Shown here: positions 1 through 64,000 of the stretch, piece after piece | Layout of the letters: each line of letters opens with the position of its first letter | Position numbering within the stretch: the stretch's first letter is position 1 | Sequence record: SRR31156797_335 | DNA length: 64,000 bases | Reading direction: 5' to 3' (one strand) | Notes under the pieces: generated by a model | Told to the model about the DNA's origin: nothing | Database searches by the model: none | Seen by the model: only the letters and a program-made list of their open reading frames with translations | Made by a program: the position numbers and the translations under genes

Positions 1-831
1 ATCCAACAAACGCTGAACACCTTTATTTTTAAATGCAGAACCACAAAGCATAGGTACAATATCCATAGAGATAGTAGCTTTACGGATAACAGCATACATT
101 TCATCTTCGGTAATTGAATCTGGATCCTCAAAGAATCTCTCCAACAATTCCTCATCATTTTCTGCAACTGCCTCCACTAAAGTTTCTCTCCACTCATTTG
201 CATCAGCAACCAAGTGATCTGGAATATCTTCTAATGTGTAGTTTGTACCATTCTCATCATCATACCATACGATAGCTTTCATAGTAATCAGGTCGATTAC
301 ACCACGGAAAGTATCTTCTGATCCGATAGGAATTTGAATAGGAATAGGATTAGCTCCTAATTTTTCTTTAACCTCACGTACAGCTTTGAAAAAGTCAGCA
401 CCAGAACGGTCCATCTTGTTCACAAAACCCATACGAGGAACTCTATATTTGTCAGCTTGTCTCCACACAGTCTCAGACTGAGCTTCAACACCACCTACAG
501 CACAGAAACATGCAACAGCACCATCAAGAACACGCAATGAACGCTCTACCTCTACAGTAAAGTCAACGTGACCCGGTGTGTCAATAATGTTAATCTGATA
601 CTTTTTGTCATCGTAATTCCAATAACATGTTGTAGCGGCAGAAGTAATTGTAATACCTCTTTCCTGCTCTTGCTCCATCCAGTCCATTGTAGCTGCACCA
701 TCATGTACCTCACCAATTTTGTGAGACACCCCTGTATAATACAAAATACGCTCGGTAGTTGTTGTCTTACCGGCGTCGATGTGTGCCATGATACCAATGT
801 TTCTGGTAAATTTTAAATCTCTCTTAGCCAT
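1..831 (-). CDS. fusA: Elongation factor G (canonical), 5' part; runs off window start
   Basis: Manual translation from ATG at 831: [34 protein letters not shown]...[14 protein letters not shown]...IDTPGHVDF...NKMDR; follows rpsL-rpsG. Confidence 0.97.
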
Positions 832-862
832 TTTCTTTATCCTCTAATTGCTTAAACAATTA

Positions 863-1339
863 TTAAAATCTAAAGTGAGCGAAAGCACGGTTAGCTTCAG
901 CCATTCTATGAGTATCCTCTTTCTTCTTGTAAGCTCCACCTTCTTCATTGAATCCAGCGATAATTTCCGCAGACAATTTTTCTGCCATAGACTTACCAGA
1001 TCTCTTACGAGCAAAAAGAATCATATTCTTAATAGAAATAGACACTTTTCTTTCAGGACGAATCTCCATTGGAACTTGAAATGTAGCACCACCAACACGG
1101 CGACTCTTCACCTCAACACCAGGAGTAATATTCTCTAAAGCTTTTTTCCAAATCTCAAGAGGAGATTTCTCTAGCTTCTCTGTTTTAGCCTTAACGATAT
1201 CCAAAGCATCATAAAATACTTTGAAAGCAAGATTTTTCTTACCATCAACCATCAAGTCATTAATAAATCTTGTCACCAAAACATCATTAAATTTTGGGTC
1301 TGGCAACAAAATCCTTTTTTTAGGTCTCGATTTTCTCAT
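863..1339 (-). CDS. rpsG: 30S ribosomal protein S7
   Basis: LPDPKF...DGKK...[16 protein letters not shown]...[15 protein letters not shown]; str operon position. Confidence 0.98.
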
Positions 1340-1345
1340 TTCTTT

Positions 1346-1440
1346 TAGTTTACGAGCTATTCGTATGTTAGCTGCCCATTGTGCGTCTTCAACAGTCTCT
1401 CGACTATTTACTCAACCTAGTGGGAACAACACATAAACTA
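1346..1440 (-). ncRNA. Candidate structured cis-regulatory RNA in the rpsL-rpsG spacer
   Basis: Nested pairings read by eye on the minus strand: UAGUUUAUG/CGUAAACUA outer stem and GUU-GAGUA-AAUAGUC-GAGA-GACUGUU-GAA-GAC inner hairpin. Confidence 0.5.
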
Positions 1441-1470
1441 TAACTCCTACAGTTACAAACTAGATTTCAA

Positions 1471-1848
1471 CTACTTTTTCTTTGGTCTCTTTGTACCATA
1501 CTTAGAACGACGCTGCATACGACCCTCTACTCCCGAAGCATCAAGAGCACCACGAACAAGGTGATATCTTACACCTGGAAGGTCCTTTACACGACCACCT
1601 CTAATCAATACGATCGAGTGCTCTTGCAAATTGTGTCCTTCTCCTGGAATGTAAGCATTCACTTCTTTTCCGTTAGTCAATCTAACACGAGCTACTTTAC
1701 GCATAGCCGAGTTAGGCTTCTTAGGTGTAGTTGTGTACACACGTACGCAAACCCCTCTTCTCTGAGGACAAGAATCCAATGCCGGAGCCTTGCTTTTCTC
1801 TTGAAGCTTGGTTCTTCCTTTTCTAACTAACTGTTGAATTGTAGGCAT
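1471..1848 (-). CDS. rpsL: 30S ribosomal protein S12
   Basis: [12 protein letters not shown]...CPQRRGVC...[10 protein letters not shown]...[11 protein letters not shown]. Confidence 0.99.
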
Positions 1849-1895
1849 ATTAACAATTACTTTTTTAATTAAATATATTTTAACAAATTGGTTTG

Positions 1896-2001
1896 CAAAG
1901 GTATTATTTATTTACAAAAAACAATAACAGAACCATCGTATTTTGCAAAATCCCCTTGAAATCAGCGCACAAAGGTAGGAAAAGCCTTTTATAAAGACAA
2001 G
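1896..2001 (-). promoter_or_regulatory. Two tandem Bacteroidota sigma-A-type promoters for the str operon
   Basis: CAAAGGTA (TACCTTTG on minus, matching TAnnTTTG) at 1896-1903 and 1970-1977, each with a TTG about 18-20 nt further upstream. Confidence 0.6.
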
Positions 2002-2257
2002 TTATTATCTACCAAAAAAATAAGTAGTTCAAAATATCTTCTCCAATCCCTGCATCCACGTAGAAAAATCGAGAGGTAAAAACAAAAATACAACCATTTT
2101 TTCTTCTTGTCAATTCTTAATGAATCTAAGTACCAGATACGTATTGTTTATTATTAAAAAGTTAATTAATTTGGTAAGCCTTAAAACCAAGTTATAATCC
2201 GAGCCTAACCTTTACTCGGTGAGATAACTCATAATATAAACCCAAAAAATTACCATT

Positions 2258-4414
2258 ATGAAAGTTTATCAATCAAATGAAATTAAGAACATCGCCCTCA
2301 TTGGCAATGCCGGCTCGGGTAAAACTACCCTTGCCGAGTCTATGTTATTTGAAGGCGGTGTTATTACAAGACGCGGAAACGTGGAAGATAATAACACCGT
2401 TTCTGATTATAATCCGGTAGAGCATGAATATGGTAACTCAGTATTTTCAACGGTATTATATACAGAATGGCTTGATAAAAAAATTAATTTTATCGATACT
2501 CCCGGAGCTGATGATTTTTCAGGAGGGGTGATTTCCGCATTGAATGTAACCGACACTGGTTTAATGATTATTAATGCTCAACACGGAATTGAGGTTGGTA
2601 CAGAAATTATCGGAAGAAGAGCCGCAGCATTAAACACTCCTCTTATTTTTGTTGTGAACCAACTGGATCATGACAAAGCAAATTTTGAACAATCCATTGA
2701 CTCAGCAAAAACCAATTTTGGTAATAAAGTAACTATAGTACAATATCCTGTAAACGTTGGCGAAAACTTTAATGCTGTTGTTGATGTATTAAAAATGAAA
2801 ATGTACCAATGGGGACCAGATGGAGGCGAACCTCAAATTCTTGACGTTCCCGATTCGGAAAAAGAAAAAGCAGATGAATTACACAACGAATTGGTAGAGT
2901 CGGCAGCAGAAAATGATGAAGCCCTAATGGAATTGTATTTCGATAAGGGAACTTTAACAGAAGACGAAATGCGCGAAGGAATCAAAAAAGGCATGATAGC
3001 CGGTGATTTATTCCCTGTATTCTGTATATCTGCTAAAAAAGATATGGGCGTTAGACGTTTAATGGAATTTATAGGGAATATAGTTCCTTTTGTAACTGAA
3101 ATGCCTGCTATACCCACTGTAAGTGGACGCGAAGCAAAATGCGACCCAAATGCTCCAACTTCATTGTTCGTATTTAAAACATCAATGGAACCACATATTG
3201 GAGAGGTAAGTTATTTCAAAGTCATTTCGGGTAAAGTTAAAGAAGGTGATGATTTAACAAATATCAATAATAGCACCAAGGAGAGATTATCTCAATTGTA
3301 TTTGGTGGCAGGTAGAAACAGAGAAAGAGTTTCGGAGCTTGTTGCTGGAGATATTGGGGCAACTGTAAAATTAAAAAACACAAAAAACAATCATACATTA
3401 AACTGTAAAGATTGTGATTTCACATATAAAGAAATAGAATTTCCAGAACCAAAATTCAGAACTGCTGTTAAAGCTAAAGATGAAGGTGATGAAGAAAAAT
3501 TAGGTGAATTGCTTCATAGAATTCATGAGGAAGATCCAACAATTCTAATTGAATACTCAAAAGAACTGAAGCAAATTCTTTTGCATGGTCAGGGTGAATT
3601 TCACATGAATACTTTACGATGGAGATTGCTTCATAACGATAAAATGGAAATTGAATTTATGAAGCCAAAAATTCCATATCGTGAAACTATTACAAAGCTA
3701 GCTCAAGCAGATTATCGTCACAAGAAACAATCTGGTGGTTCAGGTCAATTTGGTGAAGTTCACTTACTAATTGAGCCATTTGAAGAAGGCATGCCAGATC
3801 CTGTAATGTACAACATACATGGAAAAGAGCTTAAGGTTAACTTAAGAGGAACAGAAGTACATGAATTAAATTGGGGTGGCAAATTGGTATTCTGCAACTG
3901 TATTGTTGGTGGTGCTATTGACACAAGATTCCTTCCTGCTATCATGAAAGGTGTTATGGAAAAAATGGATGAAGGTCCGTTAACCGGTTCTTATGCCCGA
4001 GACATTAGAGTTGTTGTTTACGATGGAAAAATGCATGCCGTTGACTCTAATGAAATTTCATTTAAATTAGCTGGTCGTCATGCTTTTAGTACTGCATTTA
4101 AAAATGCTGGTCCTAAAATTCTTGAGCCGGTATATGACGTAGAAGTATTGGTTCCTGAAGACAGAATGGGTGATGTTATGAGTGATCTTCAAACTCGTCG
4201 CGCAATGATTATGGGTATGGAAGCCGAAAAAGGATTCCAAAAAATTATCGCTAAAGCTCCACTTAAAGAGATGAATAAATACTCAACATCTCTTAGTTCC
4301 TTAACAGGCGGTAGAGCTCAGTTTACTATGAAGTTTGCAGAATATGAAAAAGTTCCTGCTGATGTTCAGCAAGAATTACTAGCTGCATACGAAGAGGAAA
4401 CGGCAGAAGCATAA
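2258..4414 (+). CDS. fusA2: Elongation factor G paralog, Bacteroidales EF-G2 type
   Basis: 718 aa EF-G fold with GNAGSGKTT; DTPGAD instead of DTPGHV; NQLD instead of NKMD; no RGITI; domain IV HKKQSGGSGQFG followed by an insertion; resembles Bacteroides EF-G2 (from recall). Confidence 0.9.
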   Translation: MKVYQSNEIKNIALIGNAGSGKTTLAESMLFEGGVITRRGNVEDNNTVSDYNPVEHEYGNSVFSTVLYTEWLDKKINFIDTPGADDFSGGVISALNVTDTGLMIINAQHGIEVGTEIIGRRAAALNTPLIFVVNQLDHDKANFEQSIDSAKTNFGNKVTIVQYPVNVGENFNAVVDVLKMKMYQWGPDGGEPQILDVPDSEKEKADELHNELVESAAENDEALMELYFDKGTLTEDEMREGIKKGMIAGDLFPVFCISAKKDMGVRRLMEFIGNIVPFVTEMPAIPTVSGREAKCDPNAPTSLFVFKTSMEPHIGEVSYFKVISGKVKEGDDLTNINNSTKERLSQLYLVAGRNRERVSELVAGDIGATVKLKNTKNNHTLNCKDCDFTYKEIEFPEPKFRTAVKAKDEGDEEKLGELLHRIHEEDPTILIEYSKELKQILLHGQGEFHMNTLRWRLLHNDKMEIEFMKPKIPYRETITKLAQADYRHKKQSGGSGQFGEVHLLIEPFEEGMPDPVMYNIHGKELKVNLRGTEVHELNWGGKLVFCNCIVGGAIDTRFLPAIMKGVMEKMDEGPLTGSYARDIRVVVYDGKMHAVDSNEISFKLAGRHAFSTAFKNAGPKILEPVYDVEVLVPEDRMGDVMSDLQTRRAMIMGMEAEKGFQKIIAKAPLKEMNKYSTSLSSLTGGRAQFTMKFAEYEKVPADVQQELLAAYEEETAEA

Positions 4415-4435
4415 TTCATAGAACATATTAATTTT

Positions 4436-4468
4436 AAAAACCGTCTCATCGAGGCGGTTTTCTTTTTC
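4436..4468 (+). terminator. Intrinsic terminator of fusA2
   Basis: aaaaCCGTCTC-atc-GAGGCGGttttcttttt. Confidence 0.8.
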
Positions 4469-4483
4469 TATCAATTACTTTTC

Positions 4484-4517
4484 AAAAAAAAGCAGTACCC
4501 AAATTTGAGTACTGCTT
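4484..4517 (-). terminator. Intrinsic terminator of the PKD/T9SS-CTD gene
   Basis: A-tract followed by AGCAGTAC...GTACTGCT inverted repeat. Confidence 0.7.
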
Positions 4518-4538
4518 ATCTGTTTTAAGCTAAGTTCT

Positions 4539-5885
4539 TTATTTTCTTATCAGCATAAAGGAACCCTTCTTGGTATACTTTTTAGTTTCCTCTTCACTAC
4601 CAACTGCGGTAATTACATAAAAATAAGTTCCTGGTGTTGCCATCTTACCATTTACTTTACCATCCCAACTATCTTTCTGATCTTTCCATTCATATATTAT
4701 TCTTCCCCATCTATTAAATATTATAGCATTAAAACTCTTTAAAGACTGAGTTTTAATAATCCATTTCCCATGTTTACTAGGAATAAAATAATTGGCTGGA
4801 TCCACCAAAGAAGGATCAACAACTATTTGTTCTCCTTCTGTTTCCAAATAATACTCATCAGTACAAACTTCAGGTCCCTTATCAGATTTTACTTTTAGCT
4901 TGACAAAGTATTTACCCGGATGCAAGTATGTATATGGATCTATATCCTCGCCGGTTAAAACACCTTCAGTTAGCAATTTATCCTCGTCTTCTGTTACATC
5001 ATCTTCAATTCTATCAAAATCTTGAAATAAAAACCATTCATACTCTGTTGCATTTATTGATGTATTCGCAAATGTAACTTCTAAAGGTGCTTCTCCAACT
5101 TTAGGATCATATATAAATTCTGCCTTTACCGCATAAGTAACCGTATTTATTACATCAGATTCGAACTCACACCCGTATTGATCTATAACTAACATAGTGA
5201 ATGCTCGTTCATCCTCAAAAGCCTCTTGATCTATGAAACTTTTATTTATTTGATTGAAGGGTGGATTAAAAAAATTTTCACTTGAACTTAGCGGATCCTC
5301 ACTAACACTCAACAATTCGAACTTCACTATCTTTTCATCAAGTTTAGGAATAACGCTTTTTCTATTTGGCATATTACCTACATCATAATACTCAAGATCA
5401 ATCGGCGTAAACTCTGCAGAAAAATGCACTCCAACACAATCCAATTTATTAAGATTTAACATTGGTTTTGTATTCGAATTATTTAAAACCCAAGCCTGGT
5501 CACTCTCATCAGCTTCCCCACTTTTCGACATCAAAACCTGATATCTACCATCTGTTAAATTGGCTACAATTGAACTCTGTCCATTTTCTACAATTACAGG
5601 AATTGAAAAATCAGTAGAAATTTCGTCCCACTTTGTCCAGGTAAAAGTCCATCCAGTAGTTCCATCCGGAGAATCAGCTTTCAACTCTCCCACTCCCGTT
5701 CCTATATTATCGCAAAAAACAAAAATAGAATCCTGAGGAGTGCCTGTATACTTGGTTAAAGTTCTATAACTTGCGGGTTGTGAAGATATCTGAGAAAAAA
5801 CTTGACCAGATATCAACAGAGCCAATAAAATAAATACTAAGCTGCGTAGTCTTAAAAAATAGCGTAAATCTAAATTGAGTTTCAT
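4539..5885 (-). CDS. Secreted PKD-domain protein with gliding-motility-associated (T9SS type B) C-terminal domain
   Basis: Signal peptide; PKD-like GEAPLEVTFANTSINATEYEW...YTYLHPGKYFVKL; CTD IFNRWGRIIYEW...WDGK...PGTYFYVI...KKGSFMLIR. Confidence 0.8.
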   Translation of the reverse strand: MKLNLDLRYFLRLRSLVFILLALLISGQVFSQISSQPASYRTLTKYTGTPQDSIFVFCDNIGTGVGELKADSPDGTTGWTFTWTKWDEISTDFSIPVIVENGQSSIVANLTDGRYQVLMSKSGEADESDQAWVLNNSNTKPMLNLNKLDCVGVHFSAEFTPIDLEYYDVGNMPNRKSVIPKLDEKIVKFELLSVSEDPLSSSENFFNPPFNQINKSFIDQEAFEDERAFTMLVIDQYGCEFESDVINTVTYAVKAEFIYDPKVGEAPLEVTFANTSINATEYEWFLFQDFDRIEDDVTEDEDKLLTEGVLTGEDIDPYTYLHPGKYFVKLKVKSDKGPEVCTDEYYLETEGEQIVVDPSLVDPANYFIPSKHGKWIIKTQSLKSFNAIIFNRWGRIIYEWKDQKDSWDGKVNGKMATPGTYFYVITAVGSEEETKKYTKKGSFMLIRK

Positions 5886-6050
5886 CTTTATCTATGACTG
5901 GTTTTATGATGTATCGTAATTTACAATATTAAAAAAAATTAAGTCGATAATTCCATATTAATGAATTATCTTATCGCTTAATTTCGAAAAACAACAGAAA
6001 TTTAAGTTACAAGTATTATTTTTGACAGTCGAAAAAGACCGTAAAATTAA

Positions 6051-8378
6051 ATGACGAGAATGGAATATTTAAATGAGTTGAACCCCGTTCAAAGAGAAGC
6101 TGTTGAAAACATTACAGGTGCATCGCTGATTATAGCAGGTGCTGGTTCGGGAAAAACTAGGGTATTGACTTATAGAATTGCTCACTTGCTAAACAAAGGT
6201 GTAAAGCCATATTCAATTTTAGCATTAACCTTTACCAACAAAGCCGCAAGAGAAATGAAAGACCGAATTGCAGCAGTAGTTGGACCACAAGAAGCTCAAA
6301 GTTTGTGGATGGGAACCTTTCACTCCATTTTCTCGAAAATTTTACGATACGAAGCAGAACATCTTGGTTTCGATTCCAATTTTACAATTTACGACACTCA
6401 GGATTCTCGAAATTTATATCGTGCCATTATAAAAGAGATGCAATTGGATGACAAGGTTTACAAGGCCAACGAAGTTCAAAATCGAATCTCTTCAGCAAAA
6501 AATAATTTGGTAACAGCCAATGCATATGCTCAAAATGCTAATGCTCAAAAAATAGATGCTCAAGCCAGAAGACCATTAATTTTCGAAATCTATAAAAAAT
6601 ATGCTCAGCGTTGCCATAAAGCCAATGCTATGGATTTTGATGATTTACTATTGCAAACCAATATCCTATTTAAAACTAAACCTGAGGTTTTGGCAAAATA
6701 TCAGGATAAATTCAAGTATATATTGGTAGATGAGTATCAGGATACCAATTACTCACAATACTTAATTGTTAAAAAATTAGCCGAGAATCATAAAAATGTT
6801 TGTGTTGTTGGTGATGATGCCCAAAGTATTTATTCGTTCCGTGGAGCAAAAATTGAAAACATTTTAAACTTCAGAAATGATTACCCTAATTATAAATTAT
6901 ATAAACTGGAGCAAAATTATAGATCAACACAGAATATTGTAAATGCTGCCAATAGTGTTATTCACAAAAATAAGGGACAGATCAAAAAAGTTTCCTTTTC
7001 GGAGAACGATATAGGTGATAAAATTAAAGTTGTTAAAGCATTAACAGATCACGAAGAAGGTTATTTGGTAGCTAACGATATTTTCGAAACCAGAATGCGA
7101 GAGCATAGCCTTTATCAGGATTTTGCAATTCTATACAGAACCAACGCTCAATCCAGAATCTTTGAGGAATCTTTACGAAAATTAAATCTACCTTATAAAA
7201 TATACGGTGGCCTTTCTTTTTATCAACGTAAAGAAATCAAAGACCTCTTGGCTTATTGCCGAATGACGGTTAATCCAAACGATGAAGAAGCAATTAAAAG
7301 GGTGATCAATTATCCTAAAAGAGGAATTGGCGCAACAACCATAAGTAAAATTCAGGATGCAGCAGCTCAAAATGCAAGCAGCATGTGGGATATCATTTGT
7401 GATTTGCAGAATCGACCGTACGGATTAAATGCTGGTACAATTTCAAAACTTACAAAGTTTACCAATTTAATTAAAGGCTTCCAAAGTCAACTGGAAACTG
7501 AATCTGCTTTCGATCTGGCAAATAATATTGCCAACACAACTGGTATCATTAAAGAAATGTATAACGACCGATCGCCGGAAGGAGTATCTCGTCATGAAAA
7601 CATTCAAGAACTTTTAAATGGTATTCAGGAATTTACTCAGAATGCTTTAGAGGAAGGCAAGGAATTACATTTGCCAAATTTCCTTGAAGATGTTGCTTTA
7701 CTAACCGATCAGGATAACGATAAAGATGAAGATCGTGACAAAGTGACCTTAATGACGATTCACTCGGCAAAGGGGCTTGAATTTAAGTATCTGTTTATTG
7801 TTGGATTGGAAGAAGAATTGTTCCCTTCGCAAATGGCGACCAGCACATCGCAAGAACTGGAAGAAGAAAGACGCTTGTTTTATGTAGCTCTTACCCGAGC
7901 TGAAAAAAGAGCAACGCTTTCATTTGCAAAATCGAGATACAAATGGGGAAATATGAGTTATCCACGCCCAAGTCGTTTCATTCGGGAAATTGATGAAAGA
8001 TTTTTAGAGTTTGGTTACGAAGAAGCCCCTGCGTTCTCAGGAAATGGCTCGGATAATTACAACAGTCAATCTGAATATGAAGTTCCAAGTCAATCTGGAA
8101 GATTCCAACAGAAAAAAAGTTTCTCATCAAAACCCAAACTTACCAAGCCACTATCTCGTACTAAGCTGAGTACGAATGAAAATACAGATCCTAACTTCAC
8201 TCCTTCTGATCCTGAATTAATTCAACCGGGCATGGTTGTTGAACATCAGCGTTTCGGAAAGGGAAAAGTACTGCAGATGGAAGGTAACAAACCTAATATT
8301 AAAGCAACCGTATTTTTCCAAACTGTTGGACAAAAACAACTGTTATTAAAATTTGCAAAACTTAAAATAGTAGGATAA
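6051..8378 (+). CDS. uvrD: UvrD/PcrA superfamily 1 DNA helicase (start may be ATG 6060)
   Basis: AGAGSGKTRVL, VDEYQDTN, VGDDAQSIYSFRGA, LEQNYRST, TIHSAKGLEF, EERRLFYVALTRA; C-terminal Tudor-like VEHQRFGKG; TATTTTTG promoter element at 6017-6024. Confidence 0.95.
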   Translation: MTRMEYLNELNPVQREAVENITGASLIIAGAGSGKTRVLTYRIAHLLNKGVKPYSILALTFTNKAAREMKDRIAAVVGPQEAQSLWMGTFHSIFSKILRYEAEHLGFDSNFTIYDTQDSRNLYRAIIKEMQLDDKVYKANEVQNRISSAKNNLVTANAYAQNANAQKIDAQARRPLIFEIYKKYAQRCHKANAMDFDDLLLQTNILFKTKPEVLAKYQDKFKYILVDEYQDTNYSQYLIVKKLAENHKNVCVVGDDAQSIYSFRGAKIENILNFRNDYPNYKLYKLEQNYRSTQNIVNAANSVIHKNKGQIKKVSFSENDIGDKIKVVKALTDHEEGYLVANDIFETRMREHSLYQDFAILYRTNAQSRIFEESLRKLNLPYKIYGGLSFYQRKEIKDLLAYCRMTVNPNDEEAIKRVINYPKRGIGATTISKIQDAAAQNASSMWDIICDLQNRPYGLNAGTISKLTKFTNLIKGFQSQLETESAFDLANNIANTTGIIKEMYNDRSPEGVSRHENIQELLNGIQEFTQNALEEGKELHLPNFLEDVALLTDQDNDKDEDRDKVTLMTIHSAKGLEFKYLFIVGLEEELFPSQMATSTSQELEEERRLFYVALTRAEKRATLSFAKSRYKWGNMSYPRPSRFIREIDERFLEFGYEEAPAFSGNGSDNYNSQSEYEVPSQSGRFQQKKSFSSKPKLTKPLSRTKLSTNENTDPNFTPSDPELIQPGMVVEHQRFGKGKVLQMEGNKPNIKATVFFQTVGQKQLLLKFAKLKIVG

Positions 8379-8390
8379 TTGTTGTCACAA

Positions 8391-8422
8391 TTTGTATCGG
8401 AACAAGAAAACATATACATTTG
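8391..8422 (+). promoter_or_regulatory. Bacteroidota sigma-A promoter (-33 TTTG, -7 TACATTTG)
   Basis: TTTG 8391-8394, 20-nt spacer, TACATTTG 8415-8422. Confidence 0.7.
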
Positions 8423-8426
8423 TAAT

Positions 8427-8558
8427 GAGTTCTAAGACTTTCTGAATTTGTCGATTACCGAAAACGGTACTTAAAAATTTCATTATTCTTCAATAGTAAT
8501 TTAACCGACAAGTTCATAGTCACTCCGAATAATTGAAAAACTGACATCAATTTTTTTT
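8427..8558 (+). ncRNA. Candidate structured leader or sRNA upstream of DUF4290-murA
   Basis: 11-bp stem TGAATTTGTCG/CGACAAGTTCA flanked by GACT/AGTC and GAGT/ACTC, enclosing TACCG-AAAA-CGGTA; followed by a weak hairpin and T-tract. Confidence 0.45.
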
Positions 8559-8646
8559 GGTATAAAAGAGTGCTTTAGCATTACTATGGTATAAAGTACC
8601 AGTTGGAACAATAATTATATTACCGAAAATTAACACAACTGATTAA

Positions 8647-9288
8647 ATGGATTATAATTCAAACAGGAAACATCTTGTTCTTCCTGAATATGGACGAAAC
8701 GTTCAGAAAATGGTTAATTTCGCAATGACTGTTGAAGACAGAGATGAAAGAAACCGTGTTGCAAAAAGTATCATAGCTGTTATGGGTAACATGTACCCAC
8801 ACCTTAGAGATGTTAGCGATTTTAGACATAAACTTTGGGATCATTTGGCTATTATGTCGGACTTCACCTTAGATATTGATTCTCCTTACGAAGCTCCAAC
8901 TAAAGAGAAACTTGCCGAAAGACCAGATCAACTGCCATACAGTAATCAGCGTATTAAATACAAACATTACGGTAGAACAATTGAAGCCTTAATTGAGAAA
9001 GCAATTGAAATGGAAGAGCCAAAAGAAAAAGATGCGCTTATCCAAATGATTGCCAATCATATGAAAAAATCATACACTACCTGGAATAAGGATAGTGTAC
9101 CAGATGATAAAATTTTTCAAGATATCATTCAATTATCAGATGGTAAACTTCAAATTCCAGAAGAATTAAAATTGCGAGAAAGTAGAGATAAAGATTTTTC
9201 ACAAAAAAATAAAAAAAGAAAACCTACTCGACCGGATCAACGAAATGACAATCGACACGATAACAGGAAATTTCACAAAAAAAGATAA
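8647..9288 (+). CDS. DUF4290 family protein
   Basis: MDYNSNRKHLVLPEYGRNVQKMV...HKLWDHLAIMSDF..DIDSPY; this family typically precedes murA in Bacteroidota. Confidence 0.85.
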   Translation: MDYNSNRKHLVLPEYGRNVQKMVNFAMTVEDRDERNRVAKSIIAVMGNMYPHLRDVSDFRHKLWDHLAIMSDFTLDIDSPYEAPTKEKLAERPDQLPYSNQRIKYKHYGRTIEALIEKAIEMEEPKEKDALIQMIANHMKKSYTTWNKDSVPDDKIFQDIIQLSDGKLQIPEELKLRESRDKDFSQKNKKRKPTRPDQRNDNRHDNRKFHKKR

Positions 9289-9295
9289 TATTTAC

Positions 9296-9320
9296 AAGCC
9301 GGATTTATTCCGGCTTTTTT
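9296..9320 (+). terminator. Intrinsic terminator
   Basis: AAGCCGGA-ttta-TTCCGGCTT followed by T-tract. Confidence 0.75.
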
Positions 9321-9404
9321 ATTGATATTCCCTCAAAATTTCACTTTTCTGAATGATTTTTATAATTATCTTTAACTTATCATTCACACCAAAATATATA
9401 CCTA

Positions 9405-10715
9405 ATGAGCACATTCGAAATCATAGGAGGAAAACCTCTAAAAGGTGAACTTACTCCTCAAGGAGCAAAAAACGAAGCTCTTCAAATTCTTTGCGCTACT
9501 TTATTAACTGATGAAAAAGTAACAATTCATAATATTCCCAACATTTTAGATGTCAATAAGCTTATTGAGTTGCTTTCCGATCTTGGCGTAAATGTCTCTC
9601 GAGAATCAAAAAACAGTTACTCTTTTAAGGCTGAAAATGTAAATCTAGAATATTTAAATTCGCCTGAATTTGCAAAAAAAGGATCTTCATTACGAGGATC
9701 AATCATGATTATAGGACCTTTATTGGCACGCTTTGGGAAAGGATACATTCCGCGCCCTGGAGGTGATAAAATTGGTCGTCGTAGATTGGATACTCACTTT
9801 ATTGGTTTTCAAAAGCTAGGCGCAAAATTCAATTTCAATAAAGGTGAAAACTTTTACCGTGTTGAAGCCAAAGAGTTAACCGGAACCTACATGTTGCTTG
9901 ATGAAGCTTCGGTGACAGGAACAGCGAACATTATTATGGCTGCCGTTTTGGCAAAAGGAACTACAACTATCTACAATGCTGCTTGTGAACCTTACATTCA
10001 GCAATTGTGTAAGATGTTAATTTCCATGGGTGCAAAAATATCTGGAGTAGGATCAAATTTATTAAAGATTGACGGTGTTACAAAACTTAGCGGCTGTGAG
10101 CATAGAGTATTACCCGATATGATTGAAATAGGTAGTTTTATAGGTTTAGCTGCAATGACAAAATCGGAAATTACCATTAAAGATGTTGCTTATAAAGAGT
10201 TAGGAATGATTCCTGATGCTTTCCGCAAATTAGGAATTAAACTGGAATTGAAAGGCGATGATATCTACGTCCCAAAGCAAGAAAATTTCGAAATTGAAAC
10301 CTTTATAGACGGCTCAATTCTAACCGTGGCAGATGCACCATGGCCAGGATTAACTCCTGACTTACTAAGTGTATTTCTTGTAGTTGCCACTCAAGCAAAA
10401 GGAAGTGTTTTAGTACATCAAAAAATGTTCGAAAGTCGATTGTTTTTTACCGATAAACTAATTGACATGGGTGCTCAAATTATCCTTTGTGATCCCCATC
10501 GTGCAACCGTTATTGGTTTAAATCACGAACAACAGCTGAGACCAACAACAATGGTTTCTCCTGACATTCGCGCTGGAGTTGCCTTACTAATTGCTGCTTT
10601 ATCCGCTGAAGGAAAGAGTACAATTCACAATATTGATCAAATTGACCGAGGTTACGAAAACATCGACCTTAGATTAAATGCAATTGGTGCAAACATCAAA
10701 CGAATTGTTAATTAA
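9405..10715 (+). CDS. murA: UDP-N-acetylglucosamine 1-carboxyvinyltransferase
   Basis: GAKNEAL, LRGS..IIGPLLAR, PGGDKIGRRRLD, SVTGTAN, PDMIE, IDRGYE. Confidence 0.96.
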   Translation: MSTFEIIGGKPLKGELTPQGAKNEALQILCATLLTDEKVTIHNIPNILDVNKLIELLSDLGVNVSRESKNSYSFKAENVNLEYLNSPEFAKKGSSLRGSIMIIGPLLARFGKGYIPRPGGDKIGRRRLDTHFIGFQKLGAKFNFNKGENFYRVEAKELTGTYMLLDEASVTGTANIIMAAVLAKGTTTIYNAACEPYIQQLCKMLISMGAKISGVGSNLLKIDGVTKLSGCEHRVLPDMIEIGSFIGLAAMTKSEITIKDVAYKELGMIPDAFRKLGIKLELKGDDIYVPKQENFEIETFIDGSILTVADAPWPGLTPDLLSVFLVVATQAKGSVLVHQKMFESRLFFTDKLIDMGAQIILCDPHRATVIGLNHEQQLRPTTMVSPDIRAGVALLIAALSAEGKSTIHNIDQIDRGYENIDLRLNAIGANIKRIVN

Positions 10716-10799
10716 CTATTCATTAACAGTTTAAACACATAGATATATCTATTTTTAAAATCAGATAGAAAAAATATTAATAGCTTAAAGTAAAAAAAT

Positions 10800-11336
10800 A
10801 TGAAGAATTTGAAATATACATTGGTTTTATTCGCGTTTCTTTTCTCTTTTTCAGCTATTGCTGGAGAAAAAGGTAAGGATGTAAAAGAAGGATATAATGT
10901 AGGTGATAAATTGCCAGATATCATTGCCAAATCTGTTGATGGAAAAGAAATCAAACTTAGCTCATTGGAAGGTAAAGTGGTTCTTGTTGATTTTTGGGCT
11001 TCTTGGTGTCCTCCTTGCAGAGCTGAAAATCCAAGAATCGTTATGGCATATGATAAATTTAAGGATGCTAAATTTAAGAATGGGAATGGTTTTACCATTT
11101 ATAGTTTTTCGCTTGATAAAAAATTAGCAAGCTGGAAAGCAGCAATTGCAAAAGATAAACTAAACTGGGATTATCACGTTAGCGAGTTAAAAGGATGGCA
11201 TTCTCCAACTTCAACAAAGTTTGGAATTAACTCAATTCCATCAAACTTCCTTATTGATGGAAACGGCATTATTCTAGCAAAAAATCTTAGAGGAGAAAAA
11301 TTGGAGTTAACTCTTCAATATTATACCAAGAAATAA
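10800..11336 (+). CDS. Exported TlpA/ResA-like thiol-disulfide oxidoreductase
   Basis: Signal peptide; VLVDFWASWCPPCRAENP. Confidence 0.88.
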   Translation: MKNLKYTLVLFAFLFSFSAIAGEKGKDVKEGYNVGDKLPDIIAKSVDGKEIKLSSLEGKVVLVDFWASWCPPCRAENPRIVMAYDKFKDAKFKNGNGFTIYSFSLDKKLASWKAAIAKDKLNWDYHVSELKGWHSPTSTKFGINSIPSNFLIDGNGIILAKNLRGEKLELTLQYYTKK

Positions 11337-11357
11337 CAATTTTCTAAAATATATCTC

Positions 11358-11402
11358 AAGCTGGTAACTGCATAAATAATTGTGGTTATCAGCTTTTTTT
11401 TT
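11358..11402 (+). terminator. Intrinsic terminator between convergent genes
   Basis: AAGCTGGTAACTGCA...TGTGGTTATCAGCTT followed by T-tract. Confidence 0.7.
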
Positions 11403-11844
11403 ACTGACACTCCACTCGAAGGAATTCCTTTATTCTTTCCAAACAATACCCTTTCTCCTCCAACCAGTTAATAGCATCAAGCTGATTTTTGTAAATTTTA
11501 GTTTTTAAATCCGTATTTCTCAAATAAAATGAGAAAATATAAGCCTGTATAATTTGTAAAAATTTTGGTTTAACAACAACTGCATTGTGCTTGTATTCCA
11601 AGGTATTCGTAATTTTTCGAATTGCTTTATTAATTTGCAATGCAACTCTGGGATCAGATAAAATCAAATCTGTAAGATCACAAAGAGAAGCAAATTCTTT
11701 ATGAGGATATTTTTCCAACATCTCATCAATAGTTTTTGCAAAGAATTCAGCCGAATCTGCATCCTGCATTCCTATCACCTTTAGGTAGGCTACATTCCTA
11801 TACAAACGGATACAAAAATCCTCATTGTCAATTACTATTTCCAT
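11401..11844 (-). CDS. Hypothetical protein, probable STAS/SpoIIAA-like (SEC14-like) fold
   Basis: 147 aa; ends TKIYKNQLDAINWLEE, typical of SpoIIAA-like C-termini; convergent terminator. Confidence 0.55.
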   Translation of the reverse strand: MEIVIDNEDFCIRLYRNVAYLKVIGMQDADSAEFFAKTIDEMLEKYPHKEFASLCDLTDLILSDPRVALQINKAIRKITNTLEYKHNAVVVKPKFLQIIQAYIFSFYLRNTDLKTKIYKNQLDAINWLEEKGYCLERIKEFLRVECQ

Positions 11845-12022
11845 AAAAACCCTATTTACAATTAAAAATAATCAAAATGAAGAAGTTAAACATTCAAATC
11901 TTTGAAAAACATAAGTTACATCTTTTTGAAAATAACCAGATCAATACTTTTTTAATTAAGTCTAATCGAATCATTATCTGAATGAAATGACATAAAAAGG
12001 CAATTTTTACAGATTCAAATTC

Positions 12023-12084
12023 TATCTTTGTGCCAATTTGTCGCAAAGCTGCACATTGGCAGGTTATTTGTTTACTTGTGCCAA
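12023..12084 (+). promoter_or_regulatory. grpE-dnaJ upstream region: sigma-A -7 box, TGCCAA/TTGGCA repeats, sigma54-like element
   Basis: TATCTTTG 12023-12030; TGCCAA 12031, TTGGCA 12056, TGCCAA 12079; TGGCAGGTTATTTGT resembles -24/-12 (GG-N10-GT). Confidence 0.45.
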
Positions 12085-12113
12085 GAATTTTAGAACGAAA
12101 AAATCATTGAAAA

Positions 12114-12719
12114 ATGACAAAAGATAAAAGCAAATCAAAAAAAGAAGAATTGGAAGAAAAGGATTTGGAAACTACTGTTGAAAATACAGTAGAGGAGCAG
12201 GAGGTTAAGGAAGAACCAAAAGCAGAAAAAAAGAAAGAGAAGAAAAAATCTGCAAAGGAGAAAAAAGCAGATGAAATAGAAGAACTTGGAACTAAATTAC
12301 AAGATATCAGCGATAAGTACATGCGTTTATCTGCCGAGTTCGATAACTACAGAAAAAGAACATTAAAAGAGAAAATGGAGCTTACCAAATCGGCAGGTGA
12401 AAAAATTCTTGTTAATGTTTTACCGGTTATGGACAACTTTGAACGTGCGCTACAATCTATGGATGATGCCAAAGATGTTGAGGCTCTTAAAGAAGGTGTT
12501 CAGTTAATTTACAGCAACTTTAAAGATTTTATCTCACAAAATGGAGTGAAAGAAATCGAAGCTGTAAACCAGGATTTTGACACCGATATCCACGAAGCAA
12601 TCACAAAAATCCCGGCTCCTAGCGATGAGTTGAAAGGTAAAGTAGTTGATTGTGTTGAAAAAGGATACACTCTAAACGAGAAAGTAATCCGTTTCTCAAA
12701 AGTTGTTGTAGGAGAATAA
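12114..12719 (+). CDS. grpE: Nucleotide exchange factor GrpE
   Basis: RLSAEFDNYRKRT...LPVMDNFERAL...FDTDIHEAI...KGYTLNEKVIRFSKVVV. Confidence 0.96.
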   Translation: MTKDKSKSKKEELEEKDLETTVENTVEEQEVKEEPKAEKKKEKKKSAKEKKADEIEELGTKLQDISDKYMRLSAEFDNYRKRTLKEKMELTKSAGEKILVNVLPVMDNFERALQSMDDAKDVEALKEGVQLIYSNFKDFISQNGVKEIEAVNQDFDTDIHEAITKIPAPSDELKGKVVDCVEKGYTLNEKVIRFSKVVVGE

Positions 12720-12751
12720 ATATCTGGTTCCTAAATCTAATCTGATAAAAG

Positions 12752-13900
12752 ATGTCGAAAAGAGATTATTACGAGGTATTAGGGGTATCAAATTCAGCCT
12801 CTGAAGCCGAACTAAAAAAAGCATATCGAAAAAAAGCAATTCAGTTTCACCCTGATAAAAATCCAGGAAATAAGGAAGCTGAAGAGAACTTTAAGGAAGC
12901 TGCTGAAGCGTACGAAGTATTGAGCAATGCAGAGAAACGTCAACGCTACGACCAATTTGGTCATGCAGGAATGGGCGGTGCTTCCGGAGGTGGTTTCGGT
13001 GGCGGAATGAACATGGAAGACATCTTCTCTCATTTTGGAGATATTTTTGGCGGTAGTTCCTTTTTTGGTGGTGGATTTGGCGGCGGCGGAGGTCGCTCTC
13101 AAAGAGTAAACCGTGGTAGCAACCTTCGTGTTAAGGTAAAACTTACTTTAAAGGAAATTGCCGAAGGTGTAGAAAAGAAAATCAAAGTTAAAAAATACAT
13201 AGAGTGTAACTCGTGTAACGGATCTGGAGCAAAAGATGGATCTTCTTTCTCTACTTGTTCAACCTGTAACGGGTCTGGTCAGGTAACCAGAGTTCAAAAT
13301 ACCATTTTAGGTCAGATGCAAACCGCATCAACTTGTCCATCATGTAGTGGAGAAGGTAAAATGATTACCAACAAATGTACTAGTTGTTCAGGTGAAGGTA
13401 TTGTTCGCGATGAAGAGGTAATTACGATCAATATCCCAGCTGGTGTTGCAGAAGGAATGCAATTATCTGTAGGCGGAAGAGGTAATGCAGCTCGACGTGG
13501 TGGAGTAAACGGAGATCTTTTGATATTAATTCAGGAAGAAGCTCATCCGGAATTGGTTCGTGATGAAAACGATTTATTATACAACCTGTTTATTAGTATT
13601 CCTGATTCAATTTTAGGAACTGCTGTTGAGATTCCAACTATCGAAAACAAAGTAAAAGTTAAAATAGAAGCTGGTACTCAACCTGGTAAAATTCTTCGCC
13701 TACGTGGTAAAGGTTTACCTGATGTAAATGGATACGGTAGAGGTGATTTAATGGTGAAAATTAATGTTTGGGTTCCAAATAATGTGACCAAAGATGAGAA
13801 GAAGATTCTTGAAAAACTTCAGGCTTCTGAATCATTTACACCAAAACCAACATCGCAAGAGAAGAGTTTTTTTAAGAAAGTGAGAAACTTTTTTGAATAA
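12752..13900 (+). CDS. dnaJ: Chaperone DnaJ
   Basis: J-domain HPD, G/F-rich region, four CxxCxGxG repeats. Confidence 0.98.
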
Positions 13901-13915
13901 ATTCTAAACTGATAT

Positions 13916-13955
13916 AAAAAAATAGGTCATTCATTATGAATGACCTATTTTTTTT
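13916..13955. terminator. Bidirectional intrinsic terminator
   Basis: A-tract-TAGGTCATTCAT-t-ATGAATGACCTA-T-tract; perfect stem with tails on both sides. Confidence 0.85.
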
Positions 13956-14014
13956 GAAGCCTGCATGCCATATATAAATTAAGAGTTTTCAAATTAAACA
14001 GAAAGTATTCTATT

Positions 14015-14221
14015 CTATCTACAGAACTTGCTTGTCTCATAAAGAAACTCCTCTACTGCAAAGGAAATCATTCTATTTGAATAGGGAGTTTTGCTTCTCA
14101 TTTTAGAAAGTATCCTTCTATATTGGGCATGCATCCTTAAAAATATGGGAATATTGTTATTTTCGAAAGCACCTTTCCAATAAAATTGCAGAAACTTCCG
14201 ATCTAAAGAAGCACGCTTCAT
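14015..14221 (-). CDS. Possible small protein (68 aa)
   Basis: Only ORF filling a 580-bp gap; points into a bidirectional terminator; no recognisable motif. Confidence 0.35.
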   Translation of the reverse strand: MKRASLDRKFLQFYWKGAFENNNIPIFLRMHAQYRRILSKMRSKTPYSNRMISFAVEEFLYETSKFCR

Positions 14222-14482
14222 TCTCTTACAAGCAAGTTTCCAATTTAAAGAGCCATAGTTACCTGTTCATCTAGAAACTTTCCTACTCCAATAAGGAAAA
14301 TTATCAGTTAAATCGGAAAGTAAATAAACGATCTAATCAGATTCTTAATTTACATCGTTGAAAAACAGAACAAAAACATGTTCTTTTCTGTTTATATCGA
14401 TTTTTTATGTTGGGTTTATCAAAATTGCGTACATTAGATTTCGGTAAAAATTTGAAGTGTAACTAAACCTAAATAATCATAC

Positions 14483-15406
14483 ATGGCATTTTTCGAAGCA
14501 AAAGACGTTGTTAAGCAATATGCAGGACACAAAGCGCTGAATAAAGTAAGCATTTCTGTTCCGAAAGGCAGTATTTTTGGACTTCTGGGTCCAAATGGTG
14601 CGGGTAAAACAACTCTTATTCGTATTATCAATCAAATAACTGGTCCCGATTCTGGTACGGTTTTTTTTAATGGAGAACCTCTTAAACCCGATGATGTAAG
14701 AAGAATTGGCTACTTGCCCGAAGAACGTGGTTTATATAAAAAAATGAAGGTTGGCGAACAAGCTGTTTATCTTGCTCAACTTAAAGGCATGAGCCAAAAA
14801 GAAGCGACCAAAAAGCTAAAATCATGGTTCGATAAATTTGATATTTTACCTTGGTGGGATAAAAAAGTTGAAGAGCTATCGAAAGGAATGCAGCAAAAAG
14901 TTCAGTTCATTGTTACCATTCTTCACGAACCTGAATTGTTAATTTTCGATGAGCCATTTTCTGGATTTGATCCAATCAATGCGAACCTTCTGAAAAAAGA
15001 GATTCTTGAACTTCGTGAAAAAGGAGCCACCATTATTTTCTCTACTCACAACATGGGATCTGTTGAAGAAATTTGCGATCACATTGCATTGATCAACAAA
15101 TCGGAAAAAATTCTTGATGGTCCAGTTGAGCAAATCAAGAAAAAATACAGAACCAATACCTACGAAGTTACTTATACAGGAGAATTCGATAAATTAGATC
15201 AAATTCTTAAAGCAGATTTTGAAGTTGTTGAACAAACAAAAGGAATTGAAGCGAACAGCTTAAAAATTAAACTTCACAATGGTTCTACTTCTAACGAATT
15301 ATTAGAACAACTTCTGCCCTATTTAAACATTGTGTCATTTAGCGAGATCATCCCTAACATGAACGATATCTTTATCAGAGTTGTGAAAGAAAATAAAAAA
15401 ATCTAA
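14483..15406 (+). CDS. ABC exporter ATP-binding subunit (NatA/YhaQ-like)
   Basis: GPNGAGKTT, YLPEERGLY, LSKGMQQK, IFDEPFSGFDP. Confidence 0.92.
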   Translation: MAFFEAKDVVKQYAGHKALNKVSISVPKGSIFGLLGPNGAGKTTLIRIINQITGPDSGTVFFNGEPLKPDDVRRIGYLPEERGLYKKMKVGEQAVYLAQLKGMSQKEATKKLKSWFDKFDILPWWDKKVEELSKGMQQKVQFIVTILHEPELLIFDEPFSGFDPINANLLKKEILELREKGATIIFSTHNMGSVEEICDHIALINKSEKILDGPVEQIKKKYRTNTYEVTYTGEFDKLDQILKADFEVVEQTKGIEANSLKIKLHNGSTSNELLEQLLPYLNIVSFSEIIPNMNDIFIRVVKENKKI

Positions 15407-15424
15407 CCAGACAGATCTATACCG

Positions 15425-16765
15425 ATGAACAAAATATTTATCATTATACAAAGAGAATATCTTTCTCGTGTAAAAAAGAGATCATTTTTAATCTTAACAT
15501 TTCTTACTCCAGTATTGATTGCAGGTATTTATGCTTTCATGATTTGGATGATGTTAAAAGATGATACCGAAAAGAGAACAATTGCCGTTATCAACGAATC
15601 GGAATTGGTTGAACCTGTTCAAAGTAAAGAATACACAACCTTCAATTATCTTGAAAATACCAGTTTCGAAGATGCCAAAGCTCAGATTGAGAATAAAGGA
15701 TATTACGCAATTCTTGTGATTCCAAAAAATATTTTGGAAAGCAGAACAGCAGATTTATTCTCATACAAACAGGTGACTATTGAAGTAAAATCTGAGGTTG
15801 GCTCACAAATCAGGCAACACATTGAGAAAATAAAACGCTCAAAAATTATTGCAGAAGCCAACATGCCCGACTTAGAGGAGAAACTGGCAGCAACTCGCAC
15901 TCCTATTTCTATGAAAACCATTAAGTTTGGTGAAGGTGGCGAGGTAAAGCAAAGTTCTACCGAAATTGCCATGGGAATTGGTTTTGCAGCAAGTTTCATT
16001 ATTTACATGTTTATCTTCCTATACGGTGTACAGGTAATGCGTGGTGTTATCGAAGAAAAAAGTAACCGAATTGTTGAGGTTATCATTTCATCGGTAAAAC
16101 CATTCCAGTTAATGATGGGGAAAATTGTAGGTGTTGCAATGGTTGGTCTCACCCAGTTTATTTTATGGGTAATTCTATCAGGAATCATTATTACTGTTGG
16201 TTCCGCTCTTGTGTTACCAGGAGTTGACATGGACACCATTCAACAAGCCAAAACCCTTGCTGAATTGCCAGAAGGTGCAGCTTCATTAAATGCAAACCAG
16301 TTTAAAATGGTTCAGGATGTATTGGGAACATTCGATTTGGCTTATGTTGCTGGTATAATTGGAGCTTTCATTTTCTTCTTCCTTGGCGGATATCTATTGT
16401 ACTCAGCTCTTTTTGCTGCTGTAGGTAGTGCGGTTGATAACGAAACGGAAACTCAACAATTCATGATGCCAATTACCATTCCTTTGATTTTAGCATTATA
16501 CATTGGTTTTGCTGTTGCCAGAAACCCGGAAAGTAGTTTGGCATTTTGGGGATCCATCATACCATTCACCTCTCCTATTGTAATGTTAGTACGAATACCA
16601 TTTGGTGTGCCAATTTGGGAACTTTTGTTATCTATGACATTGTTGATAGGAACATTTTTATTCATCACCTGGATCGCTGCCAAAATATACCGAACCGGAA
16701 TTCTAATGTATGGTAAAAAAGTATCGTACAAGGAGATATGGAAATGGCTTAGATATCACAATTAA
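15425..16765 (+). CDS. ABC-2 type permease (NatB/YhaP-like)
   Basis: REYLSRVK, VIEEKSNRIVEVIISS, multiple TM helices, IYRTGILMYGK. Confidence 0.9.
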   Translation: MNKIFIIIQREYLSRVKKRSFLILTFLTPVLIAGIYAFMIWMMLKDDTEKRTIAVINESELVEPVQSKEYTTFNYLENTSFEDAKAQIENKGYYAILVIPKNILESRTADLFSYKQVTIEVKSEVGSQIRQHIEKIKRSKIIAEANMPDLEEKLAATRTPISMKTIKFGEGGEVKQSSTEIAMGIGFAASFIIYMFIFLYGVQVMRGVIEEKSNRIVEVIISSVKPFQLMMGKIVGVAMVGLTQFILWVILSGIIITVGSALVLPGVDMDTIQQAKTLAELPEGAASLNANQFKMVQDVLGTFDLAYVAGIIGAFIFFFLGGYLLYSALFAAVGSAVDNETETQQFMMPITIPLILALYIGFAVARNPESSLAFWGSIIPFTSPIVMLVRIPFGVPIWELLLSMTLLIGTFLFITWIAAKIYRTGILMYGKKVSYKEIWKWLRYHN

Positions 16766-16787
16766 GATTCATAAAACCTTAATAGTT

Positions 16788-16817
16788 CAAATGCCTCAAT
16801 TATTATTGGGGCATTTG
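16788..16817 (+). terminator. Stem-loop after ABC operon (probable terminator, weak U-tract)
   Basis: CAAATGCCTCAAT-tatt-ATTGGGGCATTTG. Confidence 0.55.
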
Positions 16818-17003
16818 TCATAAATATAAAAAAGGCATAGTTTTTGAAGTGCTAGCCTCGTGTCTGATATGAGTAATATCAATACATTGACAAATGACAT
16901 GAATCGAAAACAAAGTTTTTACTATCTTCGATTTAGAATAGGATTTCCAATTTATTTTATGATTTTGGGAATCATCATTCACACAAACCTTTAACCAACA
17001 AAA

Positions 17004-17978
17004 ATGCAAATAAAACGGATTTCTGTAATTGATTTAGGAACCAATACATTCAATTTATTGGTGGCGGAGCATGAAGAGGGAGAGAATCCTAAGATACTGC
17101 ACCGTTCAAAATATCCGACTAAAATAGGAAAAGGCGGTATTAATCAAAATATGATTACGGAAGAAGCTATTCAACGAGCTAAAAATGCTTTTGATGAAAT
17201 AGCTAAAATTTCAAAAGAACACAAAGTTGATACAAGCATAGCCTTTGCTACTTCAGCAATAAGATCAGCCGAAAATGGTGAAGATTTTGTAGAAATGCTT
17301 GAAAAGAATTATGGCGTTTCAATAGAAATAATTTCAGGTGACAGAGAAGCTGAATTGATTTATTCAGGAACCAAAAATGCAATGGAATTAAATCACGAAC
17401 CAGTTGCCATTCTTGATATTGGCGGCGGAAGCAATGAGATAATTATTGCTAATAACGAGAAAATATTCTGGAAGAAAAGTTATCAACTAGGAATGACTCG
17501 TTTATTGGAACAATTCAAGCCATCCGATCCTATCAAAAAAGGAGAAATACTAGAAGTTGAAGTCTACTTAAAAGAACAATTATCCGATTTATTCGAAGCT
17601 ATAGAACTTCACTCTGTTAAAACTTTAATTGGTTCATCTGGATCATTCGATACCATCAAGCAAATATTACTTGCCGAAGGTAATCCTACCAATGGATTAC
17701 CAAAATCACAATTTGAAATAAAACTCAAGGATTTTTTCAGATTGCATCAAAGCTTTCTCAATTCAACTTTAGAAGAGAGAAAAGAAATGCCTGGAATGGA
17801 CCCAGTTCGAGTTGAATTGATGGTAATTGCAAGTATTTTTATCAACCAGCTGGTGAAAGAAGCCGGATTTAGTAAATTGTACCAATCATCCTACGCGCTT
17901 AAAGAGGGTGCTTTGTATGAGTTTTTTGAAAAAAATATTAATCCAACAGAAAGTGAATCTGTTGAAGTAAATAAATAA
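17004..17978 (+). CDS. ppx: Ppx/GppA family exopolyphosphatase
   Basis: IDLGTNTF, ATSAIRSAEN, ISGDREAELI, LDIGGGSNE, ALKEG. Confidence 0.9.
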   Translation: MQIKRISVIDLGTNTFNLLVAEHEEGENPKILHRSKYPTKIGKGGINQNMITEEAIQRAKNAFDEIAKISKEHKVDTSIAFATSAIRSAENGEDFVEMLEKNYGVSIEIISGDREAELIYSGTKNAMELNHEPVAILDIGGGSNEIIIANNEKIFWKKSYQLGMTRLLEQFKPSDPIKKGEILEVEVYLKEQLSDLFEAIELHSVKTLIGSSGSFDTIKQILLAEGNPTNGLPKSQFEIKLKDFFRLHQSFLNSTLEERKEMPGMDPVRVELMVIASIFINQLVKEAGFSKLYQSSYALKEGALYEFFEKNINPTESESVEVNK

Positions 17979-17980
17979 GC

Positions 17981-19144
17981 ATGTCCAAGATCCTAATCAT
18001 TGACGACGAACGAAGCATTCGCAATACTTTAAAAGATATTCTTAGCTACGAAAATTATGAAATCAGTCTAGCCGAAAATGGCGTAGAAGGATTGGAACTG
18101 GCTAAGAGTGATGAATTCGATGTAATTCTTTGCGATATTAAAATGCCTCAAATGGATGGTATCGAAGTTTTGGAAAAAACTCAGGAGTTAGCTCTCGATA
18201 CACCCGTTATCATGATATCAGGACATGGAAATATAGACACAGCTGTTGAAGCCATTAAAAAAGGAGCTTTCGATTTTATCGAAAAACCTTTGGATTTGAA
18301 TCGAATCCTGATCACTATTAAGAATGCTTTAGACAAATCGAAACTGATTACAGAAACAAAAGTTTTGAAGCGTAAGGTGAGCAAAAAATACGAGATGATT
18401 GGTGAATCAGAAGCCATTCATCAAGTAAATGAGATGATCGACAAAGTTGCTCCTACAGACGCGCGAGTTCTGATTACCGGACCAAATGGAACTGGAAAGG
18501 AATTGGTCGCTCATCGTATTCACGAACAAAGCAATCGCTGCAAAAGTCCGTTTATTGAAGTGAATTGTGCTGCAATTCCTTCAGAATTGATCGAAAGTGA
18601 ATTGTTCGGACACGAAAAAGGTTCTTTTACATCAGCACACAAGCAGCGTAAAGGTAAATTTGAATTGGCTGATGGTGGAACTCTATTTCTAGATGAAATT
18701 GGAGACATGAGCTTATCAGCGCAAGCAAAAGTTCTGCGTGCTCTGCAAGAAAATAGAATTACTCGTGTTGGTGGCGATAAAGAAATAAAAGTGAATGTTC
18801 GTGTGATTGCTGCTACGAACAAAAATCTTGCTGAAGAGATTCAAAACAACAATTTTAGAGAAGATTTATATCACCGTTTAAGTGTAATTTTAATTGAAGT
18901 TCCTTCGCTAAACGAAAGAATTGATGATGTTCCTCTGTTGGCAAATCATTTTGTTGATATGATTTGTGCAGAAATGGGCTTACCTATTAAAGGAATAGAT
19001 GAAGACGCATTGGAAGAACTGAAGAAAATCAACTACACTGGTAACATCAGAGAATTCAGAAATATTATTGAAAGATTAATAATACTAGGACAAGCGAGCA
19101 TAAGTGTTGATGATGTAAAATCATATACCAAAGTAGCCAAATAA
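17981..19144 (+). CDS. NtrC/NtrX-like response regulator (receiver + AAA+), apparently lacking the C-terminal HTH
   Basis: IIDDE, CDIKMP, GPNGTGKE, ESELFGHEKGSFTSA, FLDEIG, FREDLYHRL, GNIRE; ends shortly after the AAA+ domain. Confidence 0.88.
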   Translation: MSKILIIDDERSIRNTLKDILSYENYEISLAENGVEGLELAKSDEFDVILCDIKMPQMDGIEVLEKTQELALDTPVIMISGHGNIDTAVEAIKKGAFDFIEKPLDLNRILITIKNALDKSKLITETKVLKRKVSKKYEMIGESEAIHQVNEMIDKVAPTDARVLITGPNGTGKELVAHRIHEQSNRCKSPFIEVNCAAIPSELIESELFGHEKGSFTSAHKQRKGKFELADGGTLFLDEIGDMSLSAQAKVLRALQENRITRVGGDKEIKVNVRVIAATNKNLAEEIQNNNFREDLYHRLSVILIEVPSLNERIDDVPLLANHFVDMICAEMGLPIKGIDEDALEELKKINYTGNIREFRNIIERLIILGQASISVDDVKSYTKVAK

Positions 19145-19146
19145 AC

Positions 19147-20601
19147 ATGAGAACAGAATCAGATTTTATCGGTAGCAGAGAGATTCCAAAGGATGCACTT
19201 TGGGGAATACATTCACTTCGTGCACAAGAGAATTTCCCTGATCAAACACCATTTCATAAGGAATGGTTTATGGCTGTTGGAATCGTGAAAAAGGCTTGTT
19301 ACAAAACCTACCTTGGTTTTCTGCAAGGAATTGATCGAAAATTTCCGAATCAAGAATTTCCTTTCCAATTACTTGATAAAAATCTGATTGAAAATTTACA
19401 AGATGTTGCTTCTGAAATAAATGAAGGCAAACATTTCGAGAACTTTATAGTTCCTGCGATTCAAGGTGGTGCTGGTACAAGTATCAATATGAATGTGAAT
19501 GAGATCATCTCAAATCGAACATTAGAAATCGCAGGCAAAAATATTGGCGATTATAGCCAAATTGATCCTTTTGAGCATGCTAATGTATTCCAATCGACAA
19601 ACGACGTAATTCCTACTTCGCTAAAAGTTGCAGCCATTAAATTGTTACAGGAACTGGAAGAATCAATTAACGAATTACGATTGGCAGTTGAAAAAATCGA
19701 GAGTAAGTACAGAAATGTTCTTCGACAAGGCTATACGCAGATGCAGGCAGCTGTTCCCACTTCCTACGATAAATTATTTAGCACATACAACAATGCTCTT
19801 TCGAGAGATTGGTGGAGAGTTTCCAAATGTTTCGAAAGAATTAAAGAAGTAAATCTAGGCGGTGGAGCAATTGGAACAGGACTATCTATTCCTCGATTTT
19901 TTATTATGGAAGTAGTTCCAAACCTGCAAAAACTAACTGGATTACCAATAACCCGATCAGAGAATTTATCAGACGCAACTTCAAATCAGGATGGTTTTGT
20001 CGAAGTTCATGCCATACTAAAAGCGCATGCTGTAAATCTGGAAAAAATGGTTTCTGATTTAAGATTACTAGGTTCTGATTTATTTCACAACAGAGAACTT
20101 AACCTTCCTCAAAAACAGGTTGGTAGCTCTATTATGCCAGGGAAAATTAATCCTGTAATTCCAGAATTTGTAATTAGTTCGGCTCACAAAGTTTATTCAA
20201 ATGATATGATGATTAGTAATTTAGCCGGACAGGGTTGTTTGGATCTAAATGCTTATCTCCCATCTATTGGTCATGCTCTTTTGGATAGTATCAAACTATT
20301 AATTGCATCAAACAATACTTTAGCAGATAATTTATTTAATGAACTGGAAATAAAATCAAATCCACTTGAAGATAGTTTGTTGAAAAATCCTTCAATAGCA
20401 ACTGCATTATCTCCTTATGTGGGATATCATAAAGCAGCAAAATTGGCAAAGGAGATGAAAAAACATCAGATATCGATTCTCGAAGCAAACGAGAAACTCA
20501 AAATTATAGAGGTACAATCTTTGGAAAAATTAATTAAGCCGGAAGAATTGTTGAAGTTAGGCTTTATTATAGGCGATACAATTAACAGTGAACAGCGATA
20601 A
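19147..20601 (+). CDS. aspA: Aspartate ammonia-lyase (fumarase/aspartase superfamily)
   Basis: QGGAGTSINMNVNE, QSTNDV, GSSIMPGKINPVIPE signature. Confidence 0.8.
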   Translation: MRTESDFIGSREIPKDALWGIHSLRAQENFPDQTPFHKEWFMAVGIVKKACYKTYLGFLQGIDRKFPNQEFPFQLLDKNLIENLQDVASEINEGKHFENFIVPAIQGGAGTSINMNVNEIISNRTLEIAGKNIGDYSQIDPFEHANVFQSTNDVIPTSLKVAAIKLLQELEESINELRLAVEKIESKYRNVLRQGYTQMQAAVPTSYDKLFSTYNNALSRDWWRVSKCFERIKEVNLGGGAIGTGLSIPRFFIMEVVPNLQKLTGLPITRSENLSDATSNQDGFVEVHAILKAHAVNLEKMVSDLRLLGSDLFHNRELNLPQKQVGSSIMPGKINPVIPEFVISSAHKVYSNDMMISNLAGQGCLDLNAYLPSIGHALLDSIKLLIASNNTLADNLFNELEIKSNPLEDSLLKNPSIATALSPYVGYHKAAKLAKEMKKHQISILEANEKLKIIEVQSLEKLIKPEELLKLGFIIGDTINSEQR

Positions 20602-20610
20602 CTGAACAAA

Positions 20611-21831
20611 ATGGGTAGAGAAAGACGTCCGCATATTGGAATTTTTGGAAGAAGAAATAACGGTAAAAGTACTTTAATCAACTTTTTAGCTGGTCAGGAT
20701 ATTGCGATTGTATCAGATGTTGCAGGAACAACAACCGATCCGGTTAAAAAATCATTTGAAATTACGGGTTTTGGTCCCGTGATTTTAATTGACACCGCCG
20801 GTATTGATGATACAGGTGAATTGGGAAAAAAAAGAATTCTTAAAACCAATCAAGCCATTAAAACTATCGATTTGGCAATTTTGGTAATCACGCAAAATAC
20901 TTTTGGTGAATTTGAATTAGATCTTATTGAGAAATTCAAAAAACAAGATGTTCCTTTTATTGCAGTTCACAACAAGGAAGACATTGAATTACTTCACGCA
21001 AATACTTCAAATTTACTTTCTGATAAAGGAGCAAAAGACATTCTTCATTTCTCGAATACAAATGGCAATATCGAGCCAATTGTAAAGAGTATCAAAAAGA
21101 CAATTCCGGAATCAGCATTTATTACACCTTCCCTATTGGGCGATTTGATTTCCTATGGTGATATTGTTCTCTTAATTACTCCAATTGATATTGAAGCACC
21201 TGCAGGTCGATTAATTTTACCACAAGTTCAGGCAATTCGAGACATATTGGATAATGATGCTGTTTGTATTGTTTTAAAGGAACGTGAAGTTGATGCTTTC
21301 CTTCGTAAAACTGGGATTAAACCTAAACTAGTTGTTACCGATAGTCAGGTATTCCTGAAAGCAGGAGCATCTATTCCTTCCAATGTTGCACTTACAAGTT
21401 TCAGTATCATGCTGGCGCATTTTAAAGGCAATTTTAACGCCTACTTACAAGGAACTCCTAAAATATCAGATCTAAAAGATGGTGATAAAGTTTTACTATT
21501 GGAAAGCTGTACTCACCACACTTCCTGTGACGATATTGGTAGGGTGAAAATTCCTCGATGGATATCCAACTACACTGGTAAGCAATTAGAATTTGTTGTT
21601 ATTGCAGGTTTAGATGAGATTCCCGGAGAAATGTCTGATTATGCATTACTAATTCAATGTGGTGGTTGCATGATTACTCCAAAACAATTGGGCAACAGAC
21701 TGCAACCAGCTATCGATGGAGGAATACCAGTAACCAATTACGGAATGGCAATTGCATATGTACAGGGAATTTACAACAGAGCTGTAGCTCCATTTGCTAA
21801 AATAGAAGATTCATCTCTTGATTATTTGTAG
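20611..21831 (+). CDS. hydF: [FeFe]-hydrogenase H-cluster maturation GTPase HydF
   Basis: GRRNNGKS, GTTTDPV, DTAG, APAGRLILPQVQ, VTDSQ, CTHH...DIGRVKIP...CGGCM, TNYG. Confidence 0.93.
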   Translation: MGRERRPHIGIFGRRNNGKSTLINFLAGQDIAIVSDVAGTTTDPVKKSFEITGFGPVILIDTAGIDDTGELGKKRILKTNQAIKTIDLAILVITQNTFGEFELDLIEKFKKQDVPFIAVHNKEDIELLHANTSNLLSDKGAKDILHFSNTNGNIEPIVKSIKKTIPESAFITPSLLGDLISYGDIVLLITPIDIEAPAGRLILPQVQAIRDILDNDAVCIVLKEREVDAFLRKTGIKPKLVVTDSQVFLKAGASIPSNVALTSFSIMLAHFKGNFNAYLQGTPKISDLKDGDKVLLLESCTHHTSCDDIGRVKIPRWISNYTGKQLEFVVIAGLDEIPGEMSDYALLIQCGGCMITPKQLGNRLQPAIDGGIPVTNYGMAIAYVQGIYNRAVAPFAKIEDSSLDYL

Positions 21832-21834
21832 ATC

Positions 21835-22953
21835 TTAACGAATGATATAATTAACACCTCGCTCTTTTAGGTAATCAAAGACAAATTGGAAGCACTCTTC
21901 ATGCTTTCCCAAGTACTCCGGAGGATTAACTCCTTTTCGATCAAATTTTCCTTTTAAGAGAATATTTGCCACTGCTGTACAGGTGTATCCGGTTGTTCTT
22001 GCCATCGATGTGAATCCTTTTTCTTCGTCGAACTGATCAAATAAATCATATACAATACGTTGGTTCAATCCATTCTTCGTTCCTTCAACCTCTACTCGCA
22101 ATACAGTAAACTCTTTCTCCTCTGGTTTCAATTTCCATTTCGAGAACAACAATTTTGAGGTTAAATCTATGGGTCTGATTTTTTGTCCACCAACGTCAAT
22201 TTCTTCATGCGAAAAATAGCCCGTATCACGTAGAACTCTCAAATATTCTATTGTCCCTGGGTATCGCAAAGTCTTCTCAATCATGTTCGGAACATTCATT
22301 GTTTTTATCAAACTTCGCAATCCATCAGAATTCCATGCTTCCAACGTTCCTAACTTCTCAAAATTTACCAACTCAGGATCCGATAGTGCTTCTCTTACTA
22401 TCACCTCTCCATTTTGAACATATCTGGCTGGGCGAGTATATTCTTCAATAACATCAAGTGGAGAAAAAACCGCTCTGTATTCCCAAGGCCATTCTCTTTC
22501 AAATGGCAATCCTCCCACCATACAACGAAAATTTTCCACCTTCATTTTCTCATTGTGATATCCTAATATTAAATTGCCAATTCCAGGTGCAATTCCACAA
22601 TCGGTAAGAATACAACATCCATTATTCCTTGCTAAACCATCCAATTCAAAAGGATCTTCTGGAAAAAAAGAAATATCAACCATATCTTTTCCCGCCTCGA
22701 TAACTTCTCGAACAACTTTGTAACCCAAAAATCCAGGAACTGCACCAATAACCAAATCAGAATCAGCAACCAGCTTTCTTACAGCTCCCACTTCCGATAA
22801 CTCCTTTCTTACCGTTTTTATGCTTGAAAATCGTTTCAATTCCTCCAATGCATTTGCATCTTGATCTACAGCCGTAACAACATATCTTTCGCTTAAATCA
22901 ATTGCAATTAATTTACCTACCAAACCAGCGCCTAATACAGTTATTTTCTTCAT
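21835..22953 (-). CDS. Saccharopine dehydrogenase family / probable L-lysine 6-dehydrogenase
   Basis: GAGLVG Rossmann motif, AVPGFLG, DCGIAPG, EEYTRPAR, KTLRYPG, SMARTTGY. Confidence 0.8.
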   Translation of the reverse strand: MKKITVLGAGLVGKLIAIDLSERYVVTAVDQDANALEELKRFSSIKTVRKELSEVGAVRKLVADSDLVIGAVPGFLGYKVVREVIEAGKDMVDISFFPEDPFELDGLARNNGCCILTDCGIAPGIGNLILGYHNEKMKVENFRCMVGGLPFEREWPWEYRAVFSPLDVIEEYTRPARYVQNGEVIVREALSDPELVNFEKLGTLEAWNSDGLRSLIKTMNVPNMIEKTLRYPGTIEYLRVLRDTGYFSHEEIDVGGQKIRPIDLTSKLLFSKWKLKPEEKEFTVLRVEVEGTKNGLNQRIVYDLFDQFDEEKGFTSMARTTGYTCTAVANILLKGKFDRKGVNPPEYLGKHEECFQFVFDYLKERGVNYIIR

Positions 22954-22969
22954 TCTATTAATTTTTAGC

Positions 22970-23953
22970 TTAATTAAGTCCTAAGGCTCTCGACAAATCA
23001 ACTCTCTTATAAAATAATATTAAGTACATATTCAAACTGTAAAAGAAAAAGAAGAAATAGATAAACACTTCAAAAACCTCTTTATCTCCAGCCAAGAGTG
23101 ATATTAGAGCATAAAAGACAAATGGAAAAAGACTTGGGTGTGGAAAAAACAATTTAAATTTATCGGTTCGATATTCACGTCGTGGAATCCAGCCCAAAAG
23201 ACACAACAGAAAAATTAGTATTGCTGCAACTGGATAAATGAATGGGAAAAATAAATTAAACATGTTATGAATGTTAATCTCATTCTGATCATTGTACTTC
23301 ATAAGCTCTTCAGAAGTTTCCCAACCAAAAATTCTTTGTCCCCAACTTATTTCTTCAAAAGCAACTAGCAATAAAAATATAGAAAACAGAACAAATACAT
23401 AGCTTAACATTCTATTGTTAGGCTGTATCTTTCTGCTTAAAAAATACGCAGCCAAAAGCAATGTACTTGAAATAAGCAGGAGATAAAAGGTTGAATTCTC
23501 GACGATTCCATCCTCTTTTAACAATTCCTGAACAATTGGACTATGATTAAAAAAAGACAATAATGTAATGGGAATCCCAAGAAGTAGAGAAGTGAAAATT
23601 AATTTTTGATAATATCTTTTGAGTACATTATCATTTGAAATATCTCCTAAAAAAAACACTTTAACTCTCTCCGGGAAAAAAATACATCGTAATCTTACTC
23701 CTACCTCAGTATACAACAAGATTATAAGTAATATCCAAAATACTAATAATACACTTGTATAAGATTGTACAATAATCTGTAAGCCTTCATTGCCAGCTCG
23801 CATATGTGAATCTGGAGACAAATTAGTTTCTACAAAGCTAAAAGTAGATTCAGCAATGATTCCTGAAAAAATCCATAACAAGATAATTCCAGCCAACAAA
23901 ATAAACATGATTATATTTCTTAATGACAAATAATTCATATTAATAAACATCAC
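22970..23953 (-). CDS. Integral membrane protein (EDG..E / EEISWGQR / QNEINIHN motif family)
   Basis: Several hydrophobic helices plus the motifs KEDGIVEN, FEEISWGQRIFG, QNEINIHN. Confidence 0.65.
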   Translation of the reverse strand: MMFINMNYLSLRNIIMFILLAGIILLWIFSGIIAESTFSFVETNLSPDSHMRAGNEGLQIIVQSYTSVLLVFWILLIILLYTEVGVRLRCIFFPERVKVFFLGDISNDNVLKRYYQKLIFTSLLLGIPITLLSFFNHSPIVQELLKEDGIVENSTFYLLLISSTLLLAAYFLSRKIQPNNRMLSYVFVLFSIFLLLVAFEEISWGQRIFGWETSEELMKYNDQNEINIHNMFNLFFPFIYPVAAILIFLLCLLGWIPRREYRTDKFKLFFPHPSLFPFVFYALISLLAGDKEVFEVFIYFFFFFYSLNMYLILFYKRVDLSRALGLN

Positions 23954-24151
23954 ATATTCTTATAATTTACAAATACTTTCTTAAAACTGAAAAAACTTTT
24001 AATAAGTACTTTACCTTACAATCCAGACTAATTATTGACATTTTCACAAGTGAGTTTCTTGAAAAAATCCAAATCTTGAATAATTTATGATTAAAAGAGA
24101 TTATTATTATCTTTAGTTTTTAAAATAAAACCCAATTAACGTATCCTAAAA

Positions 24152-25279
24152 ATGAAGAGATTAATACTTGCCATAATTGTTTCCTTAATTACAGTTTACA
24201 CTACAAAAGCTCAAGACAAAGAGTTCGTTCTACAAGGAATGATTGGTGGGCTACAAGATCAAACCATCTATTTGTATAAAAACAATGGTGAAAAATCAGT
24301 ACTCATTGATTCAGTAAAAATTAAAAATGGTGATTTTAAATTCTCAGGAAAATGCAAACAAGCCTTTGCGGCAGAATTAAGAATTACCAAATGGAAAAAA
24401 TGTAAACTGTTTCTCTCTCCAACCAACATGAACATTATCATTCACGCAAAGGATTTTAAGCATAAATTTGCGATAGGAAAATTAAAAGGCTCTCCTGCCC
24501 AAGACAGATACGAAGATTTTCAAAGCAAATTAGCAGAAAACAATAAGCAGAAATTAAAAATTGCAGATAATCTTGAAATTCCGGAAGTATATAACGACTC
24601 GCTTAAAAAAGCCACATTTATGGCTGAATACAGAAAACTAAACCAATTCAAAAATGAGTACTACTATAAATATGCTTCATCACCTGTAATTCCATATCTA
24701 ATTTATCAAGACTATTTTAGAGCCAAAAAGAACATTGATTACGTAAAAGAGCAATTGAAAATTCTGAAACAAGCCAATCCAAATGGTTTGTATGTGAAAA
24801 ATCTTGAAAAAAGAGTAAAGACAATTGAAATATTAAATGGTAATGGTCAATTTCCTTATTTTAAGGCAAAAACTTTAAAAGGAGATATTTATGATTTTGC
24901 AAAACAAAAAGGTAAACCTATTTTATTATACATCTGGAGAACATGGACTCAAGAACAAAATCAAGAATTCTATGATAATATTCAAGAGATCACCACAACT
25001 CATCCTTCACTCGAATTAGTAAGCATCATGAGGAATTCATCCTTTAACATGATCCAGATTAAAGGCAGCGTAATAGGTAAAAATTGGCGACCAGAATCAC
25101 AACCTGAATTGAATTGTGTGGAAATAGAAAGTTTAGATCAAAGTGTTGATTTTATTCGTTATTTAGATCGAAGTTTTAAAGCTTTTTTACTGGATTCTGA
25201 AGGAAACATTATCTACAAACAAAATAAATTTGATCCTGAAATCTTAAAAACAGAATTATCCAAACATCTTTCAAACTAG
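24152..25279 (+). CDS. Exported DUF4369-like protein with a degenerate thioredoxin-like C-terminal domain
   Basis: Signal peptide; IDSVKIKNGDFKFSG N-domain; KGKPILLYIWRTWTQEQ lacks CxxC; FLLDSEGNII. Confidence 0.6.
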   Translation: MKRLILAIIVSLITVYTTKAQDKEFVLQGMIGGLQDQTIYLYKNNGEKSVLIDSVKIKNGDFKFSGKCKQAFAAELRITKWKKCKLFLSPTNMNIIIHAKDFKHKFAIGKLKGSPAQDRYEDFQSKLAENNKQKLKIADNLEIPEVYNDSLKKATFMAEYRKLNQFKNEYYYKYASSPVIPYLIYQDYFRAKKNIDYVKEQLKILKQANPNGLYVKNLEKRVKTIEILNGNGQFPYFKAKTLKGDIYDFAKQKGKPILLYIWRTWTQEQNQEFYDNIQEITTTHPSLELVSIMRNSSFNMIQIKGSVIGKNWRPESQPELNCVEIESLDQSVDFIRYLDRSFKAFLLDSEGNIIYKQNKFDPEILKTELSKHLSN

Positions 25280-25347
25280 CTAGTTTGATTTAAAATACGA
25301 TTAACTATATTTATCACTTTGATAAAAAGTATTAAAAGAGATTTTAT

Positions 25348-27570
25348 ATGCCCGATAATTTACTGAAAACCAAAGCCAATTTTGGCACCATGCCAGTTTT
25401 TCTAACTGCTATTTCCACCATTCTAGGAGCTATATTATTCCTTCGATTCGGATGGGCTGTAGGTAATGTTGGATTTATAGGTGTTATTGGCATTATTATT
25501 CTTGGTCATTTAATTACGATTCCTACTGCAATGGCTGTCGCCGAAATTGCGACAAACCAAAAAGTATTAGGCGGTGGAGCATATTACATAATATCTCGCT
25601 CCTTTGGATTAAATATTGGTGCTGCCATTGGTATCACTTTATATCTTTCACAAGCCATATCTGTTGCATTTTATGTAATTGCATTTGCCGAAGCATTTGA
25701 TCCTGCAATTCAATGGCTAGCAGATAACTATGGAATATTAATTTACGACAAACGCGCAATTAGTATCCCAACCATGACAATTCTCTCGGCTCTTTTTCTT
25801 TATCGTGGAGCCAATATGGGAATGAAAGCATTATACGTTGTTGTTGCAACTTTGGGCGTTTCCCTATTTATGTTTTTTCTTGGATCACCCACTGATGCTC
25901 CAAATGAAATTGTGTTAGATGCAACGGTTGAAAATCCAAAAAGCTTCTTTTATGTGTTCACCATTGTGTTCCCGGCATTTACCGGTTTAGCTGCCGGACT
26001 GGGATTATCTGGTGATCTAAAAAATCCAAGAAAATCGATTCCTAGAGGTACCATTTGGGCTACTATTGGTGGATTGGTGATATACATTTGGGCTGCTTAT
26101 AAATTTACAGTTTCTGCAAATCCTGAAGATCTGGCAAGTGATCAGTTAATCATGAGAAAAATTGCCATTTGGGGTCCAATTATTCCAATTGGTTTGGCTG
26201 CTGCTTCGTTGTCTTCTGCATTAGGATCCATAATGGTTGCTCCAAGAACTCTTCAAGCAATTGGTTTAGATGATATTTTCCCACAGAAAGGATTGAACAA
26301 ATGGTTGAAATCGGAAAGTAAGAAGAACAATGAACCCATTAATGCTTCAGCAATATCCATCGCAATTGCCTTTGTGTTTGTGATTATTGGTGATGTTGAT
26401 TTTGTTGCACAGATAATCTCGATGTTCTTTATGGTGACATATGGAGCAATTTGTATGATCTCCTTCCTTGAGCATTTTGCGGCGGATCCTTCGTACCGAC
26501 CAACATTCCGTTCTAAGTGGTATTTATCTCTGTTGGGAGCTCTGCTTTCATTTTGGATCATGTTCCAAATGAATATGTCTTATGCCATTTTGTCGTTATT
26601 GATAATGGGTGGAATTTATTACGGCTTTAATATCACTGCAAAAGAGCACAGAGGTCTCGCAAAACTATTCCGAGGCGTTGTTTTCCAATTGAGTCGCCAT
26701 TTGCAAATTTTTGCACAGAGAGCAGAAAAAGGAGATAGAGAATTAAGCTGGAGACCTTTTGCCATTTGCATATCGCAGGATTCTTTCAAACGCAGATCGG
26801 CTTTTGATTTGTTACGCTGGATATCGTACAAATACGGTTTTGGAACATATATTCACTTCCTTGAAGGATATTTGAATGAAGAGACAAACGAAGAATCGAA
26901 GAAGGTAATGAACAGGCTGATTAATCTGGCTTCAGGTAGTAAAAATCGAGTTTATTTGGATACAATTATTAGTCCATCGATGACTTCGGCAATTGCTCAG
27001 GTAATGCAGTTATCCGGAATATCCGGACACGGTTACAATACGATTCTTTTTGAATTTTCGAGAACACAACCCGAAAGATTAAACTATGTAATTGACAATT
27101 ACAATCTACTGGAATCCACACATTTTGATGTTTGCATTCTAAATACATCATACAAAGGATTTGGCTATCAGAAAGAAATTCATGTTTGGATTGGAGCCAA
27201 CGATTTGGAAAATGCAAACCTAATGATTCTATTAGCTTACATCATTCAAGGTCATCCTGATTGGAAAAAAGGAACCATTAAGATTTTTGCAATTTATCCT
27301 GAAGATCAGTTGGAAAACCAAAAAGAGAAACTATTGGCTCTAATTAAATCGGGTCGATTGCCTATATCACCAAGTAATATTGAATTGATAAATGCAAATT
27401 ATGCCAATAAGAAACAGGTGATAAAGCAAAACTCAATGGATGCCGATTTAAGTATCTTAGGTTTTAATCACGAAGAAGTGGATGAAGAAGGTGTTGATTT
27501 ATTCACTGGTTTTGAAGATATGGGTAATATTCTTTTCGTAAGTTCATACAAAGAAATTAATATCAAGTAA
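25348..27570 (+). CDS. APC-superfamily cation-chloride cotransporter (prokaryotic SLC12/CCC-like)
   Basis: TILGAILFLRFGW, IATN...GGGAYYIISRSFG, FPAFTGLAAG..LSGDLKNP, APRTLQA, YRPTF; large cytoplasmic C-domain. Confidence 0.85.
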   Translation: MPDNLLKTKANFGTMPVFLTAISTILGAILFLRFGWAVGNVGFIGVIGIIILGHLITIPTAMAVAEIATNQKVLGGGAYYIISRSFGLNIGAAIGITLYLSQAISVAFYVIAFAEAFDPAIQWLADNYGILIYDKRAISIPTMTILSALFLYRGANMGMKALYVVVATLGVSLFMFFLGSPTDAPNEIVLDATVENPKSFFYVFTIVFPAFTGLAAGLGLSGDLKNPRKSIPRGTIWATIGGLVIYIWAAYKFTVSANPEDLASDQLIMRKIAIWGPIIPIGLAAASLSSALGSIMVAPRTLQAIGLDDIFPQKGLNKWLKSESKKNNEPINASAISIAIAFVFVIIGDVDFVAQIISMFFMVTYGAICMISFLEHFAADPSYRPTFRSKWYLSLLGALLSFWIMFQMNMSYAILSLLIMGGIYYGFNITAKEHRGLAKLFRGVVFQLSRHLQIFAQRAEKGDRELSWRPFAICISQDSFKRRSAFDLLRWISYKYGFGTYIHFLEGYLNEETNEESKKVMNRLINLASGSKNRVYLDTIISPSMTSAIAQVMQLSGISGHGYNTILFEFSRTQPERLNYVIDNYNLLESTHFDVCILNTSYKGFGYQKEIHVWIGANDLENANLMILLAYIIQGHPDWKKGTIKIFAIYPEDQLENQKEKLLALIKSGRLPISPSNIELINANYANKKQVIKQNSMDADLSILGFNHEEVDEEGVDLFTGFEDMGNILFVSSYKEINIK

Positions 27571-28370
27571 TGGCTGATTTTATAACAGTAACCGATGATT
27601 TGGGACGTGAAATACAAATTCCATTTCCTCCGCAAAGAATAATTTCTGCGGTTCCGTCAACTACCGAATTTCTGTTCGATTTGGAGTTGGATAATAAAGT
27701 AATTTCACGCACCAGATTCTGTAGATATCCTGAAAATAAAATTGAACGTTTACCGAATATTGGTGGGACAAAAAATCTTTATGCGGATAAAATTAAATTG
27801 CTAAATCCCGATTTAATTCTGGCGAATGAAGAAGAAAACAACAAAGATCAGATTGAGTCTTTAATGGAGCTTTATCCTGTTTACGTTAGTAAAGTGCGAA
27901 ATTTTGAAGATGCATTAAGCAATATTTTAAAGACAGGGAAAATTACGGATAGTGAACCAAAGGCTTTCGAAATTGCCAATAATATCAGATCGGAATTTGC
28001 GAAATTGCCAAAGCGAGATCAAAAAATTAAAGTTTTGTATCTGATTTGGAAAAATCCATACATGTGCGTTGCAAAAGATACTTTTATCAATTCGATGATG
28101 GAAATGTGTGGCTTCGAAAATATAATAGAAGAATCAGAGGAGCGATACCCCATTCTTAGTGAAGAACAAATTCAAGCACTAAATCCAGAACTTGTTCTTC
28201 TTTCATCGGAACCTTTCCCTTTTTCTGATGTTAATAAAACCGAATTTCATAAGATTTTACCAAATGCTAAAATTGAGTTGGTTGATGGTGAAATGTTCTC
28301 CTGGTACGAATCGCACTTGCAAAAAGCGAGTAATTATTTTACAAGTTTAATCGATAAAATTCAATTGTAA
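27570..28370 (+). CDS. BtuF/TroA-like helical-backbone substrate-binding protein
   Basis: DDLGREI..PPQRIISAVPSTTE, IGGTKN, LLSSEPFPF, VDGEMFSWY. Confidence 0.82.
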   Translation: MADFITVTDDLGREIQIPFPPQRIISAVPSTTEFLFDLELDNKVISRTRFCRYPENKIERLPNIGGTKNLYADKIKLLNPDLILANEEENNKDQIESLMELYPVYVSKVRNFEDALSNILKTGKITDSEPKAFEIANNIRSEFAKLPKRDQKIKVLYLIWKNPYMCVAKDTFINSMMEMCGFENIIEESEERYPILSEEQIQALNPELVLLSSEPFPFSDVNKTEFHKILPNAKIELVDGEMFSWYESHLQKASNYFTSLIDKIQL

Positions 28371-28448
28371 TCAGGCATAGATGGTTTTACTCGTGAATCA
28401 ATTCGATAATTCTTTCTATTTTTGCTCTATACTTAAAAATACATTTTA

Positions 28449-28928
28449 ATGGAACGCGTTGCTATTTTCCCGGGCTCTTTCGACCCATTTACTATTGGGC
28501 ATGAATCTATTGTGAGCCGGGCCTTACCTTTATTCGACAAGATTATTATTGCCATAGGATACAATTCGGAAAAAAGACAGTTTTTCCCAGTTGAAAAAAG
28601 AGTACAATGGATTAAAGAAGCTTTTCGCAACAATCCTAAAATTGAAGTGGAAACCTTCGGCGGACTTACAGTTGAATATTGTCAGGCAAAAAAAGCAGGT
28701 TTTATCCTTCGTGGTTTAAGAACTGCGGCCGACTTTGAGTATGAGCGTGCAATTGCTCAAATCAATAAGAAAATGGCTTACGATTTAGAGTCCATATTTC
28801 TTTTAACTACTCCCGAGCATACTATGATTACCTCAACTATCGTTAGAGATATCATTCGTCATGGAGGAGATGCCTCACAATTTTTACCAGATGTAATTGA
28901 TCCGGATGCCTATAAATTAAACCCATAA
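28449..28928 (+). CDS. coaD: Phosphopantetheine adenylyltransferase
   Basis: FPGSFDPFTIGH, ILRGLRTAADFEYE, TSTIVRD; TATTTTTG element at 28417-28424. Confidence 0.96.
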   Translation: MERVAIFPGSFDPFTIGHESIVSRALPLFDKIIIAIGYNSEKRQFFPVEKRVQWIKEAFRNNPKIEVETFGGLTVEYCQAKKAGFILRGLRTAADFEYERAIAQINKKMAYDLESIFLLTTPEHTMITSTIVRDIIRHGGDASQFLPDVIDPDAYKLNP

Positions 28929-28932
28929 TTTC

Positions 28933-30069
28933 ATGTCACGATTAAGCAAAACAGTTTTAGTTCTAGCTATAGCAGCAGGTCTTTGGATGCTTTTGGCTCC
29001 AAACTATTTACGCACCAGTTTAATTTATTGGTATGCAAATCTCGATGATTATACCATATTCGAAAACAAAAAAGTTTCCGTAGAAAATGGTGCTGATTGG
29101 GCTGATGCCGATAACTATAACAAGCAGGAATTAGATCATACAGATAGAGAATATCTGGAAAATCACGAAACTGTTGCTTATCTAATCATTCAGGATGGGA
29201 AAGTACTATTTGAAGAATATTGGGATGGATACGGAACAGATTCTCATTCCAACATTTTCTCGGCAACCAAAAGTATTGTGAGCCTTTTAATTGGAATTGC
29301 AATAGACGAAGGCAAAATAAAGTCGGTTGATGAGCCAATTGGCAATTACCTTACAGAATTTTCGACCGACGAACGTGGTAAAATTACCATTAAAGAATTG
29401 TTAACCATGAGTTCTGGTTTAGATTGGAATGAGACCTACAGTAGTCCAACTTCAATCACAACCAAAGCATATTATGGGAAAAACCTTCGCGAGGTTAGTA
29501 CCGATCAGCAATTGATTGAAAAATCAGGTGTTCGATTCAGATATCAGAGTGGAAACACTCAATTGTTGGCATTTATTGTTGAAGAAGCTACTGGTGAAAC
29601 TATTTCGAAATATGCCGAAAGAAAACTTTGGAAACCAATGAACGCTGTTGAACCTGCACTTTGGAGTGTTGATAAGAAAAATGGCGATGAAAAATCATTC
29701 TGCTGTTTTAATACCAATGCTCGCGATGCCGCCCGATTTGGTCAATTGGTTTTAAACAAAGGACAATGGAACGGAAAGCAGTTGGTATCTGAAAATTACA
29801 TTACCGATGCTACAAAAGCCGCAAGTTTCTTACTAAACGAAGAAAAATCCGCAGCTCTGGACTGTTACGGATATCAATATTGGGTATTGCCATACAAAGG
29901 AATGAATATCCCATACATGAGAGGACATCGTGGTCAGTACATTTATGCGATTGCTGAAAAAAATGCTGTAATTGTTCGTTTTGGGAAACAAAAAGACAAA
30001 GAAAAACAAGGACAGATTACAATGGATATTCCAAAGTATGTTGATATTGCCTTAAAGATTCTGAAATAA
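28933..30069 (+). CDS. Serine hydrolase, beta-lactamase class C/AmpC-like family
   Basis: FSATKS (SxxK), LLTMSSGL, FRYQS, ARFGQL, YGYQYW. Confidence 0.85.
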   Translation: MSRLSKTVLVLAIAAGLWMLLAPNYLRTSLIYWYANLDDYTIFENKKVSVENGADWADADNYNKQELDHTDREYLENHETVAYLIIQDGKVLFEEYWDGYGTDSHSNIFSATKSIVSLLIGIAIDEGKIKSVDEPIGNYLTEFSTDERGKITIKELLTMSSGLDWNETYSSPTSITTKAYYGKNLREVSTDQQLIEKSGVRFRYQSGNTQLLAFIVEEATGETISKYAERKLWKPMNAVEPALWSVDKKNGDEKSFCCFNTNARDAARFGQLVLNKGQWNGKQLVSENYITDATKAASFLLNEEKSAALDCYGYQYWVLPYKGMNIPYMRGHRGQYIYAIAEKNAVIVRFGKQKDKEKQGQITMDIPKYVDIALKILK

Positions 30070-30091
30070 TATTTTCACCTAATTCTACAGA

Positions 30092-31498
30092 ATGAAAGCA
30101 CTTACTTTTCTATTGATGATATTGGCTTTTTCGGTTCAAACAATGGCTGAAAAAGTAATAATTTCAGGTTCGGCTCCCACCTATGCTGGAACCAATTTAA
30201 AAGTAAAATTTCATTCTGAATCCTTTACCTATAAAGATCAACCATTAGCAGAATTCAAAGTGAATGTAGATGGCAATTTCTCATGCGAATTTAATCTGGA
30301 TCAAACTCAATTGGTATTTATCCCTTTAGGCATATACAAAGGCTTTGTTTATTTGGAGCCAGGAAAAAAGTATGAGCTTAAATTTCCACCAAAACAGGAT
30401 TTGTCTCCTGCTCAAAAACTAAATCCGTTTTTCGAAGCTGATGAGTTGATGTTAGGTGTTGCGAATGCGGATTCCGACGAATTGAACCTTATGATTCGCA
30501 AACTGGATGACAAGCTAGATGCGTTTATTAATCAGAACTTTCACAAGATTTATCGAAAGAAAGAAAAATCAGTTGGAATTGAATTCTCAAAAGAGTTAAT
30601 TGAAGATTTCAAATCGAATGAAAATGCCTTTTTAAAAGAATATTTGAAATACAGATTGGGGTTTTTAGAATTCCTTGCTTATCCGAATTCCTTCCTAAAA
30701 ATTGAAAAGAAATACTTTTTAGATCAGGAACTTCAACTGAAGAATCCAGCCTATATAAGTTTGTACAAAAAGCAATATGGTAATTTCCTTAACGGATATT
30801 TTAAGCAAAAAGAATCAGCCAATTTATCTGCTGCATTCAAATCCGAAACTACATTCAAAGCGCTTACAGTTTTAATGAAAAAGTATCCTGCCTATCAGAA
30901 TTCTCAATTGAGAAACATGATTATTACCAGCTCGATATTCGATTCTTACACCCGAAAATTTATCGGTAAAGGAAAAACACTTTCCATCTTAAAAAACCTT
31001 AAGCAAAACGCAAAAAACTCCTATAATAAGAATTTGTGTTCCAATTATATTGCGAATATTACTCATCTGCAAAAGAATTATCCTGCTCCAAATTTTTCAA
31101 TCGGCGATCACACTCTGGCTGATTATAAAGGAAAATATTTGTACTTGAATTTTTGCAATACACAAAGCTATCCTTGTGTGCAAGATTTTAAAGAAATTGA
31201 AAAATTGAAACAACAATTTGGGCAACACATAAACTTTTTAAGCATTGCCTGCGATTGGAATGAAAATACAGTTTTAGAATTTCTACAGAAAAATTCTTAT
31301 TCATGGTCAATAATTCCTATTGAGGATCAGCACCAATTAATTCACCAGTACAAGGTGAAAGCATTTCCTAGCTATGTTCTAATCGACCCAAGTGGAAATA
31401 TTGTAAAAGCTCCTGCTGCTGGACCAAAAGAAAATATCCGCATGGAGTTTATTAAAATTGCGAGAGATGCTGCAAGGAAATCGTATAACAAACAATAA
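30092..31498 (+). CDS. Exported protein with C-terminal TlpA/redoxin domain
   Basis: Signal peptide; YKGKYLYLNFCNTQSYPC...YKVKAFPSYVLIDPSGNIV. Confidence 0.7.
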   Translation: MKALTFLLMILAFSVQTMAEKVIISGSAPTYAGTNLKVKFHSESFTYKDQPLAEFKVNVDGNFSCEFNLDQTQLVFIPLGIYKGFVYLEPGKKYELKFPPKQDLSPAQKLNPFFEADELMLGVANADSDELNLMIRKLDDKLDAFINQNFHKIYRKKEKSVGIEFSKELIEDFKSNENAFLKEYLKYRLGFLEFLAYPNSFLKIEKKYFLDQELQLKNPAYISLYKKQYGNFLNGYFKQKESANLSAAFKSETTFKALTVLMKKYPAYQNSQLRNMIITSSIFDSYTRKFIGKGKTLSILKNLKQNAKNSYNKNLCSNYIANITHLQKNYPAPNFSIGDHTLADYKGKYLYLNFCNTQSYPCVQDFKEIEKLKQQFGQHINFLSIACDWNENTVLEFLQKNSYSWSIIPIEDQHQLIHQYKVKAFPSYVLIDPSGNIVKAPAAGPKENIRMEFIKIARDAARKSYNKQ

Positions 31499-31532
31499 AA
31501 AAACCACCAACTGTAATTATGTGGTGGTTTTA
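31497..31532. terminator. Bidirectional terminator between convergent genes
   Basis: AAAACCACCA...TGGTGGTTTT. Confidence 0.7.
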
Positions 31533-31545
31533 ATTTCATTATCAA

Positions 31546-32001
31546 TTAAGAAACAACTAATTTTTTAGATTTTAATTTTAACTCTACAGGAGTTATATTT
31601 CTCAAATTATCAGATACAGGGCATCTATCTTCAATAGCTTCCAACCATTTTGCTAGTTCCTCTTCGGTTGCATCACAATCAGGCTCAATTGCCACCTGAA
31701 TCCCTTTGTAACCGGCTCTATCATTATATGATGTTCCAAACAAACGATTCGGATTCAATTCTCCTGCCATTTTAATTTTTACCGATCGTAATTCAATGTT
31801 CATTTCCTTTGCAATTACGTGAGCCATTACATTAATACAACCACAGAAAGCAGCTAAAATATATTCTACCGGATTTGCTCCTTCATTTGTTCCTCCCAAA
31901 TCCGCTGGTTCATCAATTACAATTTCAAAACCTCTTGCTTTTACAATAGTTTTAGTTGGATTTTCGCTATGTGCCTTTACTCTAAATTTTAAATCTGACA
32001 T
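31546..32001 (-). CDS. OsmC/Ohr family protein
   Basis: IDEPADLGGTNEGANPVEYILAAFCGC...RCPVSDNL. Confidence 0.9.
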   Translation of the reverse strand: MSDLKFRVKAHSENPTKTIVKARGFEIVIDEPADLGGTNEGANPVEYILAAFCGCINVMAHVIAKEMNIELRSVKIKMAGELNPNRLFGTSYNDRAGYKGIQVAIEPDCDATEEELAKWLEAIEDRCPVSDNLRNITPVELKLKSKKLVVS

Positions 32002-32094
32002 TTAATTTTAATTTTTGGTTGTTGAATTAATTTACAATTCAAAAATGCAGTGTCTTCATTAACTATAAAACTATTAACCGAAGTATAGATTCAC

Positions 32095-32134
32095 TATATT
32101 TGGTGGAATTTAACAGCTAGATTGTGACAATCTA
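32095..32134 (+). promoter_or_regulatory. Sigma-A -7 box followed by a 17-bp palindrome upstream of the Crp/Fnr gene
   Basis: TATATTTG 32095-32102; TAGATTGT-G-ACAATCTA 32118-32134. Confidence 0.5.
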
Positions 32135-32155
32135 TAAATCAAATCTGTACCTAAA

Positions 32156-32854
32156 ATGAATTTAGAATATCAAATTGAGCGGTATCAAACCGATACTAAG
32201 CTAATTAGTGCTGATGACTGTTTTAATGCTCTCACTTCTGATCAAAAAAGAATGGTGGAAAATTCCACTACCTTACTTCAGTTTGCTAAAGGCGAAACAA
32301 TCATCAAACAAGGATTTGTAGCATCTCACATTCTTTATATTGAAAAAGGACTCGCCAAATTAGATGTTACCAATGATTCGAAAATATCAACAATAAAATT
32401 ACTAAGTGATGGAGCCTTTATAGGTATTGTTTGCAGTTTTGCCTGCAAAAGTCTCGATTTTTCTGCTGTTGCTTTAGAAGATACTACCATCCAGATGATC
32501 AATATGGATGTTTTTCAAAACTTGATAAAAGAAAATGGTGAATTTGCACTTAAATTAATCCGCCATATGTCATCAAATACCAATAGCATGGTGCACAGAA
32601 CAAGCAGATTATCTGATAAAAATGTTGAAGGCTCACTAGCTATAATTATACAGGAATTTAGTGAAATATACTCCAGCGACAACTTTACCTTACCGGTTAC
32701 ACGTGTAGGTCTTGCATCTTTGGCTGGTTGTTCAAAGGAGAGTGCAATACACACACTGGCTAAATTCCATACCGATGGAATCATAGAACTGAAGGATAAA
32801 CACATTACCATACTTAAACATGAAAGTCTGGACCTTATTATTAAAAATGGCTAA
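32156..32854 (+). CDS. Crp/Fnr family transcriptional regulator
   Basis: cNMP-binding-like domain (FAKGETIIKQG...YIEKGLAK...AVALEDT) and HTH (LPVTRVGLASLAGCSKESAIHTL). Confidence 0.88.
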   Translation: MNLEYQIERYQTDTKLISADDCFNALTSDQKRMVENSTTLLQFAKGETIIKQGFVASHILYIEKGLAKLDVTNDSKISTIKLLSDGAFIGIVCSFACKSLDFSAVALEDTTIQMINMDVFQNLIKENGEFALKLIRHMSSNTNSMVHRTSRLSDKNVEGSLAIIIQEFSEIYSSDNFTLPVTRVGLASLAGCSKESAIHTLAKFHTDGIIELKDKHITILKHESLDLIIKNG

Positions 32855-33002
32855 TCTTAAGCACGAGTTAATTCAATTCTCGGTCAACTTTTCAAAGTAT
32901 AAAGCATATAATAAATACAAAGTATTTATTTCGGAGCAGTTTCCAATAAAACGTATAATTCCTGTTTGAAAATATTAATATATAAAGAGCAAATAAGGAA
33001 AA

Positions 33003-33596
33003 TTAAATAATTACTTCAAGAATAGAAGCATACGTGTTACTTTTGAACTCCAGTAAACTATCTTGAGAAAGCCATTTCACTTCCTGTATGTCTTCTTCTG
33101 TTTGTGGCACCAATTCTTCCGAGTCAGAATAACTCATCTCATACCAGTAGGTTCTTTTTAAAACAAACTTGCCTTTCATCCAATAAGTATGGTAGGTCGA
33201 ACTGATTTCTTTGACAATTTTAACACCTGAAATACCGCACTCCTCTTCTACTTCACGAACTGCTGCATCACGAACTGATTCTCCTTTCTCAACTTTTCCC
33301 TTAGGTAAATCCCATTTGTTTAGGCGATAAATAGCTAATATCTGAGCATCCGAATTATACACCAAACCACCAGCTGCTTCAATGTATTTAAAACAGGACT
33401 TAAAGTGATTATAAAGCTCACTCAAATCATCAGCAACTACAAAAACTGCCTCTTTACTTTCATCTTCATCGAACTGTAATATCAAGCCTTCCAGAGATTC
33501 TCCCTCGGTCCAGACATATATCATACCTTCAAAATTCGAACTTTCACTTTTATCCCCTAAAAAAATCGAACGATCTTTAAAAAATACTTTATACAT
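33003..33596 (-). CDS. NUDIX hydrolase
   Basis: Nudix box GKVEKGESVRDAAVREVEEECG; ATG 33596 (MYKVFF) preferred because it avoids overlap with pyrE. Confidence 0.88.
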   Translation of the reverse strand: MYKVFFKDRSIFLGDKSESSNFEGMIYVWTEGESLEGLILQFDEDESKEAVFVVADDLSELYNHFKSCFKYIEAAGGLVYNSDAQILAIYRLNKWDLPKGKVEKGESVRDAAVREVEEECGISGVKIVKEISSTYHTYWMKGKFVLKRTYWYEMSYSDSEELVPQTEEDIQEVKWLSQDSLLEFKSNTYASILEVII

Positions 33597-33688
33597 TTGC
33601 GGTAGATTTTTAAAATGTGTCGGAAAAATACAATTGCTTGAATTTCCGCTTTTTGAATTTACGAACAATCCATAAATCCATTGAAAGA

Positions 33689-34321
33689 ATGCAAAATACT
33701 GCTAAACAAGTCGCTGAATATTTGTTGCAAATAAAAGCAATTAAGCTTGAACCAACAAACCCATTTACCTGGGCATCGGGATGGAAATCGCCTATCTACT
33801 GCGATAACCGAAAAACCCTTTCTTTTCCTGAGGTAAGAACCTACATTAAAAAAGCTTTTGCCCAGGCGGTTAAAGAAAAATATCCCGATATTGAAGTAAT
33901 TGCAGGTGTTGCAACAGGAGCAATTGCACTAGGTGCATTGGTAGCTGAAGAATTGAATTTACCTATGGTTTATATCCGTTCATCGGCGAAAGCTCATGGA
34001 ATGACAAACCTAATTGAAGGTGAAATTAAAGCTGGACAAAAAGTTGTTGTAATTGAGGATTTAATTTCGACAGGTGGTAGTAGTATAAAGGCAGTTGAAG
34101 CTTTGCGCGAAGCAGATTGCGATGTTTTGGGAATGCTGGCTATTTTCACTTATGGTTTTCAAAAAGCTGATGACAATTTCACAAATGCAAATTGTAAAGT
34201 AGATACTTTAAGTGACTACAACGTAATGATTGATCGTGCTCAAGAAATTGGATACGTTAAACCTGAAGATGTAGATCAGTTGAAAAAGTGGAGAAAAGAT
34301 CCGGGAAGTTGGGGAGTATAA
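33689..34321 (+). CDS. pyrE: Orotate phosphoribosyltransferase
   Basis: FTWASGWKSPIYCDNR, PRPP motif VVVIEDLISTGGS; ATG 33689 preferred. Confidence 0.95.
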   Translation: MQNTAKQVAEYLLQIKAIKLEPTNPFTWASGWKSPIYCDNRKTLSFPEVRTYIKKAFAQAVKEKYPDIEVIAGVATGAIALGALVAEELNLPMVYIRSSAKAHGMTNLIEGEIKAGQKVVVIEDLISTGGSSIKAVEALREADCDVLGMLAIFTYGFQKADDNFTNANCKVDTLSDYNVMIDRAQEIGYVKPEDVDQLKKWRKDPGSWGV

Positions 34322-34349
34322 TCTCTAATTTGCTGATATAATAAAATTG

Positions 34350-34384
34350 AAAAGAGAGTATTCCACTGTGAATACCCTCTTTTG
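34350..34384 (+). terminator. Stem-loop/terminator after pyrE
   Basis: AAAAGAG-a-GTATTC-cactgt-GAATAC-c-CTCTTTT. Confidence 0.5.
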
Positions 34385-34406
34385 TATTCTAACGGAGGAC
34401 GGATAA

Positions 34407-34904
34407 ATGTCGACAACAAAAATTATTAGTGAAGTAAAAAAGATTCCACACACGGTTGGTGATGTGTATGGTTTCTTTTCTGATTTCAGAAAAATTGCCA
34501 AAGTATTCGAATTGGCTGCAAATAACCCACAAGTTCAGGAGCAAATCGAAGCTCAAACCAAGAAAAAAATGAACTTCAGCGATCATATTGAGCATTGGGA
34601 AGCAAGCGAAGACAATTGTACTTTCGTGATTAAAGGTTTTGGTGAAGCAGGCTTACAATTTGTGGAAAAAGAGGAGAACAAGACCTTAAAACTAACTGGT
34701 TATGGTCGTAGTCCATTCGAATTCTACATTTGGATTCAATTGATTGAAAAGGATGCATACGATACAAGAATTCGTTTGACAGTACATGCAGAATTGAATG
34801 CAATGATGAAAATGATGCTGAAGAAGAAATTGGAAAAAGGTATCGACCAACTGGCAGAAGGATTGACACAGATTCCATTCAATATGCTTCAAAATATCGA
34901 ATAG
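34407..34904 (+). CDS. SRPBCC/START-like family protein
   Basis: VYGFFSDF...PFEFYIWIQL...LNAMMKMML..LEKGIDQLAE; this family commonly follows pyrE in Bacteroidota. Confidence 0.7.
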   Translation: MSTTKIISEVKKIPHTVGDVYGFFSDFRKIAKVFELAANNPQVQEQIEAQTKKKMNFSDHIEHWEASEDNCTFVIKGFGEAGLQFVEKEENKTLKLTGYGRSPFEFYIWIQLIEKDAYDTRIRLTVHAELNAMMKMMLKKKLEKGIDQLAEGLTQIPFNMLQNIE

Positions 34905-34923
34905 ATAAATCTAAAATATTACC

Positions 34924-34953
34924 AAGTCGATGTATAACACATCGGCTTTTTTT
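34924..34953 (+). terminator. Intrinsic terminator
   Basis: AAGTCGATGT-ataac-ACATCGGCTT followed by T-tract. Confidence 0.8.
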
Positions 34954-34981
34954 GTGTCTTCTAATTTTTTATCTAGCTTTG
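34951..34981 (+). promoter_or_regulatory. Sigma-A promoter directly before the RAPP uORF (probably leaderless mRNA)
   Basis: TTTG 34951-34954, 19-nt spacer, TAGCTTTG 34974-34981; ATG at 34988. Confidence 0.7.
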
Positions 34982-34987
34982 TTTTGA

Positions 34988-35305
34988 ATGAATCTAAATA
35001 AAAAACATAGAATTCTAGCAGGACTTTTATCCTTGGCATTTTTACTGCCTTTGATTATTAAAAGTCAGCACATGATGTTTCCTAATCATGAACATCATTG
35101 TCACTCGTGCACTCAGCATGATACCGGTCTGCTTGATATTTGTGAGATTCAGGAATTCGATTACTTCCTTTTTACACCAGCTGATATAACCACTGTTCCC
35201 AATGTCATCAGTATTTTGCTGAAACAAGATAGAATAGATTCGCCTATCAGTTCAACGGTAAAAATCAACCTTAGTTATTCCCTTCGCGCTCCTCCTATCG
35301 TATAA
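34988..35305 (+). CDS. His/Cys-rich upstream ORF with C-terminal RAPP motif (DUF2946/CruR-like candidate arrest peptide)
   Basis: N-terminal hydrophobic segment, HEHHCHSCTQH...C, C-terminus YSLRAPPIV; directly upstream of a TonB-dependent receptor. Confidence 0.75.
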   Translation: MNLNKKHRILAGLLSLAFLLPLIIKSQHMMFPNHEHHCHSCTQHDTGLLDICEIQEFDYFLFTPADITTVPNVISILLKQDRIDSPISSTVKINLSYSLRAPPIV

Positions 35306-35432
35306 ATAAATATTAAAAATGATTCTTCTTAAAGAAGATTATGATACAGATTGATAAAACCAAAGAGTTTCATCGAATAAATCTATGTATCTCAAATTTT
35401 ATACGATAAAAACTAATAACTCTATTACAATT

Positions 35433-37742
35433 ATGAATAGATATCTATTGGCAATACTTCTGTTATTGCCACAATTTGCCTTTTCTGTTGGCGAAATAAA
35501 AAACAATAAACTAAGTGGAATAATAAGCGATCAAAAAGATAACTCGCCAATTCCAGGTGTTAGCATTTTTATTCCAGAAATTCAAAAAGGTACTGTAAGT
35601 GACGAAAATGGTGCTTACCAATTGGAACATTTGCCATCGGGAAAGATGACCTTACAATTCTCCTTTATTGGATTCGAGTCCGTTATTAAAACCATTGTAA
35701 TAAATAAAGAGAATTTGAAACTTGATGTAAAAATGCCTTTTACCACTGTAACAACTCAGGAAGTTGTCGTTTCGGGAGGATTTCCCTCTGCTCAGCACGA
35801 AAATTCAATTAAAATATCAGTACTTAAAGAGAAAGAACTACAACAATTATCAACACCTTCATTGGGTGAAAAATTGGCAAGTATTCCTGGTGTTGATGTT
35901 ATTTCACGTAGTCCGGGTGTAAGTACTCCGGTAATTCGAGGTCTGTCTTTAAATAACATTATATTTCTGAATAATGGCGTTCGTATGGAAAACTTCCAGT
36001 TCTCAACCGATCATCCTTTTTTAACCAATGAACAAGGAGCCGATCATATTGAAGTAATTAAAGGTCCGGCATCCTTACTTTATGGATCGGATGCTATGGG
36101 AGGTGTAATTAATGTATTAAAAGAAAAACCTGCTCCTGCAAATTCCTTTAAAGCCGACATTAATTCCGAATACCATAGTGTTACCAAAGGATACTCGAAT
36201 AGCATAGGAGTAAAATCTTCTGGAAAAGATTGGTTTTGGATGATTCGTGCCAATCAGCAATCGCATAAAGATTATAAAGATGCATCTGGCGATTATGTGC
36301 CAAATACCCGATTTAACACTGAAGGATTGCAGCTTGGTTTAGGCTTGATTAAAGAATATGGAAGTTTTAAAATTTACTACGACTATTTACAGCCAAAATT
36401 GGGAATGACAAATGATGAATCTCTGGAAGTAGTCTCTGAAGGAAAAAGAAGAAATCATTTTTGGTATCAGGATTTAACGCAGCATTTAATTTCATCAAGA
36501 AATCGATTATTTCTAGGCAGATATAAATTGGAGATCAATGCGGCTTACCAGTTCAACAATCGTCGACTAAACGGTAATCCCAATTCAAGCATTTTTCGAT
36601 TGGTTGATATGGATTTAAATACATTTACCTATGATAGTAAACTTTACTTTCCTGGTTCCGAGGGTTCAGAATTTTTGGTTGGTATTCAGGGAATGCATCA
36701 ATCTAATGAAAACAAAGGAGCTCCAAATCGTATTATTCCTAATGCTAAAATTGATGATTTTTCAGTGTTTTCGCTTCTAAAAAAAGAAATTGGTGATGCC
36801 AGTTTACAATTTGGTGTTCGCTACGATCATCGTTCCATTTACGTTCCTGAACAAGAAGCTGGAGGTCATTCTCATGGCGAAGCCGAAGAACATGAAGAGG
36901 AAGAGCATGAGGAAGGAGAACATGATGAGCACGATGAACATGAAGAAGAACTGGTTCATATCAACCGAAATTTTGATCATTTGAATGCTTCCATTGGAGC
37001 AACATATCATATTTCAGAATCACTTTTACTTCGCACCAATTTTGCGACTGCTTACCGAGTTCCCAATCTTGCAGAACTTTCTCAACATGGTTTGCATGGG
37101 AATCGTTTCGAGGAAGGTAATTCTAATCTAAATCCTCAAAAAAGTTTAGAATCTGACTTGGGCGTACACTATCATACTCAAAATCATAATATCGATTTAT
37201 CATTATTTTATAATAAGGTGTACGACTATATTTATCTGGCACCTACCGATGAACCTGCTCCCGAAGGTGAAGGCAATGTTTATTCATATAGTCAACAGGA
37301 TGCTAAACTTTACGGTGGTGAGGTGGCAATTAATGTTGTTCCTTTATCATTCTTAAAATTTCATACTGATTATGCTATGGTTATTGCAAAGCAGGATAAT
37401 GGAGGTCGATTGCCATTTATTCCTCAACACAAATTGAATATGAATGTGAAGTTTTTCGGAAAAGGAAATAGAACTTTTAAAAATCCATTTGTTAGTGTCA
37501 ACTGGAAATATGCTTTCAAACAAGATAATCCAGCTCAATTTGAAACTCAAACATCATCCTACGATCTTTTTGGTTTGCAGGCAGGAAGCGATTTTAAAAT
37601 AGGAAAATATAAAATGAAACTTCTTTTGAGTGCAAGTAATCTTTTCAATGAAAAATATGCTGACCACTTATCAAGTCTTAAACCTTTAGGATTTTATAAT
37701 CCAGGAAGAAATTTAAGTATAAAACTAGGCTTCAATTTATAA
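35433..37742 (+). CDS. TonB-dependent receptor with His/Glu-rich loop (probable Zn/Ni/Co uptake); alternative start 35385
   Basis: Signal peptide, carboxypeptidase-regulatory-like N-domain, plug PVIRGL...IEVIKGPASLLYGSDAMGGVIN, C-terminal PGRNLSIKLGFNL; HSHGEAEEHEEEEHEEGEHDEHDEH loop. Confidence 0.92.
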   Translation: MNRYLLAILLLLPQFAFSVGEIKNNKLSGIISDQKDNSPIPGVSIFIPEIQKGTVSDENGAYQLEHLPSGKMTLQFSFIGFESVIKTIVINKENLKLDVKMPFTTVTTQEVVVSGGFPSAQHENSIKISVLKEKELQQLSTPSLGEKLASIPGVDVISRSPGVSTPVIRGLSLNNIIFLNNGVRMENFQFSTDHPFLTNEQGADHIEVIKGPASLLYGSDAMGGVINVLKEKPAPANSFKADINSEYHSVTKGYSNSIGVKSSGKDWFWMIRANQQSHKDYKDASGDYVPNTRFNTEGLQLGLGLIKEYGSFKIYYDYLQPKLGMTNDESLEVVSEGKRRNHFWYQDLTQHLISSRNRLFLGRYKLEINAAYQFNNRRLNGNPNSSIFRLVDMDLNTFTYDSKLYFPGSEGSEFLVGIQGMHQSNENKGAPNRIIPNAKIDDFSVFSLLKKEIGDASLQFGVRYDHRSIYVPEQEAGGHSHGEAEEHEEEEHEEGEHDEHDEHEEELVHINRNFDHLNASIGATYHISESLLLRTNFATAYRVPNLAELSQHGLHGNRFEEGNSNLNPQKSLESDLGVHYHTQNHNIDLSLFYNKVYDYIYLAPTDEPAPEGEGNVYSYSQQDAKLYGGEVAINVVPLSFLKFHTDYAMVIAKQDNGGRLPFIPQHKLNMNVKFFGKGNRTFKNPFVSVNWKYAFKQDNPAQFETQTSSYDLFGLQAGSDFKIGKYKMKLLLSASNLFNEKYADHLSSLKPLGFYNPGRNLSIKLGFNL
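36867..36950 (+). repeat. Low-complexity His/Glu/Asp codon repeat inside the TonB receptor
   Basis: Iterated cat/gaa/gag/gat codons encoding HSHGEAEEHEEEEHEEGEHDEHDEHEEE. Confidence 0.8.
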
Positions 37743-37748
37743 AAACAG

Positions 37749-37781
37749 AGAGGTGGGCTATTTAAGAAAGCTCACCTCTTT
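37749..37781. terminator. Hairpin between the convergent TonB receptor and birA, overlapping the birA 3' end
   Basis: AGAGGTGGGCT-atttaagaa-AGCTCACCTCT. Confidence 0.55.
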
Positions 37782-38507
37782 AAAATTATAGATTCGCTCT
37801 ACTCCATAAACTTCAATTCTCAATTGTCCCAACTCAGTTATTCCAACAATAACTCCCTCAAATATTCCATTTTTATCAGAAAATTGATGCTTTTCATTTA
37901 TCCAATACAAAGAATTCAGATAATCACCCTCTAAACTCTCCAGGTAGCCATCTTCCAATTGGAAATATCTTTTTTCAATACAAGCAAGAAGTTTCGTCAG
38001 TTCTTCCTCTAAATCGTACTCCTCTCCAGTGCAATTACTCAAAGAAATTGGATTAGGAGCATCAGATAAAAACTTTGTTTGATTCACATTTAATCCAATC
38101 CCACAAATGGAGTGACTCAAGACAGATCCCATGATGGAGTGTTCTATTAAAATCCCTGCTATCTTCTTGTTATCAACATAGATATCATTCGGCCATTTTA
38201 TCGTAACATTGGCTGTATGTTGATTTAAATAATCGTATACTCCCAATGAAATAAGCATGGAAATATTAAACTGTAGATGAATTGGTAGAAATTCTGGTCG
38301 AAAAATTATACTAATGGTAAGGTTTTTGCCACTTTCACTTTCCCAGGTATTTGTTTGCTGTCCGCGGCCTTTTGTCTGATTTAATGCCAAAACGACAGTC
38401 CCGGCATCAGGATTTTCAGATTTGATTAAATCAACTGCAAAACTGTTAGTTGAATTTATTTCGTTTTCACGAATAATTAGTTGGGAAGTAAAAAGTTTTC
38501 TTTGCAT
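37758..38507 (-). CDS. birA: Biotin--[acetyl-CoA-carboxylase] ligase (no N-terminal HTH)
   Basis: STNS, QTKGRGQ..NTWES, IKWPNDIYV..KKIAGILIE, GIGLNVNQ. Confidence 0.93.
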   Translation of the reverse strand: MQRKLFTSQLIIRENEINSTNSFAVDLIKSENPDAGTVVLALNQTKGRGQQTNTWESESGKNLTISIIFRPEFLPIHLQFNISMLISLGVYDYLNQHTANVTIKWPNDIYVDNKKIAGILIEHSIMGSVLSHSICGIGLNVNQTKFLSDAPNPISLSNCTGEEYDLEEELTKLLACIEKRYFQLEDGYLESLEGDYLNSLYWINEKHQFSDKNGIFEGVIVGITELGQLRIEVYGVERIYNFKEVSFLK

Positions 38508-38747
38508 TTAAGAATCGGTTGGTTTTCAAGTATTGGATTTACTAACTTTATATTTAGAATAAAAGTATTGCACAAAATTAAAAAGAATGAACAAACATTT
38601 TCAATTAAAAATTGAAAGTTAAATAAAGTTCTGTGGAGCAAGAGACAAATCTTTAATTTATAAGAATTTTAAGGATTCATGAAGCAATATTGAAAACAGA
38701 ATTAATAGGAACAAAAAAAAATTATCTTTGTAATATAAAATATAAAT

Positions 38748-39131
38748 ATGACAAAAAAGCAGGAGTATAATTCAGAAGAACTTGTTGAGGCTATTATAGA
38801 GGGATTACAAGAGAAGAAAGCAGAAGATATCGTAAAGATAGATTTAAGAAAAATTGACAGTTCAGTTTGTAAATACTTTATAATCTGTAACGGAACATCT
38901 ACTACACACGTAACTGGTCTTGCTGATTCTGTTGAAGATTACGTAAGAGAAAAAGTCAATGAAAAAATATGGAAAAAAGAAGGAATGCAAAATGCACAAT
39001 GGATTCTTTTAGACTATGCTGATGTTGTAGTTCATATTTTCCAGAAAGAATATCGAGATTTTTATCGCCTTGAAAGTTTATGGGCAGATGCTTCGATCAT
39101 CAAAATTGAGGATCCACAGCCAAATCAATAA
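38748..39131 (+). CDS. rsfS: Ribosome silencing factor
   Basis: EKKAEDIVKIDL, WILLDYADVVVHIF...RDFYRLESLWADA; TATCTTTG element at 38723-38730. Confidence 0.95.
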   Translation: MTKKQEYNSEELVEAIIEGLQEKKAEDIVKIDLRKIDSSVCKYFIICNGTSTTHVTGLADSVEDYVREKVNEKIWKKEGMQNAQWILLDYADVVVHIFQKEYRDFYRLESLWADASIIKIEDPQPNQ

Positions 39132-39147
39132 CCTTTAACTAAAAAGA

Positions 39148-41181
39148 ATGACAGAGAATAATGATCAAAATAAATCTCCTTTTTCTAAAGGGAAAAATGG
39201 GAATAACATGCTTAAGCCACCTAAATTCAATGCTTATTGGATTTACGGATTAATAGCTGTTGCTTTTATTGCTCTTACTTTGATGGATTTAGGACAAAGT
39301 CCGAAAGAAACAAGTTGGAGAAAAGTAAAAAATGAATTGATTCGCAACCAGGATGTTGATCGTATTGTTGTGGTGCGAAATACTTTGGATGTTAATGTTT
39401 ATTTAAGAAAACAAAGCTTAGATAAATATCCTGATTTATTTGAAAGTAGTTTAGATTCTCCTTCAAAAGCAGGACCTCACTATACATTCCGAATTGGTTC
39501 AATTGAGCAATTTGCAGAACAACTTACAAATGCACAAAAAAATATCACAGAAGCCGATCGAGTTGAGCCAGAATATGTAACTCAGGAAGATTACTTTGGA
39601 AATTTCATTGGTTGGATTCTACCGTTTGCATTAATTATTGGTATTTGGTTCTACGTTTTCCGCAGAATGAGCAAAGGTTCTGGCGGAGCTGGTGGCGGTG
39701 GTAATATCTTTAATGTTGGTAAATCAAAAGCGAAAGTATTCGATAAAGAATCGAACATTAACGTAAACTTTAAAGATGTTGCAGGTTTAGCTGAAGCTAA
39801 ACAAGAGGTAGAAGAAATTGTTGAGTTCTTAAAACATCCACAAAGATATACCAAACTGGGAGGTAAAATTCCTAAAGGTGCACTACTTGTAGGACCTCCG
39901 GGAACCGGTAAAACCTTATTGGCAAAAGCCGTTGCTGGTGAAGCTAACGTTCCATTCTTTAGCATGTCGGGTTCCGATTTTGTAGAAATGTTTGTAGGTG
40001 TTGGTGCAAGTAGAGTTCGTGATTTGTTCAAGCAGGCAAAAGAAAAAGCACCTTGTATCGTATTTATCGATGAGATTGATGCAATTGGTAGAGCTCGTGG
40101 AAAAAATCCTAATATGGGATCGAACGATGAGCGTGAGAATACTTTGAATCAGTTGTTGACTGAAATGGATGGTTTCGATACCAACTCTGGTGTAATTATT
40201 TTGGCAGCAACCAACCGTGCCGACATTTTAGATAGAGCATTAATGCGTGCCGGACGTTTCGATCGTCAGATTCATGTCGAACTTCCGGATTTGAACGAAA
40301 GACAAGAAATTTTCAATGTTCACTTAAAGCCTCTTAAATTAGATCCAAAAATCGATCAATCATTTCTTGCCAAGCAAACTCCTGGTTTCTCAGGCGCTGA
40401 TATTGCAAATGTTTGTAATGAGGCTGCTCTTATTGCAGCTCGTAAGAAGAAAGACATTATTGAGAAACAAGATTTTCTTGATGCAATTGACCGAATTATT
40501 GGTGGATTGGAAAAGAAAAACAAAATTATATCTCTTCAGGAAAAGAAAACAATCGCTTTCCACGAAGCTGGTCATGCTACCATTTCATGGTTATTAGAGC
40601 ATGCTCATCCATTAGTGAAAGTAACGATTGTTCCAAGAGGTAAAGCTTTAGGTGCTGCATGGTATCTTCCTGAAGAAAGAAGCATTACAACCAAAGAGCA
40701 GATGCTTGATGAAATGTGTTCGACATTGGGTGGTAGAGCTGCCGAAGAAATCACTTTTGGAAAAATATCAACTGGTGCTCAAAACGATTTGGAGAAAGTT
40801 ACCAAACAAGCAATTGCAATGGTTTCTATCTTTGGTATGAGCGATAAAGTAGGTAATGTAAGTTATTACGATTCATCAGGACAATCGGATTATGGTTTTT
40901 CAAAACCTTACAGTGAAAAAACTGCTGAATTAATCGATGCAGAAGTTAAAATTCTGATTGAAAACAGTTACGAAAGAGCTAAGAAAGTCCTTAAAGACAA
41001 CGAAGAAAAACACAACAAGTTAGCTGAACTGCTTCTTGAACGTGAAGTAATCTTTAGTGAAGACTTGGAAGAAATCTTTGGAAAACGTGAATTTGGAAAT
41101 TCTGAAATTGAGGACGCTAAAATAATCCCAAATCAAGAAGAAGAAAATTCGAAAGAAGACAACGAAAGTAAGGCGGTTTAA
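39148..41181 (+). CDS. ftsH: ATP-dependent zinc metalloprotease FtsH
   Basis: Two TM helices, [38 protein letters not shown]. Confidence 0.98.
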
Positions 41182-41206
41182 GCCACCAAACTTCAGAATA
41201 ATTTTC

Positions 41207-41251
41207 AAAAACTGGATTGCCAATATACAATTGGTGATTCAGTTTTTTTTT
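41207..41251 (+). terminator. Intrinsic terminator after ftsH
   Basis: AAAAACTGGATTGCCAAT...ATTGGTGATTCAGTTTTTTTTT. Confidence 0.8.
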
Positions 41252-41416
41252 GATACAAACTCAAATTGCAATGACAAATTGCTTAGAATTAGTCATCAAT
41301 ATCTCTTAAAAAATAATCAGACTTAAAAAGTCGTGAAAAAACACTACTTTTGGGAGCTGATATAATAACCAGGCTAACTTGTATCATTTTCAGGTTAACT
41401 AATAATTTAAATTCAA

Positions 41417-42241
41417 GTGGGGAATTTCATAAAGAGAGCATTATTTGGAGCAATTTTCGCAATTGTTTTGATATCAGGAATTGTTGTACATCCTTTTGCA
41501 TTCTTTGCAATTTTTATAGGGATAACTCTATTAGCGGTTTATGAGTTTTTCAACTTGATCAAAAAAAACAACTGTGCACCACAAATAATTACAGGCATGA
41601 TAGCCTCATCGCTATTATTCTCGGCATGTTTTGCTTATACCTATTTCCAAAACTCTATTTTATTTGCCCTGCTAGTTCCTGTAATTGTGCTTATTCCCAT
41701 AATTGAAATGTATCGCAAAAAGGAAAACCCTTTTGGTAATATTGCTTATACCATGTTGGGACTTTTATATGTGGCAATTCCTTTTTCTTTATTAAATTTT
41801 TTGGTATTCCCTTTTGGTGATATGCAATTTCATTGGGAGATATTAATGGGTGTTTTTGTTCTAATATGGGCAAATGATACCGGAGCTTATCTAGTGGGAG
41901 TAAATTTTGGAAAAACCAGATTGTTTGAAAGAATATCACCAAAAAAATCTTGGGAAGGTAGTATTGGTGGTGGAATAATTACTTTGGTCGTTGCCTGGTT
42001 GATATCAATTTACTCAACTGATCTTAATTTAATTCAATGGATTATTACAGGAACAATAGTAGTAATTTTCGGTTCTCTTGGCGATTTAGTTGAATCTCTT
42101 CTCAAGCGAAGCATCAACATTAAAGATTCAGGTACAATTATTCCAGGGCATGGTGGTTTACTTGATCGTTTTGATGCAATACTACTGGTATCTCCTATGG
42201 TTTTTGTCTTGTTGCAAGTAATCAAAGAATATTTTCATTAA
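41417..42241 (+). CDS. cdsA: Phosphatidate cytidylyltransferase
   Basis: WANDTGAY, ISPKKSWEG, GDLVESLLKR..IKDSG..IPGHGGLLDRFD. Confidence 0.95.
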   Translation: MGNFIKRALFGAIFAIVLISGIVVHPFAFFAIFIGITLLAVYEFFNLIKKNNCAPQIITGMIASSLLFSACFAYTYFQNSILFALLVPVIVLIPIIEMYRKKENPFGNIAYTMLGLLYVAIPFSLLNFLVFPFGDMQFHWEILMGVFVLIWANDTGAYLVGVNFGKTRLFERISPKKSWEGSIGGGIITLVVAWLISIYSTDLNLIQWIITGTIVVIFGSLGDLVESLLKRSINIKDSGTIIPGHGGLLDRFDAILLVSPMVFVLLQVIKEYFH

Positions 42242-42267
42242 ATTTGCCCAAATTTTAATTTTACGAT

Positions 42268-42924
42268 ATGACAATTCACAAGGAAGGATACGGAATAATT
42301 GCAGTATTTTTTATGATACTGGGAGCTTTAGATGCATTACTATATTTCATCTTAGGTCCTGGAACTATTCTAAATATCTTTCTAGTTGTTACACTGGCAT
42401 TCTTCGGATTGGTAGTTTCCTTTTTTAGAGTTCCTAAACGAATTCCAGTAACGGGAGATGATTTAATTATTGCTCCTGCCGACGGAAAAGTTGTTGTTAT
42501 TGAGGAAACCGAGGAGTTGGAATATTTTAAGGATAAAAGATTACAGGTTTCCATCTTCATGTCTCCACTAAACGTTCATATCAACTGGTATCCAGTTCAG
42601 GGTTTAATAAAATATTTCAGACACCACAGTGGATTATTTTTAAAAGCATGGTTACCGAAATCATCAACCGAAAACGAACGTACTACAGTGGTAATCGAAA
42701 AAGATGAAAAAACAACCATCTTAATGAGACAGATTGCCGGTGCTGTTGCTCGTCGAATTGTTGCATATGCAAAAGAGGGTGAAAAAGTAAATCAATGTCA
42801 GCAAGAAGGATTTATCAAGTTCGGTTCAAGAATCGATTTGTATCTTCCTTTAGGCACGCAAATTGATGTTGATTTGAACCAAAAAGTTACGGGTTCTCAA
42901 ACTATTATCGGTCGATTAAAGTAA
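42268..42924 (+). CDS. psd: Phosphatidylserine decarboxylase proenzyme
   Basis: APADGKVV, SIFMSPLNVH, ENER, QIAGAVARRI, GFIKFGSR cleavage motif. Confidence 0.93.
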   Translation: MTIHKEGYGIIAVFFMILGALDALLYFILGPGTILNIFLVVTLAFFGLVVSFFRVPKRIPVTGDDLIIAPADGKVVVIEETEELEYFKDKRLQVSIFMSPLNVHINWYPVQGLIKYFRHHSGLFLKAWLPKSSTENERTTVVIEKDEKTTILMRQIAGAVARRIVAYAKEGEKVNQCQQEGFIKFGSRIDLYLPLGTQIDVDLNQKVTGSQTIIGRLK

Positions 42925-43026
42925 GAACCTATAGATCTGAATTTTCGATTAATATTTCCTAAAGAATTACATTTTCATTAAATAATGAATTATTTTAGTT
43001 AGCATTCAAACTAAATTAATATCGTT

Positions 43027-43803
43027 ATGGATTTAAATATTAAAGATCAGCTTTTTGTTGTTTGTGGAGCTACGTCTGGATTCGGAGCAGCTGTTCTTTC
43101 CAACTTAATTGCTGATGGTGCAAAAGTCATTGCAATCGCACGTGGACAAGAAAATCTTTCAAACTTACACAAGCAATATCCCAAAGCTGTAGAAACTCTT
43201 TGTGCGGATATAACCCAATCAGCAAGTATAAAACAATTACTGGAAAAAATTGGGAATCGTAAACTTTCAGGAATATTCATAAATGCTGGCGGTCCACCAG
43301 CAATGAAAACATTAGAAACCACTCTCAATGATTGGGATAATGCCTACCATCAACTTTTGCGTTGGAAAGTAGAGCTAACTCAAGCTTTGGTTCCTTTAAT
43401 GATGAATGAAAATTATGGGAGAATGGTATTCCTAGAAAGTGCATCCGTAAAACAACCAATCGACAACTTAGTATTAAGCACTTCTCTTCGGCTTTCTGTA
43501 GTCGGATTTATTAAAACGCTATCTCAGGAAATTGCGGAATCGGGTGTTACCTTAAATATTATCGGTCCTGGCTACCACGAAACTCCAGCCATTAAACGAT
43601 TAATAGAGAAAAAAGCCGAACAGGATAACATCAGCTCCCAAGAAGCAAAAAATAAAATTGCCAATGGTATTCGAATGAAACGTATGGGCAATCCTGAAAA
43701 TTTAGGTCAGCTGGCTACCTGGCTGCTTTCACCCTCATCGGCTTATATTACCGGACAAACCATTAGTGTTGATGGTGGGCAAATTTTAGGGATACACGGT
43801 TAA
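43027..43803 (+). CDS. Short-chain dehydrogenase/reductase
   Basis: CGATSGFG, NAGGPP, PGYHET, YITGQTISVDGG. Confidence 0.88.
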   Translation: MDLNIKDQLFVVCGATSGFGAAVLSNLIADGAKVIAIARGQENLSNLHKQYPKAVETLCADITQSASIKQLLEKIGNRKLSGIFINAGGPPAMKTLETTLNDWDNAYHQLLRWKVELTQALVPLMMNENYGRMVFLESASVKQPIDNLVLSTSLRLSVVGFIKTLSQEIAESGVTLNIIGPGYHETPAIKRLIEKKAEQDNISSQEAKNKIANGIRMKRMGNPENLGQLATWLLSPSSAYITGQTISVDGGQILGIHG

Positions 43804-43916
43804 TCAAAAAGATTTAAGAGTTTATTTTTAATCTATTGTATAATTTTAATTGCTTCCAATTAGTATATCTATTAACTTAATGGAACCCAAAATGTAACCC
43901 TAAAAACTCTTGTACT

Positions 43917-44180
43917 ATGAAGAAATTACTCGACAGTTTTTTAAACATCTTCAATTCCACAGAAGAGGAAGCCTTTTACTATGTAAAAATAGAACGCAAC
44001 GAGAAGTGTTACTGCGATAGTGGTAAAAAATACAAATCGTGTCACTATCCTGAACATCACAAAAAAAGCAGGCTAGCAGTTCGTAAAATAAGTGAAACAA
44101 CTGGTGAAGAAGAAATTAAGGTAATGAGTGTGAAAAAGCTTAGGAAAGAATACTACCGAGTAAAAGCAAATATTAACTAA
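43917..44180 (+). CDS. Small SEC-C motif (Zn-binding) protein
   Basis: RNEKCYCDSGKKYKSCH matches the SEC-C pattern; terminator follows. Confidence 0.75.
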   Translation: MKKLLDSFLNIFNSTEEEAFYYVKIERNEKCYCDSGKKYKSCHYPEHHKKSRLAVRKISETTGEEEIKVMSVKKLRKEYYRVKANIN

Positions 44181-44194
44181 ATAACATCATTAGT

Positions 44195-44226
44195 AAAGAT
44201 CGTCTCTAAATGGGATGATCTTTTTT
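44195..44226. terminator. Terminator between convergent genes
   Basis: AAAGATCGTCTC-taaat-GGGATGATCTTT followed by T-tract. Confidence 0.7.
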
Positions 44227-44231
44227 AATTC

Positions 44232-44663
44232 TTATCGTTTAATGGCTTCCACCTGCTCTATATTTATACTTCCTAATTCATTTCCCCAGGAATTCAAAAT
44301 ATAGTTGAAAACCAAAACCAATTCTTTATCTGTTAAACCAGATGCCGGCATCAAACTATTGTATTTAACTCCATTCACTTTTATTGGTTTGTTACTCCCA
44401 AATTTCACCATATAAATGGCATCTTCAAGATTTTTTTCCAAATAATCTGAGTTCGCCAAAGGTGGATAAAATTTTGTTATTCCTTTTCCTGTTTTCATAT
44501 GGCAGTTCATACATTTTGCTCTGTAAAGTTGTGCTCCCTTATCCAAATTCTCAGCCGAAATTTCCACCTTTTCACTTGAAGTAACTTCTTTTTTCTTATC
44601 TGGTCCACCACAAGCAAGCATAAAAAGGCAGACAAAGACAAATATTAGGTTTAGTATTTTCAT
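44232..44663 (-). CDS. Monoheme cytochrome c lipoprotein
   Basis: Lipobox MLAC, CMNCH, YPPLANSDY, VNGVKYNSLMP (Met ligand), YILNSWGN. Confidence 0.88.
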   Translation of the reverse strand: MKILNLIFVFVCLFMLACGGPDKKKEVTSSEKVEISAENLDKGAQLYRAKCMNCHMKTGKGITKFYPPLANSDYLEKNLEDAIYMVKFGSNKPIKVNGVKYNSLMPASGLTDKELVLVFNYILNSWGNELGSINIEQVEAIKR

Positions 44664-44889
44664 GTATGTAATTCTTGTTTAGATCTAGTAAAAATAAACA
44701 TCTCAAAGCACATATTCAAAAATAAAGCAGGTTCTAAATAGCTAAGTGTCGCAAAAAAAGAAAGTTAAGTACGAGAAGCAAGCAAATAATTTTATATATT
44801 TATATAGAACCACTTAACCGGACGAGAATTATATTATCGGAGAATTGCCCGTTTTTCTCTCCTTAACCCTAAAATATGGAGGAATAAAT

Positions 44890-45675
44890 ATGAAGTTAAA
44901 TCTTGCTATTTGTCACGCATTACTTCTAATAACATTCGTTTCCTACGCCCAAGATGCCAAAGATTTGTATTATGATTTTGAAGTGGGGGTGATTGAGCAT
45001 CTGGAGGAAACAGTACCAAGCGATATTCTACTGGTGAATGAAATCGGCGAAACGGTAAAATTGATCGATCAGATTGATAAACCAACTGCTCTAATTTTTG
45101 TGTATTACCGCTGTCCAGGAATTTGTAGCCCTTTAATGGATGGACTTGCCGATGTAATGCAAAAAAGTGATCTTAATCTTGCCGAAGATTATCAGGTTTT
45201 GACCATTAGTTTTGATCCAACAGAAACAACGGATCTGGCAATTAAAAAGAAAAATAACTACAAACTGTTAGTAGAAAACCAGAATACCACTGACGGATGG
45301 AAGTTCTTTACAGCCGATAGTTTAAATATTGCCAAGGCAACAAAAAGTATGGGCTTTAGATACAAGAAAGCCGGAAATGATTTTACTCATGCGGCTACTG
45401 TAATTGTGCTAAGTCCTGAAGGCAAAATTACAAGATATTTAAATGGAACATACTTTCTGCCATTTGAATTCAAACTAGCCATGCTCGAAGCATCCAAAGG
45501 TCAATCCGGACCAACAATCAATAAGATATTGCAATATTGTTATTCCTACGATCCTGTAGGTCAAGCTTACGTATTGAATATCACCAAAATTACCGGAACA
45601 ATAATTTTAGCAATGGGATTGATCGTCTTCTTATTGCTAATTATTAGAAAACCAAGAAGAAAAACACAACCTTAA
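44890..45675 (+). CDS. SCO1/SenC family copper chaperone
   Basis: YYRCPGICS (CxxxC), FTHAA, C-terminal TM helix; ATG 44890 preferred over TTG 44845. Confidence 0.9.
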   Translation: MKLNLAICHALLLITFVSYAQDAKDLYYDFEVGVIEHLEETVPSDILLVNEIGETVKLIDQIDKPTALIFVYYRCPGICSPLMDGLADVMQKSDLNLAEDYQVLTISFDPTETTDLAIKKKNNYKLLVENQNTTDGWKFFTADSLNIAKATKSMGFRYKKAGNDFTHAATVIVLSPEGKITRYLNGTYFLPFEFKLAMLEASKGQSGPTINKILQYCYSYDPVGQAYVLNITKITGTIILAMGLIVFLLLIIRKPRRKTQP

Positions 45676-45687
45676 TAACTACCGAAT

Positions 45688-47298
45688 ATGTCTGAAACCA
45701 TTACTCCTCATGCCGAGGTGAGTTATCTTGAATATAAGGGACGATTCAAGGGCTTATTTGCATGGATTTTTTCTACCGATCACAAAAAAATCGGTTTATT
45801 GTATTTGTACAGCATGCTGGTGTTATTCAGTGTAGCTGCCATTTTAGGTCTTTTAATGAAGATAGAGTTGATTGCTCCTGGTAAAACTATAATGGACGCA
45901 CAAACCTATAACAGCTTCTTTACGCTTCATGGAATTACCATGATCTTTCTAATTGTAGTTCCAGGTCTACCTGCCGTTTTTGGTAACTTCTTTCTACCCA
46001 TAATGATTGGAGCAAAAGATGTCGCTTTTCCTAAATTAAACCTTCTCTCCTGGTGGATTTATATTGCAGGTGCAGCACTTGCTCTTTCTGCCCAATTTAT
46101 TGGAGATGGACCACCGGATACAGGATGGACCTTCTACGCTCCTTACAGCTTTAGAACTGGAACCAATATGCTTCCTGCTGTTACCGGAGCCTTTGTTTTA
46201 GGTTTCTCTTCAATTGCAACTGGAATTAACTTTATTGTTACCATACATCGTATGAGAGCACCTGGAATGAAATGGATGAAAATGCCATTGTTTCCTTGGG
46301 CACTTTACGGAACATCTTGGATACAAGTATTGGCTACACCAATCGTAGGTGTTACCTTATTAATGATAGTATTGGAACGAACCATGCAAATCGGATTCTT
46401 CGATCCTGCTTTAGGAGGAGATCCTATCCTTTATCAGCATTTGTTTTGGATTTACTCCCACCCTGCCGTATACATCATGATACTACCAGCCATGGGTGTG
46501 ATTTCCGAAATCATACCAACATTCGCCCGAAAAACCATTTTTGGATACAAAGCAATTGTGGTCTCTACCTTAGCTATCGCTTTTGTGGGATACTTTGTTT
46601 GGGGACATCACATGTTTACTTCTGGTATGAGTGGAACAGCTTTATACACATTTTCAATTTTAACATTCCTTGTTGCCATTCCTAGTGCCATTAAAATTTT
46701 TAACTGGGTAGCAACACTCCATAAAGCCTCTATCGATATTCAAACACCATTTTTATGGGCACTTTGCTTTCTATTTGTGTTTATGGTAGGCGGTTTATCA
46801 GGAATGGTATTGGGTGCACTTTCCGCTAATGTTCATTTACATGATACTGCTTTTGTTGTGGCTCATTTCCATTTTATTGTATTTGGAGGTACGGGTTACG
46901 CATTCTTTGGAGCAATACACTATTGGTACCCAAAAATGTTTGGTAAAATGTACGATAAATCATGGGCAAATATAGGATTGGCAATCTTCTTTACAGGATT
47001 CAACACTTTATATCTACCAATGTTCTATTTAGGAATGACGGGAATGCCAAGAAGATATTATGACTATGTAGATGAATTCCATGGTCCAAATATCGTATCA
47101 TCGCTCGGAGCTTTGTTGATGATATCGGGCTTGATTATCATTATTACTAATCTTGTTCGTTCTGCTAAACACGGTGCACCAGCCAAAGCAGATCCATGGA
47201 AAGGAAAAACTTTAGAATGGACAGTCGCTAGTCCTCCAAGTCTGGAGAATTTTGAAGAAATACCAACTGTAACCCAACATCCATACGGCTATGAGTAA
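45688..47298 (+). CDS. ctaD: Heme-copper oxidase subunit I, type A2
   Basis: STDHKKIG, HG, GWTFYAP, FWIYSHPAVY (YS motif), WGHH, HDT.FVVAHFH, GMPRRY. Confidence 0.96.
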   Translation: MSETITPHAEVSYLEYKGRFKGLFAWIFSTDHKKIGLLYLYSMLVLFSVAAILGLLMKIELIAPGKTIMDAQTYNSFFTLHGITMIFLIVVPGLPAVFGNFFLPIMIGAKDVAFPKLNLLSWWIYIAGAALALSAQFIGDGPPDTGWTFYAPYSFRTGTNMLPAVTGAFVLGFSSIATGINFIVTIHRMRAPGMKWMKMPLFPWALYGTSWIQVLATPIVGVTLLMIVLERTMQIGFFDPALGGDPILYQHLFWIYSHPAVYIMILPAMGVISEIIPTFARKTIFGYKAIVVSTLAIAFVGYFVWGHHMFTSGMSGTALYTFSILTFLVAIPSAIKIFNWVATLHKASIDIQTPFLWALCFLFVFMVGGLSGMVLGALSANVHLHDTAFVVAHFHFIVFGGTGYAFFGAIHYWYPKMFGKMYDKSWANIGLAIFFTGFNTLYLPMFYLGMTGMPRRYYDYVDEFHGPNIVSSLGALLMISGLIIIITNLVRSAKHGAPAKADPWKGKTLEWTVASPPSLENFEEIPTVTQHPYGYE

Positions 47299-47905
47299 TC
47301 ACGTACACATTGACGAACATAGAGATGACGAAGGCGCTAAAACTGGTATGTGGATCTTTATTTTTACAGAGCTACTACTTTTTGGTGGTCTATTTATCGT
47401 CTATTCAGTTTACCGATACTTAAATCCTTTAGCTTTTCATTTAGCTGCGGAAGAACTTGACACCTTTATTGGAACTGTCAATACAGTAATTCTTCTGGTA
47501 AGCAGTATGACTATTGCCATGTCGATTAGTGCAATTCAGTACAAAAATAAAAAGCTCACTTTAATTTTAATGGGTATTACCATTTTATTAGCTCTAATTT
47601 TTATGGTGAATAAATACTTTGAATGGAGCGGTAAATTCGCACATGGTATTTATCCGGGAAGTCCAACATTAATGGAGGCAAGTCAAGGAGAAATCTTATT
47701 CTTTGGATTGTACTATGCCATGACAGGTCTTCATGCCTTACATATCATTATAGGAGTAGCTTTTATAGCCTATGTTATGAGAATGGTTGTTAAAGATGAA
47801 GTACAGCATGACAATTTCGTGATTCTTGAGAATAGCGGACTGTACTGGCATCTAGTCGATCTAATTTGGATTTTCTTATTCCCATTATTTTATCTGATTA
47901 CCTAA
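47291..47905 (+). CDS. ctaE: Cytochrome c oxidase subunit III
   Basis: GMWIFIFTELLLFG, NTVILLVSS, TGLHALH, GLYWHLVDLIWIFLFP. Confidence 0.93.
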   Translation: MSNHVHIDEHRDDEGAKTGMWIFIFTELLLFGGLFIVYSVYRYLNPLAFHLAAEELDTFIGTVNTVILLVSSMTIAMSISAIQYKNKKLTLILMGITILLALIFMVNKYFEWSGKFAHGIYPGSPTLMEASQGEILFFGLYYAMTGLHALHIIIGVAFIAYVMRMVVKDEVQHDNFVILENSGLYWHLVDLIWIFLFPLFYLIT

Positions 47906-47915
47906 ATCAATAGCT

Positions 47916-48203
47916 ATGGAAAAAGATCAACATACACACATTGTAAAATATAAAACCTATATCTATGTTTTAATTGGTTTGCTAATTATGACATTCTTGT
48001 CAGTTGCTGTTACAGAGATCGATTTAGGTCCATATACAGTTTCAACAGCATTACTTTTAGCGAGTATTAAATCGGTGTTGGTTTTATTGATTTTTATGCA
48101 TTTGAAATTCGACAAGAAGTTCTATGGCATAATGGTAGCAAGTGTATTTCTGCTACTAGCCTGTGTTATTATAATTACATTCTTAGACTATTTATACCGA
48201 TAG
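47916..48203 (+). CDS. ctaF: Cytochrome c oxidase subunit IV
   Basis: Three TM helices, K..LV...FMHLKFD motif. Confidence 0.88.
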   Translation: MEKDQHTHIVKYKTYIYVLIGLLIMTFLSVAVTEIDLGPYTVSTALLLASIKSVLVLLIFMHLKFDKKFYGIMVASVFLLLACVIIITFLDYLYR

Positions 48204-48206
48204 CTT

Positions 48207-49151
48207 ATGACTACCAATACAATACCTGATGCATCGAATTTTGTAAAAGGAGTAGATACTTCTTTCGAGATAATTCTGGGAATTATTTTTTTCTTTTTGA
48301 TTGCCATAACTGCAACCATGATCTATTTTGTGTTTCGTTATCGAAAAGAAAAAAATCCAAAAGCAACGCAAATACACGGAAGTGTAAGCCTTGAAATATT
48401 ATGGACGGTAATTCCTACTGCCCTGGTAATGGTAATGTTTTACTATGGTTGGATGGGCTATAAACCAATGAAAGAGGCTCCTGAAGATGCATTTACCATT
48501 GAAACTGTTGGTAGAATGTGGAATTGGCAATTTAAGTACGAAAATGGAAAAACTACAGATACATTATACGTACCTAAAGATAGAGCCATAAAACTAGATT
48601 TAGTGGCACTAGATGTTCTACATAGTGTTTACATTCCATCTTTTAGATTGAAACAAGATGTTGTTCCCGGACAGGAACAAATGATGTGGTTTATCCCTGG
48701 TCGCGAAGGTGAATTTGACCTGTTTTGTACCGAATATTGTGGTTTGCAGCATTCTTATATGCAAACCTCTGTAATTGTAATGCCTCAGGAAAAATTTGAT
48801 AGTTGGTACATAGATACTACTCAAACGGTAACTCTAATTGCCGATAGACCTGGCGCATTGGGTTATTCCATTGTTAAAAAGAATGGATGTTTGGCATGCC
48901 ACTCCATTGATGGATCTAAACTTGTTGGTCCAACGTGGAAAGGTCTTTTTGGTAAAACCGAAACTGTAAAAAGTGGAGGAAAAACCAGAGAACAAATCGT
49001 TGACAGTACTTATGTATTGAATTCAATTTACAATCCTAATGATGACATTGTAAAGGGATATCAAAAAGGATTAATGCTTTCGTATAAGAATGAACTAACC
49101 GAAGATGATATCGGTGAAATTATCGAATTTATGAAGACACTTAGCGAATAA
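48207..49151 (+). CDS. ctaC: Cytochrome c oxidase subunit II with fused C-terminal cytochrome c
   Basis: LEILWTVIP, DVLHS, CuA motif CTEYCGLQHSYM, C-terminal CLACH. Confidence 0.94.
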   Translation: MTTNTIPDASNFVKGVDTSFEIILGIIFFFLIAITATMIYFVFRYRKEKNPKATQIHGSVSLEILWTVIPTALVMVMFYYGWMGYKPMKEAPEDAFTIETVGRMWNWQFKYENGKTTDTLYVPKDRAIKLDLVALDVLHSVYIPSFRLKQDVVPGQEQMMWFIPGREGEFDLFCTEYCGLQHSYMQTSVIVMPQEKFDSWYIDTTQTVTLIADRPGALGYSIVKKNGCLACHSIDGSKLVGPTWKGLFGKTETVKSGGKTREQIVDSTYVLNSIYNPNDDIVKGYQKGLMLSYKNELTEDDIGEIIEFMKTLSE

Positions 49152-49186
49152 GTTAAAGCTCTCATTATCAAATCAAATTTTCTTAA

Positions 49187-50056
49187 ATGAATAAAATATC
49201 TGCTAAAATATCCGTACTACTGGAATTAGGAAAGTTTAAAATTGCTGTACCTATTGCCATTTCATGTTTTACTGGATATATACTTTACTCTCCCGATTTT
49301 TCAACAGAAATGCTTAAGGTTATATTTGGTATTTTTCTAATTGTAATGGGTGCTTCAGCATTAAATCATGTGCAAGAACACAAGAAGGATGCAATGATGG
49401 ATCGTACAAAGTTTCGTCCCATACCATCTGGAAAAATATCCATTTCAGAAGCCGTTAGATGGAGTGCATTTTTTCTTCTTTTGGGTTGTGGTTTATTAGC
49501 TTGGGGAGGAAATCCATTAAGTTTATGGGTGGCAATTATATCCATTTTTTGGTACAATTTGGTTTATACTCCTTTAAAGCAGTTTTCTGCCTTTGCTGTG
49601 GTTCCTGGTGCTTTAAGTGGTGCATTCCCTCCATGGATTGGATGGATTGCAGCTGGTGGTGACGCATTTGCTCCACCTATTCTTGCTTTGGCTTTCTTCT
49701 TCTTTATTGGGCAAATTCCACATTTTTGGCTACTCCTATTGTTATATGGAGAAGATTACAAACAAGCCGGATTTAAAGTATTAACAGATGTTTTTAGTCG
49801 CAAGCAAATTCATAAAATTACCCTGATATGGATGTTGGCAACAATTGTTGTAGCCCTTCTTCTTCCGGCTTTCAGCGTAATTTCATCTGAAGTTTTAATA
49901 TGGGTTTTACTGGCATTATCCCTTTGGATTATTCCCAATAGTTTTATTCTCTTAAAAGGTAGTGAGCGCCTAAATATTAGAAAATTATTCCTTCGACTGA
50001 ACTTTTACTTTTTGTTGATCATGATCATGATAAGTGTCGATAAATTCTATTTTTAA
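49187..50056 (+). CDS. ctaB: Protoheme IX farnesyltransferase (heme o synthase)
   Basis: ALNH..E..KDAMMDRT..RPIPSG, YTPLK, QIPHFW, DYKQAG. Confidence 0.92.
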   Translation: MNKISAKISVLLELGKFKIAVPIAISCFTGYILYSPDFSTEMLKVIFGIFLIVMGASALNHVQEHKKDAMMDRTKFRPIPSGKISISEAVRWSAFFLLLGCGLLAWGGNPLSLWVAIISIFWYNLVYTPLKQFSAFAVVPGALSGAFPPWIGWIAAGGDAFAPPILALAFFFFIGQIPHFWLLLLLYGEDYKQAGFKVLTDVFSRKQIHKITLIWMLATIVVALLLPAFSVISSEVLIWVLLALSLWIIPNSFILLKGSERLNIRKLFLRLNFYFLLIMIMISVDKFYF

Positions 50057-50143
50057 AATGTTATTTTAATGTTATTACCTATTACAATCTAGACATTTAC
50101 ATGAAACTGTTCTAATTTTATATATCAACTAAACCAGACAAAT

Positions 50144-50464
50144 ATGAAAAAAATAATCATTCTAATATTGGCAATAGGACTATTTGCTGCATGTGAGTCA
50201 ACTGCAAAAAAAGGCGACAAAGCCAATTCTGAAACTACCACACAAATAGTAGAATATGAAGAAGTAGAAATTAATGTTACAGGAATGACTTGTACCGGTT
50301 GTGAAAAAACGGTTGAAAATGGTCTTAAACAAGTTGATGGCGTTAAAGAGGTTCGGGCATCTCACAAAAACAACAAAGTCACAATTAAGATTGAAAAAGA
50401 TAAAGTAAATCGAGAGGCACTAGCTCAAAAAATCGAAACCGTTGGGTACGCGGTAACAAAATAA
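50144..50464 (+). CDS. HMA-domain (CopZ-like) lipoprotein
   Basis: Lipobox FAAC, GMTCTGC. Confidence 0.85.
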   Translation: MKKIIILILAIGLFAACESTAKKGDKANSETTTQIVEYEEVEINVTGMTCTGCEKTVENGLKQVDGVKEVRASHKNNKVTIKIEKDKVNREALAQKIETVGYAVTK

Positions 50465-50468
50465 TATA

Positions 50469-50496
50469 GACACTTCCTTAATCGGAAGTGTTTTTT
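50469..50496. terminator. Terminator between the convergent cox and nos clusters
   Basis: GACACTTCC-ttaatc-GGAAGTGTT followed by T-tract. Confidence 0.75.
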
Positions 50497-50498
50497 AT

Positions 50499-51281
50499 TT
50501 AAAAATCTTTCCTGTTGGAATATCGAACCAGTAGATAAACTGGAATTACCACCCAAGTGATTAGTGCAATGGAAGATGCAAGAATTCCTTTCCACGCTCC
50601 AAAAAACTTGTAAAATACTGCCCCGGTATATCCCATTAAAGCAGACGTATCCAAAAATAACATTATTAAAACCCGCCCAAGATCAATTGGGTTAAATAAA
50701 GTAAATCCTATTGCCAATTTTTCGGTTGGATATGCTTCAAACCAAACCAAAATTAACAGAAATATTCCATCATAAATAATGGACATAAATAACCAGATAA
50801 ACAAAGCTAATCCAAAGCCTTTAATTCTATTTTCAAAACGTAAGGCAACAAAATAACTCAGTAAAGAAAAGATTAGACCTAAAGTAAACCCAACAATTAG
50901 TAACACCATAAAATTAGCTAGATGGTCGCTTCCTAGTATTCCCCAAAAAACAAATGGCAAGCCTACTCCCAAAATAAAACTGAACGAAAGGGATAAACTT
51001 AAACCCAAATATTGTCCTAAAAAAAAGGATTTCCGCTTAATAGGTTGTGCCAATAACAACTCTGCAAATTCTCTTGAATTGTATTGATAGATAGCTCCAA
51101 AAACAGTAGCAACAAGCGGAATAAGAATGAGTATCACATTCATCATACTAATGATTGATTTAGTAATATCTCCATTCATATATAGGATTGATCCGGTAAT
51201 CAGAAGGAAAAATAGAAAGTAGACCAAGCTCCAGGTGCTTCTAATTAAATCGAAGAAACAATATTTAAATATCTTATACAT
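50499..51281 (-). CDS. nosY: Nos ABC transporter permease
   Basis: YNSREFAELLLAQP, NPIDLGR...ALMGYTGA; last gene of the nos cluster. Confidence 0.9.
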   Translation of the reverse strand: MYKIFKYCFFDLIRSTWSLVYFLFFLLITGSILYMNGDITKSIISMMNVILILIPLVATVFGAIYQYNSREFAELLLAQPIKRKSFFLGQYLGLSLSLSFSFILGVGLPFVFWGILGSDHLANFMVLLIVGFTLGLIFSLLSYFVALRFENRIKGFGLALFIWLFMSIIYDGIFLLILVWFEAYPTEKLAIGFTLFNPIDLGRVLIMLFLDTSALMGYTGAVFYKFFGAWKGILASSIALITWVVIPVYLLVRYSNRKDF

Positions 51282-51981
51282 CTTGTTTTTCTATTAGGTT
51301 CGTAATAGCCATTTCCAAACTTCCTGCTCCATTTCTTTTATTCAAATCATGAACAGTACCTTTAAAGAAAATATCTCCCTCCAGCAGAAATACAATTTCA
51401 TCAGATATCTCCTCAACCAAACTCATTATATGCGTTGTGTAAATTATCAATTTTCCTTTTGCTTTTTCATTGTTCAAAAGTTCTTTCAATTTAGAAATTG
51501 CAACAGGATCAAGCCCAACTGTAGGTTCATCGAGTATAATAACAGGAGAATCAAACATGAACGCTAGCACCATATTAACTTTTTGCCTGGTACCTCCGGA
51601 TAAATTCCGTAAGGGTTTATGAAGTTCTTTCTCTAAGCCAAACCATTTGATTAATTCCTCATCATTTGCATCCTGTTTTCTAATATCATGTGTTAAGTCA
51701 ATCAATTCCTTAATTTTTAAATTTTCAGGAAACTTGGCAATTTGAGGCAAATAGCTAATGTGCTTACGATATTCCCAATCTCCTAAAATTGATTTTTCCA
51801 TATATTGAATTTCACCTTTTTGTGGAATTACCAAACCAAGAATACATTTAATAAGAGTTGTTTTTCCCGAACCATTAGGTCCTAAAATTGCAATTATCTT
51901 ATTTTTATCAAGCGAAAGCGATATTCCCTTTAACACCTGATTTTTTCTATAGCTTTTTTCCAGGTCTGTAATTTCAATCAT
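51274..51981 (-). CDS. nosF: Nos ABC transporter ATPase
   Basis: GPNGSGKTT, LSGGTRQK, LDEPT; between nosD and nosY. Confidence 0.9.
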   Translation of the reverse strand: MIEITDLEKSYRKNQVLKGISLSLDKNKIIAILGPNGSGKTTLIKCILGLVIPQKGEIQYMEKSILGDWEYRKHISYLPQIAKFPENLKIKELIDLTHDIRKQDANDEELIKWFGLEKELHKPLRNLSGGTRQKVNMVLAFMFDSPVIILDEPTVGLDPVAISKLKELLNNEKAKGKLIIYTTHIMSLVEEISDEIVFLLEGDIFFKGTVHDLNKRNGAGSLEMAITNLIEKQDV

Positions 51982-53215
51982 ATCTGATTTCTTTTTTTAG
52001 AGGCTTGTGATCCATTAAATAATCTGGAGTCAATACTGGATTTACCTTCTCTGCAAAATTAATTACATCAATTAGCATGCTTCTCATGAGGATACTCGAT
52101 GAAGGAATTTTCCCAATTATCCTTGAAAAAAGTTTTACTGGTCGATAAGGAACATCTCCTACTCCATCTTTATCCAAATCATATCCTGTATATAAACTCC
52201 AATAATTTCCATTAAAATTGTTGCTTTTCGAATTTCCAACCACAGCAACTTCAAAAGTATTATTGAAAAAATTATTTTGATAAAACTGATTATCAGTACT
52301 ACTACCATATATTTTTAAAGCCCAACCATTCTGTTTAAATTCATTTTGATGTACTTGCACTCGATTTGAGCCTTCCATATAAATGCCAATAGTATTCGAT
52401 TCAAAGGAATTTCTCTGGATTTCACTATCAGTGATATCCTTAAGCAGTAAACCATATGAAGCACTACCCCAATTAAATTCAAAAACATTTTTATACATAC
52501 GAATGTGTTTTGAAAACATTACTGCGACACCTGCACCATTCGATCGAAATGTATTGCCAATGTATTTATCATGATCGGAAAACATGAAATGAAGACCATA
52601 TCGTATATTGTCTACCACAAGATTATTAATCACCGTACTTTTATCTACAAACTCAAGATAAATCCCGTCACGGTGATTTCTGGTTTCATTGTTCTCAACC
52701 AAGATATTTCGGCAATACCACAGGTGAATGGCATTACCTGAAGACATTTCATCCTGAGCAATACCTTTAATGAAGTTATTTCGAATGATGCAATCTTGTG
52801 AGTTTTTTAAAAAGATCCCGAAAAAGGTTGTTTCCAATCTGTTATCTTCAAAAACACAGTAACGCTGTTTGTTCACTTTTATGGCAGCATGATCTTTAAT
52901 GTAGCTTACTTTTACATTTTGCAGCTGTACTCCCTTTATGGTGACACTATCCGATTCTATGGTGAAAATCTCTTTCTTCTCTATGTTCTCAATTATAGGA
53001 TAGTGAATTCCAATAATGGTAAGAGGATGTTCTATCAATAGATTTGGTTCAATGTACTCACCAGTTTGAATAATGATAGTATCTCCTTTCTGACTCTTTT
53101 TAATAGCCTCCGATAAACTTGAAATGGCACCTCCTACTTCAACTTTAAACTGATCAGCCCAAGAAAAAAAAGACAATTGTAAAAGAACTACAATACATAG
53201 ATATATTTTTCTCAA
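51974..53215 (-). CDS. nosD: Nitrous oxide reductase maturation protein NosD (TTG start)
   Basis: Beta-helix repeats, GNAIHLW, RDGIY, RYGLHFMFS, GNYWS.Y.GYDLDKDGVGDVPYRP. Confidence 0.93.
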   Translation of the reverse strand: MRKIYLCIVVLLQLSFFSWADQFKVEVGGAISSLSEAIKKSQKGDTIIIQTGEYIEPNLLIEHPLTIIGIHYPIIENIEKKEIFTIESDSVTIKGVQLQNVKVSYIKDHAAIKVNKQRYCVFEDNRLETTFFGIFLKNSQDCIIRNNFIKGIAQDEMSSGNAIHLWYCRNILVENNETRNHRDGIYLEFVDKSTVINNLVVDNIRYGLHFMFSDHDKYIGNTFRSNGAGVAVMFSKHIRMYKNVFEFNWGSASYGLLLKDITDSEIQRNSFESNTIGIYMEGSNRVQVHQNEFKQNGWALKIYGSSTDNQFYQNNFFNNTFEVAVVGNSKSNNFNGNYWSLYTGYDLDKDGVGDVPYRPVKLFSRIIGKIPSSSILMRSMLIDVINFAEKVNPVLTPDYLMDHKPLKKEIRYD

Positions 53216-53221
53216 ATCAAT

Positions 53222-53665
53222 CTATTTTAGTTCATTAAACTTACGATTAAGAGTTTCCCAGTTGTAGATATCACCACCATAACTCTCTTGAGCTTTCTCT
53301 GCTCCAGCTTTGGTACTAAAAGCCGTAAGATACATTCCCATTGGGCTAGGTAAATTTTTTGCATGAAGATAAAAAGCATTTCTTGCCTCCGCTAGTTTTC
53401 CAGGTGTATCATATGAAGTAATCATTATAAATGCCGCATCACTTTCTACAACATTCCCTTTGTGAATAAAATCAATCAAACACTCAACTGAATCAAATTT
53501 GTATACTTTTGATTTTTTTGTAACTAACTCGGTGCCATATTGTTTTTCCATTATCATCATTTTGCAATAATGGCATTCATCCTGACCATACTGAATTGGT
53601 TGCTCTTTTGGTTTACATGCGACAAAAAACACCAACATGAAAATAAAACAGATGTACTTGTTCAT
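53222..53665 (-). CDS. nosL: NosL copper chaperone lipoprotein
   Basis: Lipobox FVAC, DECHYCKM, KFDSVEC, SPMG. Confidence 0.92.
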   Translation of the reverse strand: MNKYICFIFMLVFFVACKPKEQPIQYGQDECHYCKMMIMEKQYGTELVTKKSKVYKFDSVECLIDFIHKGNVVESDAAFIMITSYDTPGKLAEARNAFYLHAKNLPSPMGMYLTAFSTKAGAEKAQESYGGDIYNWETLNRKFNELK

Positions 53666-53667
53666 AA

Positions 53668-54240
53668 TTATTTCTTTTTTAGGGTAACAACATAAGATAA
53701 GGCGTTAAAAACTACTGCCAGGAATAGGAACAATGATCCGATATGCGGCCATGAAATGGCGTTAAAATTCAGTAACATTTTCGATCCTATCAAAGGTGGC
53801 TGATAAACCATACCTGGAATTTTAATTGGGGCGCTTGGACTCAAATTATGACCATAATCATATTCCCATAAATAAAAATCATAAATGCCTAAGGCTCCTA
53901 AAATGATTAGTAAAACACCCCAGTAAATAAAGTATTTCGTTTTCTTCGTTATCGCTAATCCCAAACCAAGAACAACCATAAATATAACTACAAAAGGAAA
54001 GTATTTTAACTCCGGAATCGAGTCAGGTTCAATATATTTCATCCCAATGTAATGATTCAAAATATTAATGTTCTGAAGAGTACTAGGTGTATCTCCTGTG
54101 ATTTTATTCACCCAAATGTACATGTTAACACCATCGGGATACTGGGGCGCTTCCAATCTAATTTTCCAAAGTGGAAATAAGAACAATCCTAGAAGCATTA
54201 CTGATGCAAGACACATCAGAATTATTGATTTTTTATTCAT
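53668..54240 (-). CDS. nosB: Clade II nos membrane protein (NosB-like)
   Basis: PLWKIRLEAPQYP, NINILNHYIGM, WEYDYGHNL, YQPPLIG; immediately after nosZ. Confidence 0.8.
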   Translation of the reverse strand: MNKKSIILMCLASVMLLGLFLFPLWKIRLEAPQYPDGVNMYIWVNKITGDTPSTLQNINILNHYIGMKYIEPDSIPELKYFPFVVIFMVVLGLGLAITKKTKYFIYWGVLLIILGALGIYDFYLWEYDYGHNLSPSAPIKIPGMVYQPPLIGSKMLLNFNAISWPHIGSLFLFLAVVFNALSYVVTLKKK

Positions 54241-54281
54241 TCTTTCAATTTTCGGTTAGTGTAATCGTATGAGAAGAGATG

Positions 54282-54318
54282 AAAAATCCAGCAGAACCTT
54301 TTATTCGGTTCTACTGGA
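54282..54318 (-). terminator. Internal terminator/stabilising hairpin after nosZ
   Basis: Minus strand UCCAGUAGAACC-gaauaaaa-GGUUCUGCUGGA-UUUUU. Confidence 0.7.
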
Positions 54319-54331
54319 TGATCTATTTTAA

Positions 54332-56302
54332 TTATTCGTCAAAATCTCCAACACTCCACTTTAATTCAACATTTGAATTCTTTGGAGAAACTCTAATATA
54401 ACCTTGCATTTCCTGGTGAAGAGCAGAACAGAAATCGGTGCAATAGAATGGATAAATTCCTTCTCGCTGAGGATTCCAAACCAAAGTTTCCGTTTGACCA
54501 GGCATTACCAAAATTTCAGATGTACGAGCTCCCATTACACTTAATCCATGAGGTACATCCCAATCCTGTTCCAGATTCGTCAAGTGGAAATAAACCTTAT
54601 CTCCAACTTTAATACCTTCAATATTATCTGGTGCAAAATGACTTCTTATCGATGTCATATAAATGTGTACATCAGTTCCCTCTCTAACCACTTTAGCCTC
54701 ATCTTCCGACTTAATATGATGTGGATGCTTATTCTCATCCAGTTTATAAAATTTAAGAGAGTTTTTCATTATAATATCAGCAGGTATGGCTTGTGCATAA
54801 TGAGGTTCTCCAATTGTTGGAAAATCCAGCAACAATTTCATTTTCTCTCCTGAGATATCAAAAAGTTGAGCTGAATGTGCCAATTCTGGTCCTGTAGGTA
54901 AATAACGATCTTTTGTAATCTTATTCATAGCAACCATATACTTCCCAAATGGCTGTTTGGAATCTCCTCCAGGTATCATAAGGTGCCCTACTGAATAGTA
55001 ACAAGGAGCGCGATCCACAACTTCCCAGGTTCCCAACTTCCATTTCACAACTTCCGATGAAATAAAGAAAGTTGTATAAGCATTCCCTTTACCATCAAAT
55101 TCTGTATGCAAAGGACCTAAGCCACTACTTTTAACCGAACCTGCAAGAACTGCTTCATAGTTGATAACCGGAATTCCTTCAACTTCATCATCAAAATTAT
55201 CTTCTTTTATTGCTTTTAACATCTTCGTAAAAGAGTGTACCGTAACATCTGATGATAATTTTCCATTCCCACAAATGTATTCTCCTGTTGGATCAACATC
55301 AACACCATGAGGTGATTTCGGAGTCGGTAAATAGTAAATTAAACCTGGACATTCTTCAGGAATAAGAACTTTCACTTCTTTTTTCATCTCTGAAGTTGCC
55401 ATGTGTGTATGCTCATCGTAAACATTGTGAGCATAATTGGCTGGTAATGTTTTAAATCTACCAGCGGCAAGATATTCTTCCGCCTTTTTCCAATTTACTG
55501 CGGCGATATAGTCCTTATCTTTTTGAGATGCTCCAATTTCCAATAAGGTATTACTTTCCTCAGTATTGTAACTTGTAAAGAAAGTCCATCCATGGGATTT
55601 TCCTTTTCCTGAGTGCGCTAAATCATAATCATATCCAGGAACTAAAATCTGAAAAGCAACGTCCATTTCTCCTTTTTCTCCAACACTTATATAAGTTAAG
55701 GCACCTTTAAAATTCTCTTTATAGGTATTAATAGCTACATCTTTTTGAGGAATAGGCACACTAAATCGAGTTCCTGCAACTACATACTCCGAATTTTCAG
55801 TGATAAATGGAGAACTATGGTTTCCTCCACTATTAGGAATTTCAATAATTTCAGCCGTTTCAAATGTTGTTAAATCAATACGAGCAATTCTTGGAGTATT
55901 GTTTCCATTAATAAATATCCATCGTCCATCAGGGACTCCATTGGTTTGCGAAAGTTCAGGATGATGAGAATCGTCCCAAGGAATAAAACCAAATGAAGTA
56001 TTCAGCATTGGCTTAGTTTCCTCATTAAAACCATATGCTTTTTCAGCATCAACAGAGAAAACAGGGATTACTTTAAACAATCGACCTGAAGGCAAGCCAT
56101 ACACAGAAAGCTGACCACTAAATCCTCCAGAAAAAAAGGCATAAAACTCATCAAACTCACCGGGAGCAACATAAACTTGAGAGGCTGCATCACTATCTCC
56201 AAAAGCACCTTTTGATTGTTTGGATGATTCACTATTACATGCGGATAAACTTATTCCTATTACCAGAATAAAAGCAAACCACTTTAAATAATTCTTTTTC
56301 AT
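54332..56302 (-). CDS. nosZ: Nitrous-oxide reductase, clade II (Sec/lipoprotein signal)
   Basis: Lipobox LSAC with no twin-Arg; CuZ His motifs DSHH, GNH, PHG, GPLH, GHL, EPH; CuA DVPHG...CTDFCSALHQEM. Confidence 0.97.
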   Translation of the reverse strand: MKKNYLKWFAFILVIGISLSACNSESSKQSKGAFGDSDAASQVYVAPGEFDEFYAFFSGGFSGQLSVYGLPSGRLFKVIPVFSVDAEKAYGFNEETKPMLNTSFGFIPWDDSHHPELSQTNGVPDGRWIFINGNNTPRIARIDLTTFETAEIIEIPNSGGNHSSPFITENSEYVVAGTRFSVPIPQKDVAINTYKENFKGALTYISVGEKGEMDVAFQILVPGYDYDLAHSGKGKSHGWTFFTSYNTEESNTLLEIGASQKDKDYIAAVNWKKAEEYLAAGRFKTLPANYAHNVYDEHTHMATSEMKKEVKVLIPEECPGLIYYLPTPKSPHGVDVDPTGEYICGNGKLSSDVTVHSFTKMLKAIKEDNFDDEVEGIPVINYEAVLAGSVKSSGLGPLHTEFDGKGNAYTTFFISSEVVKWKLGTWEVVDRAPCYYSVGHLMIPGGDSKQPFGKYMVAMNKITKDRYLPTGPELAHSAQLFDISGEKMKLLLDFPTIGEPHYAQAIPADIIMKNSLKFYKLDENKHPHHIKSEDEAKVVREGTDVHIYMTSIRSHFAPDNIEGIKVGDKVYFHLTNLEQDWDVPHGLSVMGARTSEILVMPGQTETLVWNPQREGIYPFYCTDFCSALHQEMQGYIRVSPKNSNVELKWSVGDFDE

Positions 56303-56574
56303 ATTCCTAAGGTTTAATGTTAAGTAATATCATATATTGAAAATTTTCACTAACAAATTCACTTAGGAAATTAACCTATAAACAGAGATTATAACTCCCC
56401 TATAAGTTATTCTATTTTGATGAATTTCTTCATCAAGTTAATTCCCATAATAGATGGGCTACCTTATTATATATCAACAAAACCCATTCTATCAAAAAGT
56501 TACGTAATATTAAAAATAGAATCAATTTAATTAAGAGAGTTCTATGTCTTTTTTTAAGAATACTCGAATAAGTA

Positions 56575-57552
56575 TTATTTTATGGTTCTGAAATATTCCA
56601 AAACCTTTCTTGTCTCATCCTGAGTAAGATTTTGGTTTGCCATAGGCGAGATATACCTTTGTAATAACTCTTTTGCAATAGGATCCTTTTCTACCATTCC
56701 TTCCGGATTTAGTATCATATTCATGATCCATTCAGGAGTTCTTCTATCCATAATACCTTTTGGTGCAGGACCAATATAACGCTTCGTTGGTTTATGGCAA
56801 CTTGTACAAAGACGTTTATATAATTTCTCTCCCTCTTCTGCCATTTTCATATTTACAGGACCTAAAGTAACCGATGACACCGGACCAACACCTTTTGCTC
56901 CTGAGTAAAGTTTAGCCAAACGAGCTTCAAATTCTGCATTGCTCTCTTTAGGACCTGTATCCGCCAATTCAAAATTATCTTCTCCTAATTTTTGTCCTTG
57001 TAATTTAACTTTTACATACTCAATAATTTTCCATCTGTCTTCCGGTTTAATTTGCGGACCATGAGCTCCCATTACACCAAAACCAACAGTAATTACATGA
57101 TAAATTTCACCACGTGGTGTTGCTTTCATCACATCGGTAACCAAACTTCTTGGAGAGTAAGGATATTTTCCACTTGTAAATAAAAATCCTTTCCCATTTC
57201 CCTTTAAGCCATGGCAATTGTAACAGTAAATTTTATAAAGTTTTTTACCTTCGGCTACATCTCTCATTTTCATCTCATCAGGATTAAATACAGTTATTCC
57301 AGCAAGTTGTCTGTTCTCAATTGTTTTCTCAAAATCGAATGGTATCATTCCTCTAGGCACAGTACCTTCTGGCGGTAATCGTAAGGATTTACCATCGTCG
57401 AAATTAGGATTGCTCGAATAAGGTTCATATGCTCGTGAATCCATCATATCAGGGTAATAAGAATAGCCTGGATGGTTGCGATCCTCATCACATGAAGTGA
57501 ACAAAGCTAAATGTAGAATTAATCCGAAAGTATATATTAAGTATCTTCTCAT
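56575..57552 (-). CDS. actE: ActE-like lipoprotein cytochrome c fused to a second (nos-type) cytochrome c domain; diheme
   Basis: Lipobox FTSC, YYPDMMDS, PPEGTVPRG, CYNCH (aa110-114), YHVIT.G.GVM, EDRWKI; then linker and KGVGPV...CTSCH (aa249-253)...RRTPEWIMNMILNP...PMANQNLT. Confidence 0.85.
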   Translation of the reverse strand: MRRYLIYTFGLILHLALFTSCDEDRNHPGYSYYPDMMDSRAYEPYSSNPNFDDGKSLRLPPEGTVPRGMIPFDFEKTIENRQLAGITVFNPDEMKMRDVAEGKKLYKIYCYNCHGLKGNGKGFLFTSGKYPYSPRSLVTDVMKATPRGEIYHVITVGFGVMGAHGPQIKPEDRWKIIEYVKVKLQGQKLGEDNFELADTGPKESNAEFEARLAKLYSGAKGVGPVSSVTLGPVNMKMAEEGEKLYKRLCTSCHKPTKRYIGPAPKGIMDRRTPEWIMNMILNPEGMVEKDPIAKELLQRYISPMANQNLTQDETRKVLEYFRTIK

Positions 57553-57565
57553 AGCTAATTATTTA

Positions 57566-58729
57566 TCAGGTTTCGTAATGGAAACTTTCTTCTAACAAAG
57601 GATCATTTTTACTCAATAAAGGAGCTTTTGCCAATGAAGCAAAAACGACATATAGAAATCCGCCTAAAAACAAGCAAACAAATCCGATTTCAACCATTCC
57701 AATTTGGGCTGCTTTTCCAATGGTACCCGGAATAACCAATAGATATATATTCAACCACTGACCAACCAGAACAATAACAGCCATAAAACTCAGCCATTTC
57801 AAATTTCTTTTCGAATTTCTTGTCATCAATCCCAAAAATGGAATTAAAAAATTCATAACCAGAATGGTGAAAAATAAAATGGTATGATCATTCAATCGAG
57901 GAGCAAAATATGCTGTTTCCTCTGGAATATGGCTATACCAAATCAACAGATACTGCGAGAACCACAAATACATCCAGAAAATACTAAAGGCAAATAAATA
58001 TTTACCCATATCATGAATATGCTCTTTGTTTATAAATTCTAATTTACCTTGTGATTTTAAAAAGCTAATCATTAAAATAATACAGGCAATTCCGCTAACA
58101 AACAAGCCAATAAAAACGAACCATCCGTAAAGTGTGCTAAACCAATGTGCATCGATAGACATTAACCAATCCCAACTCATGGTTGAACTGCTTACAGCAA
58201 AGAAAACCATGAATAAAGCTGCCAATAACTTCCCCTTCTTGTAATATTTAACATCTGTAGATAAATCCTGATGTAATGAATTTTTCCTTAATAAATAGCC
58301 TAAACCTATCCAGCCTGCAAAGTAAATTGCCATTCGGATAAAAAAGAATGGGATATTTAGATAAGCTGCTTTTCCTTCCAAAATAGGATCGTGTAAATTT
58401 TCGTGCGACCAATGGTAAATATCATGCATTCCGAAATACAACAGAAACATTAAAACTGCTGATATTGGAAGAAAGGCAGACATTGCCTCAGGAATTCTTT
58501 GTAATGATGTATGCCAACCCGAATAAGCGATTTTGTGCAATGCCTGAAATACCACTCCAAATAAAGCTATGAAAAGAAAATATAGATTATTTATTAAAAA
58601 ATTTGTCCATAACCTCTGTCCGTTGGGCGACTCGATAAAATATCCAAATAGCAATAAAACGATTCCAAGTCCGCCTAAAGCCATTAAGAAGTTTCGAGTT
58701 TTACGGGAAAATGTATAATTGTTATCCAT
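57566..58729 (-). CDS. actF: Alternative complex III membrane subunit ActF
   Basis: RIPEAM, YHWSH, YLNIPFFFIR, WDWLMSIDAHWFSTLYGW, HDMGK, FSQYLLIWY.HIPEE. Confidence 0.9.
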   Translation of the reverse strand: MDNNYTFSRKTRNFLMALGGLGIVLLLFGYFIESPNGQRLWTNFLINNLYFLFIALFGVVFQALHKIAYSGWHTSLQRIPEAMSAFLPISAVLMFLLYFGMHDIYHWSHENLHDPILEGKAAYLNIPFFFIRMAIYFAGWIGLGYLLRKNSLHQDLSTDVKYYKKGKLLAALFMVFFAVSSSTMSWDWLMSIDAHWFSTLYGWFVFIGLFVSGIACIILMISFLKSQGKLEFINKEHIHDMGKYLFAFSIFWMYLWFSQYLLIWYSHIPEETAYFAPRLNDHTILFFTILVMNFLIPFLGLMTRNSKRNLKWLSFMAVIVLVGQWLNIYLLVIPGTIGKAAQIGMVEIGFVCLFLGGFLYVVFASLAKAPLLSKNDPLLEESFHYET

Positions 58730-58749
58730 AATCAAATGGTTTATCCAGT

Positions 58750-59271
58750 TTATGATTCAATCTCCTTTACCTGTATATTTTGCGCTTCCTCATTTAAAAG
58801 AATACTTTTTACATTCTCATCCTGATTTCCTTGCTCATCCAAATCAACAATGATTACAAAATGATCATCTGTAATTCTTTCATCATGAATTACATTGTTG
58901 GCTCCAGGTCCTAATTTCGAAACAATAAAAAAGGCTGTTGCCATTCCAAATGCAGCAAACAATACGGTTACTTCAAATGATATTGGTATAAATGATGGAA
59001 TTGCAAAATGCGGCTTACCTCCAATAAACAAAGGATAATCAACCACAAATGCCCAAGTTTGAAACCCGAAAGCGACTGCCAAACCAATAGCTCCGCAGAT
59101 AAATGCAACAGTTGGTAAATTGGAACGCTTGTATCCCAACACATGATCTAAACCATGCACCGGAAATGGTGTAAGAACATCCTGTATAGAGATATTTTTC
59201 TCTCTTAAATCCTTAGCTGCGCGAAGAAGATTTTCCTCATCTTCAAAATAGGCTAAAATGTATCTTCTCAT
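58750..59271 (-). CDS. actD: Alternative complex III subunit ActD (DUF3341)
   Basis: TPFPVHGLD, DYPLFIGGKP, FIPISFEVTVL, RITDDHF. Confidence 0.9.
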   Translation of the reverse strand: MRRYILAYFEDEENLLRAAKDLREKNISIQDVLTPFPVHGLDHVLGYKRSNLPTVAFICGAIGLAVAFGFQTWAFVVDYPLFIGGKPHFAIPSFIPISFEVTVLFAAFGMATAFFIVSKLGPGANNVIHDERITDDHFVIIVDLDEQGNQDENVKSILLNEEAQNIQVKEIES

Positions 59272-59273
59272 GA

Positions 59274-60647
59274 TTATTCGTTTTTATCAGTTACAGCTTT
59301 CTTTTCTCCTGAACTTTTCAAAACACTCTTCACCTCAGCAATCGCAATTACCGGGAAGACTCTAATAAATAGTAGGAAACAGGTAAAAAACAATCCTAAA
59401 GTTCCAATGAAAATTCCAACTTCAACAATTGTTGGCTCATACATTGACCAACTTGAAGGAAGATAATCACGATGCAAAGAGGTTACAATGATTACAAATC
59501 GTTCGAACCACATTCCAATATTTATGAAAATGGAAAGAATGAACGTAAACACGAGGTTTCGACGTAGTTTTTTAAACCACAACAATTGTGGAGAAATAAC
59601 ATTACAAGTCATCATTATGGCATAAGCCCACCAATATGGTCCGGTTGCACGATTCAAAAATGCATATTGCTCATATTCCACTCCCGAATACCAGGCAATA
59701 AACAACTCAGTGATATAAGCAATACCAACAATTGAACCTGTTGCAATAATAATTTTATTCATCGATTCGATGTGCCCAACCGTTATGTAGTTCTCTAAAT
59801 TCAACACTTTTCGTGTGATAATTAACAAGGTAAGCACCATGGCAAATCCCGAAAATATTGCCCCTGAAACAAAATATGGTGGAAATATGGTGGTATGCCA
59901 ACCTGGAATTACTGATGTTGCAAAATCGGAACTTACAATACTATGAACCGACAGTACAAGAGGTGCTGCCAATCCAGCTAATATTAAACTAATGGTTTCA
60001 TGTCTGCTCCAATGTTTTGCAGATCCGGTCCAACCAAAACTTAAGAAACCGTAGATTGCTTTCTTAAATTTAGATTTCATTCTATCTCGTATAGTTCCGA
60101 TATCAGGAATTAAGCCTACATACCAAAATAGAAGTGATACACTAAAATAAGTACTAATTGCGAACACATCCCACAATAGTGGCGAGTTAAAGTTCACCCA
60201 TAAATCACGCGTATTTGGATATGGAAATACAAAGAAACCCAAAAGTGGTCGTCCCATGTGGATTAATGGAAACAATCCAGCACACATAACCGCAAAAAGT
60301 GTCATTGCCTCGGCTGAACGGTTGATACTTGTTCTCCATTTTTGTCGAAACAAGAGCAATATTGCAGAAATAAATGTACCGGCATGACCAATACCTACCC
60401 ACCAAACAAAGTTGGTAATTCCCCAACCCCATCCAATAGTTTTGTTCAATCCCCAGGTTCCTATTCCTTCCCAAATGGTGTAAGCCATCATAAGCAGTCC
60501 AAATAGCAAGGCGGAAGAAGTTAAAGCTATCCCTGCATACCAAGCCTTTCCTGCTTTTCCTTCAATAGGAGCAGATATTTCATCTGTTATTTTTTTGTAA
60601 GTCTTTTCCCCTGTTATAAGAGGCTCTCTAATTGGCGACACATACAT
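59274..60647 (-). CDS. actC: Alternative complex III quinol-oxidising NrfD/PsrC-type subunit ActC
   Basis: NFVWWVGIGHAGTFISA, RSAEAMT, HMGRP, SPLLWDVFA, VHSIVS.DFA, WFERFVI. Confidence 0.94.
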   Translation of the reverse strand: MYVSPIREPLITGEKTYKKITDEISAPIEGKAGKAWYAGIALTSSALLFGLLMMAYTIWEGIGTWGLNKTIGWGWGITNFVWWVGIGHAGTFISAILLLFRQKWRTSINRSAEAMTLFAVMCAGLFPLIHMGRPLLGFFVFPYPNTRDLWVNFNSPLLWDVFAISTYFSVSLLFWYVGLIPDIGTIRDRMKSKFKKAIYGFLSFGWTGSAKHWSRHETISLILAGLAAPLVLSVHSIVSSDFATSVIPGWHTTIFPPYFVSGAIFSGFAMVLTLLIITRKVLNLENYITVGHIESMNKIIIATGSIVGIAYITELFIAWYSGVEYEQYAFLNRATGPYWWAYAIMMTCNVISPQLLWFKKLRRNLVFTFILSIFINIGMWFERFVIIVTSLHRDYLPSSWSMYEPTIVEVGIFIGTLGLFFTCFLLFIRVFPVIAIAEVKSVLKSSGEKKAVTDKNE

Positions 60648-60657
60648 AGGCGCGGTT

Positions 60658-63621
60658 TTATGATTCGTTCGACTTTTTGTTTCTAATTTTCGTTAAATAA
60701 CTAACCGATGGAAGAGTGTGAATTTCCTCCAGAAGATGGTAATTTCTCTTACTAGAAGTTTCCTTTACCAACTTACTTTCCTTATTATTCAAATCTCCAA
60801 AAATGATGGCTCCGGAAGGACAAGCTTGTTCACAAGCCGTTTTAATTTCCCCATCTTTGACTTTTCGACCATCAATTTTCGCATTTAATTTTCCTTCCTG
60901 AATTCTCTGAACACACAAAGAGCACTTCTCTATAACTCCCTTTGCTCTTACGGTTACATCTGGATTGAGAACCATACGTTTCAAATCAATGGTCATCTCT
61001 GCCACATCATGCAAATTATTTGGAATCGAATCGGCTTTTGTATAATCAAACCAATTGAATCGACGTACTTTATACGGACAATTATTTCCACAATACCTGG
61101 TCCCAATACACCTATTGTAAGCCATTTGATTCAATCCCTCCGAACTATGGTTGGTAGCAGCAACAGGACAAACATTTTCGCATGGTGCATTATCGCAATG
61201 CTGACACATTACCGGTTGATAGGATACATCTGGATTAAAGTCATCGCCTGAGAAATACCTATCGATACGAATCCATGACATTTCGTGAGCACGAATTACC
61301 TCTTTTTTTCCAACAACAGGAACATTATTTTCTACCTGACAAGCCACTGAACAAGCTCCACAACCAACGCAAGAATTCAAATCAACCACCAGTCCCCAAT
61401 GATGATTCGGGAATGTTGGTTTTTCGTAAATGGATGCATTTTCGAATTTGTGGTGTGCTTCGTTTCCTGCAGCAGGATTATCTTTATACTCGTCTAAATT
61501 AGCCTCTCGCACAATAGCTCTCCCCTCCATAGAGTGATGAGTTTGTGTCATTGCCAATTCATAAATTTCTTCTGTTTTCTTTAACTCAACTCCTTTTTTA
61601 TCAAGCTCTTTTAAGGAACTCACATTAACACCAACATTTTTCCCAACAACACCAGATACTTTTCTTCCATATCCCGATGCTACAGCTACAGTATTGTATG
61701 CTTGTCCTGGTAAAATGTAAATAGGCAATTTATGTCCTGAGTTTAACTCCACCACATCGCCTGTTGAAAGGCTTAGCTCCTCCGCTTGTTTCGGTGAAAT
61801 TGTAAGATAATTATCCCAACAAACTTTGCTGATAGGATCAGGCATTTCCTGCAACCAAGGATTGTTTGCCATTCGACCATCTCCTACTGCAATAGATTCA
61901 TAAACCTGTAGTTCTATTTTATTACTCTGTGAGGATTTGGTCATTTTATTCATTAAAACATCAAATCCTTTGGCATTCAATTTTGTATTAAATGATGATT
62001 TAAAGGATGGCTCAAATACTCCTTGCTGCAAGGTATTGTTCCAAAATGTAATGAAGTTTGGATAGGCAGCTTGCATTGGATACATGTTCTTTTCCCAATA
62101 TCTTTTTAAGTATTGCAAGTAATCAGGGCTTTCACCCATCCAAGTCAGCAATGATGCTTGAAATTGTCTGGTATCAAACAGTGGGCGAATTCCTGGTTGC
62201 ATCAAACTAAAGCGAGATGTTTTTGGTTCAAAATCACTCCAACTCTCTAAAAAATGATTGTCTGGAGCAGACATTTTCATTAATACCGATGTTTCATTTG
62301 GAGCCTCATCCATTGATAATGTAAAGCCAACTTTCCGTAAGGCTTCCCCAAATTCTTTTCCTTTAGAATAATCAAAAACCGGATTAACATCTGCTGTAAT
62401 CAATCCTTTTACCTTGCCAGATTTTAGATCTGATAAAAGATTTTCCATATCAGAATCAACAGCCTGCAGGGTGTTTAGTTTTTTATCAACTCTTAATGTG
62501 CTTCCGTAATTTTCAAGCTCAAAATTGATTGCATTTACCAATATCTGAATGCTAAGATCATTCTCACCCGCTACAACCAAGGACTTCCCTTTTTTCGCCC
62601 ATAATTCCTTAGCTATTGCTTTCAAGTCTGCAGAGGCTTCAGTAATTGGATAAGTTGTGCTTCCTTTTAATTTTAGAATTTCATTGTACAGTTGAGCAAT
62701 TAATCCAGCTTGTTCCGAAGGCTTAACAGGAATTCTTTGATCTGCATTACTTCCTGTTAGAGACATTCTTGATTCAAACTGGATGTGTCTTGACATAGAC
62801 GTATTTCCATCACTCAATTTTCTCTTTTTGGCATATTGACGTATGTGCTCCACCGGCATGAGCCAATTACCAAGAAAATCTGCATCAAAACTTACAATCA
62901 TATCGGCATAATCAAATCGGTAATCCGATATTCCAGCCTCTCCAAAACAGGATTTATTTGCTTGAATCAGAGCTGAAGCAGATTGACTATCGTATTGTAC
63001 CCATTTTATATTCGGATACTTCGCAATAAAATTTGTAATTAGTTCAATTGTTGTAGGACTGTAAATTGTTGGAGTAAGCAAAACAACCTGATCTTTTGCA
63101 TCTCGTAAATCCTCCAATTCCTTAACAACTAGCTCATCCAACTCTTCCCAGGTAGATTTCTTATCACCAATTTTAGGATTCTTATTTCGACTTATATCGT
63201 ACAAACCTAAAACTGAAGCTTGTACTCGTGAACTTGTTCCTCCATAAGTAACTCCAGATAAATCGTTGCCTTCAATTTTAATAGGTCGACCTTCTCTTGT
63301 TTTAATAAGGATACTGCAATACTCACTTCCTTTCGCAAAAGTGGACGCATAATAATTTGCCTTACCAGGAGTAACCTCTTCCGGTTTTACCAGATATGGG
63401 ATGGCTTTTTGAACAGAGTTCTCGCAACTAGCCAGAACTGTGCTTATTGCCAAACTGTAGCCACATAACTTTAAAAAATCTCTTCTATTACTTTTCGAAT
63501 CAGCCTGATCTCCATCGAAGATATCCAGAATTTGCTCCAAATTTCCTTTTGGTATTTTATTATCAGGGCTTGTATCTTGTCCGTTTTTACGTTCGGTAAG
63601 GCTTTTCCAGTATTTCTTCAT
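60658..63621 (-). CDS. actB: Alternative complex III subunit ActB (molybdopterin-oxidoreductase-like + Fe-S domains)
   Basis: MKKYWKSL, Tat motif RRDFLK, REGRPIKIEGN, NNPWLQEMPDP; Fe-S motifs CVGCGAC, CQHCDNAPC, CIGTRYC..NCP, CSLC...CEQAC. Confidence 0.94.
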   Translation of the reverse strand: MKKYWKSLTERKNGQDTSPDNKIPKGNLEQILDIFDGDQADSKSNRRDFLKLCGYSLAISTVLASCENSVQKAIPYLVKPEEVTPGKANYYASTFAKGSEYCSILIKTREGRPIKIEGNDLSGVTYGGTSSRVQASVLGLYDISRNKNPKIGDKKSTWEELDELVVKELEDLRDAKDQVVLLTPTIYSPTTIELITNFIAKYPNIKWVQYDSQSASALIQANKSCFGEAGISDYRFDYADMIVSFDADFLGNWLMPVEHIRQYAKKRKLSDGNTSMSRHIQFESRMSLTGSNADQRIPVKPSEQAGLIAQLYNEILKLKGSTTYPITEASADLKAIAKELWAKKGKSLVVAGENDLSIQILVNAINFELENYGSTLRVDKKLNTLQAVDSDMENLLSDLKSGKVKGLITADVNPVFDYSKGKEFGEALRKVGFTLSMDEAPNETSVLMKMSAPDNHFLESWSDFEPKTSRFSLMQPGIRPLFDTRQFQASLLTWMGESPDYLQYLKRYWEKNMYPMQAAYPNFITFWNNTLQQGVFEPSFKSSFNTKLNAKGFDVLMNKMTKSSQSNKIELQVYESIAVGDGRMANNPWLQEMPDPISKVCWDNYLTISPKQAEELSLSTGDVVELNSGHKLPIYILPGQAYNTVAVASGYGRKVSGVVGKNVGVNVSSLKELDKKGVELKKTEEIYELAMTQTHHSMEGRAIVREANLDEYKDNPAAGNEAHHKFENASIYEKPTFPNHHWGLVVDLNSCVGCGACSVACQVENNVPVVGKKEVIRAHEMSWIRIDRYFSGDDFNPDVSYQPVMCQHCDNAPCENVCPVAATNHSSEGLNQMAYNRCIGTRYCGNNCPYKVRRFNWFDYTKADSIPNNLHDVAEMTIDLKRMVLNPDVTVRAKGVIEKCSLCVQRIQEGKLNAKIDGRKVKDGEIKTACEQACPSGAIIFGDLNNKESKLVKETSSKRNYHLLEEIHTLPSVSYLTKIRNKKSNES

Positions 63622-63676
63622 AGGTATGTCAAAGTAAAAAGTTCAGTAATTGGTTTAGAGATTAATGAATGTGTGC

Positions 63677-64000
63677 TTAGTAGTGGCAGCGTGCACATTC
63701 ACGTCCTCCAATATCGGTAACTCTAACACTATCAATTGCTCCTGTTGCCAATTCTTCATGCAATTTCTTGAATCCTGCAGAATAGTATCCATTCTCTCTA
63801 AAATCAACTGCAGTTTTATCATGACAATCCAAACACCATCCCATTGATAAATCTTCAACTTGTTTTACTACATGCATCTCTTCAACAAGTCCGTGACATT
63901 CCTGGCAATCTCGTTTCCCAACATTCACATGTTGTGCATGATTAAAATAGACATGATCAGGAAGCTGATGAATACGAATCCATTCCACCGGTGTATTATT
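63677..64000 (-). CDS. actA: Alternative complex III multiheme cytochrome ActA, 3' part (runs off window end)
   Basis: Frame open to window edge; EWIRIHQLPDHVYFNHAQHV, CQECH, MGWCLDCH, CARCHY. Confidence 0.92.
   Translation of the reverse strand, partial: NNTPVEWIRIHQLPDHVYFNHAQHVNVGKRDCQECHGLVEEMHVVKQVEDLSMGWCLDCHDKTAVDFRENGYYSAGFKKLHEELATGAIDSVRVTDIGGRECARCHY

Follow-up and report, generated by a model that had tools for sequence, protein, structure and literature searches.

In a marine Bacteroidota genome, the nos genes sit between ACIII and an oxygen reductase cluster, and actE, the ACIII gene nearest to them, continues in frame into a monohaem cytochrome c domain. The locus occupies positions 50499–64000 of a stretch of 64,000 nucleotides from sequence record SRR31156797_335, which we refer to as the window. 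Judged from the sequence and its relatives, the locus is probably best explained as a standard nos island docked on a housekeeping ACIII, with the donor of NosZ tethered to ActE. Within the openly searchable literature (subscription journals and supplements lie outside this scope) we found no description of an ActE–cytochrome c fusion linked to nos. The arrangement is a variant of known systems; its novelty is the fused actE, which an earlier note on this DNA had mentioned only in passing.

Gene content of the window

Twelve genes are co-oriented on the minus strand from position 64000 down to 50499, as the earlier note had read them: actA-B-C-D-F-E, then nosZ-B-L-D-F-Y. The features of the locus and its surroundings are as follows.

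63677–64000, minus strand: actA, C-terminal 107 codons (the window end cuts the gene); Pfam Cytochrome_C7, NCBIfam QrcA-like
60658–63621, minus strand: actB, 987 aa, molybdopterin-like and Fe–S domains; QrcB-like, QrcC-like (202 bits), 4Fe-4S dicluster
59274–60647, minus strand: actC, NrfD-type quinol-interacting membrane subunit; PF03916 NrfD, 7.7e-21
58750–59271, minus strand: actD, small membrane subunit; PF11821 ActD, 192.6 bits (cut-off 25.7)
57566–58735, minus strand: actF, second NrfD-like membrane subunit, before actE; PDB 6btm_F, E = 4.6e-91, and 6f0k_F, 8.5e-55
56575–57552, minus strand: actE::cytC fusion, 325 aa, one ORF; matches to 6btm_E and 3cp5
56997–57552, minus strand: actE proper, residues 1–186, lipobox Cys21, monohaem CYNCH; residues 25–186 match 6btm_E, 7.7e-32
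56575–56996, minus strand: conserved linker and nos-type monohaem cytochrome c (CTSCH), residues 187–325; residues 219–324 match 3cp5_A, 1.9e-25
54332–56302, minus strand: nosZ, clade II Sec-type N2O reductase, 656 aa; TIGR04246, 937.2 bits (cut-off 625)
54286–54319, minus strand: terminator-like hairpin just 3' of nosZ; 13-pair stem, then a T-run
53668–54240, minus strand: nosB, 190-aa polytopic membrane protein; motifs LNHYIGM and YGHN
53222–53665, minus strand: nosL, copper chaperone lipoprotein; PF05573 NosL, 2.1e-14
51974–53215, minus strand: nosD; TIGR04247, 417.6 bits (cut-off 300)
51274–51981, minus strand: nosF, ABC ATPase; ABC ATPase families, position, and 48–77% identity to the gene at the NosF position in related nos loci
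50499–51281, minus strand: nosY, ABC-2 type permease; conserved position after nosF, 42–81% identity across loci
50468–50493, no strand: bidirectional terminator-like hairpin between nosY and the CopZ-like gene (hairpin search)
44845–50464, plus strand: caa3-type oxidase cluster, convergent; SCO1, coxI, coxIII, caa3 subunit IV, coxII with a cytochrome c domain, haem O synthase, CopZ-like
44232–44663, minus strand: monohaem cytochrome c, 143 aa, beside the oxidase cluster; PF00034, PF13442

By sequence, the act genes are assigned to ACIII through NrfD-type ActC and ActF, ActB, ActD and a monohaem ActE with a lipobox. ActB combines a QrcB-like part (residues 86–670), a QrcC-like part (residues 742–978) and 4Fe-4S domains in Pfam and NCBIfam, as in ACIII. 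The actA fragment, although limited to the last 107 codons, has multihaem cytochrome c matches in Pfam, and an ActA homologue is found at the same position in loci L001, L120 and L123. The six subunits have clear homologues in the ACIII of F. johnsoniae (PDB entry 6BTM, a supercomplex with aa3) and of R. marinus (6F0K), in which ActE likewise has a lipobox cysteine and one CxxCH. The window departs from these structures in its gene order, ABCDFE, in a second haem domain of ∼135 residues on ActE and in an ActF with ∼60 fewer N-terminal residues than 6btm_F.

NosZ belongs to clade II: it scores well above the cut-off of the Sec-type model, whereas the TAT-type model TIGR04244 gives 375.1 against a cut-off of 625, and nosB lies directly downstream. 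The N-terminus reads as a lipoprotein signal (LSAC). It is not a cNosZ, as the model match ends at residue 640 of 656, and there is no CxxCH motif in the NosZ sequence of the window. The window nosB has no match in Pfam or NCBIfam; every complete nos locus compared has a homologue after nosZ. The two motifs of the window protein have been given as NosB motifs (PMC9697520). No family in Pfam or NCBIfam matches nosY. As the earlier note had stated, NosR, NosX, NosG/H, Rieske and cytochrome b families are absent from the window ORFs scanned with Pfam and NCBIfam, a scan that covered most, not all, ORFs of at least 100 aa. Only nosB, nosL, nosD and nosF lie between nosZ and nosY, which sets the cluster apart from the Wolinella type with NosG/NosH.

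The earlier note had taken the absence of NosR and NosGH as distinctive, but it is the rule for Bacteroidota clade II clusters. Related nos loci with a free cytochrome show nothing beyond cytC-nosZ-nosB-nosL-nosD-nosF-nosY, as judged from gene content and not from NosR or NosG/H queries, and clade II clusters without nosR and nosX have been described (PMC9697520). The Bacteroidota-type cluster of Flavobacterium, as far as it is described there, has the same genes in the same order, a Sec-type NosZ, the NosB motifs and no nosR, nosX or nosGH. Two differences separate it from the window: its leading cytochrome c is a separate gene instead of the C-terminal domain of ActE, and the window cluster is inserted between ACIII and caa3 genes. 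The claim that no oxidase genes follow act does not hold, as the convergent caa3 cluster lies directly beyond nosY. Its genes score 665.8 bits with TIGR02891 (just under the cut-off of 670.75), 181 with TIGR02866, 63.3 with TIGR02229 and 186 with TIGR01473 (under the cut-off of 210.3), and SCO1 matches PF02630. The 143-aa cytochrome c gene beside this cluster is kept at the same position in L122, L123, L126, L128–L130, L132 and L133.

The ActE–cytochrome c fusion

The two halves of the 325-residue product correspond to ActE of F. johnsoniae and to the Rhodothermus marinus cytochrome c 3cp5. Across 37 fused proteins, Cys21, Cys110, Cys113 and His114 of the ActE half are invariant (lipidation is predicted from the lipobox), as are Cys249, Cys252 and His253 of the cytochrome half. 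Residues of the junction and linker are conserved in the same proteins, which makes a single fusion event plausible. An AlphaFold model of the fusion has two cytochrome folds joined by a low-confidence linker; its mean pLDDT of 64.7 is too weak for docking or fold searches.

The second half has a single CxxCH, homology to 3CP5 and a place before nosZ, the features of a protein in the nosC position, here as a domain of ActE and not as a gene of its own. A free homologue was found in 72 of the 80 best genome loci, and nosZ starts at most 800 bp downstream of the free gene in 68 of these 72 Bacteroidota loci. In the cytochrome tree, the ten fused copies fall into a single clade that lies within the free ones, with a moderate SH-aLRT support of 84. 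By homology and position, the fused domain is the cytochrome c that otherwise stands free upstream of nosZ, and in none of the fused loci does a further cytochrome c gene precede nosZ. Nor is the fusion rare in metagenomes, where 61 of the 120 protein clusters listed match the query over at least 92% of its length.

Order of the act genes and use of the ACIII

The earlier note had described the act operon as rearranged. That actF precedes actE is correct, but actABCDFE is the standard arrangement of an ACIII subclade within this taxonomic order and not a rearrangement linked to nos: actF comes first in all eight unfused DFE-type loci, with no nos genes in the stretches compared, and in all 15 family loci examined. 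ActC of the window is 76–95% identical to its counterparts in DFE-type loci and 57–61% identical to those of the canonical type. The F–E order is also already in print for Melioribacter roseus, where actF precedes a free actE and oxidase genes adjoin (PMC3534657). The operon reported there reads actA, B, C, a DE fusion, F and E, followed by the oxidase genes; its ActD is extended by an ActE-like domain, the last ActE is monohaem, and the genome has its nos cluster at another place. ACIII is convergent with caa3 in eight of 12 unfused family loci, where the oxidase cluster abuts actE directly, and this is the ancestral layout of the family.

These comparisons bear on the proposal that N2O respiration here has a rearranged ACIII of its own, which takes the place of NosR/NosGH as a distinct module that conserves energy. 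It draws on the co-oriented, adjacent act and nos genes, on the lack of NosR, NosGH and bc genes among the window ORFs scanned and on genome G003, which has two ACIIIs, a canonical one by an oxidase and a fused DFE-type one with nos, and therefore a dedicated copy in at least one genome. Against it stand the F–E order in loci without nos and in M. roseus, and the flanking act genes of the window, which are 92–99% identical to those of a relative that lacks nos. Genomes G001 and G002, relatives that share the locus, encode a single ActD, two haem–copper oxidases and no cytochrome b, so that the fused ACIII is the only one there, and a Flavobacterium whose nos cluster is of this type is reported not to have grown on N2O (PMC9697520). 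We regard a dedicated ACIII as unlikely; the gene content of related genomes, which stand in for that of the window, and the ancestral layout indicate an ACIII that is shared with the oxidase. A second ACIII or a bc complex beyond the window is conceivable: G003 has two ACIIIs, and G455 and G004 have one cytochrome b match each. Three of the five fused genomes encode Fer4_5 proteins of NapH/NosH size (265 aa) elsewhere, unlinked to nos, so that these three may have another quinol dehydrogenase. What stands of the electron-supply reading in the earlier note is that ACIII and nos are physically and evolutionarily coupled with neither NosR nor NosGH; the N2O-dedicated ACIII does not.

Co-occurrence with nosZ and probable movement of the segment

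ActE is present in 28 of 97 species genomes of the family, fused in five and unfused in 23. NosZ occurs in exactly the five fused genomes and in none of the 23 unfused ones, counts that share ancestry and are not independent events.

It could be argued that the adjacency is incidental, with nos having landed in a permissive intergenic site and the cytochrome domain of ActE serving caa3 or cbb3 oxidases. Among solved structures, the domain is closest to the R. marinus cytochrome c, which is reported to carry electrons to the caa3 oxidase; an oxidase cluster adjoins, and nosZ of the window appears to have its own upstream control region. We consider this very improbable given that no family genome has the domain without having nosZ and that the domain nests among the cytochromes that precede nosZ. 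The linkage to nos also survives a different order, nosZ...nosY-actA...actE::cytC, in L003/L096 and L006/L097, and proximity of ACIII and nos recurs in other forms, convergent in L056, divergent in L113 and again in Methylacidiphilum.

The nearest relative, L123 (genome G470), has ∼90% DNA identity to the window and lacks one clean segment.

50465–56996, no strand: 6.5-kb segment with the cytochrome domain, the gap and nosZ to nosY; L123 has ∼60 bp instead

In blastn, window positions 40525–50464 align with L123 1–9955 (91.5%) and 56997–64000 with L123 10015–17022 (89.3%). The cytochrome domain is absent from L123, and there is no nosZ anywhere in the G470 genome. No meaningful direct or inverted repeats were found at the borders of the segment, and no integrase or transposase among its genes. 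Identity to L123 drops to 68–86% over actE proper, compared with ∼90% in the flanks, and ActF is 98% identical in the two. In the ActF tree, the window groups with L123 (support 99) and the fused state requires seven changes, compared with two in the tree of the ActE N-terminal domain. In AU tests on groups that were named after the trees had been seen, monophyly of the six fused family rows is rejected on the ActF data (p = 1.4e-32), as is the pairing of the window with L123 on the ActE data (p = 0.033). The history of actE::cytC therefore differs from that of actF, which suggests that actE::cytC-nos moves as a cassette. Related genomes would gain, lose or exchange such a cassette when they recombine within the act and cox genes on either side.

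Proposed electron route to NosZ

Clade I uses NosR for electron supply, and Wolinella-type clade II uses NosGH/NosC. Bacteroidota nos clusters lack NosR and NosGH, both known quinol-linked modules. For the electron route to their NosZ, the actE::cytC fusion is a clue of the Rosetta-stone type, which points to ACIII, and within it to ActE, as the partner upstream. We picture a standard Bacteroidota-type clade II nos cluster docked between the housekeeping ACIII operon and the convergent caa3 cluster, with its first gene, the monohaem cytochrome c, continuing the reading frame of actE at the 3' end. The tethered cytochrome, presumably the donor of NosZ, would hang by the conserved linker from the lipid-anchored ActE. 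Menaquinol would be oxidized at ActC and electrons would pass through the Fe–S clusters of ActB and the haems of ActA to the ActE haem; from the fusion and the co-occurrence with nosZ, we infer that they continue to the tethered domain and the CuA site of NosZ. As this ACIII would still serve the oxidase, the ActA/ActE region would be where the paths to O2 and N2O part.

Known systems resemble parts of this wiring. The Wolinella-type NosGH/NosC1C2 module (cited in PMC9697520) shares a Sec-type NosZ, NosB and monohaem cytochromes c as last carriers, while the window has no NosG/NosH and no cytochrome domain on NosZ, no bc complex was seen in the relatives checked, and ACIII would oxidize the quinol. 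Clustering of ACIII with nos has already been noted in Methylacidiphilum caldifontis IT6, where a clade II nosCZBLDFYC operon without nosR/nosX lies in the ACIII cluster and aa3 and cbb3 oxidase genes adjoin (PMC11102522). That organism belongs to a different phylum, has two free nosC genes and nos genes that interrupt the act cluster, and the account given there describes no ActE fusion. In Neisseria gonorrhoeae, an extra C-terminal haem c domain on CcoP is reported to divert electrons to nitrite reductase, likewise a side exit from an aerobic complex to a denitrification enzyme (PMC8552683); the host there is the cbb3 oxidase and the acceptor AniA, reached via cytochrome c2, instead of ACIII and NosZ.

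The fusion does not show energy-conserving N2O respiration. The same wiring might serve as an electron sink or for N2O detoxification in transient anoxia, a possibility that we rate as real but the less likely. Flavobacterium azooxidireducens, whose nos cluster is of the same type, is reported to have consumed N2O without growth (PMC9697520), and quinol oxidation and N2O reduction are both periplasmic, so that net charge separation depends on an electrogenic ACIII. ACIII, for its part, has been described as coupling quinol oxidation to proton translocation (PMC7439408, PMC5928083); upstream dehydrogenases would conserve energy anyway, and the upkeep and spread of a dedicated fusion suggests selection for flux.

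More speculatively, ActE::cytC may mark a physical assembly of ACIII and NosZ, with ActE as a dedicated side exit through which Bacteroidota generally feed clade II NosZ and with the module spreading as a recombination cassette for which the conserved act and cox genes serve as homology arms; we offer this tentatively. On this view, a free, lipid-anchored cytochrome would make the link in most lineages, and fusion would have made it permanent here. Much of the clade II nosZ in the environment belongs to Bacteroidota, which made up 70.6% of clade II MAGs in one wastewater survey (PMC11409646). If the proposal is true, ACIII would be the main quinol dehydrogenase behind N2O consumption in a phylum that dominates clade II nosZ in many environments. 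The genetics of F. johnsoniae has led to the proposal of a second acceptor of ActE, a 'yet-unidentified partner' (PMC8552683), for which the fused cytochrome offers a candidate. The fused locus is also a clean experimental handle, in which one domain could separate N2O reduction from O2 respiration.

Transcription and the region upstream of nosZ

Four RNA-library runs gave only short Logan contigs over 54000–59300. Exact pieces from run X10 cover nosZ (55177–55381) and actE-N/actF (57309–57589, 58126–58276 and 58298–58697), and no contig lies over or across 55801–56987. Since DNA can occur in RNA libraries, these contigs speak neither for nor against co-transcription. Visual inspection of the 272-bp gap that separates actE::cytC from nosZ brought up no canonical TTGAT-N4-ATCAA, and a TTGAT-N10-ATCAA palindrome at 56417–56436, considered as an FNR-type box, was rejected: it is at chance level (at least one in 39 of 100 shuffles) and is not conserved in any of 133 loci. 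The same gap contains one conserved feature.

56491–56555, minus strand: conserved non-coding block, which may be a promoter or control region for nosZ; hardly varies when the window is aligned with L119 and L120

The 14-mer at 56491–56504, within this block, recurs in L119 and L120 and in no other of the 133 loci.

Gene content of the act–nos run

The ORF listing and family scans of the window placed 12 minus-strand genes from 64000 down to 50499, and the gene list, order and co-orientation that an earlier note had drawn up for this run proved correct. None of NosR, NosX, NosG/H, Rieske protein or cytochrome b, which the note had called absent, was found among the window ORFs scanned for families.

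Features of the act–nos run and the adjoining genes in the window
Within 64000–50499, minus: actA (truncated at the edge of the window), actB, actC and actD; ORF listing and family scans
After actD, minus: ActF, 389-residue membrane protein; PDB entry 6btm_F, E 4.6e-91
56575–57552, after actF, minus: fused ActE (actE::cytC), 325-residue dihaem cytochrome; residues 25–186 match ActE of the Flavobacterium johnsoniae alternative complex III (ACIII; 6btm_E, 7.7e-32), residues 219–324 a Rhodothermus marinus monohaem cytochrome c (3cp5, 1.9e-25)
After actE::cytC, minus: nosZ; TIGR04246, 937 bits, cut-off 625
After nosZ, minus: nosB, 190-residue membrane protein; motifs LNHYIGM and YGHN
After nosB, down to 50499, minus: nosL, nosD, nosF and nosY; ORF listing and family scans
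44845–50464, plus: SCO1, coxI, coxIII, caa3-type subunit IV, coxII with a cytochrome c domain, haem O synthase and a CopZ-like gene; family scans
44232–44663: additional monohaem cytochrome c

The window NosZ is assigned to the Sec-dependent clade II type. The NosB protein gave no match in the family search; its two motifs are those described for NosB in PMC9697520. The N-termini of NosZ (…ISLSAC) and ActE (…LFTSC) look like signal peptides closing with a lipobox-like cysteine. Both proteins may be lipid-anchored at the membrane surface and, with the N-termini read as lipoprotein signals, would lie on the outer side of the inner membrane.

Origin of the cytochrome domain of ActE

Species-representative genomes were scanned with the fusion protein, and the best 80 loci were mapped with the window proteins. 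The fused form occurs in seven of these 80 (L001–L007), while the C-terminal domain is a free gene in 72; in the last of the 80, L056, ActE is unfused and the cytochrome match is absent. In 68 of the 72 loci nosZ starts at most 800 bp downstream of the free cytochrome gene and is followed by nosB, nosL, nosD, nosF and nosY, and three of the four exceptions end at contig edges. As the free homologues so regularly precede nosZ, the extra domain of ActE is recognizable as the cytochrome c that heads the nos cluster itself. A separate cytochrome gene ahead of nosZ was found in none of the fused loci mapped. The cytochrome-domain tree (n = 87) places the ten fused copies in one clade nested within the free copies (SH-aLRT 84), and across 37 aligned fused proteins the lipobox cysteine and two CxxCH motifs are invariant and the junction and linker are conserved, a pattern that fits a single fusion event. 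In a large protein collection, the matches of 61 of the best 120 protein clusters listed span at least 92% of the fused query; judged by them, the fused form genuinely exists and, in metagenomes, is not rare. Separately, of the 68 nos loci with a free cytochrome gene ahead of nosZ, 35 (L022, L023, L026, L028 and about 30 more) have 150–800 bp between the two, a spacing into which a control region or a further small gene could fit.

The gap upstream of nosZ is 270–370 bp in the window (272 bp) and in two compared loci, L119 and L120. These three share a nearly invariant noncoding block of ∼65 nt (window 56491–56555), just past the actE::cytC stop, that may control nosZ separately or serve as its promoter with an activator half-site; it holds two TTGAT motifs at a spacing of ∼30 nt, together with a T-rich element ending in TTTTTG. 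A gap of just ∼35–40 bp in L001, L002 and L121 suggests that actE::cytC and nosZ are co-transcribed there. There is no terminator-like hairpin between actE::cytC and nosZ; one lies behind nosZ and one behind nosY. The gap also contains a perfect 8-4-8 palindrome (window 56417–56436; TTGATGAA, 4 nt, TTCATCAA); its looser pattern occurs at chance level, and the palindrome is conserved in 0 of 133 loci.

Distribution and probable exchange of the cassette

L001 is titled Ancylomarina sp., a genus that NCBI places in Marinifilaceae, and L002 is titled as a Marinifilaceae metagenome-assembled genome (MAG); the survey below covered this family. Named Ancylomarina isolates are the source of both L001 and protein P0006.

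ActE form and NosZ in 97 species genomes of Marinifilaceae (because of shared ancestry the counts are not independent)
Full-length fused ActE match: 5 genomes (G001, G002, G407, G413 and G455); NosZ in 5
ActE N-domain only, unfused: 23 genomes; NosZ in 0
No ActE match: 69 genomes; NosZ in 0

The common family layout is actABCDFE convergent with a copZ-ctaB-cox cluster, which lies directly next to actE in 8/12 unfused loci examined. Of the five fused family loci, four have the nos genes flanked by act on one side and the cox cluster on the other; the fifth ends at a contig edge.

The nearest relative of the window locus, L123 (genome G470), has 91.5% DNA identity to window 40525–50464 and 89.3% to 56997–64000. 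The intervening 6.5 kb (linker and cytochrome domain, the 272 bp gap, and nosZ to nosY) is replaced in L123 by ∼60 bp containing a terminator hairpin, and no nosZ was found across G470. Neither repeats nor mobility genes were found at the borders of the segment. Identity in the actE N-domain falls to 68–86%, compared with ∼90% in the flanks. In the ActF tree the window and L123 group together (support 99) and the fused state is dispersed, requiring seven changes; in the ActE N-domain tree two changes suffice and L123 falls among other unfused sequences (98/90). The best ActE tree unites the six fused family rows, with weak support (59/98.5). With groups named post hoc, after the trees were seen, AU tests rejected monophyly of these six rows on the ActF data (p = 1.4e-32) and the window–L123 pair on the ActE data (p = 0.033). 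The simplest reading is that recombination in conserved neighbours exchanges, adds or removes actE::cytC and nos together; the 6.5 kb difference could be either a gain in the window lineage or a loss in G470. Against the ∼90% background, window 46105–46904 (coxI) and 59993–60192 (actC) are 99.5–100% identical to L123, suggesting recent recombination of respiratory genes between the two species.

In a Sunxiuqinia MAG of the Prolixibacteraceae (L003/L096) and another Bacteroidales MAG (L006/L097) the genes run nosZ-nosB-nosL-nosD-nosF-nosY-actABCDF-actE::cytC; fusion and nos linkage thus persist though the cytochrome domain no longer adjoins nosZ.

Gene order in act and proximity to nos

The earlier note had taken actF before actE as a rearrangement that places the fused actE next to nosZ; in the wider sample this order is not tied to nos. 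Among 401 genomes sampled from the order, ActD was found in 70, NosZ in 20 and both in 14. All eight fetched ActD loci with ActC 76–86% identical to that of the window have actABCDFE with unfused ActE and no nos genes within the fetched stretches, and all seven with ActC ∼58–61% identical follow the canonical DEF order. From the 14 genomes with both genes, the ActD loci fetched were those of all but G052, G119, G207, G266 and G403. DFE order is likewise present in 15/15 family loci examined, and actF ahead of actE was already described in Melioribacter roseus (PMC3534657).

In the 14 genomes, many of them fragmented assemblies, ActD and NosZ share a contig only in G001 (adjacent, fused) and G088 (divergent, ∼7 kb). 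The G088 locus, L113 (G088:C4:1-19900), has a canonical ACIII operon divergent from two tandem NosZ-like genes (open frames of 749 and 798 residues; 29 and 36% identity to the window NosZ) with a weak cytochrome c match behind them; the NosZ here next to ACIII seems to be of another type. L056 (MAG Bacteroidetes bacterium RA.bin148), with canonical actD-E-F convergent with a complete nosZ–nosY ∼3 kb away, is a further form of ACIII–nos proximity. Such clustering was noted once before, for a nosCZBLDFYC operon within the ACIII cluster of Methylacidiphilum caldifontis IT6, beside oxidase genes (PMC11102522).

Proposed electron route

Menaquinol would be oxidized at ActC, with electrons passing along the ActB iron–sulfur clusters and the haems of ActA to that of ActE, and from there by the tethered cytochrome domain to the CuA site of NosZ. 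The fused domain fits as a candidate for the second ActE acceptor proposed from F. johnsoniae genetics (PMC8552683), and the route is consistent with that work. Since both half-reactions are periplasmic, any energy gain at this step hinges on an electrogenic ACIII; a Flavobacterium with the same nos cluster type is reported to reduce N2O without growth (PMC9697520). The ACIII–nos coupling proposed in the earlier note is borne out, and its observation was largely right, although it misplaced what is unusual: the act–nos locus is a variant on known systems, and its value lies mainly in the fusion, which offers a testable lead on how electrons reach NosZ in Bacteroidota.

Oxidases and other genes

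Contrary to the interpretation first put forward, the complex is not N2O-specific in this lineage. G001 and G002 each have one ActD, no cytochrome b and two haem–copper oxidase subunit I genes, so the fused ACIII must also serve O2 respiration there. Of the other genomes checked, G455 and G004 have cytochrome b, and G413, G407, G470 and G468 do not. The second subunit I gene (G001:C1:353091-354383 and G002:C8:44900-46192; open frame ∼720 residues), probably of cbb3-type, lies ∼7 kb past the caa3 cluster with a CcoG-like Fer4_5 protein nearby; nothing comparable lies that far from the cluster in the window. Two ACIII operons are present in the Sunxiuqinia genome G003: L098 (G003:C21), with canonical DEF order and convergent with a caa3 oxidase cluster, and L003/L096 (G003:C40), with DFE order and fused ActE, placed after nosZ to nosY. 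The fused ACIII may be nos-dedicated in G003.

That no oxidase genes follow act holds for co-oriented genes, but a convergent plus-strand oxidase cluster (44845–50464) lies immediately past nosY; its coxI scores 665.8 bits, slightly below the cut-off of 670.75. Elsewhere in the window, a HydF-type [FeFe]-hydrogenase maturase (20611–21831) lies beside an aspartase/fumarase-class lyase and a sigma-54 response regulator, a region that fits a facultatively fermentative organism.

What the first reader, a model, noticed from the sequence alone, without database searches (positions are those of the whole stretch)
56575..57552. ActE fused to a NosZ-associated cytochrome c: candidate hard-wired ACIII-to-N2O-reductase conduit
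Seen: one 325-aa lipoprotein ORF with two CxxCH motifs. Residues 1-185 are ActE-like (YYPDM, PPEGTVPRG, CYNCH, EDRWKI). After a ~35-aa linker, residues 220-325 (about 56578-56895) form a second class I cytochrome c (KGVGPV, CTSCH, IGPAPKGIMDRRTPEWIMNMILNP, PMANQNLT). Known: characterised ActE proteins (Rhodothermus, Flavobacterium) are monoheme exit-side subunits toward the oxidase. From recall, the second domain matches the stand-alone cytochrome c usually encoded just upstream of clade II nosZ in Bacteroidota. Inference: a Rosetta-stone fusion identifying ACIII as the quinol-oxidising donor for NosZ and suggesting a membrane-tethered ACIII-NosZ supercomplex, since NosZ is also a lipoprotein. 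I know of no description of this fusion.
Basis: partly seen in the sequence, partly recalled or inferred. Interest (0 to 1): 0.9.

Follow-up and report, generated by a model that had tools for sequence, protein, structure and literature searches.

The report
ACIII subunit fused to NosZ cytochrome
One gene joins the exit subunit of a quinol-oxidising respiratory complex to the small cytochrome that normally sits in front of the nitrous-oxide reductase gene, which points to how these bacteria feed electrons to the enzyme that destroys the greenhouse gas N2O.

Summary
ORF 56575-57552(-) is a 325-aa lipoprotein with two CxxCH motifs. Residues 25-186 match structurally solved ActE (6btm_E, E 7.7e-32). 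Residues 219-324 match Rhodothermus marinus cytochrome c (3cp5_A, E 1.9e-25). It is the last gene of actABCDFE and lies 272 nt upstream of clade II nosZ-nosB-nosLDFY.

The C-domain's stand-alone relatives are lipoprotein cytochromes. In 72 of 80 fetched Bacteroidota loci they are followed directly by nosZ.

The fusion is not an artefact. About 60 protein clusters from independent assemblies carry it. They share an indel-free linker and form one clade, so it arose once.

In the window's family, 5 of 97 genomes have the fusion and the same 5 have NosZ. The 23 genomes with monoheme ActE have none. A second fused lineage places the whole act operon behind nosDFY.

A near-congener lacks nos and carries a divergent monoheme actE at the same site, so actE*+nos behaves as one exchangeable block.

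Best reading: ACIII passes electrons through this tethered second heme to NosZ. A stable supercomplex is untested. I found no description in print. It is a new variant of a known kind, of moderate to high interest.

The parts
56575..57552 (-). actE* : 325-aa diheme lipoprotein, a fusion of ActE and the nos-cluster cytochrome c (stop codon 56575-56577)
57490..57552 (-). signal peptide with lipobox FTSC, Cys21 followed by D-E-D-R-N (the C-D-x-x-R-N motif is shared by fused and monoheme ActE)
56992..57489 (-). ActE domain, residues 22-187; heme motif CYNCH at 57211-57225; invariant Met161 is the candidate sixth ligand
   Evidence: 6btm_E 25-186; invariant columns
56941..56991 (-). flexible part of the linker, residues 188-204
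   Evidence: pLDDT under 50 at 194-201; variable columns, no indels
56578..56940 (-). conserved helix 205-215 plus Rma-type cytochrome c domain 219-325; heme motif CTSCH at 56794-56808; invariant Met304
56303..56574 (-). 272-nt AT-rich spacer between actE* and nosZ, with a sigma-70-like match (56466-56495, 11 of 12) and a 20-nt palindrome (56417-56436); no terminator-like site
57566..58735 (-). actF (ActC paralogue; no Pfam hit)
   Evidence: (BLASTP against ActC, 20% over 319 aa, E 3e-6)
58750..59271 (-). actD
   Evidence: PF11821, E 5e-57
59274..60647 (-). actC (NrfD-type quinol-binding membrane subunit)
60658..63621 (-). actB (molybdopterin-like plus 4Fe-4S subunit)
63677..64000 (-). actA, multiheme cytochrome c, cut by the window end
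54332..56302 (-). nosZ, Sec-type (clade II) nitrous-oxide reductase, with lipobox LSAC at residues 19-22
   Evidence: (TIGR04246, 937 bits)
53668..54240 (-). nosB (190 aa; carries LNHYIGM and YGHN)
   Evidence: motifs as quoted in PMC9697520
50499..53665 (-). nosL, nosD, nosF and nosY (nosY named by conserved position only)
50465..57446 (-). block that differs from the near-congener L119. 50465-56996 has no counterpart there, and 56997-57446 (body of actE) is only 70-79% identical in DNA against about 90-95% in the flanks
44845..50056 (+). convergent caa3 oxidase cluster (SCO1, COX1, COX3, COX2 with fused cytochrome c, heme O synthase); the second likely electron sink of the same ACIII

Best explanation
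actE* encodes the electron-exit subunit of the cell's only alternative complex III. Its C-terminus is extended by the cytochrome c that Bacteroidota otherwise make as a separate lipoprotein at the head of the clade II nos cluster. The proposed path is: menaquinol is oxidised at ActC; electrons run through ActB iron-sulfur clusters and ActA hemes to the ActE heme (CYNCH, Met161). This part follows from homology to solved ACIII structures, and the path itself is recalled from those papers. From the ActE heme the electron passes to the second heme (CTSCH, Met304). That heme sits on a compact domain held by about 17-20 flexible residues. The domain then swings to the CuA side of the membrane-tethered NosZ. 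The fusion replaces the lipid anchor and long low-complexity tether of the stand-alone cytochrome with ActE itself. The carrier is therefore always one per complex and cannot diffuse away. The same ActE heme can still serve the neighbouring caa3 oxidase, so ActE* is a branch point between O2 and N2O. The gene and the nos cluster are inherited, lost or exchanged together. Shown here: domain identities, operon position, recurrence, a single origin, co-occurrence with NosZ, and block replacement relative to a near-congener. Inferred: the direction of electron flow, docking on NosZ, and the branch to the oxidase.
For: Domain identities: (6btm_E E 7.7e-32; 3cp5_A E 1.9e-25).

Operon: actA-B-C-D-F-E* then nosZ-B-L-D-F-Y on one strand.

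Stand-alone C-domain relatives: 2128 hits at E<=1e-3. Most are 140-190 aa with a signal peptide, Cys, a 30-45-aa low-complexity stretch and then the domain. nosZ is the next gene in 72 of 80 loci across Bacteroidota.

Recurrence: 61 full-length diheme proteins among the 120 best hits.

Single origin: the linker has no indels and has invariant G190, E203, F208, E209, R211 across 43 fused proteins of both groups. The 30 fused C-domains form one side of a branch against 132 stand-alone ones, SH-aLRT 95.

Co-occurrence: in 97 species genomes of the family, 5 have the fusion and the same 5 have NosZ. The 23 with monoheme ActE have neither NosZ nor a C-domain homolog.

Only one ActD, hence one ACIII, in each of the 5. 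G001 and G002 have no second ActE and no stand-alone nos cytochrome.

No cytochrome b in 4 of the 5.

Independent gene order: in group II the act operon follows nosD-F-Y in 6 of 6 loci that reach that far. None of the 9 loci with about 1.9 kb or more downstream shows nosZ or cox there.

The C-domain is not needed for the oxidase: monoheme relatives have the same act-cox layout.

Block behaviour: against L119, ActC is 99%, ActF 97% and COX1 99% identical, but the ActE domain only 72%. DNA identity drops from 91% to 70-79% at about 57447, and 6.5 kb (C-domain to nosY) is missing in L119. In the ActE tree the window groups with fused forms (98) and L119 with a monoheme clade (98).
Against: There is no biochemical or expression evidence. 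The RNA-library contigs identical to the window (X2) are short, do not cross the junction, and may be DNA carry-over.

The C-domain family is not exclusive to nos. Two FixP/CcoP-like proteins (P0143, P0150) carry it at 51% identity. Three of 80 stand-alone loci have no nosZ within reach. The solved member, R. marinus cytochrome c, has been discussed as an aerobic-chain carrier (recalled).

The 272-nt spacer with a promoter-like match suggests nosZ is transcribed separately from actE* in the window.

nosZ itself was not seen in the group II loci, because it lies beyond the 10-kb flank. I could not establish whether those organisms keep a second ACIII or a stand-alone cytochrome.

The ActE-domain tree needs 2-3 changes of state, so at least one reversion to the monoheme form, or a replacement, must be assumed.

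The AlphaFold2 model is mediocre overall (mean pLDDT 67.5, no hemes).
Confidence: 0.72

Rival explanations
1. General-purpose tethered shuttle. The second heme domain is simply ACIII's usual mobile acceptor, fixed in place. It serves every periplasm-facing terminal enzyme (caa3 and cbb3 oxidases, nitrite and NO reductases, NosZ) with no special relation to NosZ. The link with nos would then reflect only where the donor gene came from.
For: The same domain family occurs as the C-terminal heme domain of FixP/CcoP-like proteins (P0143, P0150, 51% identity). Three stand-alone loci lack nosZ nearby. A caa3 cluster lies next to the nos cluster in the window and in L001, L002, L121 and L122.
Against: Monoheme relatives with the same act-cox neighbourhood do without the domain. 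In the family the domain is present only where NosZ is present, 5 of 5 against 0 of 23 ACIII-bearing genomes without NosZ. Group II loci have nos genes but no oxidase genes beside the operon. The caa3 subunit II already carries its own cytochrome c domain.
Confidence: 0.17
2. Neutral read-through fusion. Because actE is the last gene of the ABCDFE-type operon and the nos cytochrome gene is the first of the nos cluster, a small deletion joined them. The product works no differently from the two separate proteins and confers no advantage.
For: The gene order makes such an accident easy. actE is last in the ABCDFE subtype, seen in 8 of 29 sampled operons of the order. The cytochrome gene is first in the nos cluster in 72 of 80 loci.
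Against: The fusion has persisted down to about 50% identity with an indel-free linker holding invariant residues and a confidently predicted helix absent from stand-alone forms. It also survived a rearrangement that moved it away from nosZ in group II. No fused-form genome examined (G001, G002) keeps a separate copy.
Confidence: 0.1
3. Assembly or annotation artefact: a frameshift or chimeric join creating a false long ORF.
For: The only run that covers the junction is the probable source of this DNA, so it is not independent.
Against: The same architecture, with conserved reading frame and linker, is present in about 60 protein clusters from different projects, in 5 species genomes and in 21 metagenome contigs.
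Confidence: 0.01

Closest known systems
ActE, monoheme lipoprotein subunit of alternative complex III (F. johnsoniae 6BTM chain E; R. marinus 6F0K chain E)
   Same: Residues 25-186 align end to end with 6btm_E. It has an N-terminal lipobox and one CxxCH, and it is encoded in an act operon with ActA, B, C, D and F.
   Different: It carries 140 extra C-terminal residues with a second heme domain. It is encoded last (ABCDFE) rather than between actD and actF as in 21 of 29 sampled operons of the order.
Rhodothermus marinus cytochrome c (3CP5) and the stand-alone lipoprotein cytochrome c at the head of Bacteroidota clade II nos clusters (for example Mros1103 of Melioribacter, PMC3534657 passages)
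   Same: Residues 219-324 match 3cp5_A at E 1.9e-25. They share 45-70% identity with the nos-linked stand-alone proteins. The gene sits in the same position directly upstream of nosZ.
   Different: It has no signal peptide, lipid anchor or low-complexity tether of its own. Instead it has a conserved helix (205-215) and a short linker to ActE.
Respiratory enzymes with a built-in cytochrome c carrier: caa3 oxidase subunit II, diheme QcrC of actinobacterial bcc-aa3 supercomplexes, CcoP of cbb3 oxidases, and cytochrome-c-fused NosZ (cNosZ) of Wolinella (all recalled)
   Same: The logic is the same: a normally separate one-electron carrier is fused to a partner, so that transfer no longer depends on diffusion.
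   Different: Here the carrier is fused to the donor complex (ACIII), not to the reductase as in cNosZ or caa3. The acceptor is a copper N2O reductase, not an oxidase.
NosGH/NosC1C2 and Rieske/cytochrome bc route to clade II NosZ in Wolinella succinogenes (Hein et al. 2017, seen only as a citation in PMC9697520)
   Same: It does the same job, connecting the menaquinol pool to clade II NosZ.
   Different: The proteins are unrelated. No nosG/H-like genes lie in the window's nos cluster, and no cytochrome b was found in 4 of 5 fused-form genomes.

Membership tests
ActE (ACIII monoheme cytochrome c subunit) | Sequence homology over the whole length of structurally characterised ActE | tested here: met
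   6btm_E E 7.7e-32 (query 25-186 on chain 4-160); 6f0k_E 1.3e-21; 6lod_E 9.7e-13; 8k9e_E 3.5e-8
ActE (ACIII monoheme cytochrome c subunit) | Encoded in an operon with actA, actB, actC, actD (and actF) | tested here: met
   all five lie upstream on the same strand. The order is ABCDFE.
ActE (ACIII monoheme cytochrome c subunit) | N-terminal lipoprotein signal with acylated Cys | tested here: inconclusive
   The lipobox FTSC/Cys21 is present and conserved. Acylation cannot be tested in silico.
ActE (ACIII monoheme cytochrome c subunit) | One heme c only, about 160-200 aa | tested here: not met
   Two CxxCH motifs, 325 aa. It is therefore a diheme variant, not a canonical ActE.
Rma-type / nos-cluster cytochrome c | Homology to R. 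marinus cytochrome c with CxxCH and the distal Met | tested here: met
   3cp5_A E 1.9e-25. C249, C252, H253 and M304 are invariant in 27 and 43 sequences. That M304 matches the axial Met of 3CP5 is read from the printed alignment plus recalled residue numbering.
Rma-type / nos-cluster cytochrome c | Gene directly upstream of clade II nosZ | tested here: met
   Window: 272 nt upstream. Family: 72 of 80 loci.
Rma-type / nos-cluster cytochrome c | Own signal peptide, lipobox and low-complexity tether | tested here: not met
   Replaced by the ActE domain and a conserved linker
Clade II (Sec-type) nos cluster as the neighbour | NosZ of the Sec type, with nosB and nosLDFY, and without nosR/nosX | tested here: met
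   TIGR04246 937 bits against TIGR04244 375 bits. NosB motifs are present. NosL, NosD and an ABC ATPase were found. No nosR/X-like ORF lies in 50.4-56.3 kb.
ACIII-terminal enzyme supercomplex (as ACIII-caa3 of F. johnsoniae) | Stable physical association of ACIII with the terminal enzyme | not testable with these tools
   It needs BN-PAGE, co-purification or cryo-EM.

The most novel reading that the evidence does not exclude
actE* is the adaptor of an exchangeable N2O-respiration cassette. Because the nos cluster travels fused to the one ACIII subunit gene that lies at the operon's end, a single homologous exchange inside actE swaps 'actE' for 'actE*-nosZBLDFY' or back. This wires or unwires NosZ to the resident quinol oxidase in one step. 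In the cell the two lipoproteins form a membrane-tethered ACIII-NosZ supercomplex. In group II organisms a whole ACIII has become a dedicated part of the nos operon.
Probability: 0.25. Interest if true: 0.8.

Novelty: new variant of a known kind. Interest (0 to 1): 0.62.

Why it matters
Clade II NosZ organisms, many of them Bacteroidota, are regarded as major sinks for N2O. How their reductase is connected to the quinone pool has been worked out only for Wolinella, which uses different proteins.

This fusion, its strict co-occurrence with NosZ, and a lineage in which the ACIII operon is part of the nos cluster together give direct genomic evidence. They indicate that ACIII, through the Rma-type cytochrome c, is the donor route in Bacteroidota. 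This also implies that N2O respiration there is coupled to an energy-conserving complex.

The fusion offers a handle for experiments: one gene to truncate, a diheme band to look for, and a defined pair for cryo-EM. A cultured relative that carries the fusion exists (Ancylomarina longa protein P0007).

The block replacement relative to a near-congener shows how N2O-reducing capacity can be gained or lost between close relatives. This matters when nosZ presence is predicted from taxonomy.

Tried and rejected
1. Whole-genome look-ups for the window failed because no genome is held. I worked through relatives instead.

2. Complex prediction of mature NosZ with the C-domain returned 'no answer' (score 0.01, controls not run, alignments not used). 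It counts neither for nor against binding.

3. Raw-read support for the junction: only Logan contigs were served. The one run covering the junction is the probable source (X1). X2 (marine sediment RNA library) holds short identical contigs in nosZ, the 5' part of actE* and actF, but none across the junction. X3 and X4 hold relatives. One X4 contig stops fitting at 56995, the end of the ActE domain. None of this is used as evidence of expression or habitat.

5. A Bacteroidota-type -7 promoter motif (TAnnTTTG, recalled) is not enriched in the window (77 found against 91 expected) and is absent from the spacer on the coding strand. No terminator-like site follows actE*.

6. The spacer palindrome was sought upstream of nosZ in 72 other loci: 0 hits.

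7. GC content gives no sign of foreign origin for 50.4-57.4 kb.

8. P0241, a 324-aa diheme hit, is not an ActE fusion. Its N-half aligns only from residue 89 at 33% identity.

9. The direction of the exchange between the window lineage and L119 could not be settled. Divergence from G410 is similar inside and outside the block.

Full report
**The object.** The minus-strand ORF 56575..57552 encodes 325 residues.
- It starts with a signal peptide ending in the lipobox FTSC (Cys21) and has two heme-binding motifs, CYNCH (110-114) and CTSCH (249-253).
- Pfam sees two separate class I cytochrome c domains, 98-180 and 238-324.
- Against all PDB chains, residues 25-186 match subunit E of the Flavobacterium johnsoniae alternative complex III (6btm_E, E 7.7e-32). 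They also match the ActE chains of Rhodothermus (6f0k_E), Roseiflexus (6lod_E) and 8k9e_E.
- Residues 219-324 match the 1.23-Å Rhodothermus marinus cytochrome c (3cp5_A, E 1.9e-25; engineered forms 6cuk/6cun).

**Surroundings.** Upstream on the same strand lie:
- actA (cut by the window end);
- actB (987 aa);
- actC (NrfD type);
- actD (PF11821, E 5e-57);
- a 389-aa membrane protein without a Pfam hit, which is an ActC paralogue (20% identity over 319 residues, E 3e-6) and therefore ActF.

The order is thus actABCDFE, with actE last. Downstream, after a 272-nt spacer, come:
- a Sec-type (clade II) nosZ (TIGR04246, 937 bits);
- a 190-aa membrane protein with the NosB motifs LNHYIGM and YGHN (motifs as quoted in passages of PMC9697520);
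- nosL, nosD, an ABC ATPase (nosF) and a 260-aa membrane protein in the nosY position.

Convergent with these lies a caa3 oxidase cluster whose subunit II has its own cytochrome c domain. NosZ begins with MKK...ISLSAC, a lipobox pattern.

**What the C-domain is.** A full HMMER pass of residues 205-325 over 1.84 billion representative proteins gave 2128 hits at E<=1e-3.
- The best are mostly 140-190-aa proteins at 45-70% identity.
- In alignment these have a signal peptide, a lipobox Cys, 30-45 low-complexity residues and then the domain. They are membrane-tethered cytochromes.
- A profile of them fetched 80 loci from species genomes across Bacteroidota.
- tblastn with the window's proteins shows nosZ as the next gene on the same strand in 72 of the 80. 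Four end at a contig edge within 206 nt, three have no nosZ in 4.5-10 kb, and one has the gene between nosL and nosD.
Passages of the Melioribacter genome paper list such a cytochrome c (Mros1103) next to NosZ (Mros1104).
- One caveat: the domain family is not exclusive to nos. Two FixP/CcoP-like proteins carry it as their last domain at 51% identity.

**Is the fusion real and recurrent?** Among the 120 best hits to the whole protein, 61 are full-length (300-366 aa) with two CxxCH motifs and a lipobox.
- Twelve are at 69-90% identity (group I, including a protein named from Ancylomarina longa).
- About fifty are at 50-57% (group II, named only 'c-type cytochrome [Bacteroidales bacterium]' or 'mono/diheme cytochrome c family protein').
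- They come from many independent assemblies.
- In an alignment of 43 of them the inter-domain segment has no indels and holds invariant G190, E203, F208, E209 and R211.
- In a tree of C-domains the 30 fused ones sampled form one side of a branch against 132 stand-alone ones (SH-aLRT 95, quick search, 111 columns).
- The fusion therefore arose once and has been kept down to about 50% identity.
- AlphaFold2 on this alignment (mean pLDDT 67.5, no hemes) places a helix at 205-215 and the C-domain at pLDDT 85-93. Only about 186-204 is disordered. The extended N-terminal arm (20-88) is of low confidence, as expected for a segment that in solved ACIII lies on other subunits (the last point recalled).

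**Link to NosZ beyond adjacency.**
- In the 97 species genomes of the family that holds the closest relatives, 5 have the full-length fusion and 23 have only a monoheme ActE of about 190 aa.
- NosZ over its curated cut-off is found in 5 of the 97, and these are exactly the 5 with the fusion.
- In four of them nosZ follows the fusion directly. In the fifth the contig ends 30 codons into nosZ.
- Each of the five has a single ActD, hence one ACIII.
- G001 and G002 have no second ActE and no stand-alone C-domain gene.
- Four of the five have no cytochrome b gene. The exception is a 6.7-Mb, many-contig genome.
- In a 401-genome sample of the order, only the centre genome has the fusion. About 60 have monoheme ActE and about two dozen have a stand-alone C-domain gene.

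**Group II gives an independent arrangement.** A scan of metagenome contigs returned 22 loci, 21 of which encode a fused protein.
- All 17 with room upstream show actF directly before the fused gene.
- All 6 that reach about 10 kb upstream show nosD-nosF-nosY-actA-B-C-D-F-E* on one strand.
- None of the 9 with about 1.9 kb or more downstream shows nosZ or an oxidase there. In L135 an aminopeptidase P gene and then unrelated genes follow.
- Here the whole ACIII operon is appended to the nos cluster.
- nosZ itself lies beyond the fetched flank and could not be reached.

**Block behaviour.** Locus L119, from a genome without NosZ, is nearly congeneric with the window.
- Protein identities are ActC 99%, ActF 97%, ActD 97%, COX1 99% and COX2 98%. 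Its ActE is monoheme and only 72% identical.
- In DNA, window 39065-50464 and 56997-64000 align at 92% and 89%. The 6.5 kb between them (nosY through the C-domain) is replaced by 59 bp in L119.
- Within actE, identity is 70-79% for 56997-57446 and returns to 91% from 57447 on.
- In a tree of ActE domains (117 rows, quick search) the window groups with fused proteins (98). L119 sits in a 17-member monoheme clade (98).
- The fused/monoheme label needs three changes, two of them forced by starred branches. One 'monoheme' row, P0064, is probably a contig-end fragment.
- So the body of actE, the C-domain and the nos cluster were exchanged as one block in one of the two lineages, with one breakpoint inside the 5' end of actE.
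- The direction is not settled. Divergence from G410 is similar inside and outside the block, and GC content is flat.
- The ABCDFE order, which puts actE at the operon's end, is a minority subtype: 8 of 29 sampled operons of the order, against 21 with C-D-E-F.

**Mechanism.** The best-supported reading is that ActE* is the exit subunit of the cell's only complex III analogue.
- It carries, as a built-in second heme, the cytochrome that elsewhere shuttles on a lipid tether between ACIII and NosZ.
- The short flexible segment lets this domain alternate between the ActE heme and the CuA side of the lipoprotein NosZ.
- The ActE heme remains available to the caa3 oxidase, whose neighbourhood is identical in monoheme relatives.
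- Domain identity, context, single origin, conservation and co-occurrence are shown here. Electron flow and docking are inferred.
- A stable supercomplex is possible but untested.

**Comparison and novelty.**
- The protein meets the ActE criteria of homology, operon context and lipobox, but not 'monoheme'.
- It meets the criteria of the nos-cluster cytochrome for homology and position, but lacks its own anchor.
- The closest parallels are other hard-wired carriers: the caa3 subunit II, diheme QcrC, CcoP and the cytochrome-c-fused NosZ of Wolinella (all recalled). In this case the carrier is fused to the donor complex, not to the reductase.
- Eight full-text searches found no description of an ActE-cytochrome fusion or of an act operon inside a nos cluster. 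The term sets were:
  - alternative complex III + nosZ;
  - ACIII + nitrous oxide reductase;
  - ActE + NosZ;
  - clade II + nosZ + nosB + cytochrome c + Bacteroidetes;
  - nosZ/nosB/nosG/cytochrome c;
  - Rhodothermus marinus + cytochrome c + nitrous oxide reductase;
  - alternative complex III + ActE + fusion.
- Passages read:
  - PMC11214002 states generally that denitrification conserves energy via complex III or ACIII.
  - PMC10732223 reports ACIII-like clusters beside nar, nap and nxr genes.
  - PMC3543383 describes an unrelated eight-helix ActE variant.
- Subscription-only reviews of clade II Nos electron transport and all supplements were out of reach and may bear on the novelty claim.

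**Verdict.** This is a real, conserved, single-origin fusion. It is a valid Rosetta stone for the path ACIII -> Rma-type cytochrome c -> clade II NosZ in Bacteroidota. It is a new variant of a known kind. Interest 0.62.

Noticed in passing
window 56417-56436: A perfect 20-nt palindrome, TTGATGAAGAAATTCATCAA, lies in the actE*-nosZ spacer just downstream of a sigma-70-like match (56466-56495, 11 of 12). It could be an operator for a Crp/Fnr-type regulator (a recalled resemblance). It was not found upstream of nosZ in any of 72 other loci.
   Followed up: partly
L014 10336-10905 and about 36 other loci with a gap of about 600 nt: In roughly half of the nos loci, a lipoprotein ORF of about 189 aa sits between the cytochrome c gene and nosZ. 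Its sequence looks fasciclin-like to me (recalled; no family search was run). The window has no such gene.
   Followed up: no
proteins P0143 (478 aa) and P0150 (392 aa): These are FixP/CcoP-type cbb3 oxidase subunits whose last heme domain belongs to the same Rma-type family (51% identity to the window's C-domain; Pfam FixP_N plus two cytochrome c domains). This is a second, independent hard-wiring of the carrier, here to an oxidase.
   Followed up: partly
L089-L117 (order sample): There are two ACIII operon subtypes. C-D-E-F occurs in 21 of 29 loci, with ActF about 38% and ActD about 33% identical to the window's. D-F-E occurs in 8 of 29, with ActF about 50% and ActD 44-63% identical. All fused forms seen belong to the D-F-E subtype.
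   Followed up: partly
window 56995, run X4: A 2.9-kb contig of an oyster-associated metagenome follows the window through actF and the ActE domain at about 90-95% identity, then stops fitting exactly at the end of the ActE domain. It behaves like L119: a relative with unfused ActE.
   Followed up: no
window 57490-57492 (ActE* Cys21, followed by Asp) against 56237-56239 (NosZ Cys22, followed by Asn): ActE and ActE* always have Asp after the lipid-modified Cys (C-D-x-x-R-N). NosZ and the stand-alone cytochromes have Asn, Gly or Ser. Under the E. coli sorting rule (recalled; its validity in Bacteroidota is unknown) this would keep ActE in the inner membrane and send the others to the outer membrane.
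   Followed up: no
window 50144-50464 (+) and 44845-45675 (+): A heavy-metal-associated (HMA) domain protein and an SCO1/SenC protein flank the caa3 cluster next to the nos genes. They are likely copper chaperones shared by two copper enzymes. The left end of the exchanged block lies right after the HMA gene's stop.
   Followed up: no
L014 9257-9688 (-): A 143-aa ORF that looks like an Rrf2-type regulator lies divergent from the cytochrome c-nosZ genes. This matches the BadM/Rrf2 regulator reported beside the Melioribacter nos cluster (PMC3534657 passage). No counterpart lies next to nosZ in the window.
   Followed up: no
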